Source of the DNA: Bacillota bacterium
GTDB taxonomy: Bacteria; Bacillota; Sulfobacillia; DUMF01
Assembly: GCA_049718765.1 (NCBI GenBank)
Contig: JBNARI010000001.1
Location: 5,508-69,507 of the forward strand
Direction of reading: 5' to 3'
DNA length: 64,000 bases
Shown piece by piece: positions 1 to 64,000 of the stretch. The notes under the pieces were generated by a model. The model ran no database searches. It was not told where the DNA came from and saw only the letters and a program-made list of their open reading frames with translations. The position numbers and the translations under genes were made by a program. The stretch's first letter is position 1. The number at the start of each line of letters is the position of its first letter.

Positions 1-2
1 AT

Positions 3-491
3 GGGTCGGGCGTGGCTGTGGTGGTGATCTGCAGCTCAAAGGGCTCCACAACCCGCACCCAAGAGGTGATCGAGGGAGAAATCGCAGAGATCACCCGAGA
101 CAGCGCTGGCTGGAAGGTGACAGTGAGGCTGGATAACGGCAGCACTAGACAAGTGCGCTTGCAGGAGGGAGCCTTCCCATCCCCCGAGACCCTCCGGGTT
201 CGGGACAGAGTGAGGGTGAGGCTGCGGGAGGGCCTGGGCGTTGAAGTCGTGCTCCTCTCTGCCCAGGAGATACGGGGCAGGATAGTGAACATAGTGACCA
301 CGCAGGAGCAGGTGCGCCTCACAGTGAGGACCCAGGAAAACAACGAGGTCACCTACGCCTTGGGATCAGGCGCCAGGATAACCTACAACGGCCAAGCGCT
401 TACACCGGACCAGTTGGTGCCAGGTGATAGCGTGGTGCTCACAATAGAGGACGGAACGATTGAGCAAGTGGAAGTCACCGCAAGGGAATAG
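3..491 (+). CDS. C-terminal part of an uncharacterised protein (frame open to the left window edge)
   Basis: Frame of ORF 12..491 stays open back to nt 3. Repeated beta-rich modules (EGEIAEITRD.., RGRIVNIVTT..). Strong terminator follows. No family recognised. Confidence 0.4.
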   Translation, partial: GSGVAVVVICSSKGSTTRTQEVIEGEIAEITRDSAGWKVTVRLDNGSTRQVRLQEGAFPSPETLRVRDRVRVRLREGLGVEVVLLSAQEIRGRIVNIVTTQEQVRLTVRTQENNEVTYALGSGARITYNGQALTPDQLVPGDSVVLTIEDGTIEQVEVTARE

Positions 492-507
492 GGAAGTATA
501 GGGGTAA

Positions 508-548
508 CCTCCCGGGCAAGACAATCTGCCCGGGAGGTTTATTCGTTT
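508..548 (+). terminator. Rho-independent terminator
   Basis: CCTCCCGGGC (508-517) pairs perfectly with GCCCGGGAGG (528-537). 10-nt loop, then TTTATTCGTTT. Confidence 0.75.
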
Positions 549-581
549 GGCTGGCGAACAATAAAGCTGGAGGGGGTTAGC

Positions 582-1007
582 TTGAGGAAGTCCATCAGCG
601 ACGGGGTGTGCGTGGAAGCAAGCCTCGTGATTGGAGCCCTTGAGGGTGACGGCGCAGCTCAAGCTCTGTTCGCCAGGTGGCGGCAGGAGGGGAAGGAGCT
701 GGTTGCGCCGGTGCTCCTTGATTACGAATTGCTTCATTGGCTGTGGCGAATTGGGCAGGAAAGTGGGGAGTGCTTGTCGAAATACCAGGCAATGGGAATA
801 GAGTTGTTCCATGGTAGGGCAGTGAGACAGCTTGCATCCCGGTTCGCCATGGGGAAGGAAGCCCTACCGTGGCGGGACTCAATTTACGTGGCCACTGCGT
901 ACATTCTGGCGTGTGACTTGTGGTCCAGGGACCCGGGGTTTGTGGAAAGGGCGCGAAAACGTTGGGAATGGGTATACCTGTTTGACAACGGTGACACCAA
1001 AGTTTAA
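582..1007 (+). CDS. PIN-domain (VapC-like) protein, orphan
   Basis: TTG start 5 nt after GGAGGGGG. Acidic quartet pattern VCVE.., LLDYEL, DSIYVATAYILACDLWSRDPGF. First acidic residue is Glu, not Asp. No antitoxin-sized ORF upstream. Confidence 0.5.
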   Translation: MRKSISDGVCVEASLVIGALEGDGAAQALFARWRQEGKELVAPVLLDYELLHWLWRIGQESGECLSKYQAMGIELFHGRAVRQLASRFAMGKEALPWRDSIYVATAYILACDLWSRDPGFVERARKRWEWVYLFDNGDTKV

Positions 1008-1046
1008 AGAGGGTTTTTGCGTTTGGCATCGAAACCTAACGTTGGA

Positions 1047-1409
1047 ATGGGCAAGTGGGTGTTGGTGGTAGACGATCGCAGGGCGGTCTGCTCCCTGGTG
1101 GAGCGGGTGCTGGGTCGGGACGGCTTCAACGTGCGCACCGCAATGGACGGACAGTCTGCCCTGGCAATTGCCCAGTCCGATCCCCCTCGCATGGCAATCG
1201 TGGACTACGTATTGCCGGGCAACATGACTGGGCTGGAGCTGCTTGGGCTGATCAAGAAGCTGTGGCCTGACACCAAGTGCGTACTAATGTCGGGAGCCTA
1301 CTGCGACTTCCGCAACTTGAGCGAATCGGCCGCAGTGGACGCAGTGCTGATCAAGCCATTTGAGGTAGAGGACCTGAGGCGAACTGTGATGGCTCTGACG
1401 GAAAGGTAG
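1047..1409 (+). CDS. Single-domain response regulator (CheY-like receiver)
   Basis: VLVVDD .. MAIVDYVLPG..G .. VLMSG .. LIKPF receiver motifs. ATG 1047 preferred over the track start TTG 1017. No output domain and no kinase nearby. Confidence 0.8.
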   Translation: MGKWVLVVDDRRAVCSLVERVLGRDGFNVRTAMDGQSALAIAQSDPPRMAIVDYVLPGNMTGLELLGLIKKLWPDTKCVLMSGAYCDFRNLSESAAVDAVLIKPFEVEDLRRTVMALTER

Positions 1410-1420
1410 AGGGTGCTTAG

Positions 1421-1816
1421 ATGAGCTGGGAAGCAACCTTGAGGGTTCGCATTAGCGAAAAGGACGTGCACTACGCTGGGGGGCTGGTGGCTGGGGCTAA
1501 GGTGATGGAGCTTTTCGGTGACGTAGCAACCGAGCTGCTGATCAGGTTTGACGGGGACGAAGGGCTACTGGCAGCATACGAAAAAGTTGAATTCAAGCAG
1601 CCTGTACACGCTGGGGACTATTTGGAAGTGAGGGGGAAAATAACCTCGGTGGGAAACACCTCCAGGAGGATGGAGCTAGAGGCCTGGAAGGTGATCAAAT
1701 GTCTTGATCCCGAAGCCAGCGGCTCTGCGGCTGAAGTGCTGGACCCCCCGGTCCTGGTGGCGAGGGCAGAAGCTGTATGCGTGGTTCCAAAGGAAAAACA
1801 AAGGTACAAGCACTAG
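1421..1816 (+). CDS. Hotdog-fold protein, 3-aminobutyryl-CoA ammonia-lyase/thioesterase-like
   Basis: 131 aa. LRVRISEKDVHYAGGLVAGAKVMELFGDVATELLIRFDGDEGLL..GDYLEV pattern matches my recollection of the Kal-type hotdog family. No other lysine-fermentation genes nearby. Confidence 0.5.
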   Translation: MSWEATLRVRISEKDVHYAGGLVAGAKVMELFGDVATELLIRFDGDEGLLAAYEKVEFKQPVHAGDYLEVRGKITSVGNTSRRMELEAWKVIKCLDPEASGSAAEVLDPPVLVARAEAVCVVPKEKQRYKH

Positions 1817-1826
1817 GGAGAGTGTT

Positions 1827-2501
1827 TTGACGTTGGTATACCATACGCAAAAGACAATTGCCTTGCGCTGCGCTTCGTGCGGCAAAATGGAGTTTCACCA
1901 CCTCAACCTGTTTGAGATCGCTGGGCAGGAAGATAGGGACTTCGCTTGTTCCTGTGGAAGGCAGAAGTTGCTGGTTGGTCTGGGCGATTCGGGCATATGG
2001 ATGATAGTCAACTGCTTGCTGTGCGAGGAAGAGCACTTGGTTATCGTACCCCTCGGGGACTACCTCAAGGGCGGCATTCACCCCATTTATTGCCCTGAGA
2101 CAGGCGCTGAGATCGCCTTCTTCGGCGAGCGCACCAGGGTCATCGCCGAGGCGGAAAACGGCCGCGTAAGCTTGGAAAGCCTTGCTGCTGCGGCGGAGCA
2201 GGAGTGCATCTACGAGTCGCCAGAGATAATGGTAGAAGTACTGAAGAAGCTCGACTCCTTGGCCACACACCACAAGTTGCGTTGCAGTTGCGGCAATAGG
2301 AAGCTTGAAATGAGGGTTGGCCAGTCTTCGGTTAGGGTGTATTGCCCAGTGTGCGGTCAGTATGCCATAATACAAGCTGTATGTGCCGAGGACGTCCAGC
2401 GCGTCAAGAAGCTGCGCAGCATTTGCCTTGGCCAAAAGGAAACCAGGAAGGCTGCAAACAAGCGCCGGAAGCTCGGCAAGGGCGAGTCGAAGCCCAATTA
2501 G
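1827..2501 (+). CDS. Cysteine-rich protein with two zinc-ribbon-like repeats, unknown function
   Basis: In-frame TTG 1827 lies 6 nt after AGGGAG and just after the hotdog stop (1816). Internal repeat CSCG[RN]xKL..G.S..V...C..C occurs twice. Lys/Arg-rich tail. Confidence 0.55.
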   Translation: MTLVYHTQKTIALRCASCGKMEFHHLNLFEIAGQEDRDFACSCGRQKLLVGLGDSGIWMIVNCLLCEEEHLVIVPLGDYLKGGIHPIYCPETGAEIAFFGERTRVIAEAENGRVSLESLAAAAEQECIYESPEIMVEVLKKLDSLATHHKLRCSCGNRKLEMRVGQSSVRVYCPVCGQYAIIQAVCAEDVQRVKKLRSICLGQKETRKAANKRRKLGKGESKPN

Positions 2502-2522
2502 CGCTTGGGAGGCTAGTTTAAC

Positions 2523-3170
2523 GTGAGGCTTTTCCTGGACACCGCAAACGTGGCGGAAATAGAAGAGGCTCTGAGCTGGGGAGTGATCTCTGGAGTAACT
2601 ACCAACCCTACGCTGGTATCCAGGGAGCAAGGGAGCTTTCACGACATCCTCCGGAAGATAACCGATTTAGTGCCGGGACCTGTGAGCGCTGAAGTGGTGA
2701 GCACGAAGGCCGAGGACATGGTCCTGGAAGCCCGGGAACTAGCGGAGCTGGCGTCAAACGTTGTTGTGAAAGTGCCCATGGGCGTGGAGGGTTTGAAGGC
2801 CATCAAGGTCTTGGCTTCGGAAGGCATTAAGACCAACTGCACCTTGGTGTTCTCGGTGAATCAGGCGTTGCTGGCGGTGCTGGCTGGGGCCACTTACGTG
2901 AGCCCCTTCGTTGGCAGGTTAGACGACATTGGCAGCGACGGTATGGGGCTTGTGCGGGACATCGTAGAAGTGTTTGACAAGCATGGCCTTAACGCTCAGG
3001 TGATTGCTGCAAGCATTAGGCACCCGATGCACGTGACTATGGCTGCCCTGGCCGGGGCGCACATTGCCACTGTGCCTTTCAAGGTGCTAAGGCAGATGGT
3101 GGACCATCCCCTCACCGATTTGGGAATTCAGCGGTTCCTTCAGGACTGGGAAAAGATGAAGCAGCGGTAG
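2523..3170 (+). CDS. tal: Short transaldolase / fructose-6-phosphate aldolase family protein
   Basis: 215 aa. [45 protein letters not shown] are typical of the TalC/Fsa subfamily. Confidence 0.9.
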
Positions 3171-3294
3171 GCCCCAGCTCCCATTTTAGTTGCGTGTCTC
3201 TCACCAGCTGCGGATGAGTTGCGTGATTTTGGGTATACTTGAGTTGCCCCACTTTCCCCTTTTATCCCTACACTTGCAATGAGGTGATAATCAA

Positions 3295-4608
3295 ATGTCA
3301 AGTATTGAGGCTCAGGAGCAGGTCCAGCAGCCTCAGCAGCCTCAGCCGGTTCAGTACACTTTCAGCCAGCTGGAGCAAATGACCCTGAGCGAGCTCCAAA
3401 AGGTTGCCAGAAGCCTGAATATGACGGGCTACTCTACTCTCAGGAAGAGGGAGCTCATCTTCGAGATCCTCAAGGCCAGGACAGAACAGGGCGGGCTCAT
3501 ATTTGCTGAAGGCGTGTTGGAGATAATGCCAGAGGGGTTCGGCTTCCTGAGGCCCAACTTCTATTTGCCTAGCAAAGAGGACATCTACGTTTCTCCATCC
3601 CAGATCCGCCGGTTTGACCTGCGCACGGGCGACCTAATTACTGGTCAGGTGAGACCCCCAAAGGAAAACGAAAAGTACTATGGCTTGCTCCGGGTGGAAG
3701 CGGTGAACGGTCAGGACCCTGAGCTTTCCAGGGAGCGCGCCTATTTCGAAGGGCTGACCCCAGTTTTCCCCTACAGGAGGCTTTACCTTGAGACCACCAG
3801 GGAAGAGGTATCCACAAGGCTGATTGACCTGGTAGCGCCAATTGGTTGTGGCCAGCGTGGCCTGATAGTGTCCCCTCCCAAAGCCGGCAAGACGGTGCTG
3901 CTCAAGAAGATCGCAAACGGCATTGCCACAAACGCTCCAGACGTGCACCTGATGGTGCTACTCGTGGACGAAAGGCCCGAAGAAGTGACGGACATGGAGA
4001 GGTCCGTGAAGGGCGAGGTGATCAGCTCCACGTTCGACGAAGTGCCCGAAAACCACATCCGCGTGGCGGAAATGGTGCTGGAGCGGGCAAAGCGCCTCGT
4101 GGAGTGTGGCAAGGACGTGGTTATACTGCTGGACAGCATCACCCGCCTCACCAGGGCGTACAACCTCCTGGTTCCGCCAAGCGGTCGCACCTTGACCGGT
4201 GGCATAGACCCCACCGCGTTCCACAAGCCCAAGCGGTTCTTTGGCGCTGCGCGCCAGGTGGAAGAGGGGGGAAGCCTCACCATAATTGCCACGGCCTTAA
4301 TAGACACAGGAAGCAAGATGGACGACGTGATCTACGAGGAGTTCAAAGGCACGGGCAACATGGAGCTGCACCTGGACAGGAGGTTCGCCGAGAAGAGGAT
4401 ATTCCCAGCCATAGACATCAAGAGGTCCGGCACCAGGAAGGAAGAGCTGCTGCTCAGACCAGATGAGCTCGAGGTGATGTGGGCGCTGCGTAAGGCCACC
4501 AACGACAGGGATCCAGGTGTTGTGCTGGAGATGATCATCGACAAGTTGATGAAGACTAGATCCAACAAGGAATTCCTCGCCATGCTTCAAAAGGAGCTCA
4601 AGTCGTGA
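3295..4608 (+). CDS. rho: Transcription termination factor Rho
   Basis: 437 aa. N-terminal RNA-binding domain (GFGFLR). Walker [18 protein letters not shown]. Short Q/P-rich N-terminal extension. Confidence 0.97.
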
Positions 4609-5791
4609 ACCCGAAGTCGGGGAGCCTCGGACCCATGCCCAAGTAATGGAGCAGGCCTGCGACGGTGCGCATTGCGGCCTTGCCGTCTCCGTAAGGGTTT
4701 GTTGCCCTGGACATGCGCTCGTATTCTTCGAGATCGTTGAACAGCCTCATGGCAGTGGCCCAAATGACGTCGGGATTTGTCCCAACGAGCTTGACAGTGT
4801 TGGCATGGACTGCTTCTGGGCGTTCGGTCTTGTCCCTAGTGAGCAGCACCGGCTTTCCAATTGCGGGCGCCTCCTCCTGCACCCCACCGGAGTCGCTGAC
4901 TATGAAGTATGAGCGCAGCATGAGGTTCGCCCAATCCGGGTAGTCCACAGGGTCAAGCACTACAAGTCTAGGGGAGGGCTTGAGCTCCTGAGAAGCGGGA
5001 AGTTGCACTTCGGGGTTCTTGTGCAGGGACAACACCATGATGCCATCACCAGGCATAGTGTCCACCAGCCTGGCCAAGGCTTGAAACACCCTCCTCATGG
5101 GTTCTCCGAAGTTCTCCCGGCGATGCACCTCAACCAACACCACTCGCTTGCGAAGGAAAAGCCCCTCCAGCTGCATTTGCTTGAGCAGGGGATGGGCGAA
5201 GGTGTAGTCCTGGTTCACAGTCATGAGCAGGGCGTCTATTGCTGTGTTGCCCGTGACGTAAATGTGCTCGGGCGACGTTCCCTCGCGAAGCAAGTTTTGC
5301 TTTGCCTGTTGGGTGGGGGCAAAGTGGACGTCCGAAAGGGCGTCGCACAGCTTGCGCATGGCTTCCTCAGGAAAAGGCGCGTATTTGTCTCCGGTGCGCA
5401 GGCCCGCTTCCACGTGCCCCAGGGTGATCTTGTGGTAGTAAGCTGCCAGGGAAGCGCAAAAGGTGGTGGCTGTGTCGCCGTGCACCAGCACCACATCGGG
5501 CCTGGCCTGCTGGTAAACCCGGGACATGCCACTGATTGTGCGCACTGATACGTCTGTGAGGGATTGACCTGGCTGCATGATGTCCAGGTCGTAGTCGGGA
5601 ACTATGCCAAAGTGGTGCAGAACCGTGTCCAGCATTTCGCGGTGCTGGGCGGTCACGGCAACCATGGGGTGGAACTGGGGGTGGCGTCTCAGCTCGGCCA
5701 CCACGGGAGCCATCTTGATGGCCTCGGGACGGGTGCCAAAGACGCACATTACCTTTACTAGTTTGGAGCGTTCAGCCGCTTGGGGTGTCAT
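4598..5791 (-). CDS. mnaA: UDP-N-acetylglucosamine 2-epimerase (non-hydrolysing)
   Basis: 397 aa. [21 protein letters not shown] and [11 protein letters not shown] motifs. 3' end overlaps the rho 3' end by 11 nt (convergent). Confidence 0.93.
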
Positions 5792-6828
5792 GGCTCCCGC
5801 TTCTTGGGGTTGCCGGCGGTCAGCTCAAGGATTCCAGCTTTGCTGGCACCGATTATCAGGCTACCGCTCAGGCAGCCTGCCAGGAGGGCCCCCTTGAGGA
5901 AGCTTGAGCGGAACACGATCACTGCGCCCACCGAAAGCACCAGGGACACGGCGTACAGGGTAAGCACTGCGCCCCGCTGGCTGAAGCCCTTCTGGAGCAA
6001 CTGGTGGTGGATGTGGCATTTGTCTGCCTCGCTAATGGGCCTCCCGCTCACTATGCGCCTCACCACAGCAAAACCTGTGTCCAGAATGGGCACACCCAGG
6101 ACCATGATGGGCACTGCTAAGGCGGTGGCTGTTGCAGACTTAAGAGTGCCCTCAACCGAAATTGCGGCCAGGGCAAACCCAAGGAACATGGAGCCAGCGT
6201 CTCCCATGAAAATCCTGGCGGGGTTGAAGTTGTAAGGCAAAAAGCCCAGGGTGCAGCCTGCAAGGCTTGCGGTCATGATCACGGCGTGAGCTTGTCCTGC
6301 CATGATATCTATAACCATGAGGGCGAAACAGGCAATTGCTGTGATGCCCGCGGCAAGCCCGTCAAGCCCGTCTATCAAGTTGATTACGTTCATAATTGCC
6401 ACAATCCACAGCACTGTCACTGGGTAGCTCAGCCATCCCAGCAGGATAAGCCCGCCACCTGGCCTGGTGATGAAATCTATAGAAATTCCCATAAGCCAGG
6501 CGATCGTCCCAATGGCGATTTGGCCGGCCAGCTTCGCCCTGGGGGACAGCCCCCGCAGGTCATCCACTGCTCCCAGGATCAATGCCAGAAAGCAGCCGGC
6601 AAGCACAGGTGCAAGTTGGATCTCCTTGCCCTTGACGAACAAGGCGCAGCTTGCCGCAAAGCCCGCGAATATGGCCAACCCGCCCATGGTAGGCACGGGC
6701 ACGTCGTGCACGCTCCGCTCACAGGGCATCTTGTACAGCCCTGCGCGGGCTGCCAAAGCCCTCACTGCAGGAGTAAGCGCTGCAGAAACTGATAAGCTCA
6801 CCGCTAAAGGTAGTAGGAATCCTGGCAA
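5788..6828 (-). CDS. tagO: Polyprenyl-phosphate N-acetylhexosamine-1-phosphate transferase (TagO/WecA-like)
   Basis: 346 aa polytopic membrane protein. NLIDGLDGLA and FMGDAGS motifs of the MraY/WecA family. 4-nt overlap with mnaA. Confidence 0.85.
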   Translation of the reverse strand: MPGFLLPLAVSLSVSAALTPAVRALAARAGLYKMPCERSVHDVPVPTMGGLAIFAGFAASCALFVKGKEIQLAPVLAGCFLALILGAVDDLRGLSPRAKLAGQIAIGTIAWLMGISIDFITRPGGGLILLGWLSYPVTVLWIVAIMNVINLIDGLDGLAAGITAIACFALMVIDIMAGQAHAVIMTASLAGCTLGFLPYNFNPARIFMGDAGSMFLGFALAAISVEGTLKSATATALAVPIMVLGVPILDTGFAVVRRIVSGRPISEADKCHIHHQLLQKGFSQRGAVLTLYAVSLVLSVGAVIVFRSSFLKGALLAGCLSGSLIIGASKAGILELTAGNPKKREP

Positions 6829-6920
6829 TTCAACCCCACTCCAAACCCTGTTCCTTACTGTACTTTAGTATTCCGAAGCCCAGGCGTCAACCTGCGTAAT
6901 CCCAATGTTGCACTGGGCGA

Positions 6921-7241
6921 TCAAAGGGAAAGATACCCCTTTCTCATGAGCTTTGCAATATGTTCGTCCAGCGCCGCGCTCATGTCTATGCCGTACTGTT
7001 CTTCAAGGACGAACATCATGGTCACAGCCGTTTGGGCCACATCCAACAATTCCAGGCTCAGGGCCATGGCCTGTTCTGGCCCAATATCGGCCTTCTCCCG
7101 ATCTATGCCCCGAAACCTGATGATGGCTGCTGCCAGTTCTCCCGCCTCTTCCATGAGCTTGAGGGCTGTAGACTCCAACGACGGATTTAGCTTGTTGGGC
7201 CGCGGTAAGGAAATGGTCTTGGTCTTGACCTCAGGAGCCAC
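6921..7241 (-). CDS. MazG-like nucleotide pyrophosphohydrolase family protein
   Basis: 106 aa all-helical. [12 protein letters not shown] .. [23 protein letters not shown] pattern of small MazG-like proteins. Confidence 0.5.
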
Positions 7242-7692
7242 GAGTCATTCTCCTTTCCACCGGGATGCCAGCCTCTGCCAGCAACTGCCGGGCAAGTTCG
7301 TCCGGATAGGGGTCTGCGAACACTATCCTGACTATGCCCGCGTTGATCAACATCTTGGCGCAAAGGGCGCACGGCTCTGTAGTGCAGTAGAGGGTGGAAC
7401 CAGCCACCACTATGCCGTACCTTGCCGCCTGGACCAGGGCGTTTTGCTCCGCGTGCAGGCCGCGGCACATCTCGTGGCGCTCCCCTGAAGGGACGCTCAG
7501 CTTTTCCCGCAGGCACCCCACCTCAGCGCAGTGGGGGAGACCGGTGGGCGCACCGTTGTAGCCAGTGGCCAGGATGCGCTTCTCCTTCACGAGCACCGCG
7601 CCCACTGCTCGCCTGAGGCAGGTGGAGCGCTTGCTCACCACCGCAGCCACTTCCATGAAGTATTCATCCCATGAAGGCCTAATCCAGCTCAT
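7231..7692 (-). CDS. comEB: dCMP deaminase (ComEB-type)
   Basis: HAEQNAL and [14 protein letters not shown] zinc-deaminase motifs. 153 aa. Confidence 0.9.
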
Positions 7693-8330
7693 TTTGTGCC
7701 GAACAGACGGTCGCCGGCGTCGCCAAGGCCAGGCACAATGTAGCCGTGGTCATTTAGCCCTTGGTCCACAGCAGCGCAGTAAATCTCCACGTCCGGGTGC
7801 TTGGAAAGTACGAGCTCGATGCCTTCGGGAGCTGCAATCAGGCACATAACCTTCACTGAGCGGGGATTGCGCTGCTTGATCAGGTCCAAGGCCAAGCTCA
7901 CAGATCCCCCTGTGGCCAGCATGGGGTCCACCAGCAGGAAATCCCGTTCCTCGGCGTCTGCAGGCAATTTGCAGTAATACTGCACTGGCTTCAAGGTGTC
8001 AGGGTCCCTGTAAAGGCCTATGTGGCCAACCTTGGCGGTGGGTATTAGCTTGAGTATGCCTGGCACCATGCCCAGACCAGCCCTTAGGATTGCCACCACC
8101 CCGAGTTTCTTGCCCGCAATTACCCTGGTGCGGGCGCTGCAAATTGGCGTGTTGACCACAGTCTCCTCGGTGGGGAGGTCGCGGGTGGCATCGTAGGCCA
8201 TCAGCATGGCGAGCTCTTCCACCAGCTCCCGGAACTCCTTCACGCCAGTGTTTTGGTCCCTAATGAAGCTCAACTTGTGCTGGATCAAAGGGTGATCCAA
8301 TATTTTCACTTGTTTCCATCTGGATTCCAT
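7689..8330 (-). CDS. upp: Uracil phosphoribosyltransferase
   Basis: Start set at ATG 8330 ([20 protein letters not shown]), which gives the usual ~210 aa. PRPP motif [12 protein letters not shown]. The track ORF extends to 8399. Confidence 0.95.
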
Positions 8331-8334
8331 TGCA

Positions 8335-8943
8335 TCAGACTCCCTTGCCGAATTTCTCCTCAATTTCGTCCTTCCTGTATACCGCGCGTTCCCCACCAAT
8401 GAGCTTTGGTCTGGTGCGGGCCATGGTGAGGTGGGCGTGGCCTATGCTCTTGATTGGCAGCCTCACTGGCACTGCCACCGCCCTCAAATGCATCCCGATG
8501 AACGTGTCCCCAATGTCGATGCCTGCGTGCGCCTTGATGGACTCCACCACAACTGGGTTGTTGAACATCTCCATTGCCATGGCTGCTGTGGCGCCGCCAG
8601 CTTTGGGCACCGGGTAGACGGTCACCGGTTCCAAATTGTACAGCTCCGCGCATTCTTCTTCCACCACCAGGGCCCTGTTCAGGTGCTCGCAACACTGGAT
8701 TGCCAGGAATATGCCGTGGCGCTCAGCCGTTTCCATGAGCACCTCGAGCAGGGCTGCTGCTACCTCGGTGCTGCTTGAGGAGCCAATCCGCTTTCCCAGC
8801 ACCTCGCTGGTTGAACAGCCAACCACCAGTATTTGCCGGGGTTTCAAGCGGGCAACGCTCAGCAACCCGTCAAGGGCTTGCTTGAGCTGGTGCTTGATCT
8901 CGTTGAGGTCAACATCGCTCAAGTGAGTCACTCCCCTTGGCAA
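8335..8943 (-). CDS. UPF0340/TIGR01440 family protein (YwlG-like)
   Basis: [15 protein letters not shown] .. [12 protein letters not shown] pattern recalled for YwlG-type proteins. Syntenic with rpiB/upp. Confidence 0.75.
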
Positions 8944-9385
8944 GCAAGTCCCGTTCCATGCGTGCTATTTTATCGAGGCGGCGCTGATGCCGACCGCCGT
9001 CGAAGCCCTCGCTCAGCCAAGCCTTGACTATTTCCCGGGCCAGTCCTGGTCCCACAACCCTCCCGCCCATGCACAGCACGTTGGAGTCGTTGTGGTTCCT
9101 TGTGGCTTTCGCGGAAAACACGTCATGGCACAGGGCTGCCCTTATGCCTGGCACCTTGTTTGCGGCTATGCACATGCCAATGCCTGTGCCGCAAAGGAGT
9201 ATTCCCCGCTGGAATTCTCCCCGGGCCACCGCTTCCGCTACGGCGCGCGCAATGTCGGGGTAATCCACTGGATCGGGCGAGTAGGTGCCGAAGTCCACAG
9301 CTTCTATCCCCAGCTCTCCCAGGAGCGCCATTACCTCTTGCTTGAGCAAGTAGCCACCATGATCAGCTCCAACTGCTACTCTCAC
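8909..9385 (-). CDS. rpiB: Ribose-5-phosphate isomerase B
   Basis: MRVAVGADHGGY .. LLCGTGIGMCIAANK .. RNHNDSNVLCMGGR. Confidence 0.93.
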   Translation of the reverse strand: MRVAVGADHGGYLLKQEVMALLGELGIEAVDFGTYSPDPVDYPDIARAVAEAVARGEFQRGILLCGTGIGMCIAANKVPGIRAALCHDVFSAKATRNHNDSNVLCMGGRVVGPGLAREIVKAWLSEGFDGGRHQRRLDKIARMERDLLAKGSDSLERC

Positions 9386-9386
9386 G

Positions 9387-9857
9387 TCACGACCCCGCTT
9401 CCCTTGAGGTTTGTGCTCGAATCCGGTTCAGGGCAAGCTCCAGCAACTGCTGAAGCTTGTCAGCTGTGCGCCTGTACTCTTCCAGGGGCTGGCCGAAGGG
9501 GTCATCGACATCTTCAGTGCTGTCTTGGGCAAACCCAGATAGGGTGAAGGTCTTGGACGCCAGGGACGGCCACTTCTGGAGGATCCTATCCCTTTGCCAG
9601 GCTTCCATGGTGAGGATGAGGTCTGCCTCCTGGGCAAGCTCCAGCTTGAAAGGCTTGGTGCGGTGACCAGTGAGATCCAGCCCCCGCTCTGACATGGCTT
9701 TTATGGCCTGATCCCACGCAGGCTTCCCCTCGATGGCGTCTAGGCCGCATGAGTCAACATCAATTTGGACTGCGCTGTCTTGGGCGAGCTTGCGCAGGAT
9801 GGCAGCTGCCATTGGACTGCGGCACGTGTTCCCCGAGCACACCAACAGCACCTTCAT
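9387..9857 (-). CDS. Low-molecular-weight protein phosphatase (YwlE-like arginine/tyrosine phosphatase)
   Basis: CX5R P-loop VCSGNTCRSPMA. DPFG motif. 156 aa. Confidence 0.9.
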   Translation of the reverse strand: MKVLLVCSGNTCRSPMAAAILRKLAQDSAVQIDVDSCGLDAIEGKPAWDQAIKAMSERGLDLTGHRTKPFKLELAQEADLILTMEAWQRDRILQKWPSLASKTFTLSGFAQDSTEDVDDPFGQPLEEYRRTADKLQQLLELALNRIRAQTSREAGS

Positions 9858-10918
9858 ACCCTGATCACCTGACCTCCAGCTGCCCGAAGTAACCTGTTCA
9901 TCACAGCCAATCCTACTCCCTCTTCAGGATAGCCTTCCGCAATCACCACGTCTACACCCATCCGGTCACACTCTCGCAGCTTAGCAAAAAGGTTTGCGGC
10001 AACCACGTCCAGCTGCCTTCGACTGCCCGCAACAAGCACACGGTATTCTGAGCGGTACTGGTGGGCGGTTTCCTCGGAAGCGAGGATGGCCACGCTCTTG
10101 CCTTCCCTGGAGAACTTATGAGCAAGCTCGAGCACCACTGCGGCTAGCCTGTCTGGTAATCCAGCCACAACAATCAGCTTTGCCTTGGGCGCGTAGTGCC
10201 TGTACTTCATGCCTGGAGATGGGGGAGGCCCACTCCCCAGCGCCGTTTCGTCCAGGGCTGCCCGGTGCAAGATCACCTTGTCTGAGCCAAGCGCCTGCTT
10301 GAGCTGCTCCAGGGTGACTCCACCAGGTCGCAACACCACCACGGGAGTGCCCCTAGCGTCTACCACTGTAGATTCCACACCCACGCCGGTTGGACCTGCA
10401 TCAAGGATTACGTCAACCTTTCCATCCAGGTCTTCCAGCACGTGGGAGGCTCTGGTTGGGCTTGGCCTGCCTGAAGCGTTGGCGCTTGGGGCTGCTATGG
10501 GCACGCCAGCCAGTTCTATGAGTTTGAGCGCCACCTTGTGGGCAGGCATGCGCAGCGCCACAGTGTCAAGGCCAGCGCAAACCTCGGGCGGAACAGCCTC
10601 AGACCTGGGCAACACCAGGGTGAGAGGCCCTGGCCAGAACCGTTCCATCAAGATTTGGGACACTGGGGTCACTTGGCTTACGAGACCTCGCACCTGGTCA
10701 TGGTGGGAAACGTGCACGATCACTGGGTTATCCAGGGGACGTCCCTTGGCGGCGAATATGGAGCGCACTGCAACCGGATCGAGGGCGTTTGCCCCAAGGC
10801 CGTACACAGTCTCGGTGGGAAATGCCACAAGGCCACCTCGCCTAATGACATTCGCGGCGGTGGCCAACACTGAAAGGTCTGGCTCTTGCGGGTTCACTTT
10901 TAGCACAAGCGTGTTCAA
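9854..10918 (-). CDS. tsaC: L-threonylcarbamoyladenylate synthase (Sua5/YwlC type)
   Basis: 354 aa. YrdC domain (FPTETVYGLGANA) plus a Sua5 C-terminal domain. Confidence 0.93.
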   Translation of the reverse strand: MNTLVLKVNPQEPDLSVLATAANVIRRGGLVAFPTETVYGLGANALDPVAVRSIFAAKGRPLDNPVIVHVSHHDQVRGLVSQVTPVSQILMERFWPGPLTLVLPRSEAVPPEVCAGLDTVALRMPAHKVALKLIELAGVPIAAPSANASGRPSPTRASHVLEDLDGKVDVILDAGPTGVGVESTVVDARGTPVVVLRPGGVTLEQLKQALGSDKVILHRAALDETALGSGPPPSPGMKYRHYAPKAKLIVVAGLPDRLAAVVLELAHKFSREGKSVAILASEETAHQYRSEYRVLVAGSRRQLDVVAANLFAKLRECDRMGVDVVIAEGYPEEGVGLAVMNRLLRAAGGQVIRV

Positions 10919-11886
10919 CTGTTGCCTGGTTGCCAGGGGCAGGGGCCAGGCTCTTCCCTCCTTCTGCGCTTTCGCCTTGAGGTTCTTGCCAATACCACCC
11001 TGTCCAAACCCGCCAGGTCCTTGCGCACCTCAATCCGCGAGAAGCAGCCCGCGGCCCCCAGGATGTCCACAACATCGCGGGCCTTTTCCGAGTCAACTTC
11101 CACTGCCAGCATACCTCCTGGTCTCAAGAGCTGAGGGGCCTGGCTGGCCAGGGTGCGGTAATAGCGGAGGCCGTCTGGACCGCCGTTCAACGCCAGTTCA
11201 GGCTCATAGAGCCTGACTTCTTCGGGCAGCTGGCTAAGGTGAGGTTCCGGTACGTAAGGAGGGTTGCATACCACCACAACCACCTGGCGTTGCAGCCCCC
11301 GCTGCACTATGGGCTCTAGCATGTCCCCCCAAAGCAATTCCACTCTGTCCAGAACAGCGTGGCGCTGGGCGTTACGCTTTGCCACTTCCAGCGCTTCTTG
11401 GGACACGTCGCTGGCCACCACCTGACAGGATGGCAGGAACTTGGCAAGGGACACCGCAATGCAGCCACTGCCAGTGCAGGGTTCTGCCACCAGGGGCTGG
11501 GCTTCCTCACAACGGGAAAGGAATTCAATGACCCCTTCCACAAGGGTTTCCGTTTCGGGCCTGGGAATAAGCACCGCTGGGCTCACCTGGAAACTAAGGC
11601 CCATGAACTCCTGCTCCCCCAGGATGTATTGCACGGGCTCAAACTGCTCCCGGCGGGCAATGAACCCACGGTAGAGCTCCATGGCGGCGGGGGCCACGGA
11701 GCACCTGGGCTCTGCCAGCACCCGGTACCTGTCCCACCCCATGGCCTTGGCGAGCAACAGGGAACAGTCAGCGGCAGCGCTGGCGATTCCCCTTGCCTTC
11801 AGGCGAGATATGCCCATTTCAAGCGCTTCCCTGATGCTTGGCGTTTGCCAGCTCACCTTCTCTTGCTGTGGCCATGGCGGCCTCAA
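10915..11886 (-). CDS. prmC: Release-factor glutamine N5-methyltransferase
   Basis: NPPY motif (VVCNPPYVP). SAM site [10 protein letters not shown]. Start uncertain (11886 or GTG 11856); either overlaps the prfA 3' end. Confidence 0.9.
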
Positions 11887-12913
11887 TCAAGGGGTCAATT
11901 TCGCCGTCGAGCACAGCCTCCAGGTTGTGCAGGGTAATTCCAAGCCGGTGGTCAGTTACCCGGTCCTGGGGAAAGTTGTACGTTCTGATCTTCTCGCTGC
12001 GCTCGCCGGTTCCAACCTGGGAGCGGCGGGCGTTGGCGATTTCCTGGTCCCTCTCCCTCTTCTTGAGCTCCATGAGCCTGGAGCGGAGCACCCGCATGGC
12101 CTTTTCCTTGTTCTTCAGCTGGGACTTTTCGTCCTGGCATGTTACCACCAGCCCCGTGGGGAGGTGGGTGATCCTCACCGCCGAGTAGGTGGTGTTCACG
12201 CTCTGGCCCCCATGCCCGCTGGAACAGTAAGTGTCTATGCGCAGCTCGTCGGGGTCTATTTGGATTTCCACTTCCTCCACTTCGGGCAGCACAGCCACTG
12301 TGGCAGTGGAAGTGTGAATGCGCCCGCTGGACTCGGTGACTGGAATGCGCTGCACCCTGTGCACTCCGCTTTCCATCTTGAGCCTGGAGTAAGCGCCCTT
12401 GCCTTCGATCAAGAAAACAATTTCCTTGAAGCCGCCAAGGTCTGTGGGGGTGCAGCTCATCACCTCGGTATGCCACCCCTGACGGTCCGCGTAACGCGCG
12501 TACATCCGGTACAGGTCGGCGGCAAACAGCGCCGCTTCTTCCCCGCCTGTGCCGGCCCTGATTTCCATGATCACGTTCTTCTCATCGTTGGGGTCCTTGG
12601 GCAATACCATGTCCCGCAGCTCGCCCAGAAGCTTTTCCCGCCTTTGCTCAAGCCTCTCCACTTCTGCGGCTGCTAGTTCCGCAAGCTCCGGCTCGTTGCC
12701 TGACTCCCGCTGAACTTCTTTGGCCTCTGCAATTTGCCTTTCGGTGGACTTGAGCTCGTTGTACAGCGCTACTACCTTTCCGAGCTGGGCGAACTCCCGT
12801 GTGGTCTGCTGGTACTTTTCTCTGTCCCCAATTACCGCTGGGTCCACCATCGCCTTTTCGAGCTCACGGTACCTTTGTTCCATTTGGGTGAGCAACCTCA
12901 GCAGCTCTTGCAT
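11819..12913 (-). CDS. prfA: Peptide chain release factor 1
   Basis: GGQ motif ([12 protein letters not shown]). RF1-type PVT tripeptide ([10 protein letters not shown]). 364 aa. Confidence 0.97.
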
Positions 12914-13794
12914 TTGGACCCACCTGCCTGATTTGACCCTTGATCGGGTACCTTCACCGCCTCCAGGGCTTGGAGTGCCACCATTAGCTGGAGGTCGTCA
13001 GGCTCCCTGGTGGTCAGCTTTTGAAGGAGCATCCCTGGCCAGCTGAGCAGTTTGACCAAGGGGTTATTGCTGTTTCCCGCAAGCCTTATCCCTTCATAGG
13101 AAACCCCTGCGATGAGGGGTAACAGGGCCAGCCTCATGGCAACCCGCATGACCAGGTTGGGCCAGCCAAACAGCGAGAATACCAGCACGCTGACGATCAC
13201 AGTGAACAGCAAGAAACTCGTGCCGCACCTCGGGTGCATTGTGCTAAAGTCCCGGGCGTTCTCTAGGGTGAGGGCCAAACCAGCCTCCTGGACATGAACC
13301 GCCTTGTGTTCGGCACCGTGGTATTCCAAAACCCTCTGGATGTCCTTCATGCGCGAGATAGCATACACGTAGACAAGCAGCACTGCCAGGCGCACAGCTC
13401 CCTCTAGCAAATTCATGGCCAGAGACCTGGTCCCCAAGAACCTCATGAGCAGGGACACAAGCAACGTGGGCAACACCATGAATAGCGCCAGTGCAACCAG
13501 GAAAGCCAGGACCACTGCTAGCATGCCTTCGCCCTTAGTCATTTCACCCATGGAAGTCACTTCGGCGGAATATAGCAGTGCCCTAACCCCCAGGACCAAG
13601 GATTCGTAAAGAGCCACAGCTCCCCTGACCACAGGAAGCCCGGCCAGCCTGAATCGGGCCGCCAGGGGAACGTGGTCCTCTACCTTGAGGTGCACCGAGC
13701 CATCTGGCATCCTAACTGCGACTGCAACCTTCGATGGCCCGCGCATCATCACGCCTTCAATGACTGCTTGCCCTCCGTACCGCACCTGAGACAT
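12898..13794 (-). CDS. DUF1385 family membrane protein
   Basis: [15 protein letters not shown]-terminus and HGAEHK motif. Conserved position between rpmE and prfA. Confidence 0.8.
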
Positions 13795-13814
13795 GGGTTC
13801 ACTCCCTAATTAAT

Positions 13815-13842
13815 GAAGAAAAAAGAAGAGCCCCCAGGGCTC
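13815..13842 (-). terminator. Rho-independent terminator after rpmE
   Basis: Minus strand reads GAGCCC-TGG-GGGCTC followed by TTCTTTTTTCTTC. Confidence 0.6.
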
Positions 13843-13858
13843 CCTTTCTTTAAACCAA

Positions 13859-14056
13859 CTAAAGCCCGTACTTCTTGCGGAACTTTTCCACCCTGCCTCC
13901 CGTGTCTATGATCTTCTGCACGCCAGTGGTGAGGGGGTGGCACTTGGAGCAAATGTCTACCCTTATATTCTTCTTGGTCGAGCCTACATGGTACACTGCG
14001 CCGCAGGCACAGGTTATGGTTGTCTTTTCCCACTTGGGATGGATGTTGGGCTTCAA
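13859..14056 (-). CDS. rpmE: 50S ribosomal protein L31 (Cys-containing zinc form)
   Basis: TTG start 7 nt after AAGGAGG gives (M)KPNIHPKW... CAC and CSKC cysteine pairs. 65 aa. The track ORF starts further upstream. Confidence 0.93.
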
Positions 14057-14084
14057 GTTAAGACCTCCTTGTCGTAACGTCAAG

Positions 14085-14113
14085 AGTATAGCACTTTTCT
14101 GGCGCAGCCACAA
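14085..14113 (-). promoter_or_regulatory. Putative sigma-A promoter of rpmE
   Basis: Minus strand: TTGTGG-N17-TATACT with TG at the extended -10 position (gTGcTATACT). Confidence 0.45.
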
Positions 14114-14148
14114 AGGGTTTGGAGATTGTGCCAGAAATCACAGATCGA

Positions 14149-14178
14149 TTGATTAGGGTGCATCCAGGGTTATATAAT
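14149..14178 (+). promoter_or_regulatory. Putative sigma-A promoter of the V-ATPase operon
   Basis: TTGATT (14149-14154), 18-nt spacer, TATAAT (14173-14178). About 58 nt upstream of the first ATPase gene. Confidence 0.5.
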
Positions 14179-14235
14179 AACAGCTAGGGCTAAAAGCAAC
14201 CAGATATTCCAGGGAGCAGAGGTGGTGAAAGGGTA

Positions 14236-14547
14236 GTGGCCGTGGACGTGCTTGGTCAGGTCAAGGCGGCAGAGGAAGAGGCAAAGAAGATCGTGGAAAC
14301 GGCCCAAAGAGAGGCTGCGGGATTGATCGAGGCCGCCAGGCTCAAAGCGGCCCAGTTGGTGGCTGAGGCTGAGGAAGTGGCCAGAGCTGAGGCTGAGCGA
14401 ATAGTTTCTGGTGCTGAAGAAGAGGCTGCAAGACAGGCTGCCGCTGCGCGCGAAGCCACGAAGCTGGAGAAGGAGAAGATTAAGGCTCGCGCCGAGGCAA
14501 GCCTGAAACGGGCTGCGCAGTTTATCGCGGAAAGGGCAGTGAGCTAA
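14236..14547 (+). CDS. A/V-type ATPase peripheral-stalk subunit G (H)-like protein
   Basis: 103 aa Ala/Glu/Lys-rich coiled coil. First gene of the operon and abuts subunit I, as in G-I-K-E-C-F-A-B-D operons. Confidence 0.6.
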   Translation: MAVDVLGQVKAAEEEAKKIVETAQREAAGLIEAARLKAAQLVAEAEEVARAEAERIVSGAEEEAARQAAAAREATKLEKEKIKARAEASLKRAAQFIAERAVS

Positions 14548-16512
14548 ATGGCAGTGGCAAAGATGAAGAAGGTGACCATCATTGGTCACAATTCTGTTAG
14601 GGAGCAGGTTGTGAGTGCCCTTCAGGAGTCCTCCGCGGTTCAAATAATCGACCTCCGTGCAAGCCTCCCGGAAGAAGCCAGCGACCTTGTCCCCCAGGAG
14701 AGGCTTACCGATGCCGAGCTGGAAACCAGGTTGTCCCAGGCCAACTATTGCCTGCGGTTCCTCGAGGAGCGGTACGGGAAGCCTGCGCGTGGGATGATCG
14801 AGAGCTTTACCGGTGCAAAGGTGCCCATAAGCCTCCAGGAGTACAAACGAACCGTGGAGAAGTTCGACCTTTCGGGCACATACCAGCGCTGCGCGGCCCT
14901 TGAAGCCAGGACAGCGGAGCTCAAGAACAAGGAAGCCAAGCTAGTCTCCCAGCTTGAGATGCTCTTGCCCTGGGTTGGGCTTGAGTGCGCTGTGGAGGAA
15001 CTTCCTTTCACTGGCGCGCGCAGCGAGGTATACCCGTGCTACTGTGGCCTGAGCGAGTTCGATCGCCTTTCCGAGGGTGCGGCGGGATTGCCCGTAGCCG
15101 TGCAGAGGGTTTCCGACGACGGCAAAAACGCCTATTTTCTTTTGGCCCTGGTCAAGGAGAGCACCGAAGCTTGGGAGCTACTGAGGACAGTGGACCTGAA
15201 CAAGGTGAGCTTCGCCGGGCTTCGGGGCAAAGCTGCTGAGCTGGTGGAGGACATCAAGGCGCAGATCCGTGCAGTGCGCAGGGAAATGGAGTCCATAGAT
15301 GAAGAGGGGCAAAGGCTCTTGGAGCTTAGACAGCAAATATGCACCCTTGTGGACCACTACTCGATGGCTGTTGCCAGACGGCAAGTCCAGGAAAACTTCC
15401 TTGGCACCCAACACGCTTTCATGTTGAGTGGCTGGATCAAAGCTTCCCAGGTTGAAGCACTGGCAGCCAAACTGGCGTGCATAGACAAGGCCATTGAGTT
15501 GTTTGCGGATGACCCCGCACCTGGGGAAAACGTGCCAGTAATACTTGAAAACAACAAGTGGCTTGAGCCCTTTGAGATCGTTACCAACATTTACGGGTTT
15601 CCAAACTACGGAGAGGTGGACCCAACGCCCCTTCTTGCACCGTTCTTTACGGTGTTCTTTGGGCTTGCGCTGAGCGACGCGGGCTACGGCATCTTGCTGC
15701 TTTTGCTTTCCCAGTACTTCTTGCGCTACGTTGACGTGGGCCCAGGCGGGCGGAAACTCTTCAAGCTGCTCACTTACTGCTCTGTGTCCACAATTGTGTT
15801 TGGGGCGCTCATGGGCAGCTGGTTTGGGAACTTGTTTGACGTGTTGCCTTTGTTCGCGCCAATGAAGCGGTTCAAGGACATGTTCTTCGTGGTTGACCCG
15901 ATCCAGGAACCCCTAAAGATGTTGGTGGTGTCCCTCGCGTTGGGCGTGGTGCAGATTTGGTTCGGGCTTTTGGTGAAGATGGTGATCGGCATCAGCTCGG
16001 GTTCCCCGAGGGACGCCCTGCTTGATCAGGGGGGCTGGCTAGTGCTGATTCCTTCCGTGGTGGCGTACGCTACAACCCAAGCTCCGGCTGCAAAGTACGC
16101 GTGTCTGGTGGGCGCGTTGTGGGTGGTCGTGGCCTCGAGCAGGGCTCAGAAGAACATCCTGCTCAAACCCTTCACTGGGCTCTACGGCCTGTACGGCGGC
16201 ATAGGCTATCTTAGCGACACCCTTTCTTACACCAGGCTGCTGGCGTTGGGCTTGGCCACCGCAGTGATAGGCAACGTTATCAACCAAATTGCTTTGCTGG
16301 GTAAAGGTATACCATTGGTGGGCTGGCTTTTCGTGGCCATTGTCCTGGTTGGGGGGCACACCTTCAACTTGCTCATCAACGTCCTAGGGAGCTTCATCCA
16401 CTCGGGACGTCTGCAGTTCGTGGAGTTCTTTACCAAGTTCTTTGAAGGCGGTGGCAAGGCCTTCCGTCCCTTCAGGCGGGAAACAAAGTACATCAGCATA
16501 AATCATGGTTGA
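14548..16512 (+). CDS. ntpI: V-type ATPase subunit I (a-subunit homologue)
   Basis: 654 aa. Soluble N-terminal half plus a polytopic C-terminal half with a conserved Arg region (LSYTRLLALGLA). Confidence 0.93.
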   Translation: MAVAKMKKVTIIGHNSVREQVVSALQESSAVQIIDLRASLPEEASDLVPQERLTDAELETRLSQANYCLRFLEERYGKPARGMIESFTGAKVPISLQEYKRTVEKFDLSGTYQRCAALEARTAELKNKEAKLVSQLEMLLPWVGLECAVEELPFTGARSEVYPCYCGLSEFDRLSEGAAGLPVAVQRVSDDGKNAYFLLALVKESTEAWELLRTVDLNKVSFAGLRGKAAELVEDIKAQIRAVRREMESIDEEGQRLLELRQQICTLVDHYSMAVARRQVQENFLGTQHAFMLSGWIKASQVEALAAKLACIDKAIELFADDPAPGENVPVILENNKWLEPFEIVTNIYGFPNYGEVDPTPLLAPFFTVFFGLALSDAGYGILLLLLSQYFLRYVDVGPGGRKLFKLLTYCSVSTIVFGALMGSWFGNLFDVLPLFAPMKRFKDMFFVVDPIQEPLKMLVVSLALGVVQIWFGLLVKMVIGISSGSPRDALLDQGGWLVLIPSVVAYATTQAPAAKYACLVGALWVVVASSRAQKNILLKPFTGLYGLYGGIGYLSDTLSYTRLLALGLATAVIGNVINQIALLGKGIPLVGWLFVAIVLVGGHTFNLLINVLGSFIHSGRLQFVEFFTKFFEGGGKAFRPFRRETKYISINHG

Positions 16513-17094
<582 letters not shown>

Positions 17095-17096
17095 CC

Positions 17097-17720
17097 ATGG
17101 CACTGCAGGATATAGTGGATCGGATAAGGTCGGACGCAGTGAGGGAGGCCGAGCAAATACGCAGCCAGGCCCAGGAACGGGCTGCGGAAATAGAGCGCAG
17201 TGCCAAAGAAGAGGCCCAGCGGCGTAGGGCTGCCATAATATCTTCCGCCCAAAGCCGTGCCGAGGAAATCAAGAGGCGTTCCGAGACGCTGTGGAACTTG
17301 GAAAGGCGGAAAGAACTCCTTGAGGCCAAGCAGGAGATGGTGGAAAAGGCCTTCGAGCTCGCCCGTCAGTCCATCATGGACATGGAGCAGTCCAGGTACT
17401 TTGAGCTGATGAAACGACTGGTGGTTTCCTGCGCCGGGTCCGGCGAAGGTGAGCTGGTGGTAAGCGCCCGGGACAGGCAGAGACTGGGAGACCAGTTCCT
17501 CAGGGAAGTGAATGCGCAACTTGCGTCTATGGGGAATCAGGGCGCTATCAAATTTGCGGCTGACACCAAGCAAATGTGCGGCGGGTTCATACTCCGGACG
17601 GGAAACGTGGAGCTGAACGCGTCCTTCGATGCCAAGCTCAGGGAGCTTAGGGATTCCCTCGAAGCTGAGGTTGCGCGCCTCCTGTTCGAGGAAGGTGCGC
17701 AGCAGGAGTTGAGACAATGA
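17097..17720 (+). CDS. ntpE: V-type ATPase subunit E
   Basis: 207 aa. Long charged N-terminal helix plus a globular C-terminus. Operon position fits. Confidence 0.85.
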   Translation: MALQDIVDRIRSDAVREAEQIRSQAQERAAEIERSAKEEAQRRRAAIISSAQSRAEEIKRRSETLWNLERRKELLEAKQEMVEKAFELARQSIMDMEQSRYFELMKRLVVSCAGSGEGELVVSARDRQRLGDQFLREVNAQLASMGNQGAIKFAADTKQMCGGFILRTGNVELNASFDAKLRELRDSLEAEVARLLFEEGAQQELRQ

Positions 17721-18754
17721 GCAGTGTTGCGCTCAGGGACGAGCACGAGTACATTTACGCTGTTGCCCGGATTAGGGTGCTTGAAACCAAGCTCCTGGAC
17801 AGGGCAACGCTGTTCAGGATGGTGGAGGCAGGGAGTGCCCAGGAGGCTTTTGGCGTACTTTCAGACACGGAGTACGCGCCCTTCATGCAGCAAGTGGAAG
17901 TGCATGACTTCGAAAAGGTGCTGTCCGCGCACCTCAAGTGGGTTTTCGGGCAGCTTTCAAAGTTCGTGCCCGATGGGTTTGCCCTGGACCTCCTTGGGAT
18001 GAAGATGGACTTCCACAACCTGAAGGTGCTGCTCAAGAGCAAGCTGTTTGGGGCTCCAGTGGAGCCAGAGGCGCTTTACGACTGGGGGACTCTGCCCCCA
18101 GAGCTGTTGAGAGTTGGGCTCGAACTCCTTTCAACGGGCGGTGACCCTGGAGAAGCTTGGCCCGAAAGCCTCACCAAGTGTGCCCGTGGGGTGCTAGGCC
18201 ACGAGGGCATAGCCGGGGCGCCCCAGCTCGTGGACTTCATAGTTGACAGGTGGTTCTACGAAACTCGCCTCGACGCTGCAAGGGCCAGCCGCCGCGAGCT
18301 ACTGGCGGCGTGGGCCCAGGCGTGCGCCGATGTGGCCAACATGAAGGTGAGCATAAGGGCAGCAGCGTCTGGGGTTGAGAGGAAGCTTGTGTCTGAGGCA
18401 CTGGTGCGCGGGGGCTCAGTTGAGGTGCCTAGGCTTGTGTGGGCCATTGGGGAGGGCCTCGACTCGGTGATATCCCTGTGGGCCAAGAGCCGCTACGCCG
18501 ATGCCGTGGTGGCACTTGCCAGAGACCGCTCGGACAAGGCGGCCTTCATGCTTGAGCTGGAGAAGTGGGCGGATAACTACCTCCTGGGCTTCATCCAGCG
18601 CGCCAGGTACCTCACCATGGGTCCAGAGCCAATTGTGGCGTACCTTTCGGCAAAGGAGTTCGAAGTGAAGAACTTGAGGATAATCCTGACGGGCAAGATC
18701 AACGGATTGCCTGCGCAGGTGATCCGGGAAAGGCTACGTGATGTGTATGCCTAA
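17717..18754 (+). CDS. ntpC: V-type ATPase subunit C (d-subunit homologue)
   Basis: 345 aa helical protein. ATGA overlap with subunit E. Operon position fits. Confidence 0.85.
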   Translation: MSSVALRDEHEYIYAVARIRVLETKLLDRATLFRMVEAGSAQEAFGVLSDTEYAPFMQQVEVHDFEKVLSAHLKWVFGQLSKFVPDGFALDLLGMKMDFHNLKVLLKSKLFGAPVEPEALYDWGTLPPELLRVGLELLSTGGDPGEAWPESLTKCARGVLGHEGIAGAPQLVDFIVDRWFYETRLDAARASRRELLAAWAQACADVANMKVSIRAAASGVERKLVSEALVRGGSVEVPRLVWAIGEGLDSVISLWAKSRYADAVVALARDRSDKAAFMLELEKWADNYLLGFIQRARYLTMGPEPIVAYLSAKEFEVKNLRIILTGKINGLPAQVIRERLRDVYA

Positions 18755-19088
18755 CGTTGCAGTAATTGGCAATCGCGATGCTGTCTTGGCTTTCAAGGCT
18801 GTGGGGTTTCTAACGTACGCTGCGGAAACTCCCGAAGAGGCGCTTTCTGCGGTGAAGGACGCCCGCAAGCGCAACTGCAGCGTGGTTTTCATTACAGAGC
18901 CTCTGGCCGTGGGCCTTGAGCCCCAGCTCAAGGAGTTCGGGGACAGGTACGGTCTGAGCGTTAGCGTGATACCAGACAACAGGCAAAAGCTTGGGCTTGG
19001 GTTCAAGAAGATGAAAGCACACGTAGAAAAGGCGATAGGGGTTGACATCCTATTCAAGGAAGAGGGACGAGACCATGAACCAAGGTAG
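18741..19088 (+). CDS. V-type ATPase subunit F
   Basis: [19 protein letters not shown]-terminus is typical of subunit F. Start is ambiguous (GTG 18738, ATG 18741 or ATG 18747). Confidence 0.85.
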
Positions 19089-20826
19089 AATCATCAAAGT
19101 TTCCGGCCCTCTGGTAGTAGCTGAAGGAATGAAAGACGCAAAGATGTACGATGTGGTTCGAGTGGGCCACAGGAAACTCATAGGCGAAATCATAGAGCTT
19201 AAGGGCGACAGGGCTTCGATTCAGGTTTACGAGGAGACTTCGGGGCTTGGTCCCAACGAGCCGGTAGTGACCACCGGAGTGCCCCTCAGCGTGGAGCTGG
19301 GGCCGGGCTTGATCGGCGCGATATTCGACGGGATCCAGCGCCCCCTTGACACCATAAGCCGAATTGCTGGGGATTTCGTGACAAGGGGCATAGATGTGCC
19401 CGGACTGGACCACCAGAAGAAGTGGCAGTTCGAACCCACTGTGCGCGTTGGGGATCGGGTTGAGCCTGGTGACATCGTGGGCGTGGTCCAAGAGACCGTG
19501 CTTGTGAAGCACAAAGTGATGGTGCCCCCTGACTTCAAGCCAGGGGTGGTCAAGGAGATCCGCAAAGGCGAGTTCACCATCGACGAGACGGTGGCTGTGA
19601 TCGACGCTTCTGGCACCCTCCAGGAAGTGAAGATGCTACAGCGATGGCCTGTGAGACGGCCGAGGCCGGTGAAGGAGAAGCTGCCGCCCATTGCGCCAAT
19701 GGTCACCGGTCAGCGGGTCATAGACACCTTCTTCCCAATTGCTAAGGGGGGAACTGCCTGCGTGCCGGGGCCATTTGGGAGCGGAAAGACGGTCATCCAG
19801 CACCAGCTTGCCAAGTGGTCTGACGTGGACATAATCGTTTACATTGGCTGCGGTGAACGGGGCAACGAAATGACTGACGTGCTCATTGAGTTCCCCGAGC
19901 TGAGGGACCCGCGCACAGGCGAGCCCCTCATGGAGCGCACGGTGCTCGTAGCCAACACGTCCAACATGCCAGTGGCTGCCCGTGAGGCCTCGATTTACAC
20001 TGGAATAACCATTGCTGAATACTACAGAGATATGGGCTACGCAGTGGCGCTCATGGCTGACTCCACCTCAAGGTGGGCCGAGGCTCTCAGGGAAATGTCT
20101 GGGCGACTCGAGGAAATGCCTGGAGAAGAGGGCTACCCAGCTTACCTGGCTTCCAGGCTTGCCGAGTTTTACGAAAGGGCTGGTCGCGTGATTTGCCTGG
20201 GCTCGGACAGAAGGGAGGCCGCGCTGAGCGCAGTTGGCGCTGTGTCGCCTCCAGGGGGCGACCTTTCTGAGCCAGTCACCCAGTCTACCCTGAGGATCGT
20301 CAAGGTGTTCTGGGGACTTGACGACAGGTTGGCGGCAAGGAAGCACTTCCCCGCGATCAACTGGCTAATAAGCTACTCCCTTTACACAGACAGACTAGGG
20401 GATTACTTGCAAAAGGAAATTGGGCACGACTTCCCCGCGCTGCGGGACCGGGCAATGAGCATTCTCCAGCAAGAAGAAGAGTTGAGGGAAATAGTGCGCC
20501 TGGTGGGCATTGACGCTTTGTCGGTGCACCAGAGGCTGATCCTTGAGACGGCAAAGTCCATACGCGAGGACTTCCTGTACCAGAGCGCGTTCCACGAAAT
20601 AGACACGTACTGCTCCATGAAGAAGCAGTACAGGCTGCTCAGGTTGATCCTCCGCTTCCACGACCTTGCTCAAGGAGCACTAGAGGCTGGCGCAAGGCTA
20701 GACGAGGTCCTGGAGCTGCCCGTTAGGGAGCGAATAGCCAGGGCAAGGTTCATCCCAGAGGACAGCTTGGATACTTTCGACCAGATCGAGCGGGAGATTG
20801 CCCAACAAATGCCCAAAGAGGCCTGA
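19075..20826 (+). CDS. ntpA: V-type ATPase catalytic subunit A
   Basis: ATG 19075 lies 7 nt after GAAGAGGGA ([19 protein letters not shown]). Walker A GPFGSGKT. 583 aa. Confidence 0.97.
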
Positions 20827-20841
20827 GCGGAGGTGAGAGGT

Positions 20842-22242
20842 GTGCTTAAGGAGTACAGGACGATTTCAGAAGTGTCAGGCCCACTCATGTTCGTGGAAAA
20901 CGTGGACGAAGTCCACTACAACGAGCTTGTTGAAGTAGAACTGCCAGACGGCAGCGTCAGGCGGGGCCAGGTGCTCGAAGCCCACGCAGGCCGGGCGCTG
21001 GTGCAGCTGTTTGAAGGCACACGGGGCCTGGACGTGTTCCAGAGCAAGGTGAGGTTCCTTGGCAAAGTGATCGAGCTGCCAGTTTCCGTGGATATGCTAG
21101 GCAGGATTTTCGACGGTTTTGGACGGCCCATTGACGGGGGACCTCGGATAATACCTGAAACCCGGTTGGAGATCACGGGCAGCCCGATCAACCCGTATGC
21201 CAGGGCTTACCCGTCCGAGTTCATACAGACAGGGATTTCAGCAATCGACTGCATGAACCCGCTGGTGCGTGGCCAGAAGCTGCCCATATTCTCAGGGGCA
21301 GGGCTTCCCCACCCTCAGATTGCTGCGCAGATCGCCAGGCAAGCCCAGGTGAGGGGCAAGGGCGAGAAGTTCGCTGTGGTGTTTGCAGCAATGGGTGTCA
21401 CCTTTGAGGAGGCCGACTACTTCATCTCGGACTTCCGCAAGACTGGGGCAATCGAAAGGGCCGTGGTGTTCGTGAATTTGGCCAACGACCCTGTCATTGA
21501 GCGCATAGCCACCCCGCGCATGGCCCTAACCGTGGCTGAGTTCCTGGCTTTCCAGAAGGACATGCACGTGCTGGTAATCATGACAGACATGACCAACTAC
21601 TGTGAAGCGTTGCGTGAAGTCTCGGCTGCGCGCAAGGAAGTGCCTGGGCGGCGGGGTTACCCTGGCTACATGTACACTGACCTTGCCACCATATACGAGA
21701 GGGCAGGGCGGATAAAGGGCAAGAAGGGCTCGATAACCCAGATTCCAATACTAACCATGCCCGAGGACGACAAGACCCACCCAATTCCCGACCTGACCGG
21801 GTACATCACCGAGGGACAAATCGTGTTGAGCAGGGACTTGCACAAGAAGGGCATTTACCCCCCCATCAACGTCTCCCTATCCCTGTCGAGGCTGAAGGAC
21901 AAGGGAATCGGTCCTGGCAAGACCCGTGAAGACCACGCCGAGGTGCTCAACCAGTTGTCTGACGCCTACGATAGGGGCAAGGAGGCCAGGGAGCTTGCAG
22001 TGGTATTGGGCGAGGCGGCGCTCAGCGCTGCGGACAGGAAGTTCCTAAAGTTTGCCGACGAGTTCGAAGCCAGGTTCGTCAAACAGGGCGAACACGAAAA
22101 CCGCACCATAGAGCAAACCCTTGATATTGGTTGGGAGTTGCTGTCAATGCTGCCCAGGGCCGAGCTGAAGAGGATATCCGACAGGATGGCCGAGAAGTAT
22201 ATGCCCAGGAAAGCCCAGGAACCCGGGGAGGCTACAGCCTAA
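20842..22242 (+). CDS. ntpB: V-type ATPase subunit B
   Basis: GTG 20842 lies 8 nt after GGAGG ((M)[18 protein letters not shown]). 466 aa non-catalytic nucleotide-binding subunit. Confidence 0.97.
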
Positions 22243-22862
22243 TGGAGATCAGAGTGAACGCAACCCGCCAGGAGCTGACCCGGCTCAAGAAGCGGTTGCG
22301 CATGGCCAGGAGGGGGCACAAGCTCCTCAAGGACAAGCGCGACGAGCTCATGCGGGTTTTCCTGGACCTCATAAGGAAAAACAAGGAGCTACGTGAGAGC
22401 GTGGAAGCGAGACTCCAGTGCGCTTACGCCAGCTTCCTTGCAGCAAGGTCCACCATGGATCCCCAGGTGCTCCATGAAGCGCTCATGTCCACCAGTGCCC
22501 GCTTCGAGCTGAAGGTTGGACGCCGCACCATCATGAACGCCGATGTGCCGGTGTTCGAGGTGGCGCAGACTGGCAGCGTGTGGTCTTACGGATTTGCCGA
22601 GACTTCAGCGGAGCTCGATGCCGCTCTTGGCGAGTTCAATGCCATAATGCCCGACCTGATCAAGCTTGCAGAAGTGGAAAGGGCTGTGGAAGTGCTCGCC
22701 AATGAGATCGAGAAGACCCGCAGGCGCGTGAACGCGCTTGAGTACGTCTTGATCCCTGAGCTTGAGAACACCGTCAACGGGATCGAAATGAGGCTTGCTG
22801 AAATCGAACGTTCTAACGTGTCCAGGTTGATGAAAATCAAAGACATTGTGCGAGCTCACTGA
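22242..22862 (+). CDS. ntpD: V-type ATPase central-stalk subunit D
   Basis: TAATG overlap with subunit [20 protein letters not shown].. coiled-coil protein of 206 aa. Confidence 0.93.
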   Translation: MEIRVNATRQELTRLKKRLRMARRGHKLLKDKRDELMRVFLDLIRKNKELRESVEARLQCAYASFLAARSTMDPQVLHEALMSTSARFELKVGRRTIMNADVPVFEVAQTGSVWSYGFAETSAELDAALGEFNAIMPDLIKLAEVERAVEVLANEIEKTRRRVNALEYVLIPELENTVNGIEMRLAEIERSNVSRLMKIKDIVRAH

Positions 22863-22877
22863 AGCTTGCCTGCCAAA

Positions 22878-22917
22878 GCACCCTGTGGAAAAAGGACAAA
22901 AGGGTGCTTCTTTTTTG
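22878..22917 (+). terminator. Rho-independent terminator of the ATPase operon
   Basis: GCACCCT (22878-84) pairs with AGGGTGC (22901-07), followed by TTCTTTTTTG. Confidence 0.75.
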
Positions 22918-22991
22918 CTCATATCCCCAGTATACCGACGGTTTGGCCAAGGCAATCTAGCAGTGATGAGCGACTGCAGGAGGCTGCACTC

Positions 22992-24248
22992 ATGGATAAG
23001 CTTGTCATTTCGGGCGGAAAGTGCCTTTTCGGCATTGTGCGTGCCGACAGCGCCAAGAACGCTGTGCTCCCAGCCCTCGCAGCGGCCCTGCTCACCGAAG
23101 AACCATGTGTTATTGGCCCCGTACCTGTGCTCGATGACGTTACCACCATGTGCGAAGTGCTCACTTGCCTTGGCTCCAGTGTGCGGTGGGAGGCCAATAA
23201 CCTGGTGGTAAACGCTGCAGGCCTTGACCGATTCGAAGCTCCGTACGAGCTTGTTCGACGGATGAGGGCCTCCTTTTTGGTGGTTGGGCCGCTGTTGGCC
23301 CGGTTGGGCAAAGTGCGCGTGGCTATGCCAGGGGGCTGCGCCATAGGTTATAGGCCCGTGGACCTCCACTTGAAGGGTTTGCAGGCAATGGGTGCCAAGA
23401 TCTCCATGGGAAAGGGGTACGTGGAGCTCTCAGCCAGGCGTTTGGAAGGCACTGTGGTGTACTTGGATTACCCGAGCGTTGGCGCTACCGAAAACCTCAT
23501 GATGGCTGCGGCTCTTGCCAGGGAACGCACATACATCGAGAATGCTGCCCAGGAACCAGAAGTAGTGGACCTGGCCAATATGATCAACTCTATGGGCGGC
23601 AAAGTGAAGGGCGCTGGCACCAGCACCATAAGGGTTGAGGGAGTGCAGCGCCTTTCAGGGTGCAAGCACGCTGCAATTCCCGACAGGGCGGAGGCTGCAA
23701 CGTACATGATTGCTGCTGCCGCCACTGGCGGAGAGGTGCTGGTGAGCAACGTGATCCCTCAACACCTTCGGGCGGTGTCTGCAAAGCTTAGGGAGGCAGG
23801 GGTGATTATGGAAGAGGACGGGGACACCCTGAAGGTGGAATGCCACCGCAGGCCGCGAAGCGTGGACGTGAAGACCATGCCTTATCCTGGCTTTCCCACT
23901 GACCTGCAGGCACCCATCACCTCAATGCTTGCCATTGCTGACGGGACTGGCTTGGTGACCGAAACTGTGTTCGAAAGCAGGTTCGGGCATGTGGACGAGC
24001 TCAAGAGGATGGGCGCACAGCTCAAGGTTGAAGGCAGGTGCCTTGTGGTGAAGGGGGTGAAGCGCCTTGGCGGCGCACCTGTTCGCGCCACAGACCTCAG
24101 GGCAGGTGCTGCGCTGGTAATCGCTGGGCTCGTGGCTCAGGGAAAGACTGAGGTGACCGGGCTTGAGCACATCAACAGGGGGTACGCCAACCTGGTGGGC
24201 AAACTCAAGGCGCTTGGGGCTGACATACAGTTGGAAACTAGCCCATAA
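22992..24248 (+). CDS. murA: UDP-N-acetylglucosamine 1-carboxyvinyltransferase
   Basis: ATG 22992 lies 8 nt after AGGAGG. 418 aa. Active-site Cys region MPGGCAIGYRPVDLH. Confidence 0.97.
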   Translation: MDKLVISGGKCLFGIVRADSAKNAVLPALAAALLTEEPCVIGPVPVLDDVTTMCEVLTCLGSSVRWEANNLVVNAAGLDRFEAPYELVRRMRASFLVVGPLLARLGKVRVAMPGGCAIGYRPVDLHLKGLQAMGAKISMGKGYVELSARRLEGTVVYLDYPSVGATENLMMAAALARERTYIENAAQEPEVVDLANMINSMGGKVKGAGTSTIRVEGVQRLSGCKHAAIPDRAEAATYMIAAAATGGEVLVSNVIPQHLRAVSAKLREAGVIMEEDGDTLKVECHRRPRSVDVKTMPYPGFPTDLQAPITSMLAIADGTGLVTETVFESRFGHVDELKRMGAQLKVEGRCLVVKGVKRLGGAPVRATDLRAGAALVIAGLVAQGKTEVTGLEHINRGYANLVGKLKALGADIQLETSP

Positions 24249-24274
24249 GCTATTGAGTGGGCGAGGAGGGAACC

Positions 24275-25270
24275 ATGGGGCGGCTTTTGCTGAGTTTGGT
24301 GGCGTTTCTGTTTGGAAGCGTTGTGCTGTTGCCCAGCGCCATAGTGGGGCTGTGGGCGCAAACCATGGCTCCTGTGACGGACAAGGGCCCGGCGTTTCCC
24401 CTGGGTTCTCCAACCGTGAGGCTGTTGGTGCACTCCACGGGAGAGCTTGCCGAGCTGCCCCTGGAAGAGTACGTGTGCGGCGTAGTTGCTGCTGAAATGC
24501 CAGCCACCTTCGAGCCCCAGGCTTTGAGGGCTCAGGCGGTGATCGCTCGCACCTATGTGGTCAAGCGCATGAGGGTTTTCGGGGGCAAGGGCTGCGATGA
24601 GCACCCAGGTGCGGACATTTGCGATAACCCAGAGCACGCCCAGGCCTGGCTTTCCAAGGACGCGCTGAGGAAGGTGTGGGGTCCATTACAGTTCAAGGCG
24701 CTTTGGGACAAGGTAGAGCAGGCTGTGAAGGCTACGGAAGGGCTGGTGCTCACATACCAGGGAAAGCTCATTGATCCCCTTTACCACTCAACGTGCGCAG
24801 GCGGCACCGAGAACCCGGAGGAAGTGTGGGGCACCAGATACCCCTACTTGAAGAGCGTTCGCTGTGACTTCTGCGCTTCTTCCCCTCATTACCGTCCCCA
24901 AAAAGTGAGCTTTAAGCTGGCCGAGTTCATATCCAGGATTGGCGCGCCCCCTTCGGTGGCCGCCGCGGCCACTGGAGGAAGGCAGCTTTTCACCACTATT
25001 TCCACCTCCTCAGGCAGAGTGAAGGAAGTGGTTTCTGGCACCTTCCGCATTGCGGGTACAGAAGTGAGGAAGCTTTTGGGACTGAAGTCCACCAGGTTCT
25101 CCTTGAGCGTGACCGGGGATCAGGTATCCCTGGAAGTGAGGGGTAACGGTCACGGAGTGGGGCTTTGCCAGTGGGGTGCCAACGGCTTGGCGCTCAGGGG
25201 CCTGAGCTATCCCGAGATAATCGCTTACTACTTCGACGGCGTTGTGATCACCCACATGTTCCACGAATAA
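24275..25270 (+). CDS. spoIID: Stage II sporulation protein D (SpoIID/LytB domain)
   Basis: ATG 24275 follows GAGGAGGG. Signal anchor, then a SpoIID domain (ARTYVV.., LYHSTCAGGTE, GHGVGLCQWGA). Confidence 0.9.
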   Translation: MGRLLLSLVAFLFGSVVLLPSAIVGLWAQTMAPVTDKGPAFPLGSPTVRLLVHSTGELAELPLEEYVCGVVAAEMPATFEPQALRAQAVIARTYVVKRMRVFGGKGCDEHPGADICDNPEHAQAWLSKDALRKVWGPLQFKALWDKVEQAVKATEGLVLTYQGKLIDPLYHSTCAGGTENPEEVWGTRYPYLKSVRCDFCASSPHYRPQKVSFKLAEFISRIGAPPSVAAAATGGRQLFTTISTSSGRVKEVVSGTFRIAGTEVRKLLGLKSTRFSLSVTGDQVSLEVRGNGHGVGLCQWGANGLALRGLSYPEIIAYYFDGVVITHMFHE

Positions 25271-25314
25271 TAACCCGCCGACTGGCAACAATATCCTGCG
25301 GGGTGCAATCTTAA

Positions 25315-25974
25315 GTGGAGTGGACTACGAAGGTGAACAAGCTTCTTGTACTTGCAATAGTGCTGTTGGGCTTGACTGGCATCTACTTGCAGCTGGAAGG
25401 TGCGTCAGCAGAGACACCAGAGCGCGCGGTTGGGGAGCTGGCACATGAGCCTGCGGCCAGCGCCACTCCAGTGGTGGTGTCCAGGCCTGCGCCTGCTGCG
25501 GCCCAGGCTCCCCGGGCTTCCCAGCAAACAAAGAAAGCAGAACAGCCCCGTACAAGTACGCCCGCTCCCCCCCTTTTTCCCTTAGAGGGTGGAAAAGTGA
25601 GCCGTGGCAAGGGCTGGTACAAGTCTGACTTTTATAACGACTGGCGCTACCATCAGGGCGTGGACATAAGGCCGGGTAGCGGTGCTGGGGGCACCCTGGT
25701 ACGAGCCTGTGTGGAAGGGACTGTGGAGTGGGTAGGGACAGATGAGTTCTTCGGCACAACTGTGGTGGTGAGGGCGTCCGATGGCACCCAGTGGAAGTAT
25801 TCGGGCCTGAGTTCTTCCCAGGTTTCCAAGGGTGGCCGAGTGAGCAGGGGAGCAGTGCTTGGCACCATCAATGGGGCGCCTGCGGCGGAGCCCGAGTACC
25901 CCCATTTGCACCTGGAGGTGGTTGGGCCGAGACAAGAAGAGCTGGACCCGGCGTTAATCCTGGGGAGCGGCTGA
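25315..25974 (+). CDS. Membrane-anchored M23/LytM-domain protein, SpoIIQ-like by position
   Basis: N-terminal TM segment, low-complexity linker, then a LytM domain with HQGVD (HxxxD) and HLHLE (HxH). Lies between spoIID and spoIIID, as in clostridial spoIIQ loci. Confidence 0.7.
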   Translation: MEWTTKVNKLLVLAIVLLGLTGIYLQLEGASAETPERAVGELAHEPAASATPVVVSRPAPAAAQAPRASQQTKKAEQPRTSTPAPPLFPLEGGKVSRGKGWYKSDFYNDWRYHQGVDIRPGSGAGGTLVRACVEGTVEWVGTDEFFGTTVVVRASDGTQWKYSGLSSSQVSKGGRVSRGAVLGTINGAPAAEPEYPHLHLEVVGPRQEELDPALILGSG

Positions 25975-26011
25975 ACTCATTTTTGACGATTCCCGGAAAT
26001 ATACTGTAGCA

Positions 26012-26323
26012 GTGTTGGCTGCCTACCACCTGGCCGGGAAGGGGGTTCTCGGCTTGACCGACGCCATTTGGAGCAGGGTGCTGGAGATTGCCGGATACAT
26101 TAGCGCCCACAGTGCCACAGTGAGGGAAGCTGCCCGGATGTTCAGCATATCCAAGAGCACTGTGCACAAGGACATGACCGAGCGCTTACCCAAGATCAAC
26201 CCATTGCTTTACGCCCAGGTGAAGCAAATCCTGGAAAAGAACAAGGCAGAAAGGCACCTCAGGGGAGGCGAAGCTACGCGCCGGAAATACCTGTGCCTGC
26301 GCTCGGCGGCTTCTTCCCGCTGA
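26012..26323 (+). CDS. spoIIID: Stage III sporulation protein D (mother-cell transcription regulator)
   Basis: HTH FSISKSTVHKDMTERLPKINP and RHLRGGEATRRKY match my memory of SpoIIID. The real start may be TTG 26054. Confidence 0.88.
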   Translation: MLAAYHLAGKGVLGLTDAIWSRVLEIAGYISAHSATVREAARMFSISKSTVHKDMTERLPKINPLLYAQVKQILEKNKAERHLRGGEATRRKYLCLRSAASSR

Positions 26324-26585
26324 GGGCCTCGTAGAGCTTTTGGGCAATGCCAACGCCTCCGGCTTGCGACAGCGCCTGGCCCAGGGCTTCAAGGGCGAAC
26401 TGTTCCAGGAGAGGCCTGCTGGGCGTGTCCACGCCGGAGTCGCTGAGCAATTTGAACCTGGCTTGTTTGAGAAGCTCCACCAGGAACAGCGCCTCGAACT
26501 CCGAACAGGCTTTCCTCAGTTCTTGGTCTGAACTGGGGGTCTTGACACCAGGTACTTGGGTTGACTGCACCTGGGATACGTTCAC
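26274..26585 (-). CDS. Rod-binding (FlgJ N-terminal-like) protein without a hydrolase domain
   Basis: 103 aa. ACSEFEALFLVELLKQAR is the typical Rod_binding signature. Immediately follows flgG. Confidence 0.7.
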   Translation of the reverse strand: MNVSQVQSTQVPGVKTPSSDQELRKACSEFEALFLVELLKQARFKLLSDSGVDTPSRPLLEQFALEALGQALSQAGGVGIAQKLYEALSGKKPPSAGTGISGA

Positions 26586-26591
26586 TTGGGG

Positions 26592-27377
26592 TTACCTCCT
26601 CAGGTTGTTAGCGATCTCCAGCATTTGGTCGGAACTCTGCACCGCCTTGGAATTGAGCTCGTATGCCCTTTGTACGGTGATCATGCGCACCATTTCCTCG
26701 ATGACTGACACGTTGGACCTTTCCAGGAATCCCTGGAGCACGGAGCCGTACCCCGAGGAACCGGGGGTGCCTGAGGAAGCCTCCCCTGAAGCCTCAGACT
26801 CAACGTAGCAGTTGTTGCCCACCTGGAGCAACCCTTCGGGGTTGGCGAACCGGAAAAGCTTCAGCTGGTAGCTGGAACCGTCCCCAGCGGTGATCTCGCC
26901 GTCCATGGACACCTGCACTTGACCAGTGGCCTCTTTGTCCAAGAGCAGGCGGTTGCTGCCATCGTAGAGTACGTAGTAGCCCTCTTTGGTGACCAGGTAG
27001 CCTTCTCCGTCCACGTGGAATGAGCCGTCCCTGGTGTACGCCTTCCTCCCGTCGGGTAGCTTCACCGCGAAGAAACCTTCTCCCTGGATGGCCAGGTCCA
27101 GCGGCCTACCCGTGTTTTCCAGGTTACCCTGTTCGAACAAAGGGCCAACTGTGGTGGCGGTGACGCCAGTCCCCACAACTGTGCCTGCGCCTGCAGCGGG
27201 ATACTGCAATGTGCCCAGGCCGTTGTCCCCAAGTTTCTGGTACACCAGGTCCTTGAAATCCACCCTTGTCTTCTTGAAACCTGGAGTGTTCACATTGGCA
27301 AGGTTGTTGGCTATGGCGTCCATACTAACCTGCTGGGCAATCATGCCCGAAGCTGAAGTCCAAAGAGCCCTTATCAC
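26592..27377 (-). CDS. flgG: Flagellar basal-body rod protein FlgG
   Basis: GTG 27377 lies 8 nt after GGAGGA ((M)IRALWTSASGM). C-terminal VIEEMVRMITVQRAYELNSK motif. Confidence 0.9.
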   Translation of the reverse strand: MIRALWTSASGMIAQQVSMDAIANNLANVNTPGFKKTRVDFKDLVYQKLGDNGLGTLQYPAAGAGTVVGTGVTATTVGPLFEQGNLENTGRPLDLAIQGEGFFAVKLPDGRKAYTRDGSFHVDGEGYLVTKEGYYVLYDGSNRLLLDKEATGQVQVSMDGEITAGDGSSYQLKLFRFANPEGLLQVGNNCYVESEASGEASSGTPGSSGYGSVLQGFLERSNVSVIEEMVRMITVQRAYELNSKAVQSSDQMLEIANNLRR

Positions 27378-27415
27378 TGTGGGAGTCCTCCTCTCTTTCA
27401 CGTTGTTCCACCAAA

Positions 27416-28174
27416 TCATGCCCTACCCAGTTCGTTGACTACTTTGTCAAGGGTTTCGTCCTGAGCGTGAATTGCCCGCTGATTTGCTTCATACGCCCTC
27501 ATCACTGCAATCAGCTCCACCATTTCCTTCACTGGAGAAGTGTTGGAGCCTTCCAGGTAACCTGTGAGCACCTTGCTCTCCGTCTGCACAGGCGAGCCGC
27601 TACTGGCAGTTTCCACAACAGCGCCCCCTTCCACTTTCTGAAGGCCAGCGGGATTTGGAAACCGCACCAATCGTAGGCGAATGGAATGTCCCTGGTCGGT
27701 AACGATGTTGCCATACTCGTCGACCCGAAGCTCGGCCTCTTTGCCAACGCGAATTGGGGACCCCGTGGAGTCTTGCAGTCTTTCCCCAGAGGAAGTGACC
27801 AAGTAGCCAGAAGGGTCTACCCTGAGGGAGGCGGTGCGCAGGTACACGGTGGTGCTGCCTCGGGACGCAGCAATGTACGTGTTGGCTTCCACCAGGGCTA
27901 CATCCAGTTTCCTTCCAGTGGGCTGGAGAACCCCTCCAGAAAGGTCAGCGTACTCTCCTCCCACTACCACCCCAGTTGAGACAAGGCCAAGTGCCCCATG
28001 GTTCGGATTTGCGCTGCGGGTCTCATAGAGTTCCATTTGAGGGTAGCACTGAAGCAGCGCAAAGTCTCTCTTGAACCCAGGGGTTGTGGCGTTTGCCATG
28101 TTGTTGGCAGTCACTTCCTGCCTGAACATTTCCGCCCTCATGCCTGAAGCAGAGGTGTATATGCCCCTGATCAC
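27416..28174 (-). CDS. flgF: Flagellar basal-body rod protein (FlgF/FlhO-like)
   Basis: GTG start 5 nt after GGAGGGA. MIRGIYTSASGM..NNMANATTPGFKRD N-terminus and MVELIAVMRAYEANQR C-terminus. Confidence 0.85.
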   Translation of the reverse strand: MIRGIYTSASGMRAEMFRQEVTANNMANATTPGFKRDFALLQCYPQMELYETRSANPNHGALGLVSTGVVVGGEYADLSGGVLQPTGRKLDVALVEANTYIAASRGSTTVYLRTASLRVDPSGYLVTSSGERLQDSTGSPIRVGKEAELRVDEYGNIVTDQGHSIRLRLVRFPNPAGLQKVEGGAVVETASSGSPVQTESKVLTGYLEGSNTSPVKEMVELIAVMRAYEANQRAIHAQDETLDKVVNELGRA

Positions 28175-28191
28175 GGTGATCCCTCCATAAT

Positions 28192-28223
28192 AAAAAACCT
28201 TCCGACGGCAACGCGCCGGAAGG
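28192..28223 (-). terminator. Intrinsic terminator (riboswitch expression platform)
   Basis: Minus strand reads CCUUCCGGCG-cguugc-CGUCGGAAGG followed by UUUUUU. Ends 5 nt before the flgF SD. Confidence 0.8.
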
Positions 28224-28227
28224 TTTA

Positions 28228-28320
28228 GTCTTCGGCAGCCCGGCCGTCATAGCTCAACGCTTTAGACCCGTGGCTTTGCGTCGCCGTCTTTCGACGGTTT
28301 TGCCCTTTCGGACCCTTCCG
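28228..28320 (-). promoter_or_regulatory. c-di-GMP-I (GEMM-I) riboswitch aptamer
   Basis: Minus strand: GGGCAAAACC, hairpin CCGUC-GAAA-GACGG, GACGCAAAGCC-ACGGGUCUAAAG ... CUAUGAC-GGCCGGGCUGCC. This matches the conserved GEMM-I blocks, including a GNRA loop and a receptor-like UCUAAAG/CUAUGA pair. Confidence 0.82.
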
Positions 28321-28360
28321 TATGTACGATTCTCCACGAATTCGGGAATTCCTTCTTACG

Positions 28361-29389
28361 TCATGCCAGCCTGCTTAGAACAGTTACGTGGTCTTCTTGA
28401 ACGTTTGGGAACTCCAGAGCCCGACCGCAGCCCAGCGCAACGGCTGCTACTGGGTCCTGGAACCTGGTCACGCGCAGGCCGGTCCTTTGGGAGAGGAGCT
28501 CGTCCAAGCCATGGAGCAGGCTTCCACCTCCCGTCAAGGTGACCCCCGAATCGATTATGTCAGCGCACAGTTCGGGAGGCGTGGCTTCAAGCATTTCCAC
28601 AACACCGCGGCAAATCTCCTCCAGCTCTGGCTGGATTGCCCTGCGTATTGCCTCGCTGGTGAGCTGCACGTTCTTGGGCAACCCAGATACCAGGTCGCGG
28701 CCCCTCACCTCGTACTCGTCGTCTCTGCCTGGCACCGCAGTGCCAATATTGATCTTGGCTTCTTCCGCCGAGCGTTCGCCAATTAACACATTGTATTCCC
28801 GCTTCACCATTTGAACGATGGCCTCGTCGAAGGCATCTCCTGCCACGCGGATGGACTTTGACACCACAATGCCTCCAAGGGATATCACTGCCATCTCGGT
28901 GGTACCCCCGCCGATGTCCACCACCATGTGGCCCTTGGGCTTAGCGATGTCCAATCCTGCACCCAGGGCTGCAGCCAAAGGTTCGTACAGTACCGTTGCC
29001 CGGCCAGCGCCCGCCTGCTTGGCGGCCTCGACTACAGCACGCTTCTCCACAGAGGTGGCGCCTGACGGCACTGAAATCACCACGTCGGGCTTGAAGATGC
29101 CCCGCGTGGTTATGCTCAGGAAATGCCTGAGCATGGCCTCTGTGATGTCGTACTCAGCAATAACCCCGTTTCTTAGGGGCCTGATTGCACTGATGTTTCC
29201 AGGGGTCTTCCCAAGCATCCTGCTGGCTTCGTCGCCCACCGCGAGTACCTTGTTTGTGGTAAGGTCCACTGCGACTACCGATGGCTGCTTGAGCACGATC
29301 CCTTTGCCTTGCACGTACACCAGCACTGTAGCAGTACCCAGGTCCACTCCAATTCCCACGCGCACGTGCGTTCCCCCAACCAGCTCCAT
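28361..29389 (-). CDS. mbl: Rod-shape-determining actin homologue MreB/Mbl
   Basis: GIGVDLGTATVLVY, DIGGGTTE and other actin-fold motifs. ATG 29389 has no SD, so GTG 29365 (6 nt after GGGGGA) is an alternative start. Confidence 0.93.
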   Translation of the reverse strand: MELVGGTHVRVGIGVDLGTATVLVYVQGKGIVLKQPSVVAVDLTTNKVLAVGDEASRMLGKTPGNISAIRPLRNGVIAEYDITEAMLRHFLSITTRGIFKPDVVISVPSGATSVEKRAVVEAAKQAGAGRATVLYEPLAAALGAGLDIAKPKGHMVVDIGGGTTEMAVISLGGIVVSKSIRVAGDAFDEAIVQMVKREYNVLIGERSAEEAKINIGTAVPGRDDEYEVRGRDLVSGLPKNVQLTSEAIRRAIQPELEEICRGVVEMLEATPPELCADIIDSGVTLTGGGSLLHGLDELLSQRTGLRVTRFQDPVAAVALGCGRALEFPNVQEDHVTVLSRLA

Positions 29390-29414
29390 GATTTTGGTAT
29401 TGTGAATTTCTAGT

Positions 29415-29984
29415 TCAGTTCCGTTTTTCCTGCCTACATAACATAAGCCACTGTATGAGAATAAACCCGCCAAGGCATATTGCCACGTCCCCAGGGCTTA
29501 CTACCACTGGCTGCAAGAATGGCAATGGCACTGGGATCACGTCCCCCAGGAAAGCAAGCCTGGTTGCCCTGTTAGCCAGCTGGTGGGTGAAGCTGGTGCC
29601 CTGTGCCAGCAGCTGGTACTCGGGAATCTTGTCCAGGCCCACTGAAGCCAGGGCGGTGGGAGAAATGGGCATTCTACCCCCATTCACGAAGATCACCCAT
29701 GCGTTTGAGAACACCCCAATCAATACCCAAGAAAAGCCAGGCAAATTCTCCAGGTTGGCCGCACAAACCAGGATCAACATGCCGTGGGACAAGAGGTTCA
29801 GGACCATGGCTGTGGTGTGGCTGAGCAAGTTACTACCTGCAAGATAATGGAGGGCCAGACGAAGGGCCACTGCAGTTGCCAGCGCCCACCAGTGCCTTAT
29901 TGACAAGCTTGCCAGGCGACTCAGCTTGCCACCTCTGATTAGAGCCACAAAAATCGAAACAATAAGTGTTAAGAAGAAAACCAA
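29415..29984 (-). CDS. Small polytopic membrane protein (DUF5317-like by recollection)
   Basis: TTG start 7 nt after AGGAGGAG. 189 aa with about 5 TM segments and a C-terminal VVSPGDVAI motif. Family assignment is unverified. Confidence 0.6.
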   Translation of the reverse strand: MVFFLTLIVSIFVALIRGGKLSRLASLSIRHWWALATAVALRLALHYLAGSNLLSHTTAMVLNLLSHGMLILVCAANLENLPGFSWVLIGVFSNAWVIFVNGGRMPISPTALASVGLDKIPEYQLLAQGTSFTHQLANRATRLAFLGDVIPVPLPFLQPVVVSPGDVAICLGGFILIQWLMLCRQEKRN

Positions 29985-31242
29985 GGCCGTACTCCTCCTG
30001 TTCCTTTACTAGGTCCACCAGCACTTCGAGTAAGTTGCTGTCGAACTGCAGGCCACAATTGCGCTTGAGCTCCGCCAGAGCCTCCTGGGATGACATCCCC
30101 TTACGGTAGGGCCTGTCCGTCCTCAGGGCAACGTAGCACTCCGCGATTGCAATGATTCGGGCGCCTAGGGGGATTTGGTCGCCCCTGAGTTGGTCTGGGT
30201 ATCCCTTCCCATCCCACCTTTCGTGGTGATGGCGCACCAACGTGGCAGCTTCCTTGAGGGCCTCTACTTTTGCAGCAATGGCAGCTCCCACTTCAGGGTG
30301 GGATGCCACCACACTGAACTCCTCCAGCTTAAGAGGGGTTGGCCTGCTTGTTAGCTCCTCTGGAATGCCCACGAATCCGAGGTCATGCAGAAGTCCACCG
30401 TAGTATACCGACCTTACGTAGGACCTAGGTAGCAACAGCTTGTCCGCTATCCCTGCAGCAAGGCAAGCCACCCAAAGGCCATGCTCGTAGGAGTATTCCT
30501 GCTTGCGGGATATAAGGGGCACCAGGGTGGACAGGGTGCTTGAGAACACCTCTTGCATCCGGCAGGAAAGCGCCGAAGCGTAAACCGCAAGCCCAGTGAT
30601 GACCGCAAGCACTGGAATCCAGAGGGACATGCTTGCTTTGCTGGCTAAGAACATGCTGCCAAGGAGAAACGCCACCAAGGCGATCACTGGCAGCTGGGGC
30701 ACAAATTGCCTGAGTTCCCTGCGCCAAGCGGCCAAAAGGCTTACTTTGAGGCGCACAGCTTCAACCTGGGACGGCAGCAGGGTGTAAGCAACCACGAGCA
30801 CCGCCCCTGCAGCAGCGCCGCGAAGCATGGTGGGTGCTTGCTGCGCCGTGAGTACAGACTCGACCAACTTGGCGGCAAAGACAGACAGCACCGAAGTGGA
30901 AGTGGGCAGGAGACAGCGCCTGATGCCCCTGGGCAAGCAACTTAGGGTGCCAGCCACGAAAGCCGCAACGCTAGCACAGGCTGTGTCCAGCACGAAAACT
31001 GACGCAGCCAGCGCAGCAACGCCCAAGGACGAGTTAACCAATAGGCGTGACAATTCTAAGGGGGTCACCGAGGCCATGGTCTCTATTAGAGTGAACATAA
31101 TTAGAGAAGGAACATGGCTAGCCCGGATGTGGGCCACACTGAGACCGGTCACTGTGAGGGCGGTAACAGACAGGGCAAGTGCACAGCGCTTGTGAGCGCG
31201 CCGTATGCAGCTAAACTTTGGATTGATCAGCCTCGTTATCAC
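29833..31242 (-). CDS. Membrane-anchored HD-GYP domain protein (putative c-di-GMP phosphodiesterase), paralogue 1
   Basis: Multi-TM N-terminus. LHDLG, HHHERWDGKGYP, IPLGARIIAIAECYVALRTDRPYR. The last ~50 codons overlap the next gene. Confidence 0.85.
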   Translation of the reverse strand: MITRLINPKFSCIRRAHKRCALALSVTALTVTGLSVAHIRASHVPSLIMFTLIETMASVTPLELSRLLVNSSLGVAALAASVFVLDTACASVAAFVAGTLSCLPRGIRRCLLPTSTSVLSVFAAKLVESVLTAQQAPTMLRGAAAGAVLVVAYTLLPSQVEAVRLKVSLLAAWRRELRQFVPQLPVIALVAFLLGSMFLASKASMSLWIPVLAVITGLAVYASALSCRMQEVFSSTLSTLVPLISRKQEYSYEHGLWVACLAAGIADKLLLPRSYVRSVYYGGLLHDLGFVGIPEELTSRPTPLKLEEFSVVASHPEVGAAIAAKVEALKEAATLVRHHHERWDGKGYPDQLRGDQIPLGARIIAIAECYVALRTDRPYRKGMSSQEALAELKRNCGLQFDSNLLEVLVDLVKEQEEYGLGFLLNTYCFDFCGSNQRWQAESPGKLVNKALVGAGNCSGPSSGPPLSCR

Positions 31243-32488
31243 CTGGCTCGAGTTCCTTCCAACAAGAGATCATCACCTTTACGACTTCGGGGTCGAACTG
31301 AGTGCCGGCGCACCTCTGGAGCTCCTCGATGGCCCTGCTCGTGGGCAACGGGCTCTTGTAAGGCCTTTCGGAGATCATGGCGTCGAACGCGTCCGCCACC
31401 GAGATGATCCTTGCTCCCAGGGGGATCTGGTTTCCCTTCAGCCCTTCGGGGAACCCCGTTCCATTGTACCATTCGTGATGGTAGCGCACCCAGCTTGCCG
31501 CATTGCCAAGCATCTTTATTCCAGTGATGATGTCTGCCCCCAGGGTAGGGTGGGCTTTCATCTCTATGTATTCATTGATAGTGTATATCCCCGGCTTTTT
31601 CAACACTGCATCCCTTATTGCCACCTTACCTATATCATGTAAAAGCCCTATGTACTCCAGGAGCTCTATTTCCTGTTCTGGAAGCCGAAGTGCTCTGCCA
31701 ACGGCCGCTGACAGCCGCGCTACCCTCTCTGAATGGCCACGGGTGCACGGGTCCTTGGCGTCCAGGGCACGGACTAGGGCACGGATTGTCTCCAGGAAAA
31801 CCTGCCTGAGCTCAATGTACCGGCCGAAGGATTGCCTGGCAGCGAGGAGGGGAAGGAAGAACAGGGCAATGCTTACGGGACCCGAATTGACCAGCACTCC
31901 CGACATGATTGCTGCCAGGGGTACCAGGGCCAGCAGGCTGGGGATGCTCCACATGAAGTTCGTGCGCCACAAAGTGCGGAAGGACACCCCACGTTGCAGC
32001 GACAACGCGGTCATTACCAGTCCGGCGTTTACCAGAGTGTAGGTGAGCGCGCATGCTACAAGAGGAATTACGCCGCGCTGGAGGTTTAGCGAGCCAGGTA
32101 CGCCGCCAAGCCATTGGAAGATGCTGCCTGCTATTGCAGTAGAGATAGTAAACGCGGCCCTGTTGAAAAGGAAGTACTGTCGTGGGACACTTGGGGCAAG
32201 CTCTCTCGCAGAAATCGTTGCCAAACAAGCAAGCCAGGTGGCCTTAGACGGACCATACACCATTGCGGTGGTGTAAATGAGCGGCGAGCTCACTGATACC
32301 GAGCCCCCGCCTCTGGGCAGTGGCACTGCCAAGTGTTCGCTTACAAATATGAGTAACCCCATTACAGTAAGTCCCTGCAGGTCTTTGGGGCTCATTGGGA
32401 AAGGATCAAACACGAGAAAAAGAATCCCGCCAGCCGCTATGCACGCGCTAACGTAGATCTGGAGCTTGCGTTTGGACCCGCGCACCAA
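31211..32488 (-). CDS. Membrane-anchored HD-GYP domain protein (putative c-di-GMP phosphodiesterase), paralogue 2
   Basis: Multi-TM N-terminus. LHDIGK, HHEWYNGTGFP (GYP replaced by GFP), IPLGARIISVADAFDAMISERPYK. Start is TTG 32488 or GTG 32485, after GGAGG. Confidence 0.88.
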   Translation of the reverse strand: MVRGSKRKLQIYVSACIAAGGILFLVFDPFPMSPKDLQGLTVMGLLIFVSEHLAVPLPRGGGSVSVSSPLIYTTAMVYGPSKATWLACLATISARELAPSVPRQYFLFNRAAFTISTAIAGSIFQWLGGVPGSLNLQRGVIPLVACALTYTLVNAGLVMTALSLQRGVSFRTLWRTNFMWSIPSLLALVPLAAIMSGVLVNSGPVSIALFFLPLLAARQSFGRYIELRQVFLETIRALVRALDAKDPCTRGHSERVARLSAAVGRALRLPEQEIELLEYIGLLHDIGKVAIRDAVLKKPGIYTINEYIEMKAHPTLGADIITGIKMLGNAASWVRYHHEWYNGTGFPEGLKGNQIPLGARIISVADAFDAMISERPYKSPLPTSRAIEELQRCAGTQFDPEVVKVMISCWKELEPGDNEADQSKV

Positions 32489-32712
32489 GGTTTCCTCCGC
32501 ATTTTAAAGGCCGGCAGCCGGCCCGTTACGGGAGCCACTTAAACGAGGAGCCGCCTGCAAGGATAAGCGCTGCAAGCGTCAAGAGAGCCTTAAGAATCTT
32601 CCTCATTTTGAACTACCCCTTCATGAGTTCTGGGCGCGCTCCGCTATGATACGCCTCGGGAACTCCGCTTCAGTAGTAGTAATGGCTGCCGGCCACGCTT
32701 TTGGCAATTATT

Positions 32713-33351
32713 CTACCTGATTATTCCTTCGACGGTACGATTAATCGCGTTAAGAGCTGCTCTCACACCGGCTACGGCGATTTCTGGCTCAGGTGAGTTG
32801 TTGAGCACACAGGTGCCGCTCACCACCTTTGCTATATCACTCGGCACTCTGATTTGGACCAACGCAACAAGAGCTGCCAAGTCGTACAAGGTCACTTTCC
32901 TCATCTCGATGAGGCTGAACCCCTTGATCCCAAGGAGCGACTCCACAGCCGTCAGAGCTGCCCGAGCTGCAGTAGCTGCCACAGCAAGCTCTTCAGTGCT
33001 CCCTTGACAGTTCGAACGTGCCGTCTTGCCGTGGAGAGAGAGGCTTACTTCCACTTCCGCGTGATTCCGGTGGAAGCTAGCTGTCACTTCCTCCAGTCGA
33101 ATTCTGGGTGTCAGCACGCATGCCTCCAGGGGCTCGTCAAGTTGCGCCACTGCTACCCTGGAGACGGTCGCCCCTCGGAGAAGGTCCTGAAGCACGGTGC
33201 GCACGTCCCGCTCAACCTGGGATACGGGCCGTGAGTGGCCGGCAAGTACGTACGCTTCGAAAGTGTTGTCGCCACTCGGAACCACTCTGGCCGCGACTAC
33301 ACCCTTTATTCTCTTGAGCAAAGCTTCGCACTTCTTGACTGTGGTATCCAA
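32713..33351 (-). CDS. Hypothetical protein, no family recognised
   Basis: 212 aa. TTG start 7 nt after GGGAAGGA. Own upstream spacer after the hpf terminator. Coding-like composition. Appears to be two or three alpha/beta modules. Confidence 0.6.
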   Translation of the reverse strand: MDTTVKKCEALLKRIKGVVAARVVPSGDNTFEAYVLAGHSRPVSQVERDVRTVLQDLLRGATVSRVAVAQLDEPLEACVLTPRIRLEEVTASFHRNHAEVEVSLSLHGKTARSNCQGSTEELAVAATAARAALTAVESLLGIKGFSLIEMRKVTLYDLAALVALVQIRVPSDIAKVVSGTCVLNNSPEPEIAVAGVRAALNAINRTVEGIIR

Positions 33352-33520
33352 CGCGCAGTCCTTCCCAGACAGTTATCATGTAGATTCGATCAATGGTTAC
33401 GCTTTTCCTCCATATCCTACAAAGCCCACAAACTTTCCTGCCAATGGGTGTAGCTGGATGAGGCCCGATGGAGCGCTGGAACTGAATTTGCCACGCCTGG
33501 CTTCTGTTGGCTGCTGCGCC

Positions 33521-33557
33521 TAAAACACCACAGACCCGAGATACTCCCGGGTCTGTG
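33521..33557 (-). terminator. Rho-independent terminator after hpf
   Basis: Minus strand reads CACAGACCCG-ggaguaucu-CGGGUCUGUG followed by GUGUUUUA. Confidence 0.8.
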
Positions 33558-33595
33558 AGGGTCACAACTGAGCAGCCAAAGGCCCATCTTGCCAC

Positions 33596-34105
33596 TTACT
33601 CGGGCTCGATCAACCCGTAGTTGCCGTCTTTCCTCCTGTAAAGCACCGAGATGGCTTCGGTTTCGGCGTTCTGGAAAATGAAGAAGTCGTGACCAAGGAG
33701 ATTCATTTGGAGAATGGCCTCGTCCACAGACATGGGTTTGAACGCGAACTTCTTGACCTTGACCACTTTGGGAGCTTCCTGCTCTTCGGCTGTTTGTGGT
33801 GTGAGATCCTGCGCCCGCGGTTTCCTGTTGAACCTGGCCTTGTACTTGTCGATTTGCCTTTCCAGTTTGTCTGTGACCAGGTCAATGGAAGAATACACGT
33901 CACCGGCGATTTCCTCGGCCCGGATCAACATGCCGTTCAACGGCAAGGTCACTTCGACCCTGTGCCTGCCCCTTTGCACGTTGAACTCCACCTGGGCTGT
34001 GAACTCCTGGTCTATCAGCCTATCCAGCTTGGAAAGCCTCTTTTCCAGGTAATCCCTCATGGCTTGGGTGATCTCCAGATCTTTACTCCGGACGTTTAGG
34101 CGCAC
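33596..34105 (-). CDS. hpf: Ribosome hibernation-promoting factor (long HPF)
   Basis: N-terminal YfiA/S30AE domain plus a C-terminal dimerisation domain (FIFQNAETEAISVLYRRKDGNYGLIEP). GTG start after GAAGGAG. Confidence 0.95.
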   Translation of the reverse strand: MRLNVRSKDLEITQAMRDYLEKRLSKLDRLIDQEFTAQVEFNVQRGRHRVEVTLPLNGMLIRAEEIAGDVYSSIDLVTDKLERQIDKYKARFNRKPRAQDLTPQTAEEQEAPKVVKVKKFAFKPMSVDEAILQMNLLGHDFFIFQNAETEAISVLYRRKDGNYGLIEPE

Positions 34106-34195
34106 GTCACACCACTCCTTCTGATGGAGGTCTCACACTTCGATTATATTATATCCCGTGGCCCAGGGGTTGCCGGCGCTTGGGGGCTGCAAGAA

Positions 34196-34225
34196 TTGAC
34201 ATCCTCCCAGTTACAGATGTATGAT
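34196..34225 (+). promoter_or_regulatory. Putative sigma-A promoter of metK
   Basis: TTGACA (34196-34201), 18-nt spacer, TATGAT (34220-34225). Confidence 0.55.
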
Positions 34226-34275
34226 AAAGCCGCCTCTTCCAAGGTGGGGGAGGTTTTGATGCTTTTGGCCAGGGG

Positions 34276-35448
34276 GTGGTGAGGTTGAGCAGGAGAAAGC
34301 TGTTCACTTCTGAGTCCGTCACCGAGGGGCACCCCGACAAGGTGGCCGACCAGATTTGCGATGCAATACTCGACGCCATCCTCGAGAAAGATCCCGTAGC
34401 ACGTGTAGCGTGTGAATGCACCGTGAAGACAGGCCTTGTGCTCATAACCGGAGAAATCACCACCGAGTGCTACGTGGACATGCCTCGAATTGCCCGGGAA
34501 ACCCTGCGCGAGATTGGGTATACCAGGGCTAAGTATGGCTTCGACTGCGACACTTGCGCGGTGCTCACTGCCATAGAGGAACAGTCGCCCGACATTGCTC
34601 AGGGCGTTAACGAGGCATTGGAAGTCAGGGCAACGGGTGGAGAAGAGAAAGTGCTTGGCGCTGGAGACCAGGGGCTGATGTTTGGCTTTGCATGCAAGGA
34701 AACGCCTACCCTAATGCCCATGCCCATATACCTGGCCCATGGATTGGCTCGCCGACTTGCTCAGGTAAGAAAGTCAGGGGAGTTGCCCTACTTGCGGCCA
34801 GACGGCAAGACCCAAGTCACCGTGGAATACGAAGACGACGTTCCAGTCCGGGTGGATGCGGTAGTTGTGTCTGCCCAGCATGCGCCAGATGTGGATCAAA
34901 AGCAAATACGTGACGACATAATCGAGCATGTGGTCAGCAAGGTAATTCCCAATCACCTCCTGGACGAAAGGACCAGGTATTTCGTTAACCCCACCGGAAG
35001 GTTCGTTATCGGTGGACCCCAGGGAGATTCTGGCCTGAGCGGCAGGAAGATCATCGTGGACACGTACGGCGGCTACGCCAGGCATGGGGGCGGTTCTTTC
35101 TCTGGGAAGGACCCAACCAAAGTGGACAGGTCTGGTACGTACGCTGCAAGGTACGTGGCAAAGAACATAGTTGCCAGCGGGCTTGCGTCCAGATGCGAGG
35201 TTCAAGTGGCCTACATCATTGGGGTGGCCAACCCAGTGTCCATCATGGTGGACACCTTTGGCACCGGCGTGATCCCGGACCAGGAGATCGAGCGCCTTGT
35301 GATGTCTAACTTTGATTTCCGTCCAGGTGCAATAATTGAGAGATTCAACTTGAGGCGCCCCATGTATAGGCAAGTTGCGGTGTACGGTCACTTCGGCCGG
35401 GACGATCTGGACCTTCCTTGGGAGAAGACGGACCTTAAACTTGGCTGA
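34276..35448 (+). CDS. metK: S-adenosylmethionine synthase
   Basis: [20 protein letters not shown], and GGGSFSGKD in place of the usual GGGAFSGKD. GTG 34276 or TTG 34285 as start. Confidence 0.97.
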
Positions 35449-35499
35449 GGCTGTGGCGGCCGTTCTTGTGCTCTCATAACATGGTCTCGGGGGCTAACC

Positions 35500-35973
35500 T
35501 TGCTGGTGCGCGACTTCGTGGTGTATTGTCTGGCTGCCTACGGTCTGCTGCTGGTGTTCACCATGCTCCTCGATGCGGCCAAGGTGGTACGCAGGTACCC
35601 GATTGCAGTGGGCAATAGGAAAGTGCTCTTGGTGTTGTACGTGAGGAACGCGAGCGGCTGGATCGAGGGGAGCATGCGGAGCCTCTTGAGATGCGCTGAC
35701 TACTGGGGAGTTCCACTAGAGGTCAGCGTTGTGGACGTTGGCTCCAGGGATGAGACTGTCGAGATAGTGAAGAAGCTTGCCAGAACTTGCCAGGTTGTCA
35801 AGGTTAGCCAATGTTTGCTGCCAGAAGAGCTGAAACAGCGCAACGGTAGCCCGGTGATAGTTTGCGATTTGACCGGGCAGAGGGCAAGCAACTCAGGGCT
35901 ACAGGAATTTCTGGACGAACTTCTGAGCCAGCTGTGCGTGCTTAGTTGTGTTAGCGTTGAACGGTTTAGCTGA
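35500..35973 (+). CDS. Hypothetical membrane-anchored protein (weak GT2-like N-terminal signature)
   Basis: 157 aa. TM segment, then LLVLYVRNASGWIEGSMRSLL..VSVVDVGSRDETVEIVKKLAR, reminiscent of a truncated family-2 glycosyltransferase fold. Confidence 0.45.
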   Translation: MLVRDFVVYCLAAYGLLLVFTMLLDAAKVVRRYPIAVGNRKVLLVLYVRNASGWIEGSMRSLLRCADYWGVPLEVSVVDVGSRDETVEIVKKLARTCQVVKVSQCLLPEELKQRNGSPVIVCDLTGQRASNSGLQEFLDELLSQLCVLSCVSVERFS

Positions 35974-36010
35974 CCACAGTGCGTCGTCAGCTAAAGCTGT
36001 TTGGTTTCCC
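35965..36010 (+). terminator. Hairpin/terminator overlapping the stop codon of the preceding gene
   Basis: TTTAGCTGAC (35965-74) pairs perfectly with GTCAGCTAAA (35986-95), then GCTGTTTGGTTT. Confidence 0.55.
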
Positions 36011-36169
36011 CGCGTTGGTGTTAACGGTGAAGTGGCGGTTCTTCTTTTGTGTGCGCACCCTCTACAGGTTCGTGGTTTAGGCGGTTGTCTAGGGGTACAT
36101 GGCGTTCCCCATGGAACAAGGAGCCTCCGTGGTGTGTTATACCTCTCGTGAAGTGCAAATGATAGGGTC

Positions 36170-37000
36170 ATGAGGGCATCATCCTTGATAAGAGTTGCTT
36201 GGGAGGACAAGCCGCTGAGGAAGGCGCTGATAACAGTAACTGGCAGCTTAGTGGAATTGTTCTTCCCCCTTCCCGAAGGGTGTGCCTTTTGCGGTAAAGA
36301 GCTCCCTGGCTGGCAGCACTTGCGTGTTTGCAGGGAGTGCCTCCAGGCGATTGGGGACGGTTACAGGTGGATTTGTTTCATGTGTGGCAGACCTTTGATT
36401 GGTACGGCTGCGCTTGAAGAAGGGGTGTCGATTTGCACTGATTGTCACTCTGGTGCCAGGGCTTTCGACTTAGCACGCGCTGCTGGTCGCTACAGCACGC
36501 CATTGAGCGACACTATCCATTACTTCAAGTCCCGACCGGAGCTGTGTTTGGCCGGGACCCTTGGCACACTCATGGGCTTTAGGCTGGAAGAACTGGCCTG
36601 CTTAAGCGGGGGGTTTCCCGACTTGGTGGTACCTGTTCCAATGGATCTGACCAGGCTCAGAGGACAGGGGTTCAATCATTCTCGTTGTCTTGCCCAGGTG
36701 CTGGCAAGACAGTTCGAATTGCCCCTTCGGGAGGTCCTGCAAAAACGGGAACAGACCCCTCCACCGAAGGGGGCAACTAGGAGCGAGAGGTTTGCCAGGT
36801 TGAAAGATGCCTTCAGGGTAAGACATCGGTCGATCGTCAGGAACAAGCACGTGCTGCTAGTGGACGATGTTATGATCACTGGTAGTACTGCGGAAGCGTG
36901 TGCTACGGTGCTAAAGCAAGAGGGTGCCCGCAGAGTGGACGTTTTGGTAGCCGCTTCGGTGCCAGCAATTCCCGCACGGCAAACGCTAAATTGGGTTTAA
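36170..37000 (+). CDS. comFC: ComF family protein (ComFC-like, PRTase fold)
   Basis: Two CxxC pairs at the N-terminus (CAFCG..CRECL, CFMCG..CTDCH). C-terminal PRPP-type loop VLLVDDVMITGST. Confidence 0.85.
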   Translation: MRASSLIRVAWEDKPLRKALITVTGSLVELFFPLPEGCAFCGKELPGWQHLRVCRECLQAIGDGYRWICFMCGRPLIGTAALEEGVSICTDCHSGARAFDLARAAGRYSTPLSDTIHYFKSRPELCLAGTLGTLMGFRLEELACLSGGFPDLVVPVPMDLTRLRGQGFNHSRCLAQVLARQFELPLREVLQKREQTPPPKGATRSERFARLKDAFRVRHRSIVRNKHVLLVDDVMITGSTAEACATVLKQEGARRVDVLVAASVPAIPARQTLNWV

Positions 37001-37024
37001 CTTTAAACCTCACTGCTTCGATAA
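36998..37024 (+). promoter_or_regulatory. Possible sigma-28 (SigD-type) promoter for flgM-flgN-flgK-flgL
   Basis: TAAC-N15-TTCGATAA, versus my recollection of the consensus TAAA-N15-GCCGATAT. Shares TCGATAA with the flagellin promoter. Confidence 0.35.
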
Positions 37025-37063
37025 TTACACTAGGTGGTGGGACCTTGGAGGGGTGATTGCCCG

Positions 37064-37402
37064 GTGAAGATATCTCGAGATCAAATGAGCAGGGTAGTGA
37101 GTTCCACCGGCGCTACTCCAATGGAAAGGGCAGAAAAGCCCAGGCATTGTAGCTCCGTGCAGGCATCAGCTCGAAGCTCTGCCGAGAAGCTGGACACAGT
37201 TAGGCTGTATACCCAAACTGAGGAGTTCCGAAAGGCAGTGGAAGCGGTAAAGAGGGCTCCAGAGGTGCGCCAGGACAAGGTTGAAGAACTACGAAAGGCG
37301 ATTGTCTCTGGCACTTACCAGGTGGACTCCATGGCCGTGGCTGAGAAGATGCTTTGCAGGATATTTGTTGATTACATGCTGGGTTCGGGGATGAAAAAGT
37401 GA
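37064..37402 (+). CDS. flgM: Anti-sigma-28 factor FlgM
   Basis: GTG 37064 follows GGAGGGG. C-terminal VRQDKVEELRKAIVSGTYQVDSMAVAEKM is the FlgM signature. Confidence 0.8.
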   Translation: MKISRDQMSRVVSSTGATPMERAEKPRHCSSVQASARSSAEKLDTVRLYTQTEEFRKAVEAVKRAPEVRQDKVEELRKAIVSGTYQVDSMAVAEKMLCRIFVDYMLGSGMKK

Positions 37403-37809
37403 TGGAAGCGCAATGGGTGGAGCTGCAGGACTACGTCGACCGCCTGGAGCAGTTTGCCAGTCAGGTTCGCTCCTTGGCTCAGGAGAAAAGGCAAGCGCTT
37501 ACCAACGCAGATACTGCTGCCCTCGAGGAGATCATGATCCGGGAAGAAAAGCTATTGCCCCTTGGACTGCACCTCAAGGACGTACCTCCTCTTGTAGTGG
37601 AAAAGGGCCTCACGGGAGCGTGCGCTGAAGCACCCCTAGAGATCAGGGAACAAGTCACCGCGGCGTGCAACAGGATCGGGTTATACCTTGGAGAAGCCAG
37701 GGAGATAAACCGCAGAAACATGATGTTCCTCAAAAAGGCCCTTGAATACGTTGGGTTTATGATAAAGTGCAGCACTACTGGGCCGTCATACCAGCCTCCC
37801 GCCAGATGA
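37399..37809 (+). CDS. flgN: FlgN-family flagellar chaperone
   Basis: 136 aa helical protein between flgM and flgK. GTGA overlap with flgM. Confidence 0.65.
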   Translation: MMEAQWVELQDYVDRLEQFASQVRSLAQEKRQALTNADTAALEEIMIREEKLLPLGLHLKDVPPLVVEKGLTGACAEAPLEIREQVTAACNRIGLYLGEAREINRRNMMFLKKALEYVGFMIKCSTTGPSYQPPAR

Positions 37810-37827
37810 CGTTGGAGGAGTGTTAAC

Positions 37828-39225
37828 GTGAGTACTTTCCGAGGCATTGAGATTGGCAGATCGGCAATTTCCACTCACAAGCTAGCCCTGGACGTGGTTG
37901 CCCAAAATGTGGCCAGTGCCAACGTGTCGGGCTATTCGCGTCAGAGCGTACAAATGAAAGCTGTGAGCTACGCCCAGTCTGGACTGAGCGACGTGCAGAA
38001 GTTCACCGGTGCAGGGGTCACAGTGGAAAGGGTGGCCAGGCTACGGGATGCCTTCTTGGACAAGCAGATTCGGCAGGAGACAGCCACGAAGGGCTGGGCT
38101 GACGCAAGGCTTGAGACTTTGAACCAAGTGGAAGTGGTGATGAATGAGCTCGAGAGCACTGGCATTAGGGCGCGGTTGGACGAATTCTGGAATGCGCTGC
38201 AGGAACTTTCGCTGAACCCCGAAAGCGTTAGCGTGCGTGCGACCGTGGTACAGCGAGGCGAAGCACTGTGCGAGGCGTTCAGGCACACGGTTGAATGGCT
38301 CAGGCAGCTTCAGGAGAACCTCAACTACCAGATCCAGACCACAGTTGGTCGGATTAACGACATTGCCTCACAGCTTGCTGAGCTGAACGACCAGATTGTG
38401 AGGGCGAGAGCCAGGGGTGAGTGCTCGAACCTGCTGGAGGACCGCCGGGACCTTCTCATTGATGAGCTGTCGGAGTTTGGGCCAGTTGACGTCACGGTTC
38501 GGACTGAAGGCGCAGCAATCATCAAGCTCGGGGGCTTTCCCATTGTGGACGCCTACGGCTTGGAGAAGCTGGAGTTCCAGGCAGTGGGGGCTTCTGGATA
38601 TCCCGTTGTGACCTGGGGGCCCGAAGGGCGAGTTTTGCAGATCGGCACCGGCAGGCTTAAGGGTTTGTTGGAAGCCAGGGACGAGCTTGCAGCTTCGTAC
38701 ATCGAAGACCTAAACCAGCTTGCTCGCAGCATCGTCGACGAAGTGAATGCGCTTCACAGGAAAGGTTATGGGCTTGACGGCACCACAACTGGGTTGGATT
38801 TCTTCGTCATGGGGAAAGACGCGAGTGACTTGCAGGTGCGCGAAGATATCCTTAAGAACCCCTCATTGGTTGCTGCATCGGCAAGCGGTGAGCCAGGCGA
38901 TGGCAGTAACGCCCTGGCAATGGCTCAGCTCAAACAGAAGACACTGATGGTGAATGCCACTGCGACGTGGGACGATTACATAAGGTCTATCACGGCCAGA
39001 CTTGGCATTGAGACTCAGGAAGCCAAGCGAGTTAGCGAGAACCAGGAGTTGCTGCTGAAGGATTTGGAGAACAGGCGAGAGTCGGTCTCCGGTGTTTCCC
39101 TGGACGAAGAGGCCACCGAGATGATCAAACTCCAGCATGCTTATAACGCTGCTGCAAGGCTCATTACCGCCTACGATGAGCTGCTTGAGGTGCTGATTTC
39201 CCGCACTGGTTTGGTAGGCAGATGA
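37828..39225 (+). CDS. flgK: Flagellar hook-associated protein 1
   Basis: MSTFRGIEIGRSAI N-terminus. C-terminal SGVSLDEEATEMIKLQHAYNAAARL. Confidence 0.93.
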   Translation: MSTFRGIEIGRSAISTHKLALDVVAQNVASANVSGYSRQSVQMKAVSYAQSGLSDVQKFTGAGVTVERVARLRDAFLDKQIRQETATKGWADARLETLNQVEVVMNELESTGIRARLDEFWNALQELSLNPESVSVRATVVQRGEALCEAFRHTVEWLRQLQENLNYQIQTTVGRINDIASQLAELNDQIVRARARGECSNLLEDRRDLLIDELSEFGPVDVTVRTEGAAIIKLGGFPIVDAYGLEKLEFQAVGASGYPVVTWGPEGRVLQIGTGRLKGLLEARDELAASYIEDLNQLARSIVDEVNALHRKGYGLDGTTTGLDFFVMGKDASDLQVREDILKNPSLVAASASGEPGDGSNALAMAQLKQKTLMVNATATWDDYIRSITARLGIETQEAKRVSENQELLLKDLENRRESVSGVSLDEEATEMIKLQHAYNAAARLITAYDELLEVLISRTGLVGR

Positions 39226-39250
39226 GCTGTAGGTCGAGGGGGGCGTGCCT

Positions 39251-40141
39251 ATGAGGATCACCGACAGCATGAGCGTGAACAACCTGCGCTACAACCTTTC
39301 CAAAATTGGAGAGAGGTTGTCCAGGGCCCAGGACATGCTTTCTTCGGGCAAGAGCGTGAACAGGCCCTCTGATGACCCGCGAAAGGCTATGACCAGCCTA
39401 CACATGAAGTCCTTGATAGAGCAGAACCGCAGATACCAAAGCAATGTCCAGGCTGGTATCGATTGGCTGAGCACAACGGACCAGGCTTTGGGAAGCGTGA
39501 ACGAGGCCTTGCAGAGAGCACTGGAACTCGGGATTACCGGCTCCAACAGTGTGCTGCCCGAGGAAAGCCGCCAGGCGATTGCTGCTGAGCTTGAGCAGGT
39601 GCTCCAGCACCTGGTACAGGTGGCCAATACAGAGATTGGTGGACGATATGTGTTTGCTGGGACAAGCACACTGCAGCAGCCGTTTGAGATCGATCAGTCG
39701 AGCCTTTCCGTTTCATACTTTGGCGACGGAGGTAGGCTCGTTTGGGAAATCAGCCGCGGCGCAAGCGTTATTGTGAACGTGGCTGGTACGGAGTTGTTTG
39801 GCTCTAACATGGAAATGTTTAGCGACCTGGTGAAGCTGAGGCAGTCGGTCCTTGCGGGTGACGTTCAGGCCACACAGCAGTGCATTTCCAGGGTGCAGGA
39901 ACACCTAGACAACGTGCTCCGGTACCGGGCCGAGGTAGGCGCTCGGATCAACCGACTACAGGTAACCCTGGATCGTCTCCAACAAGTGGAGATCGAGTAC
40001 ACCCGTGTACTGTCCGAGACGGAAGATGCGGATTTAGCTGGGACCATGGTTACACTGAACACAGAGGAAATCACTTACCGCGCGGCGCTGGAAGTAGGAG
40101 CGAGGATTGCTCAGCCTAGTTTGATCGATTATCTAAGATGA
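39251..40141 (+). CDS. flgL: Flagellar hook-associated protein 3
   Basis: ATG 39251 gives MRITDSM... Flagellin-like N- and C-terminal helices. About 296 aa. Confidence 0.9.
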   Translation: MRITDSMSVNNLRYNLSKIGERLSRAQDMLSSGKSVNRPSDDPRKAMTSLHMKSLIEQNRRYQSNVQAGIDWLSTTDQALGSVNEALQRALELGITGSNSVLPEESRQAIAAELEQVLQHLVQVANTEIGGRYVFAGTSTLQQPFEIDQSSLSVSYFGDGGRLVWEISRGASVIVNVAGTELFGSNMEMFSDLVKLRQSVLAGDVQATQQCISRVQEHLDNVLRYRAEVGARINRLQVTLDRLQQVEIEYTRVLSETEDADLAGTMVTLNTEEITYRAALEVGARIAQPSLIDYLR

Positions 40142-40176
40142 GTCTTTTCCAAGCGTTCCGACGTGCTGGCTAACGT

Positions 40177-40232
40177 GAGCCCGCGGACGCAAGTAAAGTG
40201 CTTGAGCTTGTGGCCGTGGGCTCGTTGTTTTG
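40177..40232 (+). terminator. Possible terminator after flgL
   Basis: GAGCCCGCGG (40177-86) pairs with CCGTGGGCTC (40214-23; one G-U), then GTTGTTTTGCC. The loop is large. Confidence 0.4.
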
Positions 40233-40355
40233 CCATAAGTTTTGTTTGGGGCTGGCCGTGTTGAGCGTACTCAGGGCACAGCCATGACCTGGCACCTGCT
40301 GCAAGCCCAGGGGCTTTTGCGTTTTGTTGTGGCGGTTGTTGGTGTGGGGACGGGC

Positions 40356-40383
40356 TAAAACCTGGTGCTGTCACTGTCGATAA
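40356..40383 (+). promoter_or_regulatory. Sigma-28 (SigD-type) promoter of the flagellin gene
   Basis: TAAA (40356-59), 15-16-nt spacer, GTCGATAA (40376-83). About 100 nt upstream of the flagellin start. Confidence 0.65.
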
Positions 40384-40483
40384 ACATAGTGAGCACAGGA
40401 GTAAGGCAACACCAGAGCGCTTTTCTCGTGGCGCCCGGGAAGAGTGGCAGCGGGTTGTAGGTGAGAGTAAGGAGGGTAATGTG

Positions 40484-41605
40484 ATGAGGATTAACCACAA
40501 TATTAACGCACTGAATGCGTGGAGAAACTTGACCGTCACTGACGGGTCTCTTGCGAAGTCCCTTGAAAGGCTGTCTTCGGGTTACAGGATCAATAAGGCT
40601 GCAGACGATGCCGCAGGGTTGGCCATCTCAGAAAAGATGAGGGCCCAAATCAGGGGGCTGCAGCTGGCGCAACGTAACGCACAGAACGGTATTTCGCTAA
40701 TCCAGACGGCTGAGGGTGCATTGAACGAAACCCATGCGATTCTGCAGAGGATGAGGGAACTTGCAGTTCAGGCTCTGAACGATACAAACACCGACGAGGA
40801 CCGTGCAGCTCTGGATAAGGAGTATCAACAACTGGTTAATGAAATTACGAGGATTGCTAACACTACCGAGTTCAACACTACGAAGCTCCTGGATGGGTCG
40901 TTGGGAGCGAGCATTGAGAATGTCGGGTCTAGCTTGACACCGAGCAACGGTATCGTAAGCATTGAGCTTAACGGCGCAGCTGTGGCTAATGGCTATACGA
41001 TCACTGTAGAAGACGGCACCACTGGCAAGAAGATAACGGTGTCCCAGGGGTCAGTGTCGGAGACGATTGACAATGTGAGCGTGCCCAGTGGCTTTAACAC
41101 AACCACACTCAACTTTGCGTCCCTTGGCATTAAGTTGACTGTCAACAGCGCTTTGACAAACATCTCTTTGAACAACACGTTCGATGTAACTGCCTCAGGT
41201 AGCATGAACCTGCAAATTGGAGCAAACGCTACACAAACGATGGCCATATCCATCTCCGACATGAGAGCGAGCGCTCTGGGAGGCTCCACGAAGTTGAACT
41301 CGACCAGCGTGGCCACGGCAAGCGGCGCACAGACGGCGTTGACCTCCATAGACACAGCTATTGACGAAGTGTCCACGCTAAGAGCTCAACTAGGCGCATA
41401 CCAGAACAGGCTCGAACACACAGTATACAACCTGGGAGTTGCTGCAGAGAACCTCACTGCGGCAGAATCCAGGATCCGTGACGTGGACATGGCGCTTGAG
41501 ATGGCGGAGTTCACAAAGAACCAGATCCTGGTGCAGTCTGGCACTGCTATGTTGGCACAGGCGAACATGCAGCCGCAAGCGATCCTCAGGCTGCTGCAGG
41601 CCTAA
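40484..41605 (+). CDS. fliC: Flagellin
   Basis: ATG 40484 lies 8 nt after GGAGG. MRINHNINALNA..LSSGYRINKAADDAAGLAISEKM N-terminus. LGAYQNRLEH .. ILVQSGTAMLAQAN C-terminus. Confidence 0.97.
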   Translation: MRINHNINALNAWRNLTVTDGSLAKSLERLSSGYRINKAADDAAGLAISEKMRAQIRGLQLAQRNAQNGISLIQTAEGALNETHAILQRMRELAVQALNDTNTDEDRAALDKEYQQLVNEITRIANTTEFNTTKLLDGSLGASIENVGSSLTPSNGIVSIELNGAAVANGYTITVEDGTTGKKITVSQGSVSETIDNVSVPSGFNTTTLNFASLGIKLTVNSALTNISLNNTFDVTASGSMNLQIGANATQTMAISISDMRASALGGSTKLNSTSVATASGAQTALTSIDTAIDEVSTLRAQLGAYQNRLEHTVYNLGVAAENLTAAESRIRDVDMALEMAEFTKNQILVQSGTAMLAQANMQPQAILRLLQA

Positions 41606-41622
41606 CAACATAATACTGATGG

Positions 41623-41651
41623 GGGCTGGCCAGTTCCCGGCTGGCCAGCCC
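41623..41651 (+). terminator. Strong hairpin (terminator/attenuator) between flagellin and fliD
   Basis: GGGCTGGCCAG pairs perfectly with CTGGCCAGCCC (11 bp) around a 7-nt loop. The downstream T-tract is weak. Confidence 0.5.
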
Positions 41652-41695
41652 AAATAGTTTGAGGAGACACGAGAAACTGGGAGGGGGCGGAGCAC

Positions 41696-43534
41696 GTGGG
41701 CGAAGTTAGACTGAGCGGGCTAATCTCTGGAATGGACACCGATGACGTCATTTCCAAGCTGATGGCGATTGAAAGGAAGCCCGTGGACTTGCTGCAAAGC
41801 CAGAAAGCCCAGCTGCAGTCCAAGAGGGAAGCGTGGAACAGGGTATACAGCGCTCTAACAACGCTGGATGCGAAGCTGGCAGGCCTTACCACGGTGGACA
41901 CATACCTTTCGGCCAAGGCGTCTGTGGATGATTCGTCGGTGGTTCAGGTTTCTGCATCCAGCAGCGCTTCCCCTGGGAAATTAGCCCTTGAAGTAATGCA
42001 GCTTGCCACTGCGCACGTGGTGGCCTCAGCAGCCCAGTCCAGCACCACCCAGGCCATCGGAATCGCAGGTTCGCCCATGATCAACGGAAAGGCCCTCCTA
42101 ATCTCATCGTCGGACTCGCTGGAGACCATTGCAGCCAAGATCAATTCGCTCGACGCAGGTGTAAGCGCAACAGTAGTCAAAGTGGACTCCTCAAGCTGGA
42201 AACTGGTGGTCAGCTCCAAGCAAACTGGGGCAGCTGCGCAGATAACTCTTGTCGACGACGGCGGAGCCCTAGAGGCACTGGGGCTGGTTGTGAACGGCCA
42301 AGCAAACACCGTGCAGGAAGCCCAAGATGCCAGGTTCAAGGTGAATTCCATTGAGGTCCAGCGGGCATCCAACACCGTGTCCGACGTGGTAACAGGCCTT
42401 ACCTTCACCCTGAAAAACATCGGCACCACTGTGGTAACTGTGGAAAGGGACTATTCTGCAGTGGTTTCAGCCGTGAAGGCATTTGTTAACGCTTACAACA
42501 GCGCGGTGGATGCCATCAAGAATGAAACTTATTACGATGCGACCAACAAGAAGGCCGGTGCATTGCTCGGTGAGACATCGCTGATGAGTCTGCAAAACAA
42601 GATGAGGCAGGTGCTAGTCTCGGCCGTTCCCGGGCTTCCACAGTCCCTGAGCCGGGCTGCAGACGTGGGCCTGACCACGGAGGCCTACGTTCCGGGTAGT
42701 GGCTCTGGGGAGCACCTCAAACTGGATGAGGGAAAACTCACTGCGGCGTTGGAGTCGGATCCCGAGGCGGTGATGAAGTTGTTTGGAGCGAGGCGTGTGA
42801 ACGTGGCGCTTGCCTCGAGCGGCGCAAGTGCTACTGGTTTGGATGAGTACGGCAATACCAATGAGTACGACGCACAGGTGTACTCGGCGTCAGGGGCAAT
42901 TAACGGAGATACCTCCAGCCTAAGATGGGGGACCACTGGCGGGGGATGGAACGATGGCACGGCTGGAGTGTACCCTGATTACCTGCAAATCGTGTTTGCC
43001 GGGCAGCGCACCATAGACACAGTTAAAGTCTACACTCTTAACTCAGAGGCTTTTCCGGCCAACCAGTACGGCGTGCGTGACCTCCGGGTACAGTACTGGG
43101 ACGGCACCACGTGGATAACCGTTTCCACCGTGTCAGGAAACACGTCCGGGGTTGTGAGCTGCAGTTTCGATCCCGTGACCACCGACCGGATAAGGGTTGT
43201 CGTGGACGCCACCAACGGTCAGGGAGACTACTCGCGCATCACGGAAGTTGAGGTATACCAGCGGGATGCGGGACTGGCTTCGGCAATTTCCGAACTGCTC
43301 AAGAGCTTTACGTCCTCGGGTGGCGTGATAAAGAACAAACAGGACACAATCGACAGAACTGTATCCAACATAGACAGCCGCATTGAGGACTGGGAGCGAA
43401 GGCTGGAGCTGCGGGAAGAAGCTCTGAGGAAGCAGTTTAACTCCATGGAAGTAGCACTCAACAAGCTCAAAACCCAAAGCGCCTGGCTGAGCATTCAGTT
43501 CGCCAGCATCTACGGAAGCGGTGAGAAATCATGA
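41696..43534 (+). CDS. fliD: Flagellar filament cap protein FliD with an inserted beta-sandwich (lectin-like) domain
   Basis: GTG start after GGGAGGGGG. N-terminal GLISGMDTDDVISKLMAIERKP. C-terminal coiled coil. 612 aa, versus the usual ~450-500. Confidence 0.9.
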   Translation: MGEVRLSGLISGMDTDDVISKLMAIERKPVDLLQSQKAQLQSKREAWNRVYSALTTLDAKLAGLTTVDTYLSAKASVDDSSVVQVSASSSASPGKLALEVMQLATAHVVASAAQSSTTQAIGIAGSPMINGKALLISSSDSLETIAAKINSLDAGVSATVVKVDSSSWKLVVSSKQTGAAAQITLVDDGGALEALGLVVNGQANTVQEAQDARFKVNSIEVQRASNTVSDVVTGLTFTLKNIGTTVVTVERDYSAVVSAVKAFVNAYNSAVDAIKNETYYDATNKKAGALLGETSLMSLQNKMRQVLVSAVPGLPQSLSRAADVGLTTEAYVPGSGSGEHLKLDEGKLTAALESDPEAVMKLFGARRVNVALASSGASATGLDEYGNTNEYDAQVYSASGAINGDTSSLRWGTTGGGWNDGTAGVYPDYLQIVFAGQRTIDTVKVYTLNSEAFPANQYGVRDLRVQYWDGTTWITVSTVSGNTSGVVSCSFDPVTTDRIRVVVDATNGQGDYSRITEVEVYQRDAGLASAISELLKSFTSSGGVIKNKQDTIDRTVSNIDSRIEDWERRLELREEALRKQFNSMEVALNKLKTQSAWLSIQFASIYGSGEKS

Positions 43535-43899
43535 CCAACCCGTATGAGCAGTATAAGCGCGTTCAAGTCCAGACTGCCAACCCGATCGAGCTGGTTGTGA
43601 TGGCTTACGACGGTGCAAGCGTGTACCTGGCAAGGGCCAAAGAGGCCATGAGTGACGGCAACTACCAGGCTGCCGGTGAGTGGATCAGACGGGTGCAGAG
43701 CATAATTGCGGAGTTGACCTCTTCCTTAGACCCTGCAGCGGGTGAAGTATCGTATAACCTGGCTAGGCTATATGGGTTCATCAACGAGAGACTGGGCAGA
43801 GTTACGGCCTCAAGAGACCCGAAGTTTCTAGATGAAATAGCCAAGGTGTTAGATACCCTTAAACAGGGATGGTGCGAGTGTGCCAAACGCAGCAAGTGA
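43531..43899 (+). CDS. fliS: Flagellar export chaperone FliS
   Basis: 122 aa. YKRVQVQTANPIELVVMAYDGA..NLARLYGFINERL are typical FliS motifs. ATGA overlap with fliD. Confidence 0.9.
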   Translation: MTNPYEQYKRVQVQTANPIELVVMAYDGASVYLARAKEAMSDGNYQAAGEWIRRVQSIIAELTSSLDPAAGEVSYNLARLYGFINERLGRVTASRDPKFLDEIAKVLDTLKQGWCECAKRSK

Positions 43900-44275
43900 C
43901 CAGTTGTTGGAAAAGCTTCAGAGGATCCTCAGCCTCGCCAGGGCTCAACTCTGGGCAGTGAGAATGGGCGACCCCGAGGCCTTTGAGAGGCTCACCGCTG
44001 AAAGGGAAAGGGTCCAGCAAGAGCTGGCATCCGTGATGAGCTCAGCCAACCGAGGGCAGGATGCCTCAACGGTTGCAGAAGAATCGCCGGATACGACAAG
44101 AAACGTAAGGTTGTTGTTGTTTCAGATCAATCAGGTGGACCAGCAGTGCATGGCCGAAGGCCAAAGGCTCAGGGACGCAACGATGAAGGCCCTCAAAGAC
44201 ACCCAGGCTTATCTGGATTGGTCCCGATGGCATAGTAGAAACCCAAGACCGCCTCTCATAGACACATCGGGCTGA
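43880..44275 (+). CDS. FliT-like helical protein (assignment by position)
   Basis: 131 aa helical protein directly after fliS. No strong motif. Confidence 0.4.
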   Translation: MPNAASDQLLEKLQRILSLARAQLWAVRMGDPEAFERLTAERERVQQELASVMSSANRGQDASTVAEESPDTTRNVRLLLFQINQVDQQCMAEGQRLRDATMKALKDTQAYLDWSRWHSRNPRPPLIDTSG

Positions 44276-44370
44276 ACGCCTTAACCATTAGTCACTTTGT
44301 CACTAGGGAGCTTCTCCAGGGGTCGACATTTCCTGACAGTAGTTGCCACGTTAATCATAAAGCTTCATTG

Positions 44371-44443
44371 CTATCCACTAGTTGTCCACAAGTACAAACT
44401 GCCTTCTTGCAGGTTATCAACAGAGTTTTGCACATTATCCACA
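44371..44443. promoter_or_regulatory. Cluster of four co-oriented DnaA-box-like 9-mers
   Basis: CTATCCACT (44371-79), TTGTCCACA (44382-90), TTATCAACA (44414-22), TTATCCACA (44435-43), compared with consensus TTATCCACA. Confidence 0.5.
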
Positions 44444-44598
44444 GGCAAGCTGCCGACAAGGGGAGTGCATAACCATGTGTTACCATTGTCAGCCGCAAAG
44501 CCTGTCGAAACAGAAAGCTCCGGCCTGTTAGCCGGAGCAATTCCTGTCAGCTTTTTCTGAGAGATTACATCAAGCAACCTGACCCATTGCTGACTTGG

Positions 44599-44799
44599 TC
44601 AGGATACTTTCACCACGTTGGCTGCCTGGGGTCCCTTTGGTCCCTGCACGATTTCGAACTCCACCTTGTCGCCAGCCATCAGACTCTTGAAACCTTGGGT
44701 CTGGATCGCCGAGTAGTGGACGAACACGTCCGGGCCGTTCTCCCTCTCGATAAACCCGTAGCCCTTCTCAGCGCTGAACCACTTGACGGTACCTTGCAT
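44599..44799 (-). CDS. Cold-shock protein (CspA family)
   Basis: ATG 44799 follows AGGAGGAA. KGYGFI (RNP1) and VFVHYS (RNP2). 66 aa. Confidence 0.97.
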
Positions 44800-44852
44800 T
44801 AACTTTATTCCTCCTAACAAATTTGCAGTACGAGCTTTCTAGGCTCACCGTG

Positions 44853-44881
44853 ACTATATCACTTGCAACCGTGAAAGTCAA
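44853..44881 (-). promoter_or_regulatory. Sigma-A promoter of the csp gene
   Basis: Minus strand: TTGACT-N17-TATAGT. Confidence 0.7.
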
Positions 44882-45095
44882 ACTTAATGTTCTGGGTGCC
44901 TGGGAATCATTGGAGGACATGACAGGACTTGCCTGAGATAGGCTATGGGCCTTTGCTCCAGTCGCTTCACAACGCCTGGTGTGGAGTGATACCTGTGTAT
45001 CACTGCGCCAGTGGCACTTGTACCACCTGCCCCGCTTCCGCTATTGGCACGAAAGGTACTCTGGCAGAGTCAGAAGAGTGGCATGGACCCTTTGG

Positions 45096-46442
45096 TCAGT
45101 CACCCAGCGCCACAGTCACTGTGCTGTACTCTGAGCCATACTTTGGGCTAACCAAGTACAGCTGCAGCTGAGCGGGCTTCCGGCTGCCAAACAGTTCCTG
45201 CCTGACAGCAAACCCGAACACTCCCCAGCCCGTTCCGTTTGTAGAGGTGGTGTAGCTCTCAAGCAGTACCCCGCCGCTTTCGTCCTTAAGCCGGAAGTTC
45301 ACTGTACCTTCAAAGGCTGCAGCTGCCCCCAGCACAACAAGGTCACCACCCTGCCACGTCACGCCCGGACGGGGCGCAAGCACCAATACGTTTTTGCCGC
45401 TTATGCCCAGGACCCGGGCAACAACGGTGCTAGCTTCAGCCCTGGTGAGACCGCTGGCGGGCCTAAATGACCCATCGGGGTAGCCAAGGAGCAGTCCTCT
45501 CTTCACTGCTTCCTGCACCCACTGGAAGTACTTAAGCGTGATCTGGCTTGCATCCCGGAAAGAGATGGGGTTGCTGTGTCCAGTCGGCTGGGCTCCAGAG
45601 TGTGCGCCTCGGTACGCGTCAGAGGCTCTTACTGCTAACCAGGCCATTTCTTCGCGGGCGATGGTCTCGTCGGGCCGGAACTGTGGCCCATAATCGTCGA
45701 CTGAAAACAGACCCGAAGCAACCGCTCTTTTCACGTACTGAGCCACCCAGTGCCCCTCAATATCCTGGAAAGGTACGTTCTGGTTGAGTGCATTTGGGAT
45801 GTCAATCGCCTCCACGAGCATTTTCACGAACTCCGCCCGGGTGAGCGTCCTGTCGGGTTTAAAGGTGCCGTCTTCGTAGCCGTTGACGATGTCCAGGAGC
45901 TGCAACAGGGCCACTGTGCCACCTGCCCAGTGCTGCTCCACGTCGGAAAACGTTCGAAAGACCCAACTCCTGTCGGGAGCTATAGGTTTCGTGATGTCCA
46001 CGTGCCCTGCAAGGGACTCGCTCTGCCCCTCCACCAGGATCCTTACGGAGTTCACTGAAGAGAACTGGCCAAGGGTGCTGACCAGGGCTGCAACCACAGC
46101 CGCTTCTCCCCCAGAACCCACGTTGAGCCTGCGAATGCCTCCTCCCAGGTCCACGGTGCACACTCCATCACGGATGTTCAGCCCCAGTATTTCGGTATCT
46201 GTGGGGATCATCCTTGGCAGGACAGATTCCACCCCTGAGCCGGCAATGAGACGTTCCAGGGCAGCCCTGGCGGGCGCAGCCACGGGAGGGGAGAGGAATT
46301 CCACGGGAACTACGAACGAACCACTTTGCAGGTACACCGGGTAGTAGACATGGAACCTGCTGACTGCCCCAGCAGGAGCGGCCGGCATCAGCATCAACGC
46401 TGCCGTGAGAAACCCCGCCACTAGTTTGAGCCAATCAATCAC
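45096..46442 (-). CDS. Secreted GerMN + 3x SLH + Gmad2 (Ig-like) domain protein
   Basis: Signal peptide from GTG 46442 (the track ORF extends to 46508). GerMN region. Three SLH repeats (FSDVEQHWA.., FQDIEGHWV.., FRDASQI..). C-terminal FEGTVNFRL.. Gmad2-like domain. Confidence 0.85.
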   Translation of the reverse strand: MIDWLKLVAGFLTAALMLMPAAPAGAVSRFHVYYPVYLQSGSFVVPVEFLSPPVAAPARAALERLIAGSGVESVLPRMIPTDTEILGLNIRDGVCTVDLGGGIRRLNVGSGGEAAVVAALVSTLGQFSSVNSVRILVEGQSESLAGHVDITKPIAPDRSWVFRTFSDVEQHWAGGTVALLQLLDIVNGYEDGTFKPDRTLTRAEFVKMLVEAIDIPNALNQNVPFQDIEGHWVAQYVKRAVASGLFSVDDYGPQFRPDETIAREEMAWLAVRASDAYRGAHSGAQPTGHSNPISFRDASQITLKYFQWVQEAVKRGLLLGYPDGSFRPASGLTRAEASTVVARVLGISGKNVLVLAPRPGVTWQGGDLVVLGAAAAFEGTVNFRLKDESGGVLLESYTTSTNGTGWGVFGFAVRQELFGSRKPAQLQLYLVSPKYGSEYSTVTVALGD

Positions 46443-46773
46443 GGGAATCGAGCCCCTCTCTGATCTTCCTGGCACTATTATCGCGCAGACTCCAGTTTTA
46501 GGGAACACAGCGGCACCTGGGAAGAGTGTGGAAACGCCAGGAGTGCAAGTCCCGTCGTCGCACCCACGGATGGTCGAGCGTTGAGCAGATTAGTGGGCTG
46601 CTGCCCTGTGGGTTTAGGTTGGGGGGCATCGTCTTTCCCACGCTTGTTGCCTGTGGCTGGCCTTGACGGCGAGTGGGATCTCGCTCTAGGGCGATGGTCT
46701 CGGCTTGTCAGGCCAGCTAGGGTACCTTAGGCCACTCCAAGGTGTGCATGGAGACCCTGTCGAAGCTTTCAAG

Positions 46774-46802
46774 TTGTGGAAGTGAGGTGGGGGTGCTAGA
46801 AT
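46774..46802 (+). promoter_or_regulatory. Putative extended -10 promoter of secA
   Basis: TTGTGG (46774-79), 17-nt spacer, TGcTAGAAT (46794-46802). Confidence 0.45.
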
Positions 46803-46811
46803 GCTACTCGG

Positions 46812-49496
46812 GTGATTAGGGGATTGATCGGGCTCATAAAGAAGCTATTCGACCAAAACGAAAGGGAACTCAAGCGGATTTCCGGGATAGTGCAGCGGAT
46901 CAACGCTCTGGAATCCGAGGTGCAGCGCCTTTCCGACGATGAGCTTCGGGCAAAAACCTGCGAGTTCAAGGAACGGGTGTCTCGAGAGGAAAGCCTTGAC
47001 TCCATACTTCCCGAAGCTTACGCAGTGGTCAGGGAGGCTTCGCGGCGCACCCTGGGGATGCGCCACTTCGACGTGCAGCTCATGGGCGGGATCGTGTTGC
47101 ACGAGGGTAACATCGCCGAAATGAAGACGGGCGAGGGCAAGACCCTGGTGGCCACCCTGCCTGCGTACTTGAACGCGTTGGAAGGGCGAGGCGTGCACAT
47201 CGTCACCGTCAACGATTATCTGGCCAAGCGGGACAGCGAATGGATGGGGCAAGTGTACAAGTTCCTAGGGCTGAGCGTTGGCCTGATTGTGCACGGGCTG
47301 GACGTTCCCACAAGGCAAAAGGCCTACGCTGCGGACATCACGTACGGCACAAATAACGAGTTTGGCTTCGATTACCTGCGGGATAACATGGCCTTGCGCA
47401 AGGAAGACATCGTGCAGAGGGAGCTCAACTACGCCATCGTTGACGAGGTGGACAGCATCCTCATTGACGAGGCACGCACTCCCTTGATCATATCTGGCAT
47501 GGCCGAAAAGCCAGTGGAGCTTTATTACAAGTTCGCCAAACTGGCTGGCAGCCTCACCAGGGAAGAGGATTACATGGTGGACGAAAAGGCCCACACCGTG
47601 GAGCCCACCGAGCAAGGGGTGTCCAAAGTCGAGAGGATGCTAGGTGTGGAGAACCTTTTCGACCACGAGAACATGGACCTTTACCGTTACTTGATCAATG
47701 CGCTCAAGGCCAAGGAGCTCATGAAGCGGGACAGGGACTACATCGTCAAGGATGGCGAAGTCATCATAGTGGACGAGTTCACTGGTAGGTTGATGATTGG
47801 CCGCAGGTACTCGGACGGATTGCACCAGGCGATTGAGGCCAAGGAGGGCCTTAGGATCAGGCGGGAAAGCCAGACCCTTGCCACAATTACCTTCCAGAAC
47901 TACTTCAGGATGTACCGAAAGCTTGCGGGCATGACTGGCACTGCGGCCACCGAGGCAAAAGAGTTCAGAGAGATTTACGGCCTGGACGTGATGGTCATCC
48001 CAACCAACAAGCCCATGATCAGGGTGGACTACCCCGACGTGGTGTACAAGACGGAGAGGGCTAAGTTCCGGGCCATCGTTGAGGAGGTATGCCAGTGTTA
48101 TCAACGAGGGCAACCGGTGCTGGTTGGCACGGTGTCCATCGAGAAGTCCGAGATGCTGAGCGACATGCTAAAAAAGCGCGGTGTGCCCCACCAGGTGCTC
48201 AACGCCAAGTACCACGAGAAGGAAGCGGAAATCGTGGCTCAGGCGGGACGGTCAGGCTCTGTGACGATCGCCACCAACATGGCGGGTCGCGGTACCGACA
48301 TCCTGCTTGGGGGCAACCCTGGTTTCCTTGCCAGGCAAAGGTTAAAACAGGACGGCTACCCAGAATGGGTTATAGCCCAGGCGGTGGAGCATGGCCCTGT
48401 GACCGACGAAAAGGTTCGGGAAGCCAGAGAGAAGTACCTAAAGTACTTCGAGGAAGCGCGCAAGATCACCGACGCAGACCACAACAAAGTCGTACAGCTG
48501 GGTGGTTTGCACATTATTGGCACTGAGCGTCACGAAAGCCGGCGGATCGACAACCAGCTCAGGGGACGCTCGGGCAGGCAGGGCGACCCAGGTAGCTCCC
48601 GCTTTTACCTGTCCCTTGAGGATGACTTGATGCGCCTGTTCGGCTCTGACCTCATCGCTGGCCTCATGGACCGTCTTGGCATTAACGAGGACGAACCCAT
48701 CGAGCACCCGCTGCTCACCAGGGCAATCGAGACTGCCCAGAAGAGGGTGGAGGCGCGCAACTTCGAGATCCGCCGCCACGTGCTCGAGTACGATAACGTG
48801 ATGAACAAGCAGCGTGAGGTGATTTACGCAGAGCGGCGTCAGGTGCTAGAGGGCATTGATCTCACGGACAAAGTGCTTAAAATGGTGGAAAGGGTAGTGG
48901 CCGAAGCGCTTGACATTTACGCTTCGGACAATGTGGATCCCGAAGAGTGGGACCTGCGCGGGCTGGTTGAATACCTGCAGGGAATATGCCTCAACTCCCC
49001 TTGCGATCCGAGCAGCCTGGACGGGCTGAGCAGGGAGAAATTGCGGGACAGGCTGCTTGAGCTTGCCACGAATGATTACAGGCAACGCGAAGCCCAACTG
49101 GGTAAGGAGCTAATGCAAGAGCTGCAAAGGCTTGTGCTGCTGCGGGTGGTGGACTCCAAATGGGTGGATCACCTGGATGCAATGGACGATTTGCGCGAGG
49201 GCATAGGCCTGCGCGCCTACGGCCAAGAGAATCCGCTTGTGGAGTACCAGATAGAAACGTACAACATGTTCGAGGAAATGGTGAGGAGCATCCAGCGGGA
49301 GACTGTGCGTTATGTGTTCAAACTCAACGTGGTTAGAAAGCCTGAACCCGTACGCAGACCTGCGGTAGCGCCCCAAGGCAGCGGCTCCGCGAAGGGAGCG
49401 CCAGGTTACGGGGGGAAGAAGAAAATCGGCCCCAACGACCCTTGCCCGTGCGGTAGCGGCAAGAAATACAAGAAATGCTGTGGAAAGCTAGCTTGA
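46812..49496 (+). CDS. secA: Preprotein translocase ATPase SecA
   Basis: MKTGEGKTL and [19 protein letters not shown] motor motifs. C-terminal zinc finger [17 protein letters not shown] 46824 (8 nt after GGTGA) fits the usual N-terminal length better than GTG 46812. Confidence 0.97.
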
Positions 49497-49511
49497 GGAG
49501 GTTTGCTTAAG

Positions 49512-50631
49512 TTGTACGAGGAGATAATCAGGGAAACTGAAGCGTTGGCAGAGAAACTAAACCAAATAAGGAGGTCTCTTTGACTGGGAAGGGAAGAAGG
49601 TCAGGCTTGCTGAGCTTGACCACAAGCTCTCATCCCAGGACTTTTGGGCAGATCAAGAGGCAGCCCAAAAGGTGCTAAAGGAAGTGTCCCAGCTCAAGCG
49701 GGACATAGAAAAGTACGAGGCGTTGGATAAGAGGCTCATGGACTTGAGGGACCTGGCGGAGCTTGCCGAAGCAGAGGGCGACGGCAGCGTGTCGGATGAG
49801 CTGAGCAGTGAAATCGCTGCGCTTCGCCAGGACGTGGAAAAGGCAGAGCTTGAGCTTTTACTCAACGGCCCATATGATTCCCGCAACGCCATAATGAGTC
49901 TCCACGCCGGCGCGGGGGGCACCGAGGCCCAGGACTGGGTGCAAATGCTGCTGAGGATGTACACGCGCTGGGCCGAGGGGCGGGGCTACGACGTGGAGGT
50001 ACTGGACCTGCTAGAGGGAGAAGAAGCGGGGATAAAGAGCGTCACTATCCTGATAAAAGGCCCAAACGCCTACGGCTACTCCAAAGCGGAAAAGGGAGTT
50101 CACAGGCTGGTGAGGATATCCCCCTTCGACGCTTCCGCCCGCAGACACACTTCCTTTGCGTCGGTTGACGTGATTCCCGAAATCGAGGACGAGGAAGAAA
50201 TCGAGATCAAGCCAGAGGAGCTGGAAATCGAGACCTTCCGTTCTGGGGGGAAGGGCGGCCAAAACGTCAACAAGGTGGAGACCGCAGTGAGGATTAGACA
50301 TATCCCAACCGGCATCGTAGTGGCCTGCCAAACCGAGAGGTCCCAATACGCTAACAAACTGAGGGCGATGAAGCTGCTCAAGTCGCGCCTGCTGGCCTTG
50401 AAGGAAGAGGAGCGGGAAAAAGAAATTGCCAAGCTCAGGGGCCAACATGGGGAGATCGCCTGGGGCAACCAGATCCGCTCCTACGTGTTCCAACCGTACA
50501 CCCTTGTGAAGGACCACCGAACTGGTTATGAGAAAGGAAACGTCCAGGCGGTCATGGATGGAGAAATCGACGACTTCATTTACGCTTACCTGCTTCAGAA
50601 GGCCACTGCCCAAGGAGGAGGGCAGGGCTAA
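49512..50631 (+). CDS. prfB: Peptide chain release factor 2, expressed through a programmed +1 frameshift
   Basis: Frame 0 runs 49512-49580 and ends at an in-frame TGA (49581-83). The +1 frame continues from GAC 49582 into ORF 49672..50631. SPF and GGQ motifs are present. Confidence 0.95.
49569..49584 (+). promoter_or_regulatory. RF2 +1 frameshift site
   Basis: AGGAGG-TCT-CTT-TGA-C: an SD-like element 3 nt before the slippery CTT TGA C, the canonical prfB autoregulatory site. Confidence 0.9.
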
Positions 50632-51722
50632 CGCCTGTACAGGAGATCCAATGCAAGCTCTACGTTCTTGCGGGCAAGGGGCACAAGCCGCCCCTTGGCC
50701 CGCTGCAGCTGGCCGCGAATGGTTGAGGACCTGTCCAGCAGCTCTTCCACTGCGGACACCACGTCCCGCGCGTTGAGGTCCCAAAGGGAGCCTGCGCAAG
50801 GACAGCCAAGTTCCCTCAAGAAGCTCTCGACTTTCGGATCGTACACGATTCCTGCAGTTGGCACCAGTGCTGTCACACCCAGCACCAGCGAGTGAAGTCT
50901 GGTGCCTAGCACCGCGTTGCACTTGGCCAGCATATACAGCACCTGCCCAGGAGAGTACTGCCTTTGGAGTACAAACCCTGGCCGCTTCATGAGCGCCAGC
51001 ACCTGCCTTGAGGGTTCCAGGTCCATTGTGCGGTGCATGGGAACCATAACTACCTGGGCTTTCCTGGTCTCCACGACGCTGTCCAGAGCACGGGCCAGCT
51101 CCCTGAACCCCACCGCCGCGTTCCGGAAAAGTCTCACGGACACCACTATCCTTGGGCCTTGGGCTGGCGGTATCCCCTCAGCCTGGAATGGGTCAGGCTG
51201 GCCTTCCACGGGCTCGGGTTCAAGGAGGAAGGCGGGGTCTGCAGTGACGATGGGCTGCCGGTCCACTCCCAGTTCTTTCAGGGTTTGGGCAGAATCGGGG
51301 TCGCGCAGGGTAATCAGGTCTGCTCCGTTCAGGGCAGTCCTGGACAACGCCCTGCCTAGGGGCGTGGTGATGGGACCAATTCCATTGGCAAACACCATTG
51401 CCTTGCCTGTGAGTTTCTTGCCAATCCACAGCAGCCCAGCGTAGTACATAAGGGAGCGCAGGCTCGTCATGTCCTGAAGCAGGCTGCCGCCTCCCAGGAG
51501 GAACATTTGGGCAGCCCTTAGCTCCTTGATCACCTGGCGGGGATCTATGCGCAGCGCAGACCGCACCCTGTAGGCCCCGGAAGTCCACGCCGGGTCCCTG
51601 GAAAGCACCGTGAACTCAACTTCGGGAGCCAGGCGCCTGAACTCGCAAAGGGTCGCCTGGAGGATTGCTTCGTCTCCCAGGTTCCCGAAGCCGTGGTAGC
51701 CTGCAATCACTACCCTTGGCAA
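50628..51722 (-). CDS. csaB: Polysaccharide pyruvyl transferase CsaB
   Basis: [22 protein letters not shown]-terminus is typical of CsaB. 364 aa. Context includes SLH proteins and tagA/tagO/mnaA. Confidence 0.85.
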
Positions 51723-52810
51723 TCGCTGCGCCTCCCTTCGCCCATCACCTTGAGGTAGAATTCCACGGTGCGCTGGGCCATGTGAGCTGCGTTGAAGTGC
51801 TCCAACGCGAACTGCCGAGCTCGAGCACCCATTTCCAAGGACTCCTGCCTGTGCTCCAGGACCTTCACCATTGCCTGAGCCAACCCGTCAGGGTCGTTGG
51901 GCTCAACCAAAATGCCAATGCTGGGATCCCTGATCACTTCGGGAATTCCTCCCCCCCTTGAGGCCACAACTGGCAAGCCGCACATCATTGCCTCAACCAG
52001 GGCAATGCCCAGTCCTTCCTCCAACGAGGGAAGCACGAACAGATCCAGCTTCCTGAGGAAGCTTGGAACATCCTCAACGTATCCCCTGAAGCTGACCCAT
52101 CCCTCCAGACCAAGCTGGCGGACCAGTGCCATCAGGTTTTGCCTTTCTGGTCCTTCCCCTGCAATCAGGAAGCGGCAATCGGGGAAGCGCTCCACCACCG
52201 TCTTTGCGGCTCGAACAAGCACCGAGTGACCTTTTTGGGGCACAAGCCTGCCAACTGTGCCAATCACGGCTCCCGGCGCACCAGCAGCCATACCGTTGCA
52301 GCCTTTGTCCTGGGAGAACTGGTTTGGGTCCACGCCGTTGTAGATCACCTGGATCTTGTGTGCTGGGTAGCCCTGATCCTGAAGCACCTGGGCCACGTGC
52401 TGGGAAACTGCTATGGCCCCCCTTGAAAGCAGTCCCTGGAGCACTCCAAGAACCCTTGCTCGGGAGCGATCTGGGGTGTGTTTGGTGAACACCACAGGCA
52501 CCCTGCACAGCCAGGCAGCAATCCTAGCGCTCAGGCTGGCGTGGGTGTGCACCAAGTGAGGGCGTACCTTTTCAATGACGCCCACCATGGCGGCCACTGC
52601 TCGTGGGGAAAAGGACTTGTCCCTGCCCGGCAGTGGTAACCATTGTACTCCCAAATCCCTGAGTCTGGCCGCAAGAGGCCCCTCTGGACAGCACACCACC
52701 GATTCCACCTGGCAGCTGTACTCGGGTTGGGCCACCAGCGTGAGCAGGTACTTGCCTGCTCCCGCTATTTGGTAGTCTGGTATGGCGTGGAGCACCTTCA
52801 ATCGCTTCAC
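51710..52810 (-). CDS. Glycosyltransferase family 4 (GT-B fold)
   Basis: 366 aa. EGLGIALVEAMMCGLPVVASRGGGIPEV is the retaining GT4 signature. Confidence 0.85.
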   Translation of the reverse strand: MKRLKVLHAIPDYQIAGAGKYLLTLVAQPEYSCQVESVVCCPEGPLAARLRDLGVQWLPLPGRDKSFSPRAVAAMVGVIEKVRPHLVHTHASLSARIAAWLCRVPVVFTKHTPDRSRARVLGVLQGLLSRGAIAVSQHVAQVLQDQGYPAHKIQVIYNGVDPNQFSQDKGCNGMAAGAPGAVIGTVGRLVPQKGHSVLVRAAKTVVERFPDCRFLIAGEGPERQNLMALVRQLGLEGWVSFRGYVEDVPSFLRKLDLFVLPSLEEGLGIALVEAMMCGLPVVASRGGGIPEVIRDPSIGILVEPNDPDGLAQAMVKVLEHRQESLEMGARARQFALEHFNAAHMAQRTVEFYLKVMGEGRRSDCQG

Positions 52811-54030
52811 AGGCGCTCACCTTCCTGGCGTACACACCTGCCGGTGAGCAGGCCCGCAACGCACCAGAAGAAAAGCATGTTGCGGGGCGTGTACCAAATG
52901 TGGTCAAACAGCCCATGGACCAACTGCCCCCCCAAGCCCAGTGCCAGCGCAAGGGAAACAGGGCCTTTATGGCGCAGCACCCTTGAGAGCAGGCTTCCGC
53001 AGTACCAACAGAACAATGCCAGCCCTGCCAGCCCTGTCTCTGCCAGGAGCTGCATGAAAAGGTTATGGGTGTGCATGGCAGGGGTGCCGGCAATCTCGTA
53101 GCCTATGTAGGCGCGGGCAAAGGCGGGTGCACCTAACCCTACTCCAGTTGGCCAAAAGTCTCGAATCAAGCGCCAGCCAGCCTTCCAGATGGTGAGACGG
53201 TAGCGCGTGGAGCTGTCTCCACCCGTGAAAATGCTGAGAGCCCTCACCGTCACAGACCTGGGGGCCAACAGGAAACCCGCTGCGCCCAGCGCGAGTAAAG
53301 GCCCCAGGGAGCGGGGCAAAAGGAGCACTACCATGGCTGTGAGCTCAAGCGCTGTGGCCAGCCAGCCCCCTCTGGAGAAGGTGAAGGTGAGCGCCGCAAG
53401 TTGCAGGGCCAGGGAAGCGCCGCCCCAAAGCTTGCGAACCCCGCCCGACCCCCACAGGAGCGCTAGGGTGAGGGGGATTGTGAGCGCCAGGTAATCGGCC
53501 AGCATGGTGGGGTTGTCGAAAGTAGCGTAGGCCCTGGTCGGGATTAGTTCCGCCATTTGCGCGTCAATCCAGGAGGTGGGAGTCGCCACCTTCGCCACGA
53601 ACTGGTATATCGCAAGCAAACTCACGGGAATTGCCGCAAGGGGCACTGCCCAGAGCGCCTCACGCAATTGATCCTCAGAAGCCATGGCGGCTTGTCTGCC
53701 TGCAAGGTAAACGCAGGCGCACGCTACCCAAATTGCGGCTGAAACTGCACTGTCCTTGGGGGAGACTGAAGCGATGAACGGCACCAAGAGCCACAGGCCA
53801 AACAGCAACAACACCCGTTCAGGGAAAACCGCCTTGGGCAGCGCCCAAGACGTGTGGGCCTGCCTAAATCCGAACCAAGTGAGGACCAGGACGCCAGCAA
53901 AAAGCAAAAGCAGTGTAGCGCCGGTTGGCAGGAGTGGCAGGCACAACAGGACCAGTGCCACGAGAAAGCTGCAATAGTTTGGATCCCAAAGGTGTTTGCC
54001 ATTGGTTTGTGCTAGGACTTCCCAAGTCAT
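52807..54030 (-). CDS. O-antigen ligase/polymerase-like (Wzy_C) membrane protein
   Basis: 407 aa with about 10-12 TM segments and a large loop carrying the TFSRGGW motif. Confidence 0.8.
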   Translation of the reverse strand: MTWEVLAQTNGKHLWDPNYCSFLVALVLLCLPLLPTGATLLLLFAGVLVLTWFGFRQAHTSWALPKAVFPERVLLLFGLWLLVPFIASVSPKDSAVSAAIWVACACVYLAGRQAAMASEDQLREALWAVPLAAIPVSLLAIYQFVAKVATPTSWIDAQMAELIPTRAYATFDNPTMLADYLALTIPLTLALLWGSGGVRKLWGGASLALQLAALTFTFSRGGWLATALELTAMVVLLLPRSLGPLLALGAAGFLLAPRSVTVRALSIFTGGDSSTRYRLTIWKAGWRLIRDFWPTGVGLGAPAFARAYIGYEIAGTPAMHTHNLFMQLLAETGLAGLALFCWYCGSLLSRVLRHKGPVSLALALGLGGQLVHGLFDHIWYTPRNMLFFWCVAGLLTGRCVRQEGERL

Positions 54031-54038
54031 GGCTCAAG

Positions 54039-54620
54039 CTACCTCGCCTTGGGCTCAAGCGCTATTTCCACTACGGTGCTCTGGAAGGCAAAGATGTTGC
54101 TCTTCAGTCCCACCTGCGTGCCAATGCGCAGCTCAACGCCGCCCAGGGTGATCAGGTTCTCTGACACCACGCCCGTACCCCGAACAGTGAGGTACATGTC
54201 CTTGCGCCGGGTGGATGTGGTCTCGTAGAGCCGACCGTCGGGCAGCACCGATACGATGTCAGCTGGTTCCACCCTCTTTTCCACAATGACCCCAAGGTAG
54301 TTGTTGGTCCTGGAGTCCCAAACCTTGTCCCCAACCTTTGCGGCGTTGACGCTTGCATCACGCACGGCTGTCACAAGGAACGTGACCTCAATTTGCCTTT
54401 GCTCTCCAGGCGCTTTCCCTATCGATTTTGCCCCAAACCTCAATGCAGCCACCACTACTGCCACTGCAATGACGGCAAGGGCCAAAAAGTCCATGGGTTT
54501 GAGCTTCCACTTCACTTCACGTGTCGCCTGGTTCAAGCGCTTGGCAGCCAAGCTGGGCCCCCACACCAGGCGATTGCCTCCTTTCCAGGCTCTTGATTTG
54601 CCCTTTGAAGGGCAGGGCAC
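54039..54620 (-). CDS. DUF4330-like membrane-anchored protein
   Basis: Single TM anchor plus a beta-rich domain. Commonly adjacent to csaB-type clusters as I recall. Start uncertain. Confidence 0.55.
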   Translation of the reverse strand: MPCPSKGKSRAWKGGNRLVWGPSLAAKRLNQATREVKWKLKPMDFLALAVIAVAVVVAALRFGAKSIGKAPGEQRQIEVTFLVTAVRDASVNAAKVGDKVWDSRTNNYLGVIVEKRVEPADIVSVLPDGRLYETTSTRRKDMYLTVRGTGVVSENLITLGGVELRIGTQVGLKSNIFAFQSTVVEIALEPKAR

Positions 54621-54694
54621 AGGGGACCTTGGTCCTAGACCGCTAACCCGAGCAAAGCAGTGCTGGCGCAGAGCAAAAGCGTGGCGTCACAGGG

Positions 54695-55843
54695 CTACCC
54701 TGAAGGGTGCCCCCTGCGTGTCGGCGCCTCAAGCACCTGGGAATACACTTGGACAACTTGGTCTGCTGTCTTTTCCGAAGTGAGGTGCTCCCGAATGAAC
54801 AGTAGGCCGTGTTTTCCAAGCTCCTCTAATCTAGAGGGTTCGGCAATTTCCAAGATGGCGTGAGCCAGCTTTTCTGGAGTAATACTGGTGCCCCAGCCTC
54901 TGGCGGTGAAATTGTAAAGCTCAGCTTCGCTCATCTTGTCTTGGGTGAGCACCCCGCCAAAGCCGCCTTCACCGGCAATCACCACGGGTTTGCCGCAAGC
55001 CATTGCCTCCATTGCTGCCCTGGCCACCCCAACGAACACGTCTGCAAGCTGCAGGATGGTTGGGGTGTCGGTGCGCCCGCCCAGGATCAGCGCTGCCTTG
55101 TATCCCATTTGGGCGTTGCAGCGGTCGGCTGCCTGCCTCACTGCCAGTAGCCCGTCACCGTCGCCAACTATGATGAGCTGAACAGCCCTTCCAAGACTCG
55201 AGCGCAATAGGTGCAAGGCCTCAATCAGGTTGAGCGCCACTTCTGCCATTTGTGCCTGCAGCCTGCTCACGTGCACTATCACTAGGCTGCCTGGGTCCAC
55301 ACCCAGCTCTTTGGCAAACTGGAGAGGACGGGGAGCGGGCTTGAACTGTTCCGTGTCTATGCCGTTGGGGATTATAATTACGGAAGCAGGGTCGAACCCG
55401 AACCTGCCAATGAGGTGTCGCTTTACGTCCTGACTCACGGCAATGGTGAGGCGCCCAGGTGTTGTGACCAGGTTCCACGGGAAGCCCGAGGCGTACACCC
55501 CGTGATAGGTGACCACTAGGGGAATGCCCGTGCGACGGGACACCCTGGCGCACACCCAAGCCGGGATTCGGGCGTGGGCGTGCATGAGCTGCACCTTGTG
55601 AGCTGAACACAACTCCCGGATTTCCCTGACGGAGTTGAATATGTGAAGGGGGTTTCTGGAATTAAGCTTTACCCTGAAATGTGGTATTCCAGCTTGGCCA
55701 AGTCTTGGAACCAGCCGGCCTCCGTCGGAAGCCACCACCACCCGGTGACCACGGCGGGCCAGTTCTGTAGCAAGGGTTATGACGTGGGTCTCGGCGCCCC
55801 CGAGGTCCAGGGACATTGCAGTAAGGAGCACGTTGTATGGCAA
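54695..55843 (-). CDS. Glycosyltransferase family 4 (GT-B fold)
   Basis: 382 aa. LGGAETHVITLATELARRGH N-terminus. Sequence AMEAMACGKPVVIAGEGG sits where the EX7E-type motif is expected. Confidence 0.85.
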   Translation of the reverse strand: MPYNVLLTAMSLDLGGAETHVITLATELARRGHRVVVASDGGRLVPRLGQAGIPHFRVKLNSRNPLHIFNSVREIRELCSAHKVQLMHAHARIPAWVCARVSRRTGIPLVVTYHGVYASGFPWNLVTTPGRLTIAVSQDVKRHLIGRFGFDPASVIIIPNGIDTEQFKPAPRPLQFAKELGVDPGSLVIVHVSRLQAQMAEVALNLIEALHLLRSSLGRAVQLIIVGDGDGLLAVRQAADRCNAQMGYKAALILGGRTDTPTILQLADVFVGVARAAMEAMACGKPVVIAGEGGFGGVLTQDKMSEAELYNFTARGWGTSITPEKLAHAILEIAEPSRLEELGKHGLLFIREHLTSEKTADQVVQVYSQVLEAPTRRGHPSG

Positions 55844-55894
55844 TGGCCACTACCACCCTCAGCCTAAGTCTATCCCAGTATAGCACCTGTTTGA

Positions 55895-56689
55895 ATGCGG
55901 GGGCAACCGCCGGAGGTGAGCTGGGTGGACACGGTTGAAGTGCTCGGAGTTGAATTCGCGAAAGTGAGCCTGAGGGAAGCAATTAATCTGGCCACCCGGA
56001 TGGCCCTTTCCCAGAGGCCCCACGTGGTTGTGACTGCTAACCCTGAGTTCGTACATCATTATCAGAGGTCAGAGGAACTGAGGCGGCTTATGGCCCGTGC
56101 TGCCATGGTGGTGGCGGATGGAGCTGGAGTGGTTTGGGCTTCTCGGTTGCTGGGGCGGCCTTTGCCAGAAAGGGTGCCTGGCGTTGAACTGGTTGAGGGA
56201 GTTCTGGGCACTGGAAGGGTGTGCAGGGTATACTTGTTGGGAGCGAAACCAGGCGTAGCCCAGGAGGCAGGGCTAAAGCTGAAAGCCAGGTACCCACACC
56301 TGGAGGTGGTGGGTACTCACCACGGCTACTTCCGGCCCGAAGAGGAGGAGCAGGTGATCAAGTCCATAGCTGGATCGGGTGCTCAACTCTTGCTGGCGGG
56401 ACTGGGCGCGCCCAAACAGGAAATATGGCTGCTCCGCCACGGAAATGCGCTGGGAGTGCCCCTCATGATAGGCGTTGGGGGCGCGCTGGACGTGTTTGCG
56501 GGGCGCGTGAACCGGGCGCCGCTGGTGTTCAGGCGGGCGCAGCTCGAGTGGCTGTGGAGGATCACCACCGAGCCCAGGCGACTGCGGCGTGTGCCCGGGC
56601 TTGTGTGGTTTTTGCTAGCAGTGCTAGGGCAATGGTGGAAGCTTCGAGGACCAGTTGGCAAAACAGGAGTTGATGGCAGTGGAACTTGA
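55895..56689 (+). CDS. tagA: WecB/TagA/CpsF family glycosyltransferase (N-acetylmannosaminyltransferase-like)
   Basis: 264 aa. VVTANPEF.., VADGAGVVWASR, GAPKQEIW motifs. Confidence 0.88.
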   Translation: MRGQPPEVSWVDTVEVLGVEFAKVSLREAINLATRMALSQRPHVVVTANPEFVHHYQRSEELRRLMARAAMVVADGAGVVWASRLLGRPLPERVPGVELVEGVLGTGRVCRVYLLGAKPGVAQEAGLKLKARYPHLEVVGTHHGYFRPEEEEQVIKSIAGSGAQLLLAGLGAPKQEIWLLRHGNALGVPLMIGVGGALDVFAGRVNRAPLVFRRAQLEWLWRITTEPRRLRRVPGLVWFLLAVLGQWWKLRGPVGKTGVDGSGT

Positions 56690-57512
56690 TTTCGAGCTTA
56701 TGCGCTCAAAGGCCAGAGCCATCAGGAGACACGTTATCCTCATGACTGGCGCGGCAGGGTCAGGCCATCCGGGAGGGTCGCTCTCATGCGCAGACATACT
56801 GTCTGCGCTTTACTTCGGCCTCATGAGGATTGACCCCAAGGCGCCCGATTGGCCAGACAGGGACAGGTTCATCTTGTCCAAGGGGCACGCGGCGCCTGCG
56901 CTTTACGCTGCCCTGGCTGAGCGGGGATTCTTCCCCCTGGAGTGGCTGGGCACCTTGAGGAGGTTGGGTTCCCCGTTGCAGGGCCACCCTGACATGAGGA
57001 AGACTTCAGGCGTGGAAGCTTCCACGGGCAGCCTGGGTCAGGGCCTTTCCTTTGCGTGTGGGGTTGCCCTTGCTGCAAGGCTTGACGGTTCAGACAGGGT
57101 CACCTATGTGCTCCTTGGGGACGGCGAGTGCGAGGAAGGGCAGGTATGGGAAGCTGCCATGGCTGCCAGCCATTACAGGCTGCACAGGCTTGTGGCGTTC
57201 GTGGACCATAACGGCCTACAGATAGACGGGCCCATCACCCAGGTGTGTTCCCCAGAGCCCCTGGTGGAGAAGTGGCGTGCCTTTGGGTGGGACGTGCAGC
57301 AAATAGACGGCCACGACGTAACTCAAATCTGTGCTGCGGCCAAGAGGGCCCTGGAGTGCCCAGAAGCCAAGCCCCACTGCATAATTGCGGAGACGGTGAA
57401 GGGCAAGGGGGTGTCCTTCATGGAAGGGCAGGCAGACTGGCACGGGAAAGCCCCAAACACAGAGCAAGTTGCGCTTGCGCTGAAGGAGCTGGCTGACGAT
57501 GGACAGGACTGA
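56655..57512 (+). CDS. Transketolase, N-terminal (TPP-binding) subunit
   Basis: GHPGGSLS, LSKGHAAPALYA, GDGECEEGQVWEA. Start is TTG 56655 or ATG 56673. Overlaps the tagA 3' end. Confidence 0.93.
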   Translation: MAKQELMAVELDFELMRSKARAIRRHVILMTGAAGSGHPGGSLSCADILSALYFGLMRIDPKAPDWPDRDRFILSKGHAAPALYAALAERGFFPLEWLGTLRRLGSPLQGHPDMRKTSGVEASTGSLGQGLSFACGVALAARLDGSDRVTYVLLGDGECEEGQVWEAAMAASHYRLHRLVAFVDHNGLQIDGPITQVCSPEPLVEKWRAFGWDVQQIDGHDVTQICAAAKRALECPEAKPHCIIAETVKGKGVSFMEGQADWHGKAPNTEQVALALKELADDGQD

Positions 57513-58443
57513 AATAGCCACCAGGGAAGCGTACGGCCAAGCCCTGGTGGAACTAGGCAAGGAGTTTCCAGAAATAGTGGTGCTTGACGCGGACCTTTCC
57601 AAGTCCACAATGACGGCCAAGTTTGCAGCAGCGTTTCCCCACAGGTTCTTCAACGTGGGCATTGCAGAAGCCAACATGATGGGCATTGCTGCGGGGCTGG
57701 CGGCAAGCGGCAAGATCCCATTCGCCAGCACCTTTGCAGTGTTTGCCGCTGGAAGGGCGTTTGATCAGGTGAGGCAATCCGTGGGTTACCCTGGGCTTAA
57801 CGTGAAAATCGCTGCAAGTCACGCGGGCATAACTGTGGGAGCAGACGGGGCCTCTCACCAGTCCATCGAGGACATTGCCCTCATGAGAGTGATACCGGGC
57901 ATGTGCGTGATCGTGCCTGCAGACGGCGCGGAGACCATGGAGGCGTGCAGGGCGGCGGTGATGCACCGGGGACCTGTTTACCTGAGGCTTGGCAGACACC
58001 CTAGCCCCGTTCTCAAGCAGAAGTGGGATTTCCGTTTGGGTAAGGCTAGCCTGCTAAGTGAGGGCAAGCACGTCACCATCATCGCATGTGGCACGATGGT
58101 GAGCGTGGCCCTGAAGGCTGCCCAGATCCTAGAATCGGAAGAAATCAGCGCAAGGGTGCTCAACATGTCCACAATAAAGCCTTTGGACGTGGACTGTGTT
58201 GTGGAGTCTGCCAAGCTAACCGGGGCAGTTGTGACTGTGGAGGAACACTCGGTAATTGGAGGCCTGGGCAGCGCGGTGGCGGAGGTGCTGGTCAGGGAAT
58301 ACCCGGTACCGGTGCAAATGGTGGGCATTCAAGACTGCTTTGGACAGTCGGGGAGCGCAAGCGAACTGCTGGAGTTTTACGGGCTCACGCCACGTAGCGT
58401 TGCGGAGGCTGCTAGGAAGGCGATTGCCATGAAACGCCTGTGA
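57499..58443 (+). CDS. Transketolase, C-terminal (pyrimidine-binding) subunit
   Basis: 314 aa. FFNVGIAEANMMGIAAGLA.. pattern. Overlaps the N-terminal subunit gene. Confidence 0.93.
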   Translation: MDRTEIATREAYGQALVELGKEFPEIVVLDADLSKSTMTAKFAAAFPHRFFNVGIAEANMMGIAAGLAASGKIPFASTFAVFAAGRAFDQVRQSVGYPGLNVKIAASHAGITVGADGASHQSIEDIALMRVIPGMCVIVPADGAETMEACRAAVMHRGPVYLRLGRHPSPVLKQKWDFRLGKASLLSEGKHVTIIACGTMVSVALKAAQILESEEISARVLNMSTIKPLDVDCVVESAKLTGAVVTVEEHSVIGGLGSAVAEVLVREYPVPVQMVGIQDCFGQSGSASELLEFYGLTPRSVAEAARKAIAMKRL

Positions 58444-58542
58444 GACCCTGGTTAATGTCAAAATTTGTAGGGCAGTTGTTACTTCCGAAAAAGAGGATTT
58501 AGGGCGCATTATGTCGAAAAGGGGATTGGTGGAGCTGGTGCC

Positions 58543-59232
58543 ATGGGTCCCCTTATTCGTTTTATTCAGGTGACGAAAGTCTACGCCAACAACTGTGTTG
58601 CCCTCAGGGGCATTAATCTTTCCATAAACAAGGGAGAGTTCGTGTTCGTGACGGGCGCAAGCGGCGCTGGGAAATCCACCCTGTTGAAGCTCATATATGG
58701 GGAAGAGTCCCCAACGTCTGGAGACGTGATTGTGGACAGCTGGAACTTAAGCAGGATTTCCCGGAAGCAGCTGCCATACTTGCGCAGACAAATTGGAGTG
58801 GTGTTTCAGGACTTCAAGCTGCTGCCGGACCGCACGGTGTACGAGAACGTGGCATTTGCGTTGAGGGTGACGGACGCCTCTCGCTTAACCATAAGGAGAA
58901 GGGTGCCAGCGGTGCTTGAGCTTTGTGGTATCAGGGAAAAGGCTGACTGCATGCCCCACGAGCTTTCCGGAGGGGAGCAGCAAAGGGTGAGCCTTGCCAG
59001 GGCGCTGGTGAACAACCCCATGGTCCTGCTTGCCGACGAGCCAACTGGCAACCTCGACCCGGATACCACCTGGGGCATATTTAAGCTGCTCGAGGACATC
59101 AACGCCATTGGCACCACAGTGGTGGTGGCCACCCACGCTCAAACCATAGTTGACTCCCTGCGCAAGCGCGTGGTCACCTTGAGGGACGGCGCGCTCGAGA
59201 GCGACCAGGCAAGGGGGATGTACCGAGCGTGA
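58543..59232 (+). CDS. ftsE: Cell-division ABC ATPase FtsE
   Basis: Walker A GASGAGKST, signature LSGGEQQR, Walker B LLADEPT. Confidence 0.95.
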   Translation: MGPLIRFIQVTKVYANNCVALRGINLSINKGEFVFVTGASGAGKSTLLKLIYGEESPTSGDVIVDSWNLSRISRKQLPYLRRQIGVVFQDFKLLPDRTVYENVAFALRVTDASRLTIRRRVPAVLELCGIREKADCMPHELSGGEQQRVSLARALVNNPMVLLADEPTGNLDPDTTWGIFKLLEDINAIGTTVVVATHAQTIVDSLRKRVVTLRDGALESDQARGMYRA

Positions 59233-60116
59233 GGGCCAGCACCTGGGCGTACATGGCGGCAGAGGCCGTTGCTAGCTTCCGCCGCAACCGTTTTATGACC
59301 CTGGCTTCTGTAACTACTGTGATGCTTTGCTTGACGGTGCTTGCGGGGATGTACGCTGTTACCTGCAACGTGAACAAGCTGATCCAGGTAACCGAAGCCC
59401 AAGTGGAGATCAGGGCGTACTTGTCACCCAACCTGGACTCCAAAGGGCTCAAGGCTCTCCAGGACCAGCTAAAACAGATCGAAGGGATTCAATCTTTCAC
59501 GTACATCTCGAAGGAACAGGCATTGGAACAAATGAAGCAGCAGTTTGGGGACAGGAAGGGGCTTCTCGAGGGCATTGAAAAGGTCAATCCCCTGCCCGCT
59601 TCCTTCCAAATAAAGGTGACTGATCCTGCCGTACTAGGCCTCGTGGCAGAAAAGGTCAAGGCCTTATCTGGAGTGGACGAGGTGGACTACCAGAAGGACC
59701 TGGTGGACAAGCTGGTAGCGGTCACACGGGGGCTAAAGGTGGCCAGCACCGTGCTCATAGCGGCCCTGGGAACTGTAACTGTGCTGGTGATATCCAACAC
59801 CATCAGGCTGACAGTGTACGCCAGGCGCAAGGAAATCGCCATCATGAAGCTGGTGGGTGCAACGGACACCTTGATCAGGGTGCCCTTGGTGCTTGAAGGC
59901 ATGCTCCTGGGGTTGCTTGGAGGGCTGGCGGCGGGGATTTGCACCAGCTTGGTTTACGGTTACGTGTTCAACCTGGTGGTCTCGTCAATGCCTTTCATAC
60001 CCCTTGTTTCCCCAGGGGCACTCTGGGCGAAACTGCTGTGGCTGACCCTGGCTGCGGGAGGAGCAATAGGTGTGACTGGCAGCGCCCTTTCCATAAAGCG
60101 CTTCCTGCAAGTGTGA
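59229..60116 (+). CDS. ftsX: Cell-division permease-like protein FtsX
   Basis: 295 aa. TM1, an extracellular domain, then 3 TM segments. GTGA overlap with ftsE. Confidence 0.9.
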   Translation: MRASTWAYMAAEAVASFRRNRFMTLASVTTVMLCLTVLAGMYAVTCNVNKLIQVTEAQVEIRAYLSPNLDSKGLKALQDQLKQIEGIQSFTYISKEQALEQMKQQFGDRKGLLEGIEKVNPLPASFQIKVTDPAVLGLVAEKVKALSGVDEVDYQKDLVDKLVAVTRGLKVASTVLIAALGTVTVLVISNTIRLTVYARRKEIAIMKLVGATDTLIRVPLVLEGMLLGLLGGLAAGICTSLVYGYVFNLVVSSMPFIPLVSPGALWAKLLWLTLAAGGAIGVTGSALSIKRFLQV

Positions 60117-60125
60117 AGTGGCTGT

Positions 60126-61298
60126 GTGGAGGAAATGTGTATGGGGTTGGGAAAGAGGCTCCGCGTCTCCTGGAGCGCGCTAATAGGGTTGCTCTTGGTG
60201 CTCGGCTTGCTGAGTGCGACACCCAGGGCAGCGTATGCTTCCAATGACTTGGAACAAAAGCTGAAGCAGCTCCAGGAAATACAGGAGAAGATTAATCAGG
60301 CCCAGAAGGCGCTGGAACAAAACAAAGCCAACCAAAGGAAGGTGCTTTCGGAGCTGCAAAAGCTGGAGCAGGCCATGCAGCAAACCAGGAAGCAGCTGGA
60401 CAGCGTCTCCTCAAGGCTTGAGGAGGCCAAAGCCGAGGTTAAGGCGGCGGAGCAGCGCCTTGCCCAGGTTAGGGAGGAGCTGTCCCAGAGACAGCAGCTG
60501 CTTGCGGCCCGTCTGCCAGCAATATACAAGCTTGGGCCAGTGAGCTACCTTCAAGTGGTGCTGGCTTCCACGAGCTTTTCAGACCTGCTCACAAGGATAA
60601 GGCTTGTTACCAGCCTCATCGAGTGCGACAAGCAGCTGATTTCATCCCTAAGCGAAAAGGAAGCAGAATGCGCTGCCGCTCTGTCAGACTTGGAAAAGAA
60701 GCGCGCGGAGCTGGAGAACCTCAAGTCCACTTACGAGGGCAGAAGGGTTGAACTGGCTTCCAGGAGCCAGGAGAGGGAGCAGTACCTTAAGAAGCTGAAG
60801 GAAGACTCAATCGAATGGGAAAAGGCCCTGGACGAGTGGGAAGAGCTATCTGAGAAGTTAGGCGAGGAAATCCGTGCCCTGCAGGAAAAGGAAGGGTTCG
60901 TGCGCACGGGTGAAATCCAGATGATTTGGCCCTTGCGGGGCACGATAACCTCGAGGTACGGGATGAGGTATCACCCGATCGTGAAGCGCTACCGACTCCA
61001 CTCGGGCATAGACATTGCGGTGCCCGTGGGGCGCCCTGTGATGGCTGCTGAGTCCGGAGTGGTAATCCAAAGCGGTGTTCTTGGGGGATACGGCTACGCC
61101 GTGGTGATAGACCATGGCAAAGGTGTGTCCACGCTCTACGGCCATTGCTCAGCCTTGCTGGTTAATGTGGGGGACGTGGTGAGCAAAGGCCAGGTGATTG
61201 GCAGGAGCGGCAACACGGGTTTGAGCACTGGCCCGCACCTTCACTTCGAGGTGCGCGTGAACGGTTCCCCGGTCGACCCCCTGCGCTACCTGCCCTGA
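60126..61298 (+). CDS. Coiled-coil M23 peptidase (EnvC/PcsB-like FtsEX partner)
   Basis: Signal anchor, about 230 aa of coiled coil, then a C-terminal LytM domain (HSGIDIA .. HLHFEV). Confidence 0.85.
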   Translation: MEEMCMGLGKRLRVSWSALIGLLLVLGLLSATPRAAYASNDLEQKLKQLQEIQEKINQAQKALEQNKANQRKVLSELQKLEQAMQQTRKQLDSVSSRLEEAKAEVKAAEQRLAQVREELSQRQQLLAARLPAIYKLGPVSYLQVVLASTSFSDLLTRIRLVTSLIECDKQLISSLSEKEAECAAALSDLEKKRAELENLKSTYEGRRVELASRSQEREQYLKKLKEDSIEWEKALDEWEELSEKLGEEIRALQEKEGFVRTGEIQMIWPLRGTITSRYGMRYHPIVKRYRLHSGIDIAVPVGRPVMAAESGVVIQSGVLGGYGYAVVIDHGKGVSTLYGHCSALLVNVGDVVSKGQVIGRSGNTGLSTGPHLHFEVRVNGSPVDPLRYLP

Positions 61299-62389
61299 CG
61301 CCTGGCTAGCTTGCCAACAATCAGCAGCAAGAGGGGAAGTCCCACTTCGAACAATGGGCTGTACACTGGCCAGGTGTACCTGGCGAAGTCCAGCTGCTCA
61401 GTTACGTTATCGTAGAGTAACATTGAAAGCCCTGTCATGATCAGTGCAGAGGGTAAGACCAAGGGTGACTGTTGTCTGAGACCCAGGAGCTGGGCGCTTC
61501 CCGAAACGAAGGCGTAAAGGCACACCCCAATCTTGGTGAGACCCGTGCACATCCAGATGATCACAGGGAACACTTCCATCCGCTCCACGAAGGCCCCAAT
61601 GCTAACGCACCTGGCTAAGGAATGTACTGAGTAAAGACGCGAAGCAGCCTGGGGACCGAAGCACGCCGTGACTACCACTGTGGCCAGGACAAGCAGAGTG
61701 CCTCCCAGGATCAGAGAACTGATCCACACCCGCGACGCGTCCTTGCCCCATTGCAGGTAGGGCGTGACCATGGTGAAAAGCACTGTTTCCCCAAACGGGA
61801 ACGTCAGGGGCACAAGGCTGGTCTTGAGCACGGGCCCAATGCCCTGTTCCAAAGGGGGCAGCAGCCTGCCGAGGTCCACGTGGCGTATAGTTAAGCAAAG
61901 CAGCAGGAACAGTGCCACAGAGGGCAACACCACCAGGATGGTCATTTGATTCAGCCTGGAGAGCACCTCGAGACCTCCAAGCAGTCCTGCTACCACCACT
62001 ACCATGGTCAGGCCATGTATGACCACTTGAGGGGTCCCTGGCAGGAGGGTGACTACCAGGAAGTCGCCGAAGTTCCTGACCACCAGGGCGCCCAGGTGTA
62101 GCGCAAACCACAAGAAACAAGTGGCCAAGACGGTGCCAATGGTGTGGCCCAAGGCTTCCCTGCACGCCTCCACCAAGCTTTTTCCGGGGAAAACCTCTGA
62201 AAGGGCAGGGTAGAGGCGTGCTAGGGGGACCGCGGCCATCAGGGCAAGTAAGACGCAAAGCCAGCCATCCTGGGCGGCTCCCCCTACTACTGCCGAAGGG
62301 ATGATGATGAAAGCGCTGGCCAGCAAGAAGTTGACCATAAGGGCCAGCAGCTGGCCCGAGGATATCCTGGGCTTTGTTGTTGCTTTCAC
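61286..62389 (-). CDS. Spore germinant receptor B subunit (GerAB/Spore_permease family)
   Basis: GTG 62389 makes a GTGA overlap with the upstream small gene. ISSGQLLALMVNFLL N-terminus. 10 TM segments. The track ORF extends further upstream. Confidence 0.85.
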   Translation of the reverse strand: MKATTKPRISSGQLLALMVNFLLASAFIIIPSAVVGGAAQDGWLCVLLALMAAVPLARLYPALSEVFPGKSLVEACREALGHTIGTVLATCFLWFALHLGALVVRNFGDFLVVTLLPGTPQVVIHGLTMVVVVAGLLGGLEVLSRLNQMTILVVLPSVALFLLLCLTIRHVDLGRLLPPLEQGIGPVLKTSLVPLTFPFGETVLFTMVTPYLQWGKDASRVWISSLILGGTLLVLATVVVTACFGPQAASRLYSVHSLARCVSIGAFVERMEVFPVIIWMCTGLTKIGVCLYAFVSGSAQLLGLRQQSPLVLPSALIMTGLSMLLYDNVTEQLDFARYTWPVYSPLFEVGLPLLLLIVGKLARRQGR

Positions 62390-62610
62390 CTCATCAGCTC
62401 CGCCAGGGGCCGGAAGATTGCCTCTATGGTTTTGGTGGGGTTGGGCAGCCTGATCCCCATTGCCTGGGGGATGCAGAGCGCTGCGCCAAGGAGCATGTAC
62501 ACCGTGAAGGCTGCAAGCTCCCGCCACATCTTATTCTTGACAAGTGGGGGTACCTGGACTGCTGCAACCCCGGCCAAGATCGCCACAACCAATAGCACCA
62601 CCGCACTCAC
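62386..62610 (-). CDS. Small two-TM membrane protein, germinant-receptor D-subunit-like by position
   Basis: 74 aa with two hydrophobic helices, wedged between the GerC and GerB genes. Start ambiguous (GTG 62610, 62601 or 62598). Confidence 0.5.
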   Translation of the reverse strand: MSAVVLLVVAILAGVAAVQVPPLVKNKMWRELAAFTVYMLLGAALCIPQAMGIRLPNPTKTIEAIFRPLAELMR

Positions 62611-62616
62611 GGCCTC

Positions 62617-63810
62617 CTACTTAGACACGTGGGGGCTCCTCATGATTAGCCCTATTTCCCTCACGCGGGCTTCTACGGAAATATCCACCGTGCACCGGGC
62701 AAACTCCTGGTCCCACCTTTCCTTAATGAAACGCCATTCCCGCTTGAACCGGCGATGGAAAGCGCTGCCAAATCCGAATATGTCAAGCCCCAATTCCCTT
62801 TGGGCCTTGTGCAGCACCCGGGAGATACTGAATTCTACATGCCGTGCGATTGCTTCTTCCAGCTTGCGCAGTTTGTCGGGTGTGGAGACGTCTTCCAAAC
62901 ATTGCTTTTCTATCATGTCTGCTTCGAGCTTAACTTCCACATGGAAGCTAGGAGCTGCCCCGTTCCAGCTGGGTACAATCTTCACGTGGGAATTCCTCAC
63001 CCTGAAGCTCATGGACCTGTCTGGCTCCGACATTCCCGGCATGGTGATGAGTTTGCCCGCCATTTCCCCTTTGAGCCAGAGGAGTCCTTGGGTTTCCACC
63101 TCATCCAGCCAGCCCTTCATGGTGTCCCCGCGGAACGCCGCGCTGCCAGACACCTTGACGTGGTCTTGTCCCTCACCTCCTTCCCCAGCGGGTTTGCCGG
63201 GCGTGACTCCAGGTGGGCACACTGCCACCCTAGGCACCACCGCCTGGATGCCTTCGCTGGTGAGCATTTCCACGAACTCGTGGAATTGCACCGAATGGAC
63301 AGCTCCCATCCGCATGAGGAACCCAGCTGCTTGGGCCGAAGTCCTCTCCAAGCTGGAGGAGGTTTCGAGCACTTGTTTTGCTTCGCCGTCTGCCACCAGC
63401 ACCCACATGGTTTCCCGGGGCTCCCTGTCCCTTGCGAAGAAGTCGGTCGCCATGTTTGCCCCTCGCTCCGCAAGGGCTCGCCCCAAGACCAGCACGATGC
63501 AGTGGCCCCAGTAGATCTCCCTCGGAACGCGAGACGACAGGTGTGCCTCTGCCTCTTCTATTGTGCGTCCCTCTGCAGACACCACCCAGCTTGCTGCCTG
63601 GTCGGTTCCGCCGCCGCCTGATTGCGCCCCGGCTGCGCCACAAGCTGACTTAGCAATTTGCAGGGTGAGCCTGATTTGCCCTTCGGTCGTTAGGTCTACC
63701 CCAGCCCCCAGTACTATGGCGATTTCGGTTATTTCTTTCCTGCTCCAGCAGCCCGTGAGGGCGTTACTCACAAGAAGGAGCAGTGCCAGCAGGGCCAGCT
63801 TCCTTTGCAA
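62617..63810 (-). CDS. Spore germinant receptor C subunit (Ger(x)C lipoprotein)
   Basis: Lipobox LTGC. CWSRKEITEIAIVLGAGVDL is the typical GerAC N-terminus. 397 aa. Confidence 0.9.
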   Translation of the reverse strand: MQRKLALLALLLLVSNALTGCWSRKEITEIAIVLGAGVDLTTEGQIRLTLQIAKSACGAAGAQSGGGGTDQAASWVVSAEGRTIEEAEAHLSSRVPREIYWGHCIVLVLGRALAERGANMATDFFARDREPRETMWVLVADGEAKQVLETSSSLERTSAQAAGFLMRMGAVHSVQFHEFVEMLTSEGIQAVVPRVAVCPPGVTPGKPAGEGGEGQDHVKVSGSAAFRGDTMKGWLDEVETQGLLWLKGEMAGKLITMPGMSEPDRSMSFRVRNSHVKIVPSWNGAAPSFHVEVKLEADMIEKQCLEDVSTPDKLRKLEEAIARHVEFSISRVLHKAQRELGLDIFGFGSAFHRRFKREWRFIKERWDQEFARCTVDISVEARVREIGLIMRSPHVSK

Positions 63811-64000
63811 CCTTGTTCCCGCCCCTTCCCTTGAGCAGTGCTACCGTCAGCAGCAAGAGAGGAACCACCGCCTCGAACACCAGGGCGTAGGGTGGCCAAA
63901 CCCGTTTTATGAAGTCCATGAGGTCCACTATGTTCCTGCACAACATGGCCAAGCCCAGCAGTACCAGGCCAATTGGCGCCACCAGGGGGCGGTAGTCTTT
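63764..64000 (-). CDS. 3' end of a second GerAB-type (B subunit) gene, truncated by the window edge
   Basis: Frame is open to nt 64000. C-terminus DFIKRVWPPYALVFEAVVPLLLLTVALLKGR parallels the end of the other B subunit (DFARYTWPVYSPLFEVGLPLLLLIVGKLARR). Confidence 0.6.
   Translation of the reverse strand, partial: KDYRPLVAPIGLVLLGLAMLCRNIVDLMDFIKRVWPPYALVFEAVVPLLLLTVALLKGRGGNKVAKEAGPAGTAPSCE

Follow-up and report, generated by a model that had tools for sequence, protein, structure and literature searches.

The 186-nt spacer between mbl and a flgF-like flagellar rod gene (28175-28360 of the window, that is, of the whole 64-kb stretch of DNA analyzed) contains a class-I (GEMM-I) c-di-GMP riboswitch aptamer and, directly after it, an intrinsic terminator. 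We regard the class of the aptamer as practically certain, and we are highly confident that the terminator is its expression platform. Structure modelling predicts that the riboswitch probably works as an OFF switch, in which high c-di-GMP would stop transcription of the rod genes. The statement as a whole, a c-di-GMP riboswitch and terminator acting in the OFF direction on the three genes of a rod unit, appears reasonably probable to us.

Aptamer, terminator and gene neighborhood

A search of the window with the Rfam models gave one hit at the gathering threshold. RF01051 (c-di-GMP-I) matched the minus strand from 28314 to 28231 with 79.9 bits (gathering score 35, E=4.3e-14) over model positions 1-87 of 87. 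A sequence-only reading of the spacer had proposed a class-I c-di-GMP aptamer and had named this search as the check; it had also listed the conserved blocks, and all of them (GGCAAA, the CCGUC-GAAA-GACGG hairpin, GACGCAAAGCC, ACGGGUC and GCCGGGCUGCC) were located and aligned with the RF01051 consensus. The limits of the spacer, from the mbl stop to the flgF-like start, and its minus-strand sequence were exactly as quoted there. In the Rfam alignment, P1a reads GC / AAA(A) / CCGUC-GAAA-GACGG / GAC / GC, which is the layout of the class: a 2-bp stem, a 3-nt AAA internal loop, a 5-6-bp stem and a GNRA tetraloop cap. P1b contains the tetraloop-receptor motif (CUAAG ... UAUG), where GUCUAAAGC ... 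GCUAUGAC aligns with guCUAAggc ... gcuAuGac. The positions aligned with the ligand contacts, G28304, A28277 and C28235, are G, A and C, and we take them to be the equivalents of G20, A47 and C92 of Vc2. All modelled pairs of the aptamer and P1 are kept in the four distinct related sequences. From these features we infer that the aptamer would bind c-di-GMP. Coordinates are collected in Table 1.

Table 1. Features of the riboswitch locus, in positions of the window.
Feature	Position	Strand	Remarks
MASE9+HD-GYP gene	31211-32488	-	
HD-GYP gene	29833-31242	-	
DUF5317 gene	29415-29984	-	E=2.5e-34; between second HD-GYP gene and mbl
MreB/Mbl ORF	28361-29473	-	Pfam MreB_Mbl E=1.8e-130
Upstream same-strand genes together	28361-32488	-	the four genes above; context only
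Candidate sigma-H-type promoter	28329-28355	-	-35-like GAAGGAATT 28355-28347, 12-nt spacer, -10-like GAGAAT 28334-28329
CGGAAGG, 5' copy	28314-28320	-	5' strand of extended P1; can pair with CCUUCCG 28223-28217
c-di-GMP-I (GEMM-I) aptamer	28231-28314	-	full-length RF01051 match
P1 pairs	G28313-U28312-C28311 with G28230-A28229-C28228; C28310-G28309 with C28234-G28233	-	
P1a	28303-28278	-	GAAA loop
P1b	28275-28237	-	carries tetraloop receptor
Antiterminator 5' strand GACGGCGACGC	28278-28288	-	P1a 3' arm + junction; pairs with 28214-28204 in minimum free energy (MFE) structure
GCCGAAG	28230-28236	-	P1 3' strand + C92 equivalent; pairs with terminator 5'-arm CUUCCGGC (28222-28215); second, local antiterminator hairpin
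Intrinsic terminator	28192-28226	-	5' arm 28226-28214, loop 28213-28208, 3' arm 28207-28195, U-tract to 28192
Shine-Dalgarno GGAGGG + GTG start of FlgF-like gene	28172-28186	-	Shine-Dalgarno 28186-28181, 5 nt past U-tract; GTG 28174-28172
FlgF-like proximal rod protein	27416-28174	-	first regulated gene; Pfam Flg_bb_rod, Flg_bbr_C, LlgE_F_G_D1
FlgG distal rod protein (FlhP-like)	26592-27419	-	NCBIfam TIGR02488 flgG 283.9 bits, cut-off 252.75
FlgJ N-terminal (rod-binding)-like small protein, 103 aa	26274-26585	-	NCBIfam TIGR02541; weak similarity

The aptamer sits 5' of the flgF-like gene, and the terminator platform starts 5 nt downstream of it. The terminator scan reported a hairpin of 13 pairs (28226-28195), 7 of them G-C, with a loop of 6 nt, followed by TTTATTATGG; the U6 is 28197-28192, and the free energy of the hairpin is about -20 kcal/mol. 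The first description, a 10-bp hairpin with U6, was correct for the hairpin, the U6 and the 5-nt distance to the Shine-Dalgarno sequence, and its 10 bp represent the G+C-rich core of the 13 bp in the scan. The terminator is kept in all relatives, with 90% of alignment cells paired, and the N-terminus of the FlgF-like protein, MIRGIYTSASGM, does not vary among them.

The flgF-like ORF scored 150.5 bits with the NCBIfam FlgEFG subfamily (cut-off 70), and flgG overlaps its stop by 4 nt. The three-gene unit is closed by the flgJ-N-like gene, which is convergent with spoIIID (26012-26323, plus strand) and whose position is occupied in the related loci L001 and L002 by a gene for 112-113 aa. The sequence-only reading gave the unit as flgF-flgG-flgJ-like, which holds for the first two genes, whereas the third shows a weak similarity to the N-terminus of FlgJ (E=1e-7, below the cut-off). 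It was right about two HD-GYP genes and mbl upstream but omitted the intervening DUF5317 gene. The terminator scan found no terminator-like site between mbl and the aptamer, so transcription could read through from mbl, and the HD-GYP, DUF5317 and mbl genes are possibly co-transcribed with the rod genes in this way.

We applied the Rfam models to 119 related loci. The same aptamer and terminator precede the flgF orthologue in L002, L001/L004 and L003 (70.9-79 bits), and the Rfam scan found no aptamer before flgF in 99 more distant flgF-like loci. The riboswitch-flgF arrangement thus occurs in four lineages of one clade, a small uncultured Bacillota group from anaerobic digesters. L002 shares the mbl adjacency (Mbl 95% identical), whereas in L001/L004 and L003 the unit follows a divergent, unrelated gene. 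Across the lineages the FlgF proteins are 65-79% identical and the flanks are unalignable, but the aptamer and terminator are nearly invariant. A scan of metagenome contigs with the FlgF alignment of the clade revealed no close relatives (best match, 39% identical), and the covariation analysis therefore rests on four distinct sequences. ORFs of 58-74 aa that span the aptamer in L001 and L003 were considered as leader peptides and rejected, because they are alike merely through the conservation of the aptamer.

A candidate promoter in the spacer

Between the mbl stop and the aptamer lies a bipartite block that resembles a sigma-H promoter, with a predicted transcription start at about 28321-28319. 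The consensus that we used has RNAGGAWWW at -35, RNNGAAT at -10, with AGGA and GAAT offset by about 21-22 nt. A full match is found in the window and L002 (GAAGGAATT or GAAGGATTT, 12 nt, GAGAAT), and the block keeps its spacing in all four lineages, although the -10-like element deviates from GAAT in L001/L004 (GCGAAG) and L003 (GCGAAC). Both the -35 sequence of the block in the window and its AGGA-to-GAAT offset recur in mapped SigH promoters of C. difficile (PMC7438776 Table 3). On both strands of the 64 kb, AGGAWWW-N13-15-GAAT occurs twice (0.29 expected), and in Thermoanaerobacterium (L007) the same motif stands directly before mbl, in the position of a promoter. Sigma-70 promoter scans of the window spacer and of the intergenic regions of L004 and L003 gave no hit, and manual comparison with sigma-54 (GG-N10-GC) and sigma-D/sigma-28 (TAAA-N15-GCCGATAA) elements turned up nothing convincing. 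A partial CGA core does occur at -10 in L001 and L003, which leaves some room for sigma-D. By this resemblance the block would be a sigma-H-type promoter.

In L001/L004 and L003 the riboswitch-flgF unit follows a divergent gene and therefore must have its own promoter. For the window we put the case for an own promoter at somewhat better than even. A tentative alternative is that the riboswitch is an attenuator inside an operon, without a promoter of its own, in which flgF-flgG are transcribed by read-through from the HD-GYP, DUF5317 and mbl genes, and the upstream block is an RNA element or a protein-binding site. The same orientation and tight packing of these genes, the lack of a terminator-like site in the scan between mbl and the aptamer, the mbl adjacency in L002 and the empty sigma-70 scan are consistent with such an attenuator, as is the GAAGG that, by inspection, the block contains and that is complementary to CCUUC in the 5' arm of the terminator. 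However, with a divergent or unrelated gene upstream in L004 and L003 a promoter must lie in the spacer, and the only conserved sequence in these two spacers is the bipartite block with its fixed 12-nt spacing. The match to mapped SigH promoters in both sequence and spacing, the excess of the motif over expectation in the window and its position before mbl in Thermoanaerobacterium also argue against the attenuator. The earlier placement of the riboswitch internal to an operon therefore stands as far as the common strand and the lack of a terminator after mbl are concerned, but the divergent upstream gene in two lineages and the sigma-H-like motif in all four speak against it. We also considered that AGAAGG of the upstream block might pair at a distance with the terminator 5' arm, over 5-6 contiguous bp (in L003, over 9 of 10 positions); this is less probable, as a promoter better explains the fixed bipartite spacing.

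Direction of switching

We calculated the probability of the terminator in free RNA and in RNA in which the aptamer and P1 were held. With promoter-defined 5' ends, the terminator probability of the free RNA was 0.01-0.02 in the window, 0.07-0.44 in L002 and 0.000 in L003, and was only moderately lowered in L001 (0.18-0.64). When the aptamer and P1 were held, it was 0.997-0.998 in the window, L002, L001 and L003. These values, whose direction did not change at 55 C, come from nearest-neighbour equilibrium models, and riboswitch decisions are kinetic. The predictions also flip with the 5' end, for which reason we relied on the promoter-defined ends; if 64-88 nt are added upstream, which imitates read-through from mbl, termination is predicted even for the free RNA (P=0.55-0.997). 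The energetic cost of constraining the aptamer is 3.5-9.2 kcal/mol. Vc2-type aptamers bind c-di-GMP at nM or tighter, and a cost of this size is within reach of such binding. When the hairpin was replaced by shuffled hairpins of equal pair composition, none of 200 was out-competed as strongly as the real terminator, and 0.5% fell below P=0.05.

The competitor of the terminator in these structures is an antiterminator helix (28288-28278/28214-28204), whose 3' strand is made of the terminator loop and the start of the 3' arm, so that these positions have a double role. In prefix folding, the antiterminator takes over once the terminator loop has been transcribed. In the four distinct sequences this helix is 100% paired, and one of its pairs shows a compensatory change from A-U to G-C; with only four sequences the covariation is weak, and the observed score was reached by 130 of 500 shuffles. 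A local antiterminator with GCCGAAG is also present in the MFE structures, and by inspection has analogues in L001 and L003. Canonical P1 extends to 28228 and the terminator core begins at 28223, so that the aptamer and the terminator can coexist (joint structure, -44.0 kcal/mol). Coexistence is the arrangement of Cd1, as opposed to that of the ON-type pilM riboswitch (PMC9262584), and C. difficile has seven functional class-I switches, all of the OFF type, among them Cd1 on the flgB operon (PMC6366702). The sequence-only reading took ON and OFF to be undecidable from the letters; our models consistently favor OFF.

These data suggest the following sequence of events for an OFF switch. Transcription would start at about 28320, from the sigma-H-like promoter just past the mbl stop, and the leader would open with the P1 strand. 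The aptamer would fold first, and the emerging CCUUCCG would briefly pair with the 5' CGGAAGG and lengthen P1. If c-di-GMP is absent, GACGGCGACGC would then be invaded by the terminator loop together with the first part of the 3' arm, and the P1 3' strand GCCGAAG would pair with the terminator 5' arm as well. The terminator would not form, and transcription would continue into the rod genes. The invasion of a pre-formed, GNRA-capped P1a hairpin may be slow. When c-di-GMP is bound, the nucleotides of the aptamer would be locked, the 13-bp terminator would form and transcription would stop at about 28192. The physiological sense of such a logic would be that no new rod is made when c-di-GMP is high.

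The opposite direction, which seems rather unlikely to us, would use the heptamer CGGAAGG. A second copy (28204-28198) lies in the 3' arm of the terminator, and the sequence-only reading had proposed that the two copies compete for CCUUCCG. As an ON switch, c-di-GMP would stabilize P1 with a 7-bp extension (28320-28314/28223-28217) that occupies the terminator 5' arm, and the rod genes would be expressed only at high c-di-GMP. The repeat is exact, abuts P1 and is kept in L002 despite differing flanks, and prefix folding gives the extended P1 as the MFE structure for transcripts whose 3' end lies at 28219-28210. Terminator-based ON switches of class I are known, such as Bc2 of B. thuringiensis (PMC6366702), and many GEMM terminators compete with the aptamer (Weinberg 2007, PMC1950547). 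However, L001/L004 and L003 have the aptamer and terminator but lack the 5' copy, and the heptamer helix is conserved only in the window and its closest relative, L002; across the clade, 67% of its alignment cells are paired. When the aptamer is constrained, the extended P1 is about 6-9 kcal/mol weaker than the terminator, both for the bare elements (-35.3 versus -44.0 kcal/mol) and with the rest of the RNA free to fold (-43.6 versus -49.9 kcal/mol), and the terminator probability is 0.998 even in models that permit the extension. Between the extension and the ligand pocket lie an AA bulge and a UAAA bulge, and the ligand is therefore unlikely to shield it from displacement by the identical 3' copy. 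With an ON switch, c-di-GMP would also activate the rod genes, which is opposite to its usual effect. The coordinates of the heptamers and their mutually exclusive helices proved correct, but they are less likely to be the main switch, the extension being found only in the window and L002 and another antiterminator in all lineages. A CGGAAGG repeat that abuts P1 is unlikely by chance (about 1% by a rough estimate) and resembles an ON-type design.

Two further readings concern the function of the element and its ligand. It is very improbable that the element is a decaying or non-functional relic, with the hairpin as a constitutive attenuator or as the mbl terminator: some class-I riboswitches of C. 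difficile are non-functional (PMC6366702) and long 5' leaders are modelled to terminate regardless of the aptamer, but the aptamer and terminator have stayed nearly invariant beside diverged FlgF proteins and flanks, the terminator is kept also where no mbl lies upstream, and its sequence is specifically complementary to strands inside the aptamer. We give hardly any credence to another ligand, either 3'3'-cGAMP (GEMM-Ib) or that of the 'GGC' variant: in L001, L003 and L004 the best-scoring clan member is RF03167 (c-di-GMP-I-GGC; 70.9-71.6 bits, gathering score 59), but the window and L002 score best with RF01051, and all five sequences have A at the A47 equivalent (GACGC-A-AA, not GACGC-G-AA) and G at the G20 equivalent, where cGAMP-selective GEMM-Ib RNAs typically have A. 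G20 is described as a determinant of selectivity (PMC9262584). The 'GGC variant' label for L001, L003 and L004 was rejected; the diagnostic nucleotide is wrong, and the rank of RF03167 reflects the rest of the model.

Comparison with known systems and meaning

The closest parallel to the predicted OFF switch is Cd1 (Cdi-1-3) of the C. difficile flgB operon. In both, a GEMM-I aptamer is followed by an intrinsic terminator before flagellar basal-body genes of Bacillota, aptamer and terminator occupy separate segments and are compatible with each other (PMC9262584), and the antiterminator draws on nucleotides required by the ligand-bound aptamer (PMC9262584; PMC6366702); the shared OFF direction is, for the window, a prediction from modelling. 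In contrast to Cd1, which controls a 23-kb early-flagellar operon that includes sigD and has a SigA promoter, the unit in the window has three genes (two rod proteins and a small FlgJ-N-like protein) and probably a sigma-H-like promoter. Its main predicted antiterminator pairs the P1a 3' arm and junction with the terminator loop and 3' arm, besides using the P1 3' strand, and a flagellar invertible switch is absent.

With Vc2 of Vibrio cholerae the element shares the three-helix architecture, the GNRA tetraloop with its receptor and the G20/A47/C92 equivalents, but the gene context differs, and neither of the class-I switches of V. cholerae works by transcription termination (PMC6366702). The pilM-type GEMM-Ib (3'3'-cGAMP) ON switch of Geobacter is homologous in its aptamer fold and likewise uses a terminator platform, and the extended P1 of the window resembles its ON-type overlap of P1 and terminator. 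However, the pilM aptamer and terminator are mutually exclusive (PMC9262584), whereas the canonical aptamer and terminator of the window do not overlap, and the G20 equivalent is G rather than A.

The gene order resembles the mbl-flhO-flhP region of B. subtilis, with murA, spoIID, an M23 peptidase gene, spoIIID, mbl and two rod genes. By their position on the B. subtilis map we take the FlgF-like protein and FlgG to be the counterparts of FlhO and FlhP, and to our knowledge the interval between mbl and flhO of B. subtilis contains no known riboswitch.

Weinberg 2007 lists flgB, flgC and flgG among the GEMM-associated families (PMC1950547). The class and its flagellar theme have been known since 2007-2008, and the element described here is a further example that opens no new question. 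A bolder reading, which we find doubtful, is a second, dedicated checkpoint of rod assembly, in which a stationary-phase or sporulation-entry (sigma-H-like) factor would feed the two distal rod proteins from a separate source and c-di-GMP would gate their supply. Read-through and promoter transcripts would then respond differently, because the model predicts a terminator behavior that depends on the 5' end. In the most unconventional version of this checkpoint, the extended P1 would be the ON switch and c-di-GMP would activate the rod genes. The unit lies directly downstream of two HD-GYP phosphodiesterase genes.

What is specific to this riboswitch is that it controls only the FlhO/FlhP-type rod genes beside mbl, in spore-forming Bacillota, and not a large early flagellar operon, and that the arrangement is confined to one small uncultured clade (four lineages, and 0 of 99 other flgF loci). 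Should both the OFF direction and the sigma-H-like promoter prove true, the locus would represent a compact gating of one assembly step, rod completion, by a second messenger, and nature would have provided a clean template for the study of an antiterminator that reaches into the core of the aptamer rather than only P1.

The aptamer, its terminator and the genes around them

We scanned the whole 64-kb window with Rfam 15 at gathering thresholds, and the sole match was RF01051, the c-di-GMP-I (GEMM-I) family, in the spacer between mbl and an flgF-like gene (score 79.9 bits, threshold 35; E=4.3e-14; all 87 model positions covered). The sequence-only reading had recognized a class-I c-di-GMP riboswitch here, and the full-length match bears this out. 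It had also given the minus-strand sequence of the spacer, which agrees exactly with the retrieved sequence, a terminator between the aptamer and the rod gene, which was found again by a terminator scan, and two copies of the heptamer CGGAAGG with a partner CCUUCCG, which lie where it had placed them. All sequence- and structure-based tests assign the element to the c-di-GMP-I class, and binding of c-di-GMP is predicted.

Features of the region (window coordinates)
Feature	Position	Strand	Remarks
spoIIID	26012-26323	+	convergent with the end of the minus-strand unit
FlgJ-N-like	26274-26585	-	103 aa, weak likeness to FlgJ N-terminus
FlgG	26592-27419	-	above flgG equivalog cut-off
FlgF-like	27416-28174	-	252 aa; Flg_bb_rod, Flg_bbr_C; NCBIfam FlgEFG subfamily, 150.5 bits
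Spacer	28175-28360		186 nt, between MreB/Mbl and FlgF-like ORFs
Terminator 3' arm and tail	28192-28204		GGAAGGUUUUUU
Terminator hairpin	28226-28195	-	13 pairs, 7 G-C, 6-nt loop, then U-rich tail
CGGAAGG copies	28320-28314 and 28204-28198	-	
CCUUCCG	28217-28223 (read 28223-28217)	-	
Predicted antiterminator helix	28288-28278 with 28214-28204		GACGGCGACGC with GCGUUGCCGUC
Second predicted antiterminator pairing	28236-28230 with 28222-28215		GCCGAAG with CUUCCGGC
RF01051 match	28314-28231	-	
Pattern match 1	28353-28329	-	block before the aptamer
(A)GAAGGA(A/U)UU	28343-28353		conserved upstream block
MreB/Mbl	28361-29473	-	Pfam MreB_Mbl, E=1.8e-130
DUF5317	29415-29984	-	membrane protein, E=2.5e-34; overlaps second HD-GYP and mbl ORFs as listed
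HD-GYP	29833-31242	-	second tandem HD_5 protein
MASE9+HD-GYP	31211-32488	-	first tandem HD_5 (HD-GYP-type) protein; MASE9, membrane sensor domain
Pattern match 2	33409-33384	-	GGAGGAAAAGCGTAACCATTGATCGAAT; ~33 nt before TTG start of ORF 32713-33351
hpf terminator	33558-33528		
metK promoter-like site	34196-34225		TTGACA-18-TATGAT, 11/12
metK (SAM synthetase)	34276-35448	+	
Late flagellar genes	37828-43534	+	flgK, flgL-like (298 aa, flagellin N and C domains), flagellin (374 aa), fliD

The minus-strand order is MASE9+HD-GYP, HD-GYP, DUF5317, Mbl, riboswitch, FlgF-like, FlgG and FlgJ-N-like. The two HD-GYP genes, mbl and the rod genes had been described before, but the DUF5317 gene had been left out. 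The two HD-GYP proteins are candidate c-di-GMP phosphodiesterases adjoining a c-di-GMP sensor RNA; by eye, their motifs read HHEWYNGTGFPEG (GFP, not GYP) in the first and HHERWDGKGYPDQ in the second. On the plus strand, genes for an M23 peptidase, spoIID, murA and a V-type ATPase precede spoIIID. This is the murA/spoIID/spoIIID/mbl/flhO/flhP layout of spore-forming Bacillota, and the FlgF-like and FlgG proteins therefore occupy the places that FlhO and FlhP have on the B. subtilis map.

Some 10 kb away from the riboswitch, the opposite strand holds the late flagellar genes, so the organism has flagellar filament genes; its FliD bears an F5/8 type C (discoidin) domain in addition. The region's best sigma-70-like site precedes metK, where no SAM riboswitch was found at the Rfam gathering threshold; one lies a few kb from flgF in the distant loci L010, L020, L022, L036 and L056.

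Relatives and the probable promoter of the riboswitch unit

Only three close relatives of the FlgF-like protein were found among 5.8 billion proteins (79%, 67% and 65% identity), and the next matches have at most 44% identity. The relatives' loci are L001 (ENA biogas-fermenter metagenome), L002 (Logan SRR6186653), L003 (Logan SRR31392928) and L004 (MAG 'Bacillota bacterium AS04akNAM_41'), L001 and L004 being identical in the riboswitch region. In all of them a c-di-GMP-I-clan match (70.9-79 bits), followed by a terminator, lies directly upstream of the flgF-like orthologue.

The riboswitch had been called internal to an operon. Adjacency to mbl is common to the window and L002, where the ORF upstream shares 95% identity with the window's Mbl. 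However, the upstream gene of L004 is divergent and encodes a 370-aa protein that is not Mbl (by eye, its N-terminus resembles short-chain dehydrogenases), and that of L003 is on the opposite strand, so the riboswitch-flgF unit must have its own promoter there. Alignment of the four upstream regions revealed one conserved bipartite block with identical 12-nt spacing, the remainder being unalignable. The block resembles mapped C. difficile SigH promoters, among them spoIIAA (GAAGGAATA ... TAGAAT), CD2447 (GAAGGAATT ... TAGAAA), frr (... GAGAAT) and ssuA (... TCGAAG), and its AGGA-to-GAAT offset is that of spoIIAA (PMC7438776, Table 3).

Upstream block, and P(terminator) from partition functions
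Sequence	-35-like	Spacer	-10-like	Free RNA	Aptamer + P1 held
Window	GAAGGAATT	CCCGAATTCGTG	GAGAAT	0.01-0.02	0.998
L002	GAAGGATTT	TCGAAGTTCGCG	GAGAAT	0.07-0.44	0.998
L001 (block also L004)	GAAGGATTT	TGAAGGAGCTTG	GCGAAG	0.18-0.64	0.997-0.998
L003	GAAGGATTT	TGGTGACCGCTG	GCGAAC	0.000	0.998

The pattern AGGAWWW-N13-15-GAAT matches only twice in the window, both strands taken together, against 0.29 expected (2 of 100 shuffles reach 2). The second match, just after the hpf terminator, precedes the ORF of a 212-aa protein that has no Pfam or NCBIfam match and heads the HD-GYP/DUF5317/mbl string, which may be sigma-H-driven as a whole. L007 (Thermoanaerobacterium) has a near-perfect copy, AAAAGAAGGAATTTCAATAAAAATGTAGAATTT, at 1892-1916 (+), directly before mbl and ~1.1 kb upstream of flgF-like, and L016, L023, L027, L037, L048, L057 and L077 have matches at a similar offset (about 1716-1937). 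Transcription of mbl-flhO-flhP by sigma-H may thus be common in these lineages; in the window's clade the motif lies between mbl and flgF instead.

The riboswitch thus probably stands at the head of a transcription unit of its own, with a start predicted at ~28321-28319, on the opening nucleotides of CGGAAGG. Transcripts may also read through from mbl, after which the terminator scan found no terminator; the conserved sigma-H-like block and the arrangements in L004 and L003 speak against a purely operon-internal switch. The upstream block also resembles the terminator 3' arm and tail. It could form a helix with CCUUC of the 5' arm, of 5 bp in the window and 6 bp in L001, and with 9/10 positions paired in L003. 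We attribute its conservation to a promoter, a role of the RNA in read-through transcripts being a possible alternative. At L001 ~306-327 / L004 ~2797-2818, a hairpin, AUCCUUC-CCCAA-GAAGGAU then UUUU, overlaps the -35-like block and has the look of a terminator, though the upstream gene is divergent.

Predicted folding and direction of switching

Equilibrium partition functions were computed for transcripts that stop at the U-tract and begin 7-10 nt after the -10-like element. In these models, which are thermodynamic whereas real riboswitch decisions are kinetic, holding the aptamer with P1 raised P(terminator) in every sequence, and the predicted direction was unchanged at 55°C. Constraining the RNA to the aptamer fold costs 3.5-9.2 kcal/mol, a price that, judging from Vc2-type affinities, a nanomolar-or-tighter ligand can pay. 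The predictions depend on the 5' end: with 64-88 extra upstream nt, termination is predicted for the free RNA as well.

The minimum free energy (MFE) structure of the free leader contains two antiterminator pairings together. In the first, an aptamer strand comprising the P1a 3' arm and the junction with A47's neighbours is complementary to a stretch of the terminator that runs from the final nucleotide of the 5' arm through the entire loop to the fourth nucleotide of the 3' arm; the second engages the P1 3' strand. The 11-bp first helix, which requires opening of the GNRA-capped hairpin, is 100% paired in 4/4 distinct sequences, with one compensatory change (A-U to G-C) and three one-sided changes to G-U; covariation statistics are weak at n=4 (130 of 500 shuffles score at least as high). 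Both helices use nucleotides needed by the ligand-bound aptamer; the terminator and the canonical aptamer have no nucleotides in common. This arrangement is the OFF architecture of Cd1, the C. difficile class-I switch before the flgB operon, as opposed to the pilM ON switch (PMC9262584).

As a control, the terminator was swapped for 200 hairpins of the same base-pair composition with a shuffled loop. Their median P(terminator) in free RNA was 0.83; none came down to the 0.006 of the real terminator, and only 0.5% were below 0.05. For L002, 1 of 200 was as low. Because shuffled hairpins are almost never as out-competed, the models indicate more than a chance complementarity of the terminator to the aptamer core.

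An OFF switch is the most likely reading, and we favor it with reasonable though not high confidence. At high c-di-GMP the aptamer would be locked, the terminator would form and the rod genes would stay silent. When c-di-GMP is low, the loop and 3' arm of the terminator would invade the aptamer, and transcription would proceed. By analogy, this agrees with the usual repression of motility by c-di-GMP, and with C. difficile, in which the seven functional class-I switches are all OFF, Cd1 on flgB included (PMC6366702).

An ON switch would result if CGGAAGG and CCUUCCG, proposed earlier as switch helices, paired as an antiterminator. The 5' heptamer does lengthen P1 (GUC/GAC, CG/CG) across a UAAA bulge, giving the MFE structure of transcripts ending at 28219-28210; a repeat of the heptamer right beside P1 is unlikely to have arisen by chance, and ON switches of class I are known (Bc2, PMC6366702). 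However, this extended P1 is confined to the window and L002 (67% of cells paired across the clade), and with the aptamer held it is weaker than the terminator, both as bare elements (-35.3 against -44.0 kcal/mol) and with the remaining RNA free to fold (-43.6 against -49.9 kcal/mol). We thus consider an ON switch rather improbable. Under the OFF reading, a transient extended P1 may lengthen the ligand-sensing period in the window and L002 lineages.

Ligand class, distribution and comparison with Cd1

In L001, L003 and L004 the top-ranked Rfam model is RF03167, the 'GGC' variant. A different ligand is nevertheless unlikely: the diagnostic nucleotide (GACGC-G-AA in the GGC consensus) is A, and the G20 equivalent is G, in all five sequences. 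This speaks against GGC-variant or cGAMP identity, and the aptamers are therefore treated as canonical c-di-GMP type. A dead relic is also unlikely, given a terminator/aptamer-core complementarity that no control hairpin of the window equalled.

No riboswitch of c-di-GMP-I type was found at 79 other genome loci with FlgF-like homologues and 3 kb flank each (30-41% identity; diverse Bacillota, Halanaerobiales, Vampirovibrionales and Spirochaetes), nor at the 20 metagenome flgF-like loci scanned. Therefore, as far as seen within these loci, the linkage of GEMM-I to these rod genes is restricted to one small clade.

In its modeled working, the element most resembles Cd1. Unlike Cd1, which controls a whole early operon, the window's switch has a small regulon, two rod proteins and the FlgJ-N-like protein; its promoter is probably sigma-H-like, its predicted antiterminator reaches into the P1a/junction core, and two HD-GYP genes, DUF5317 and mbl immediately precede it. 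GEMM aptamers before flagellar genes have long been known, flgB, flgC and flgG being listed by Weinberg et al. 2007 (Table 2, PMC1950547). Specialists would hardly be surprised to see flagellar genes under a GEMM-I switch in a clostridial-type organism, as class and theme are known, but the narrow target and the restriction to one clade merit a brief entry in a riboswitch census.
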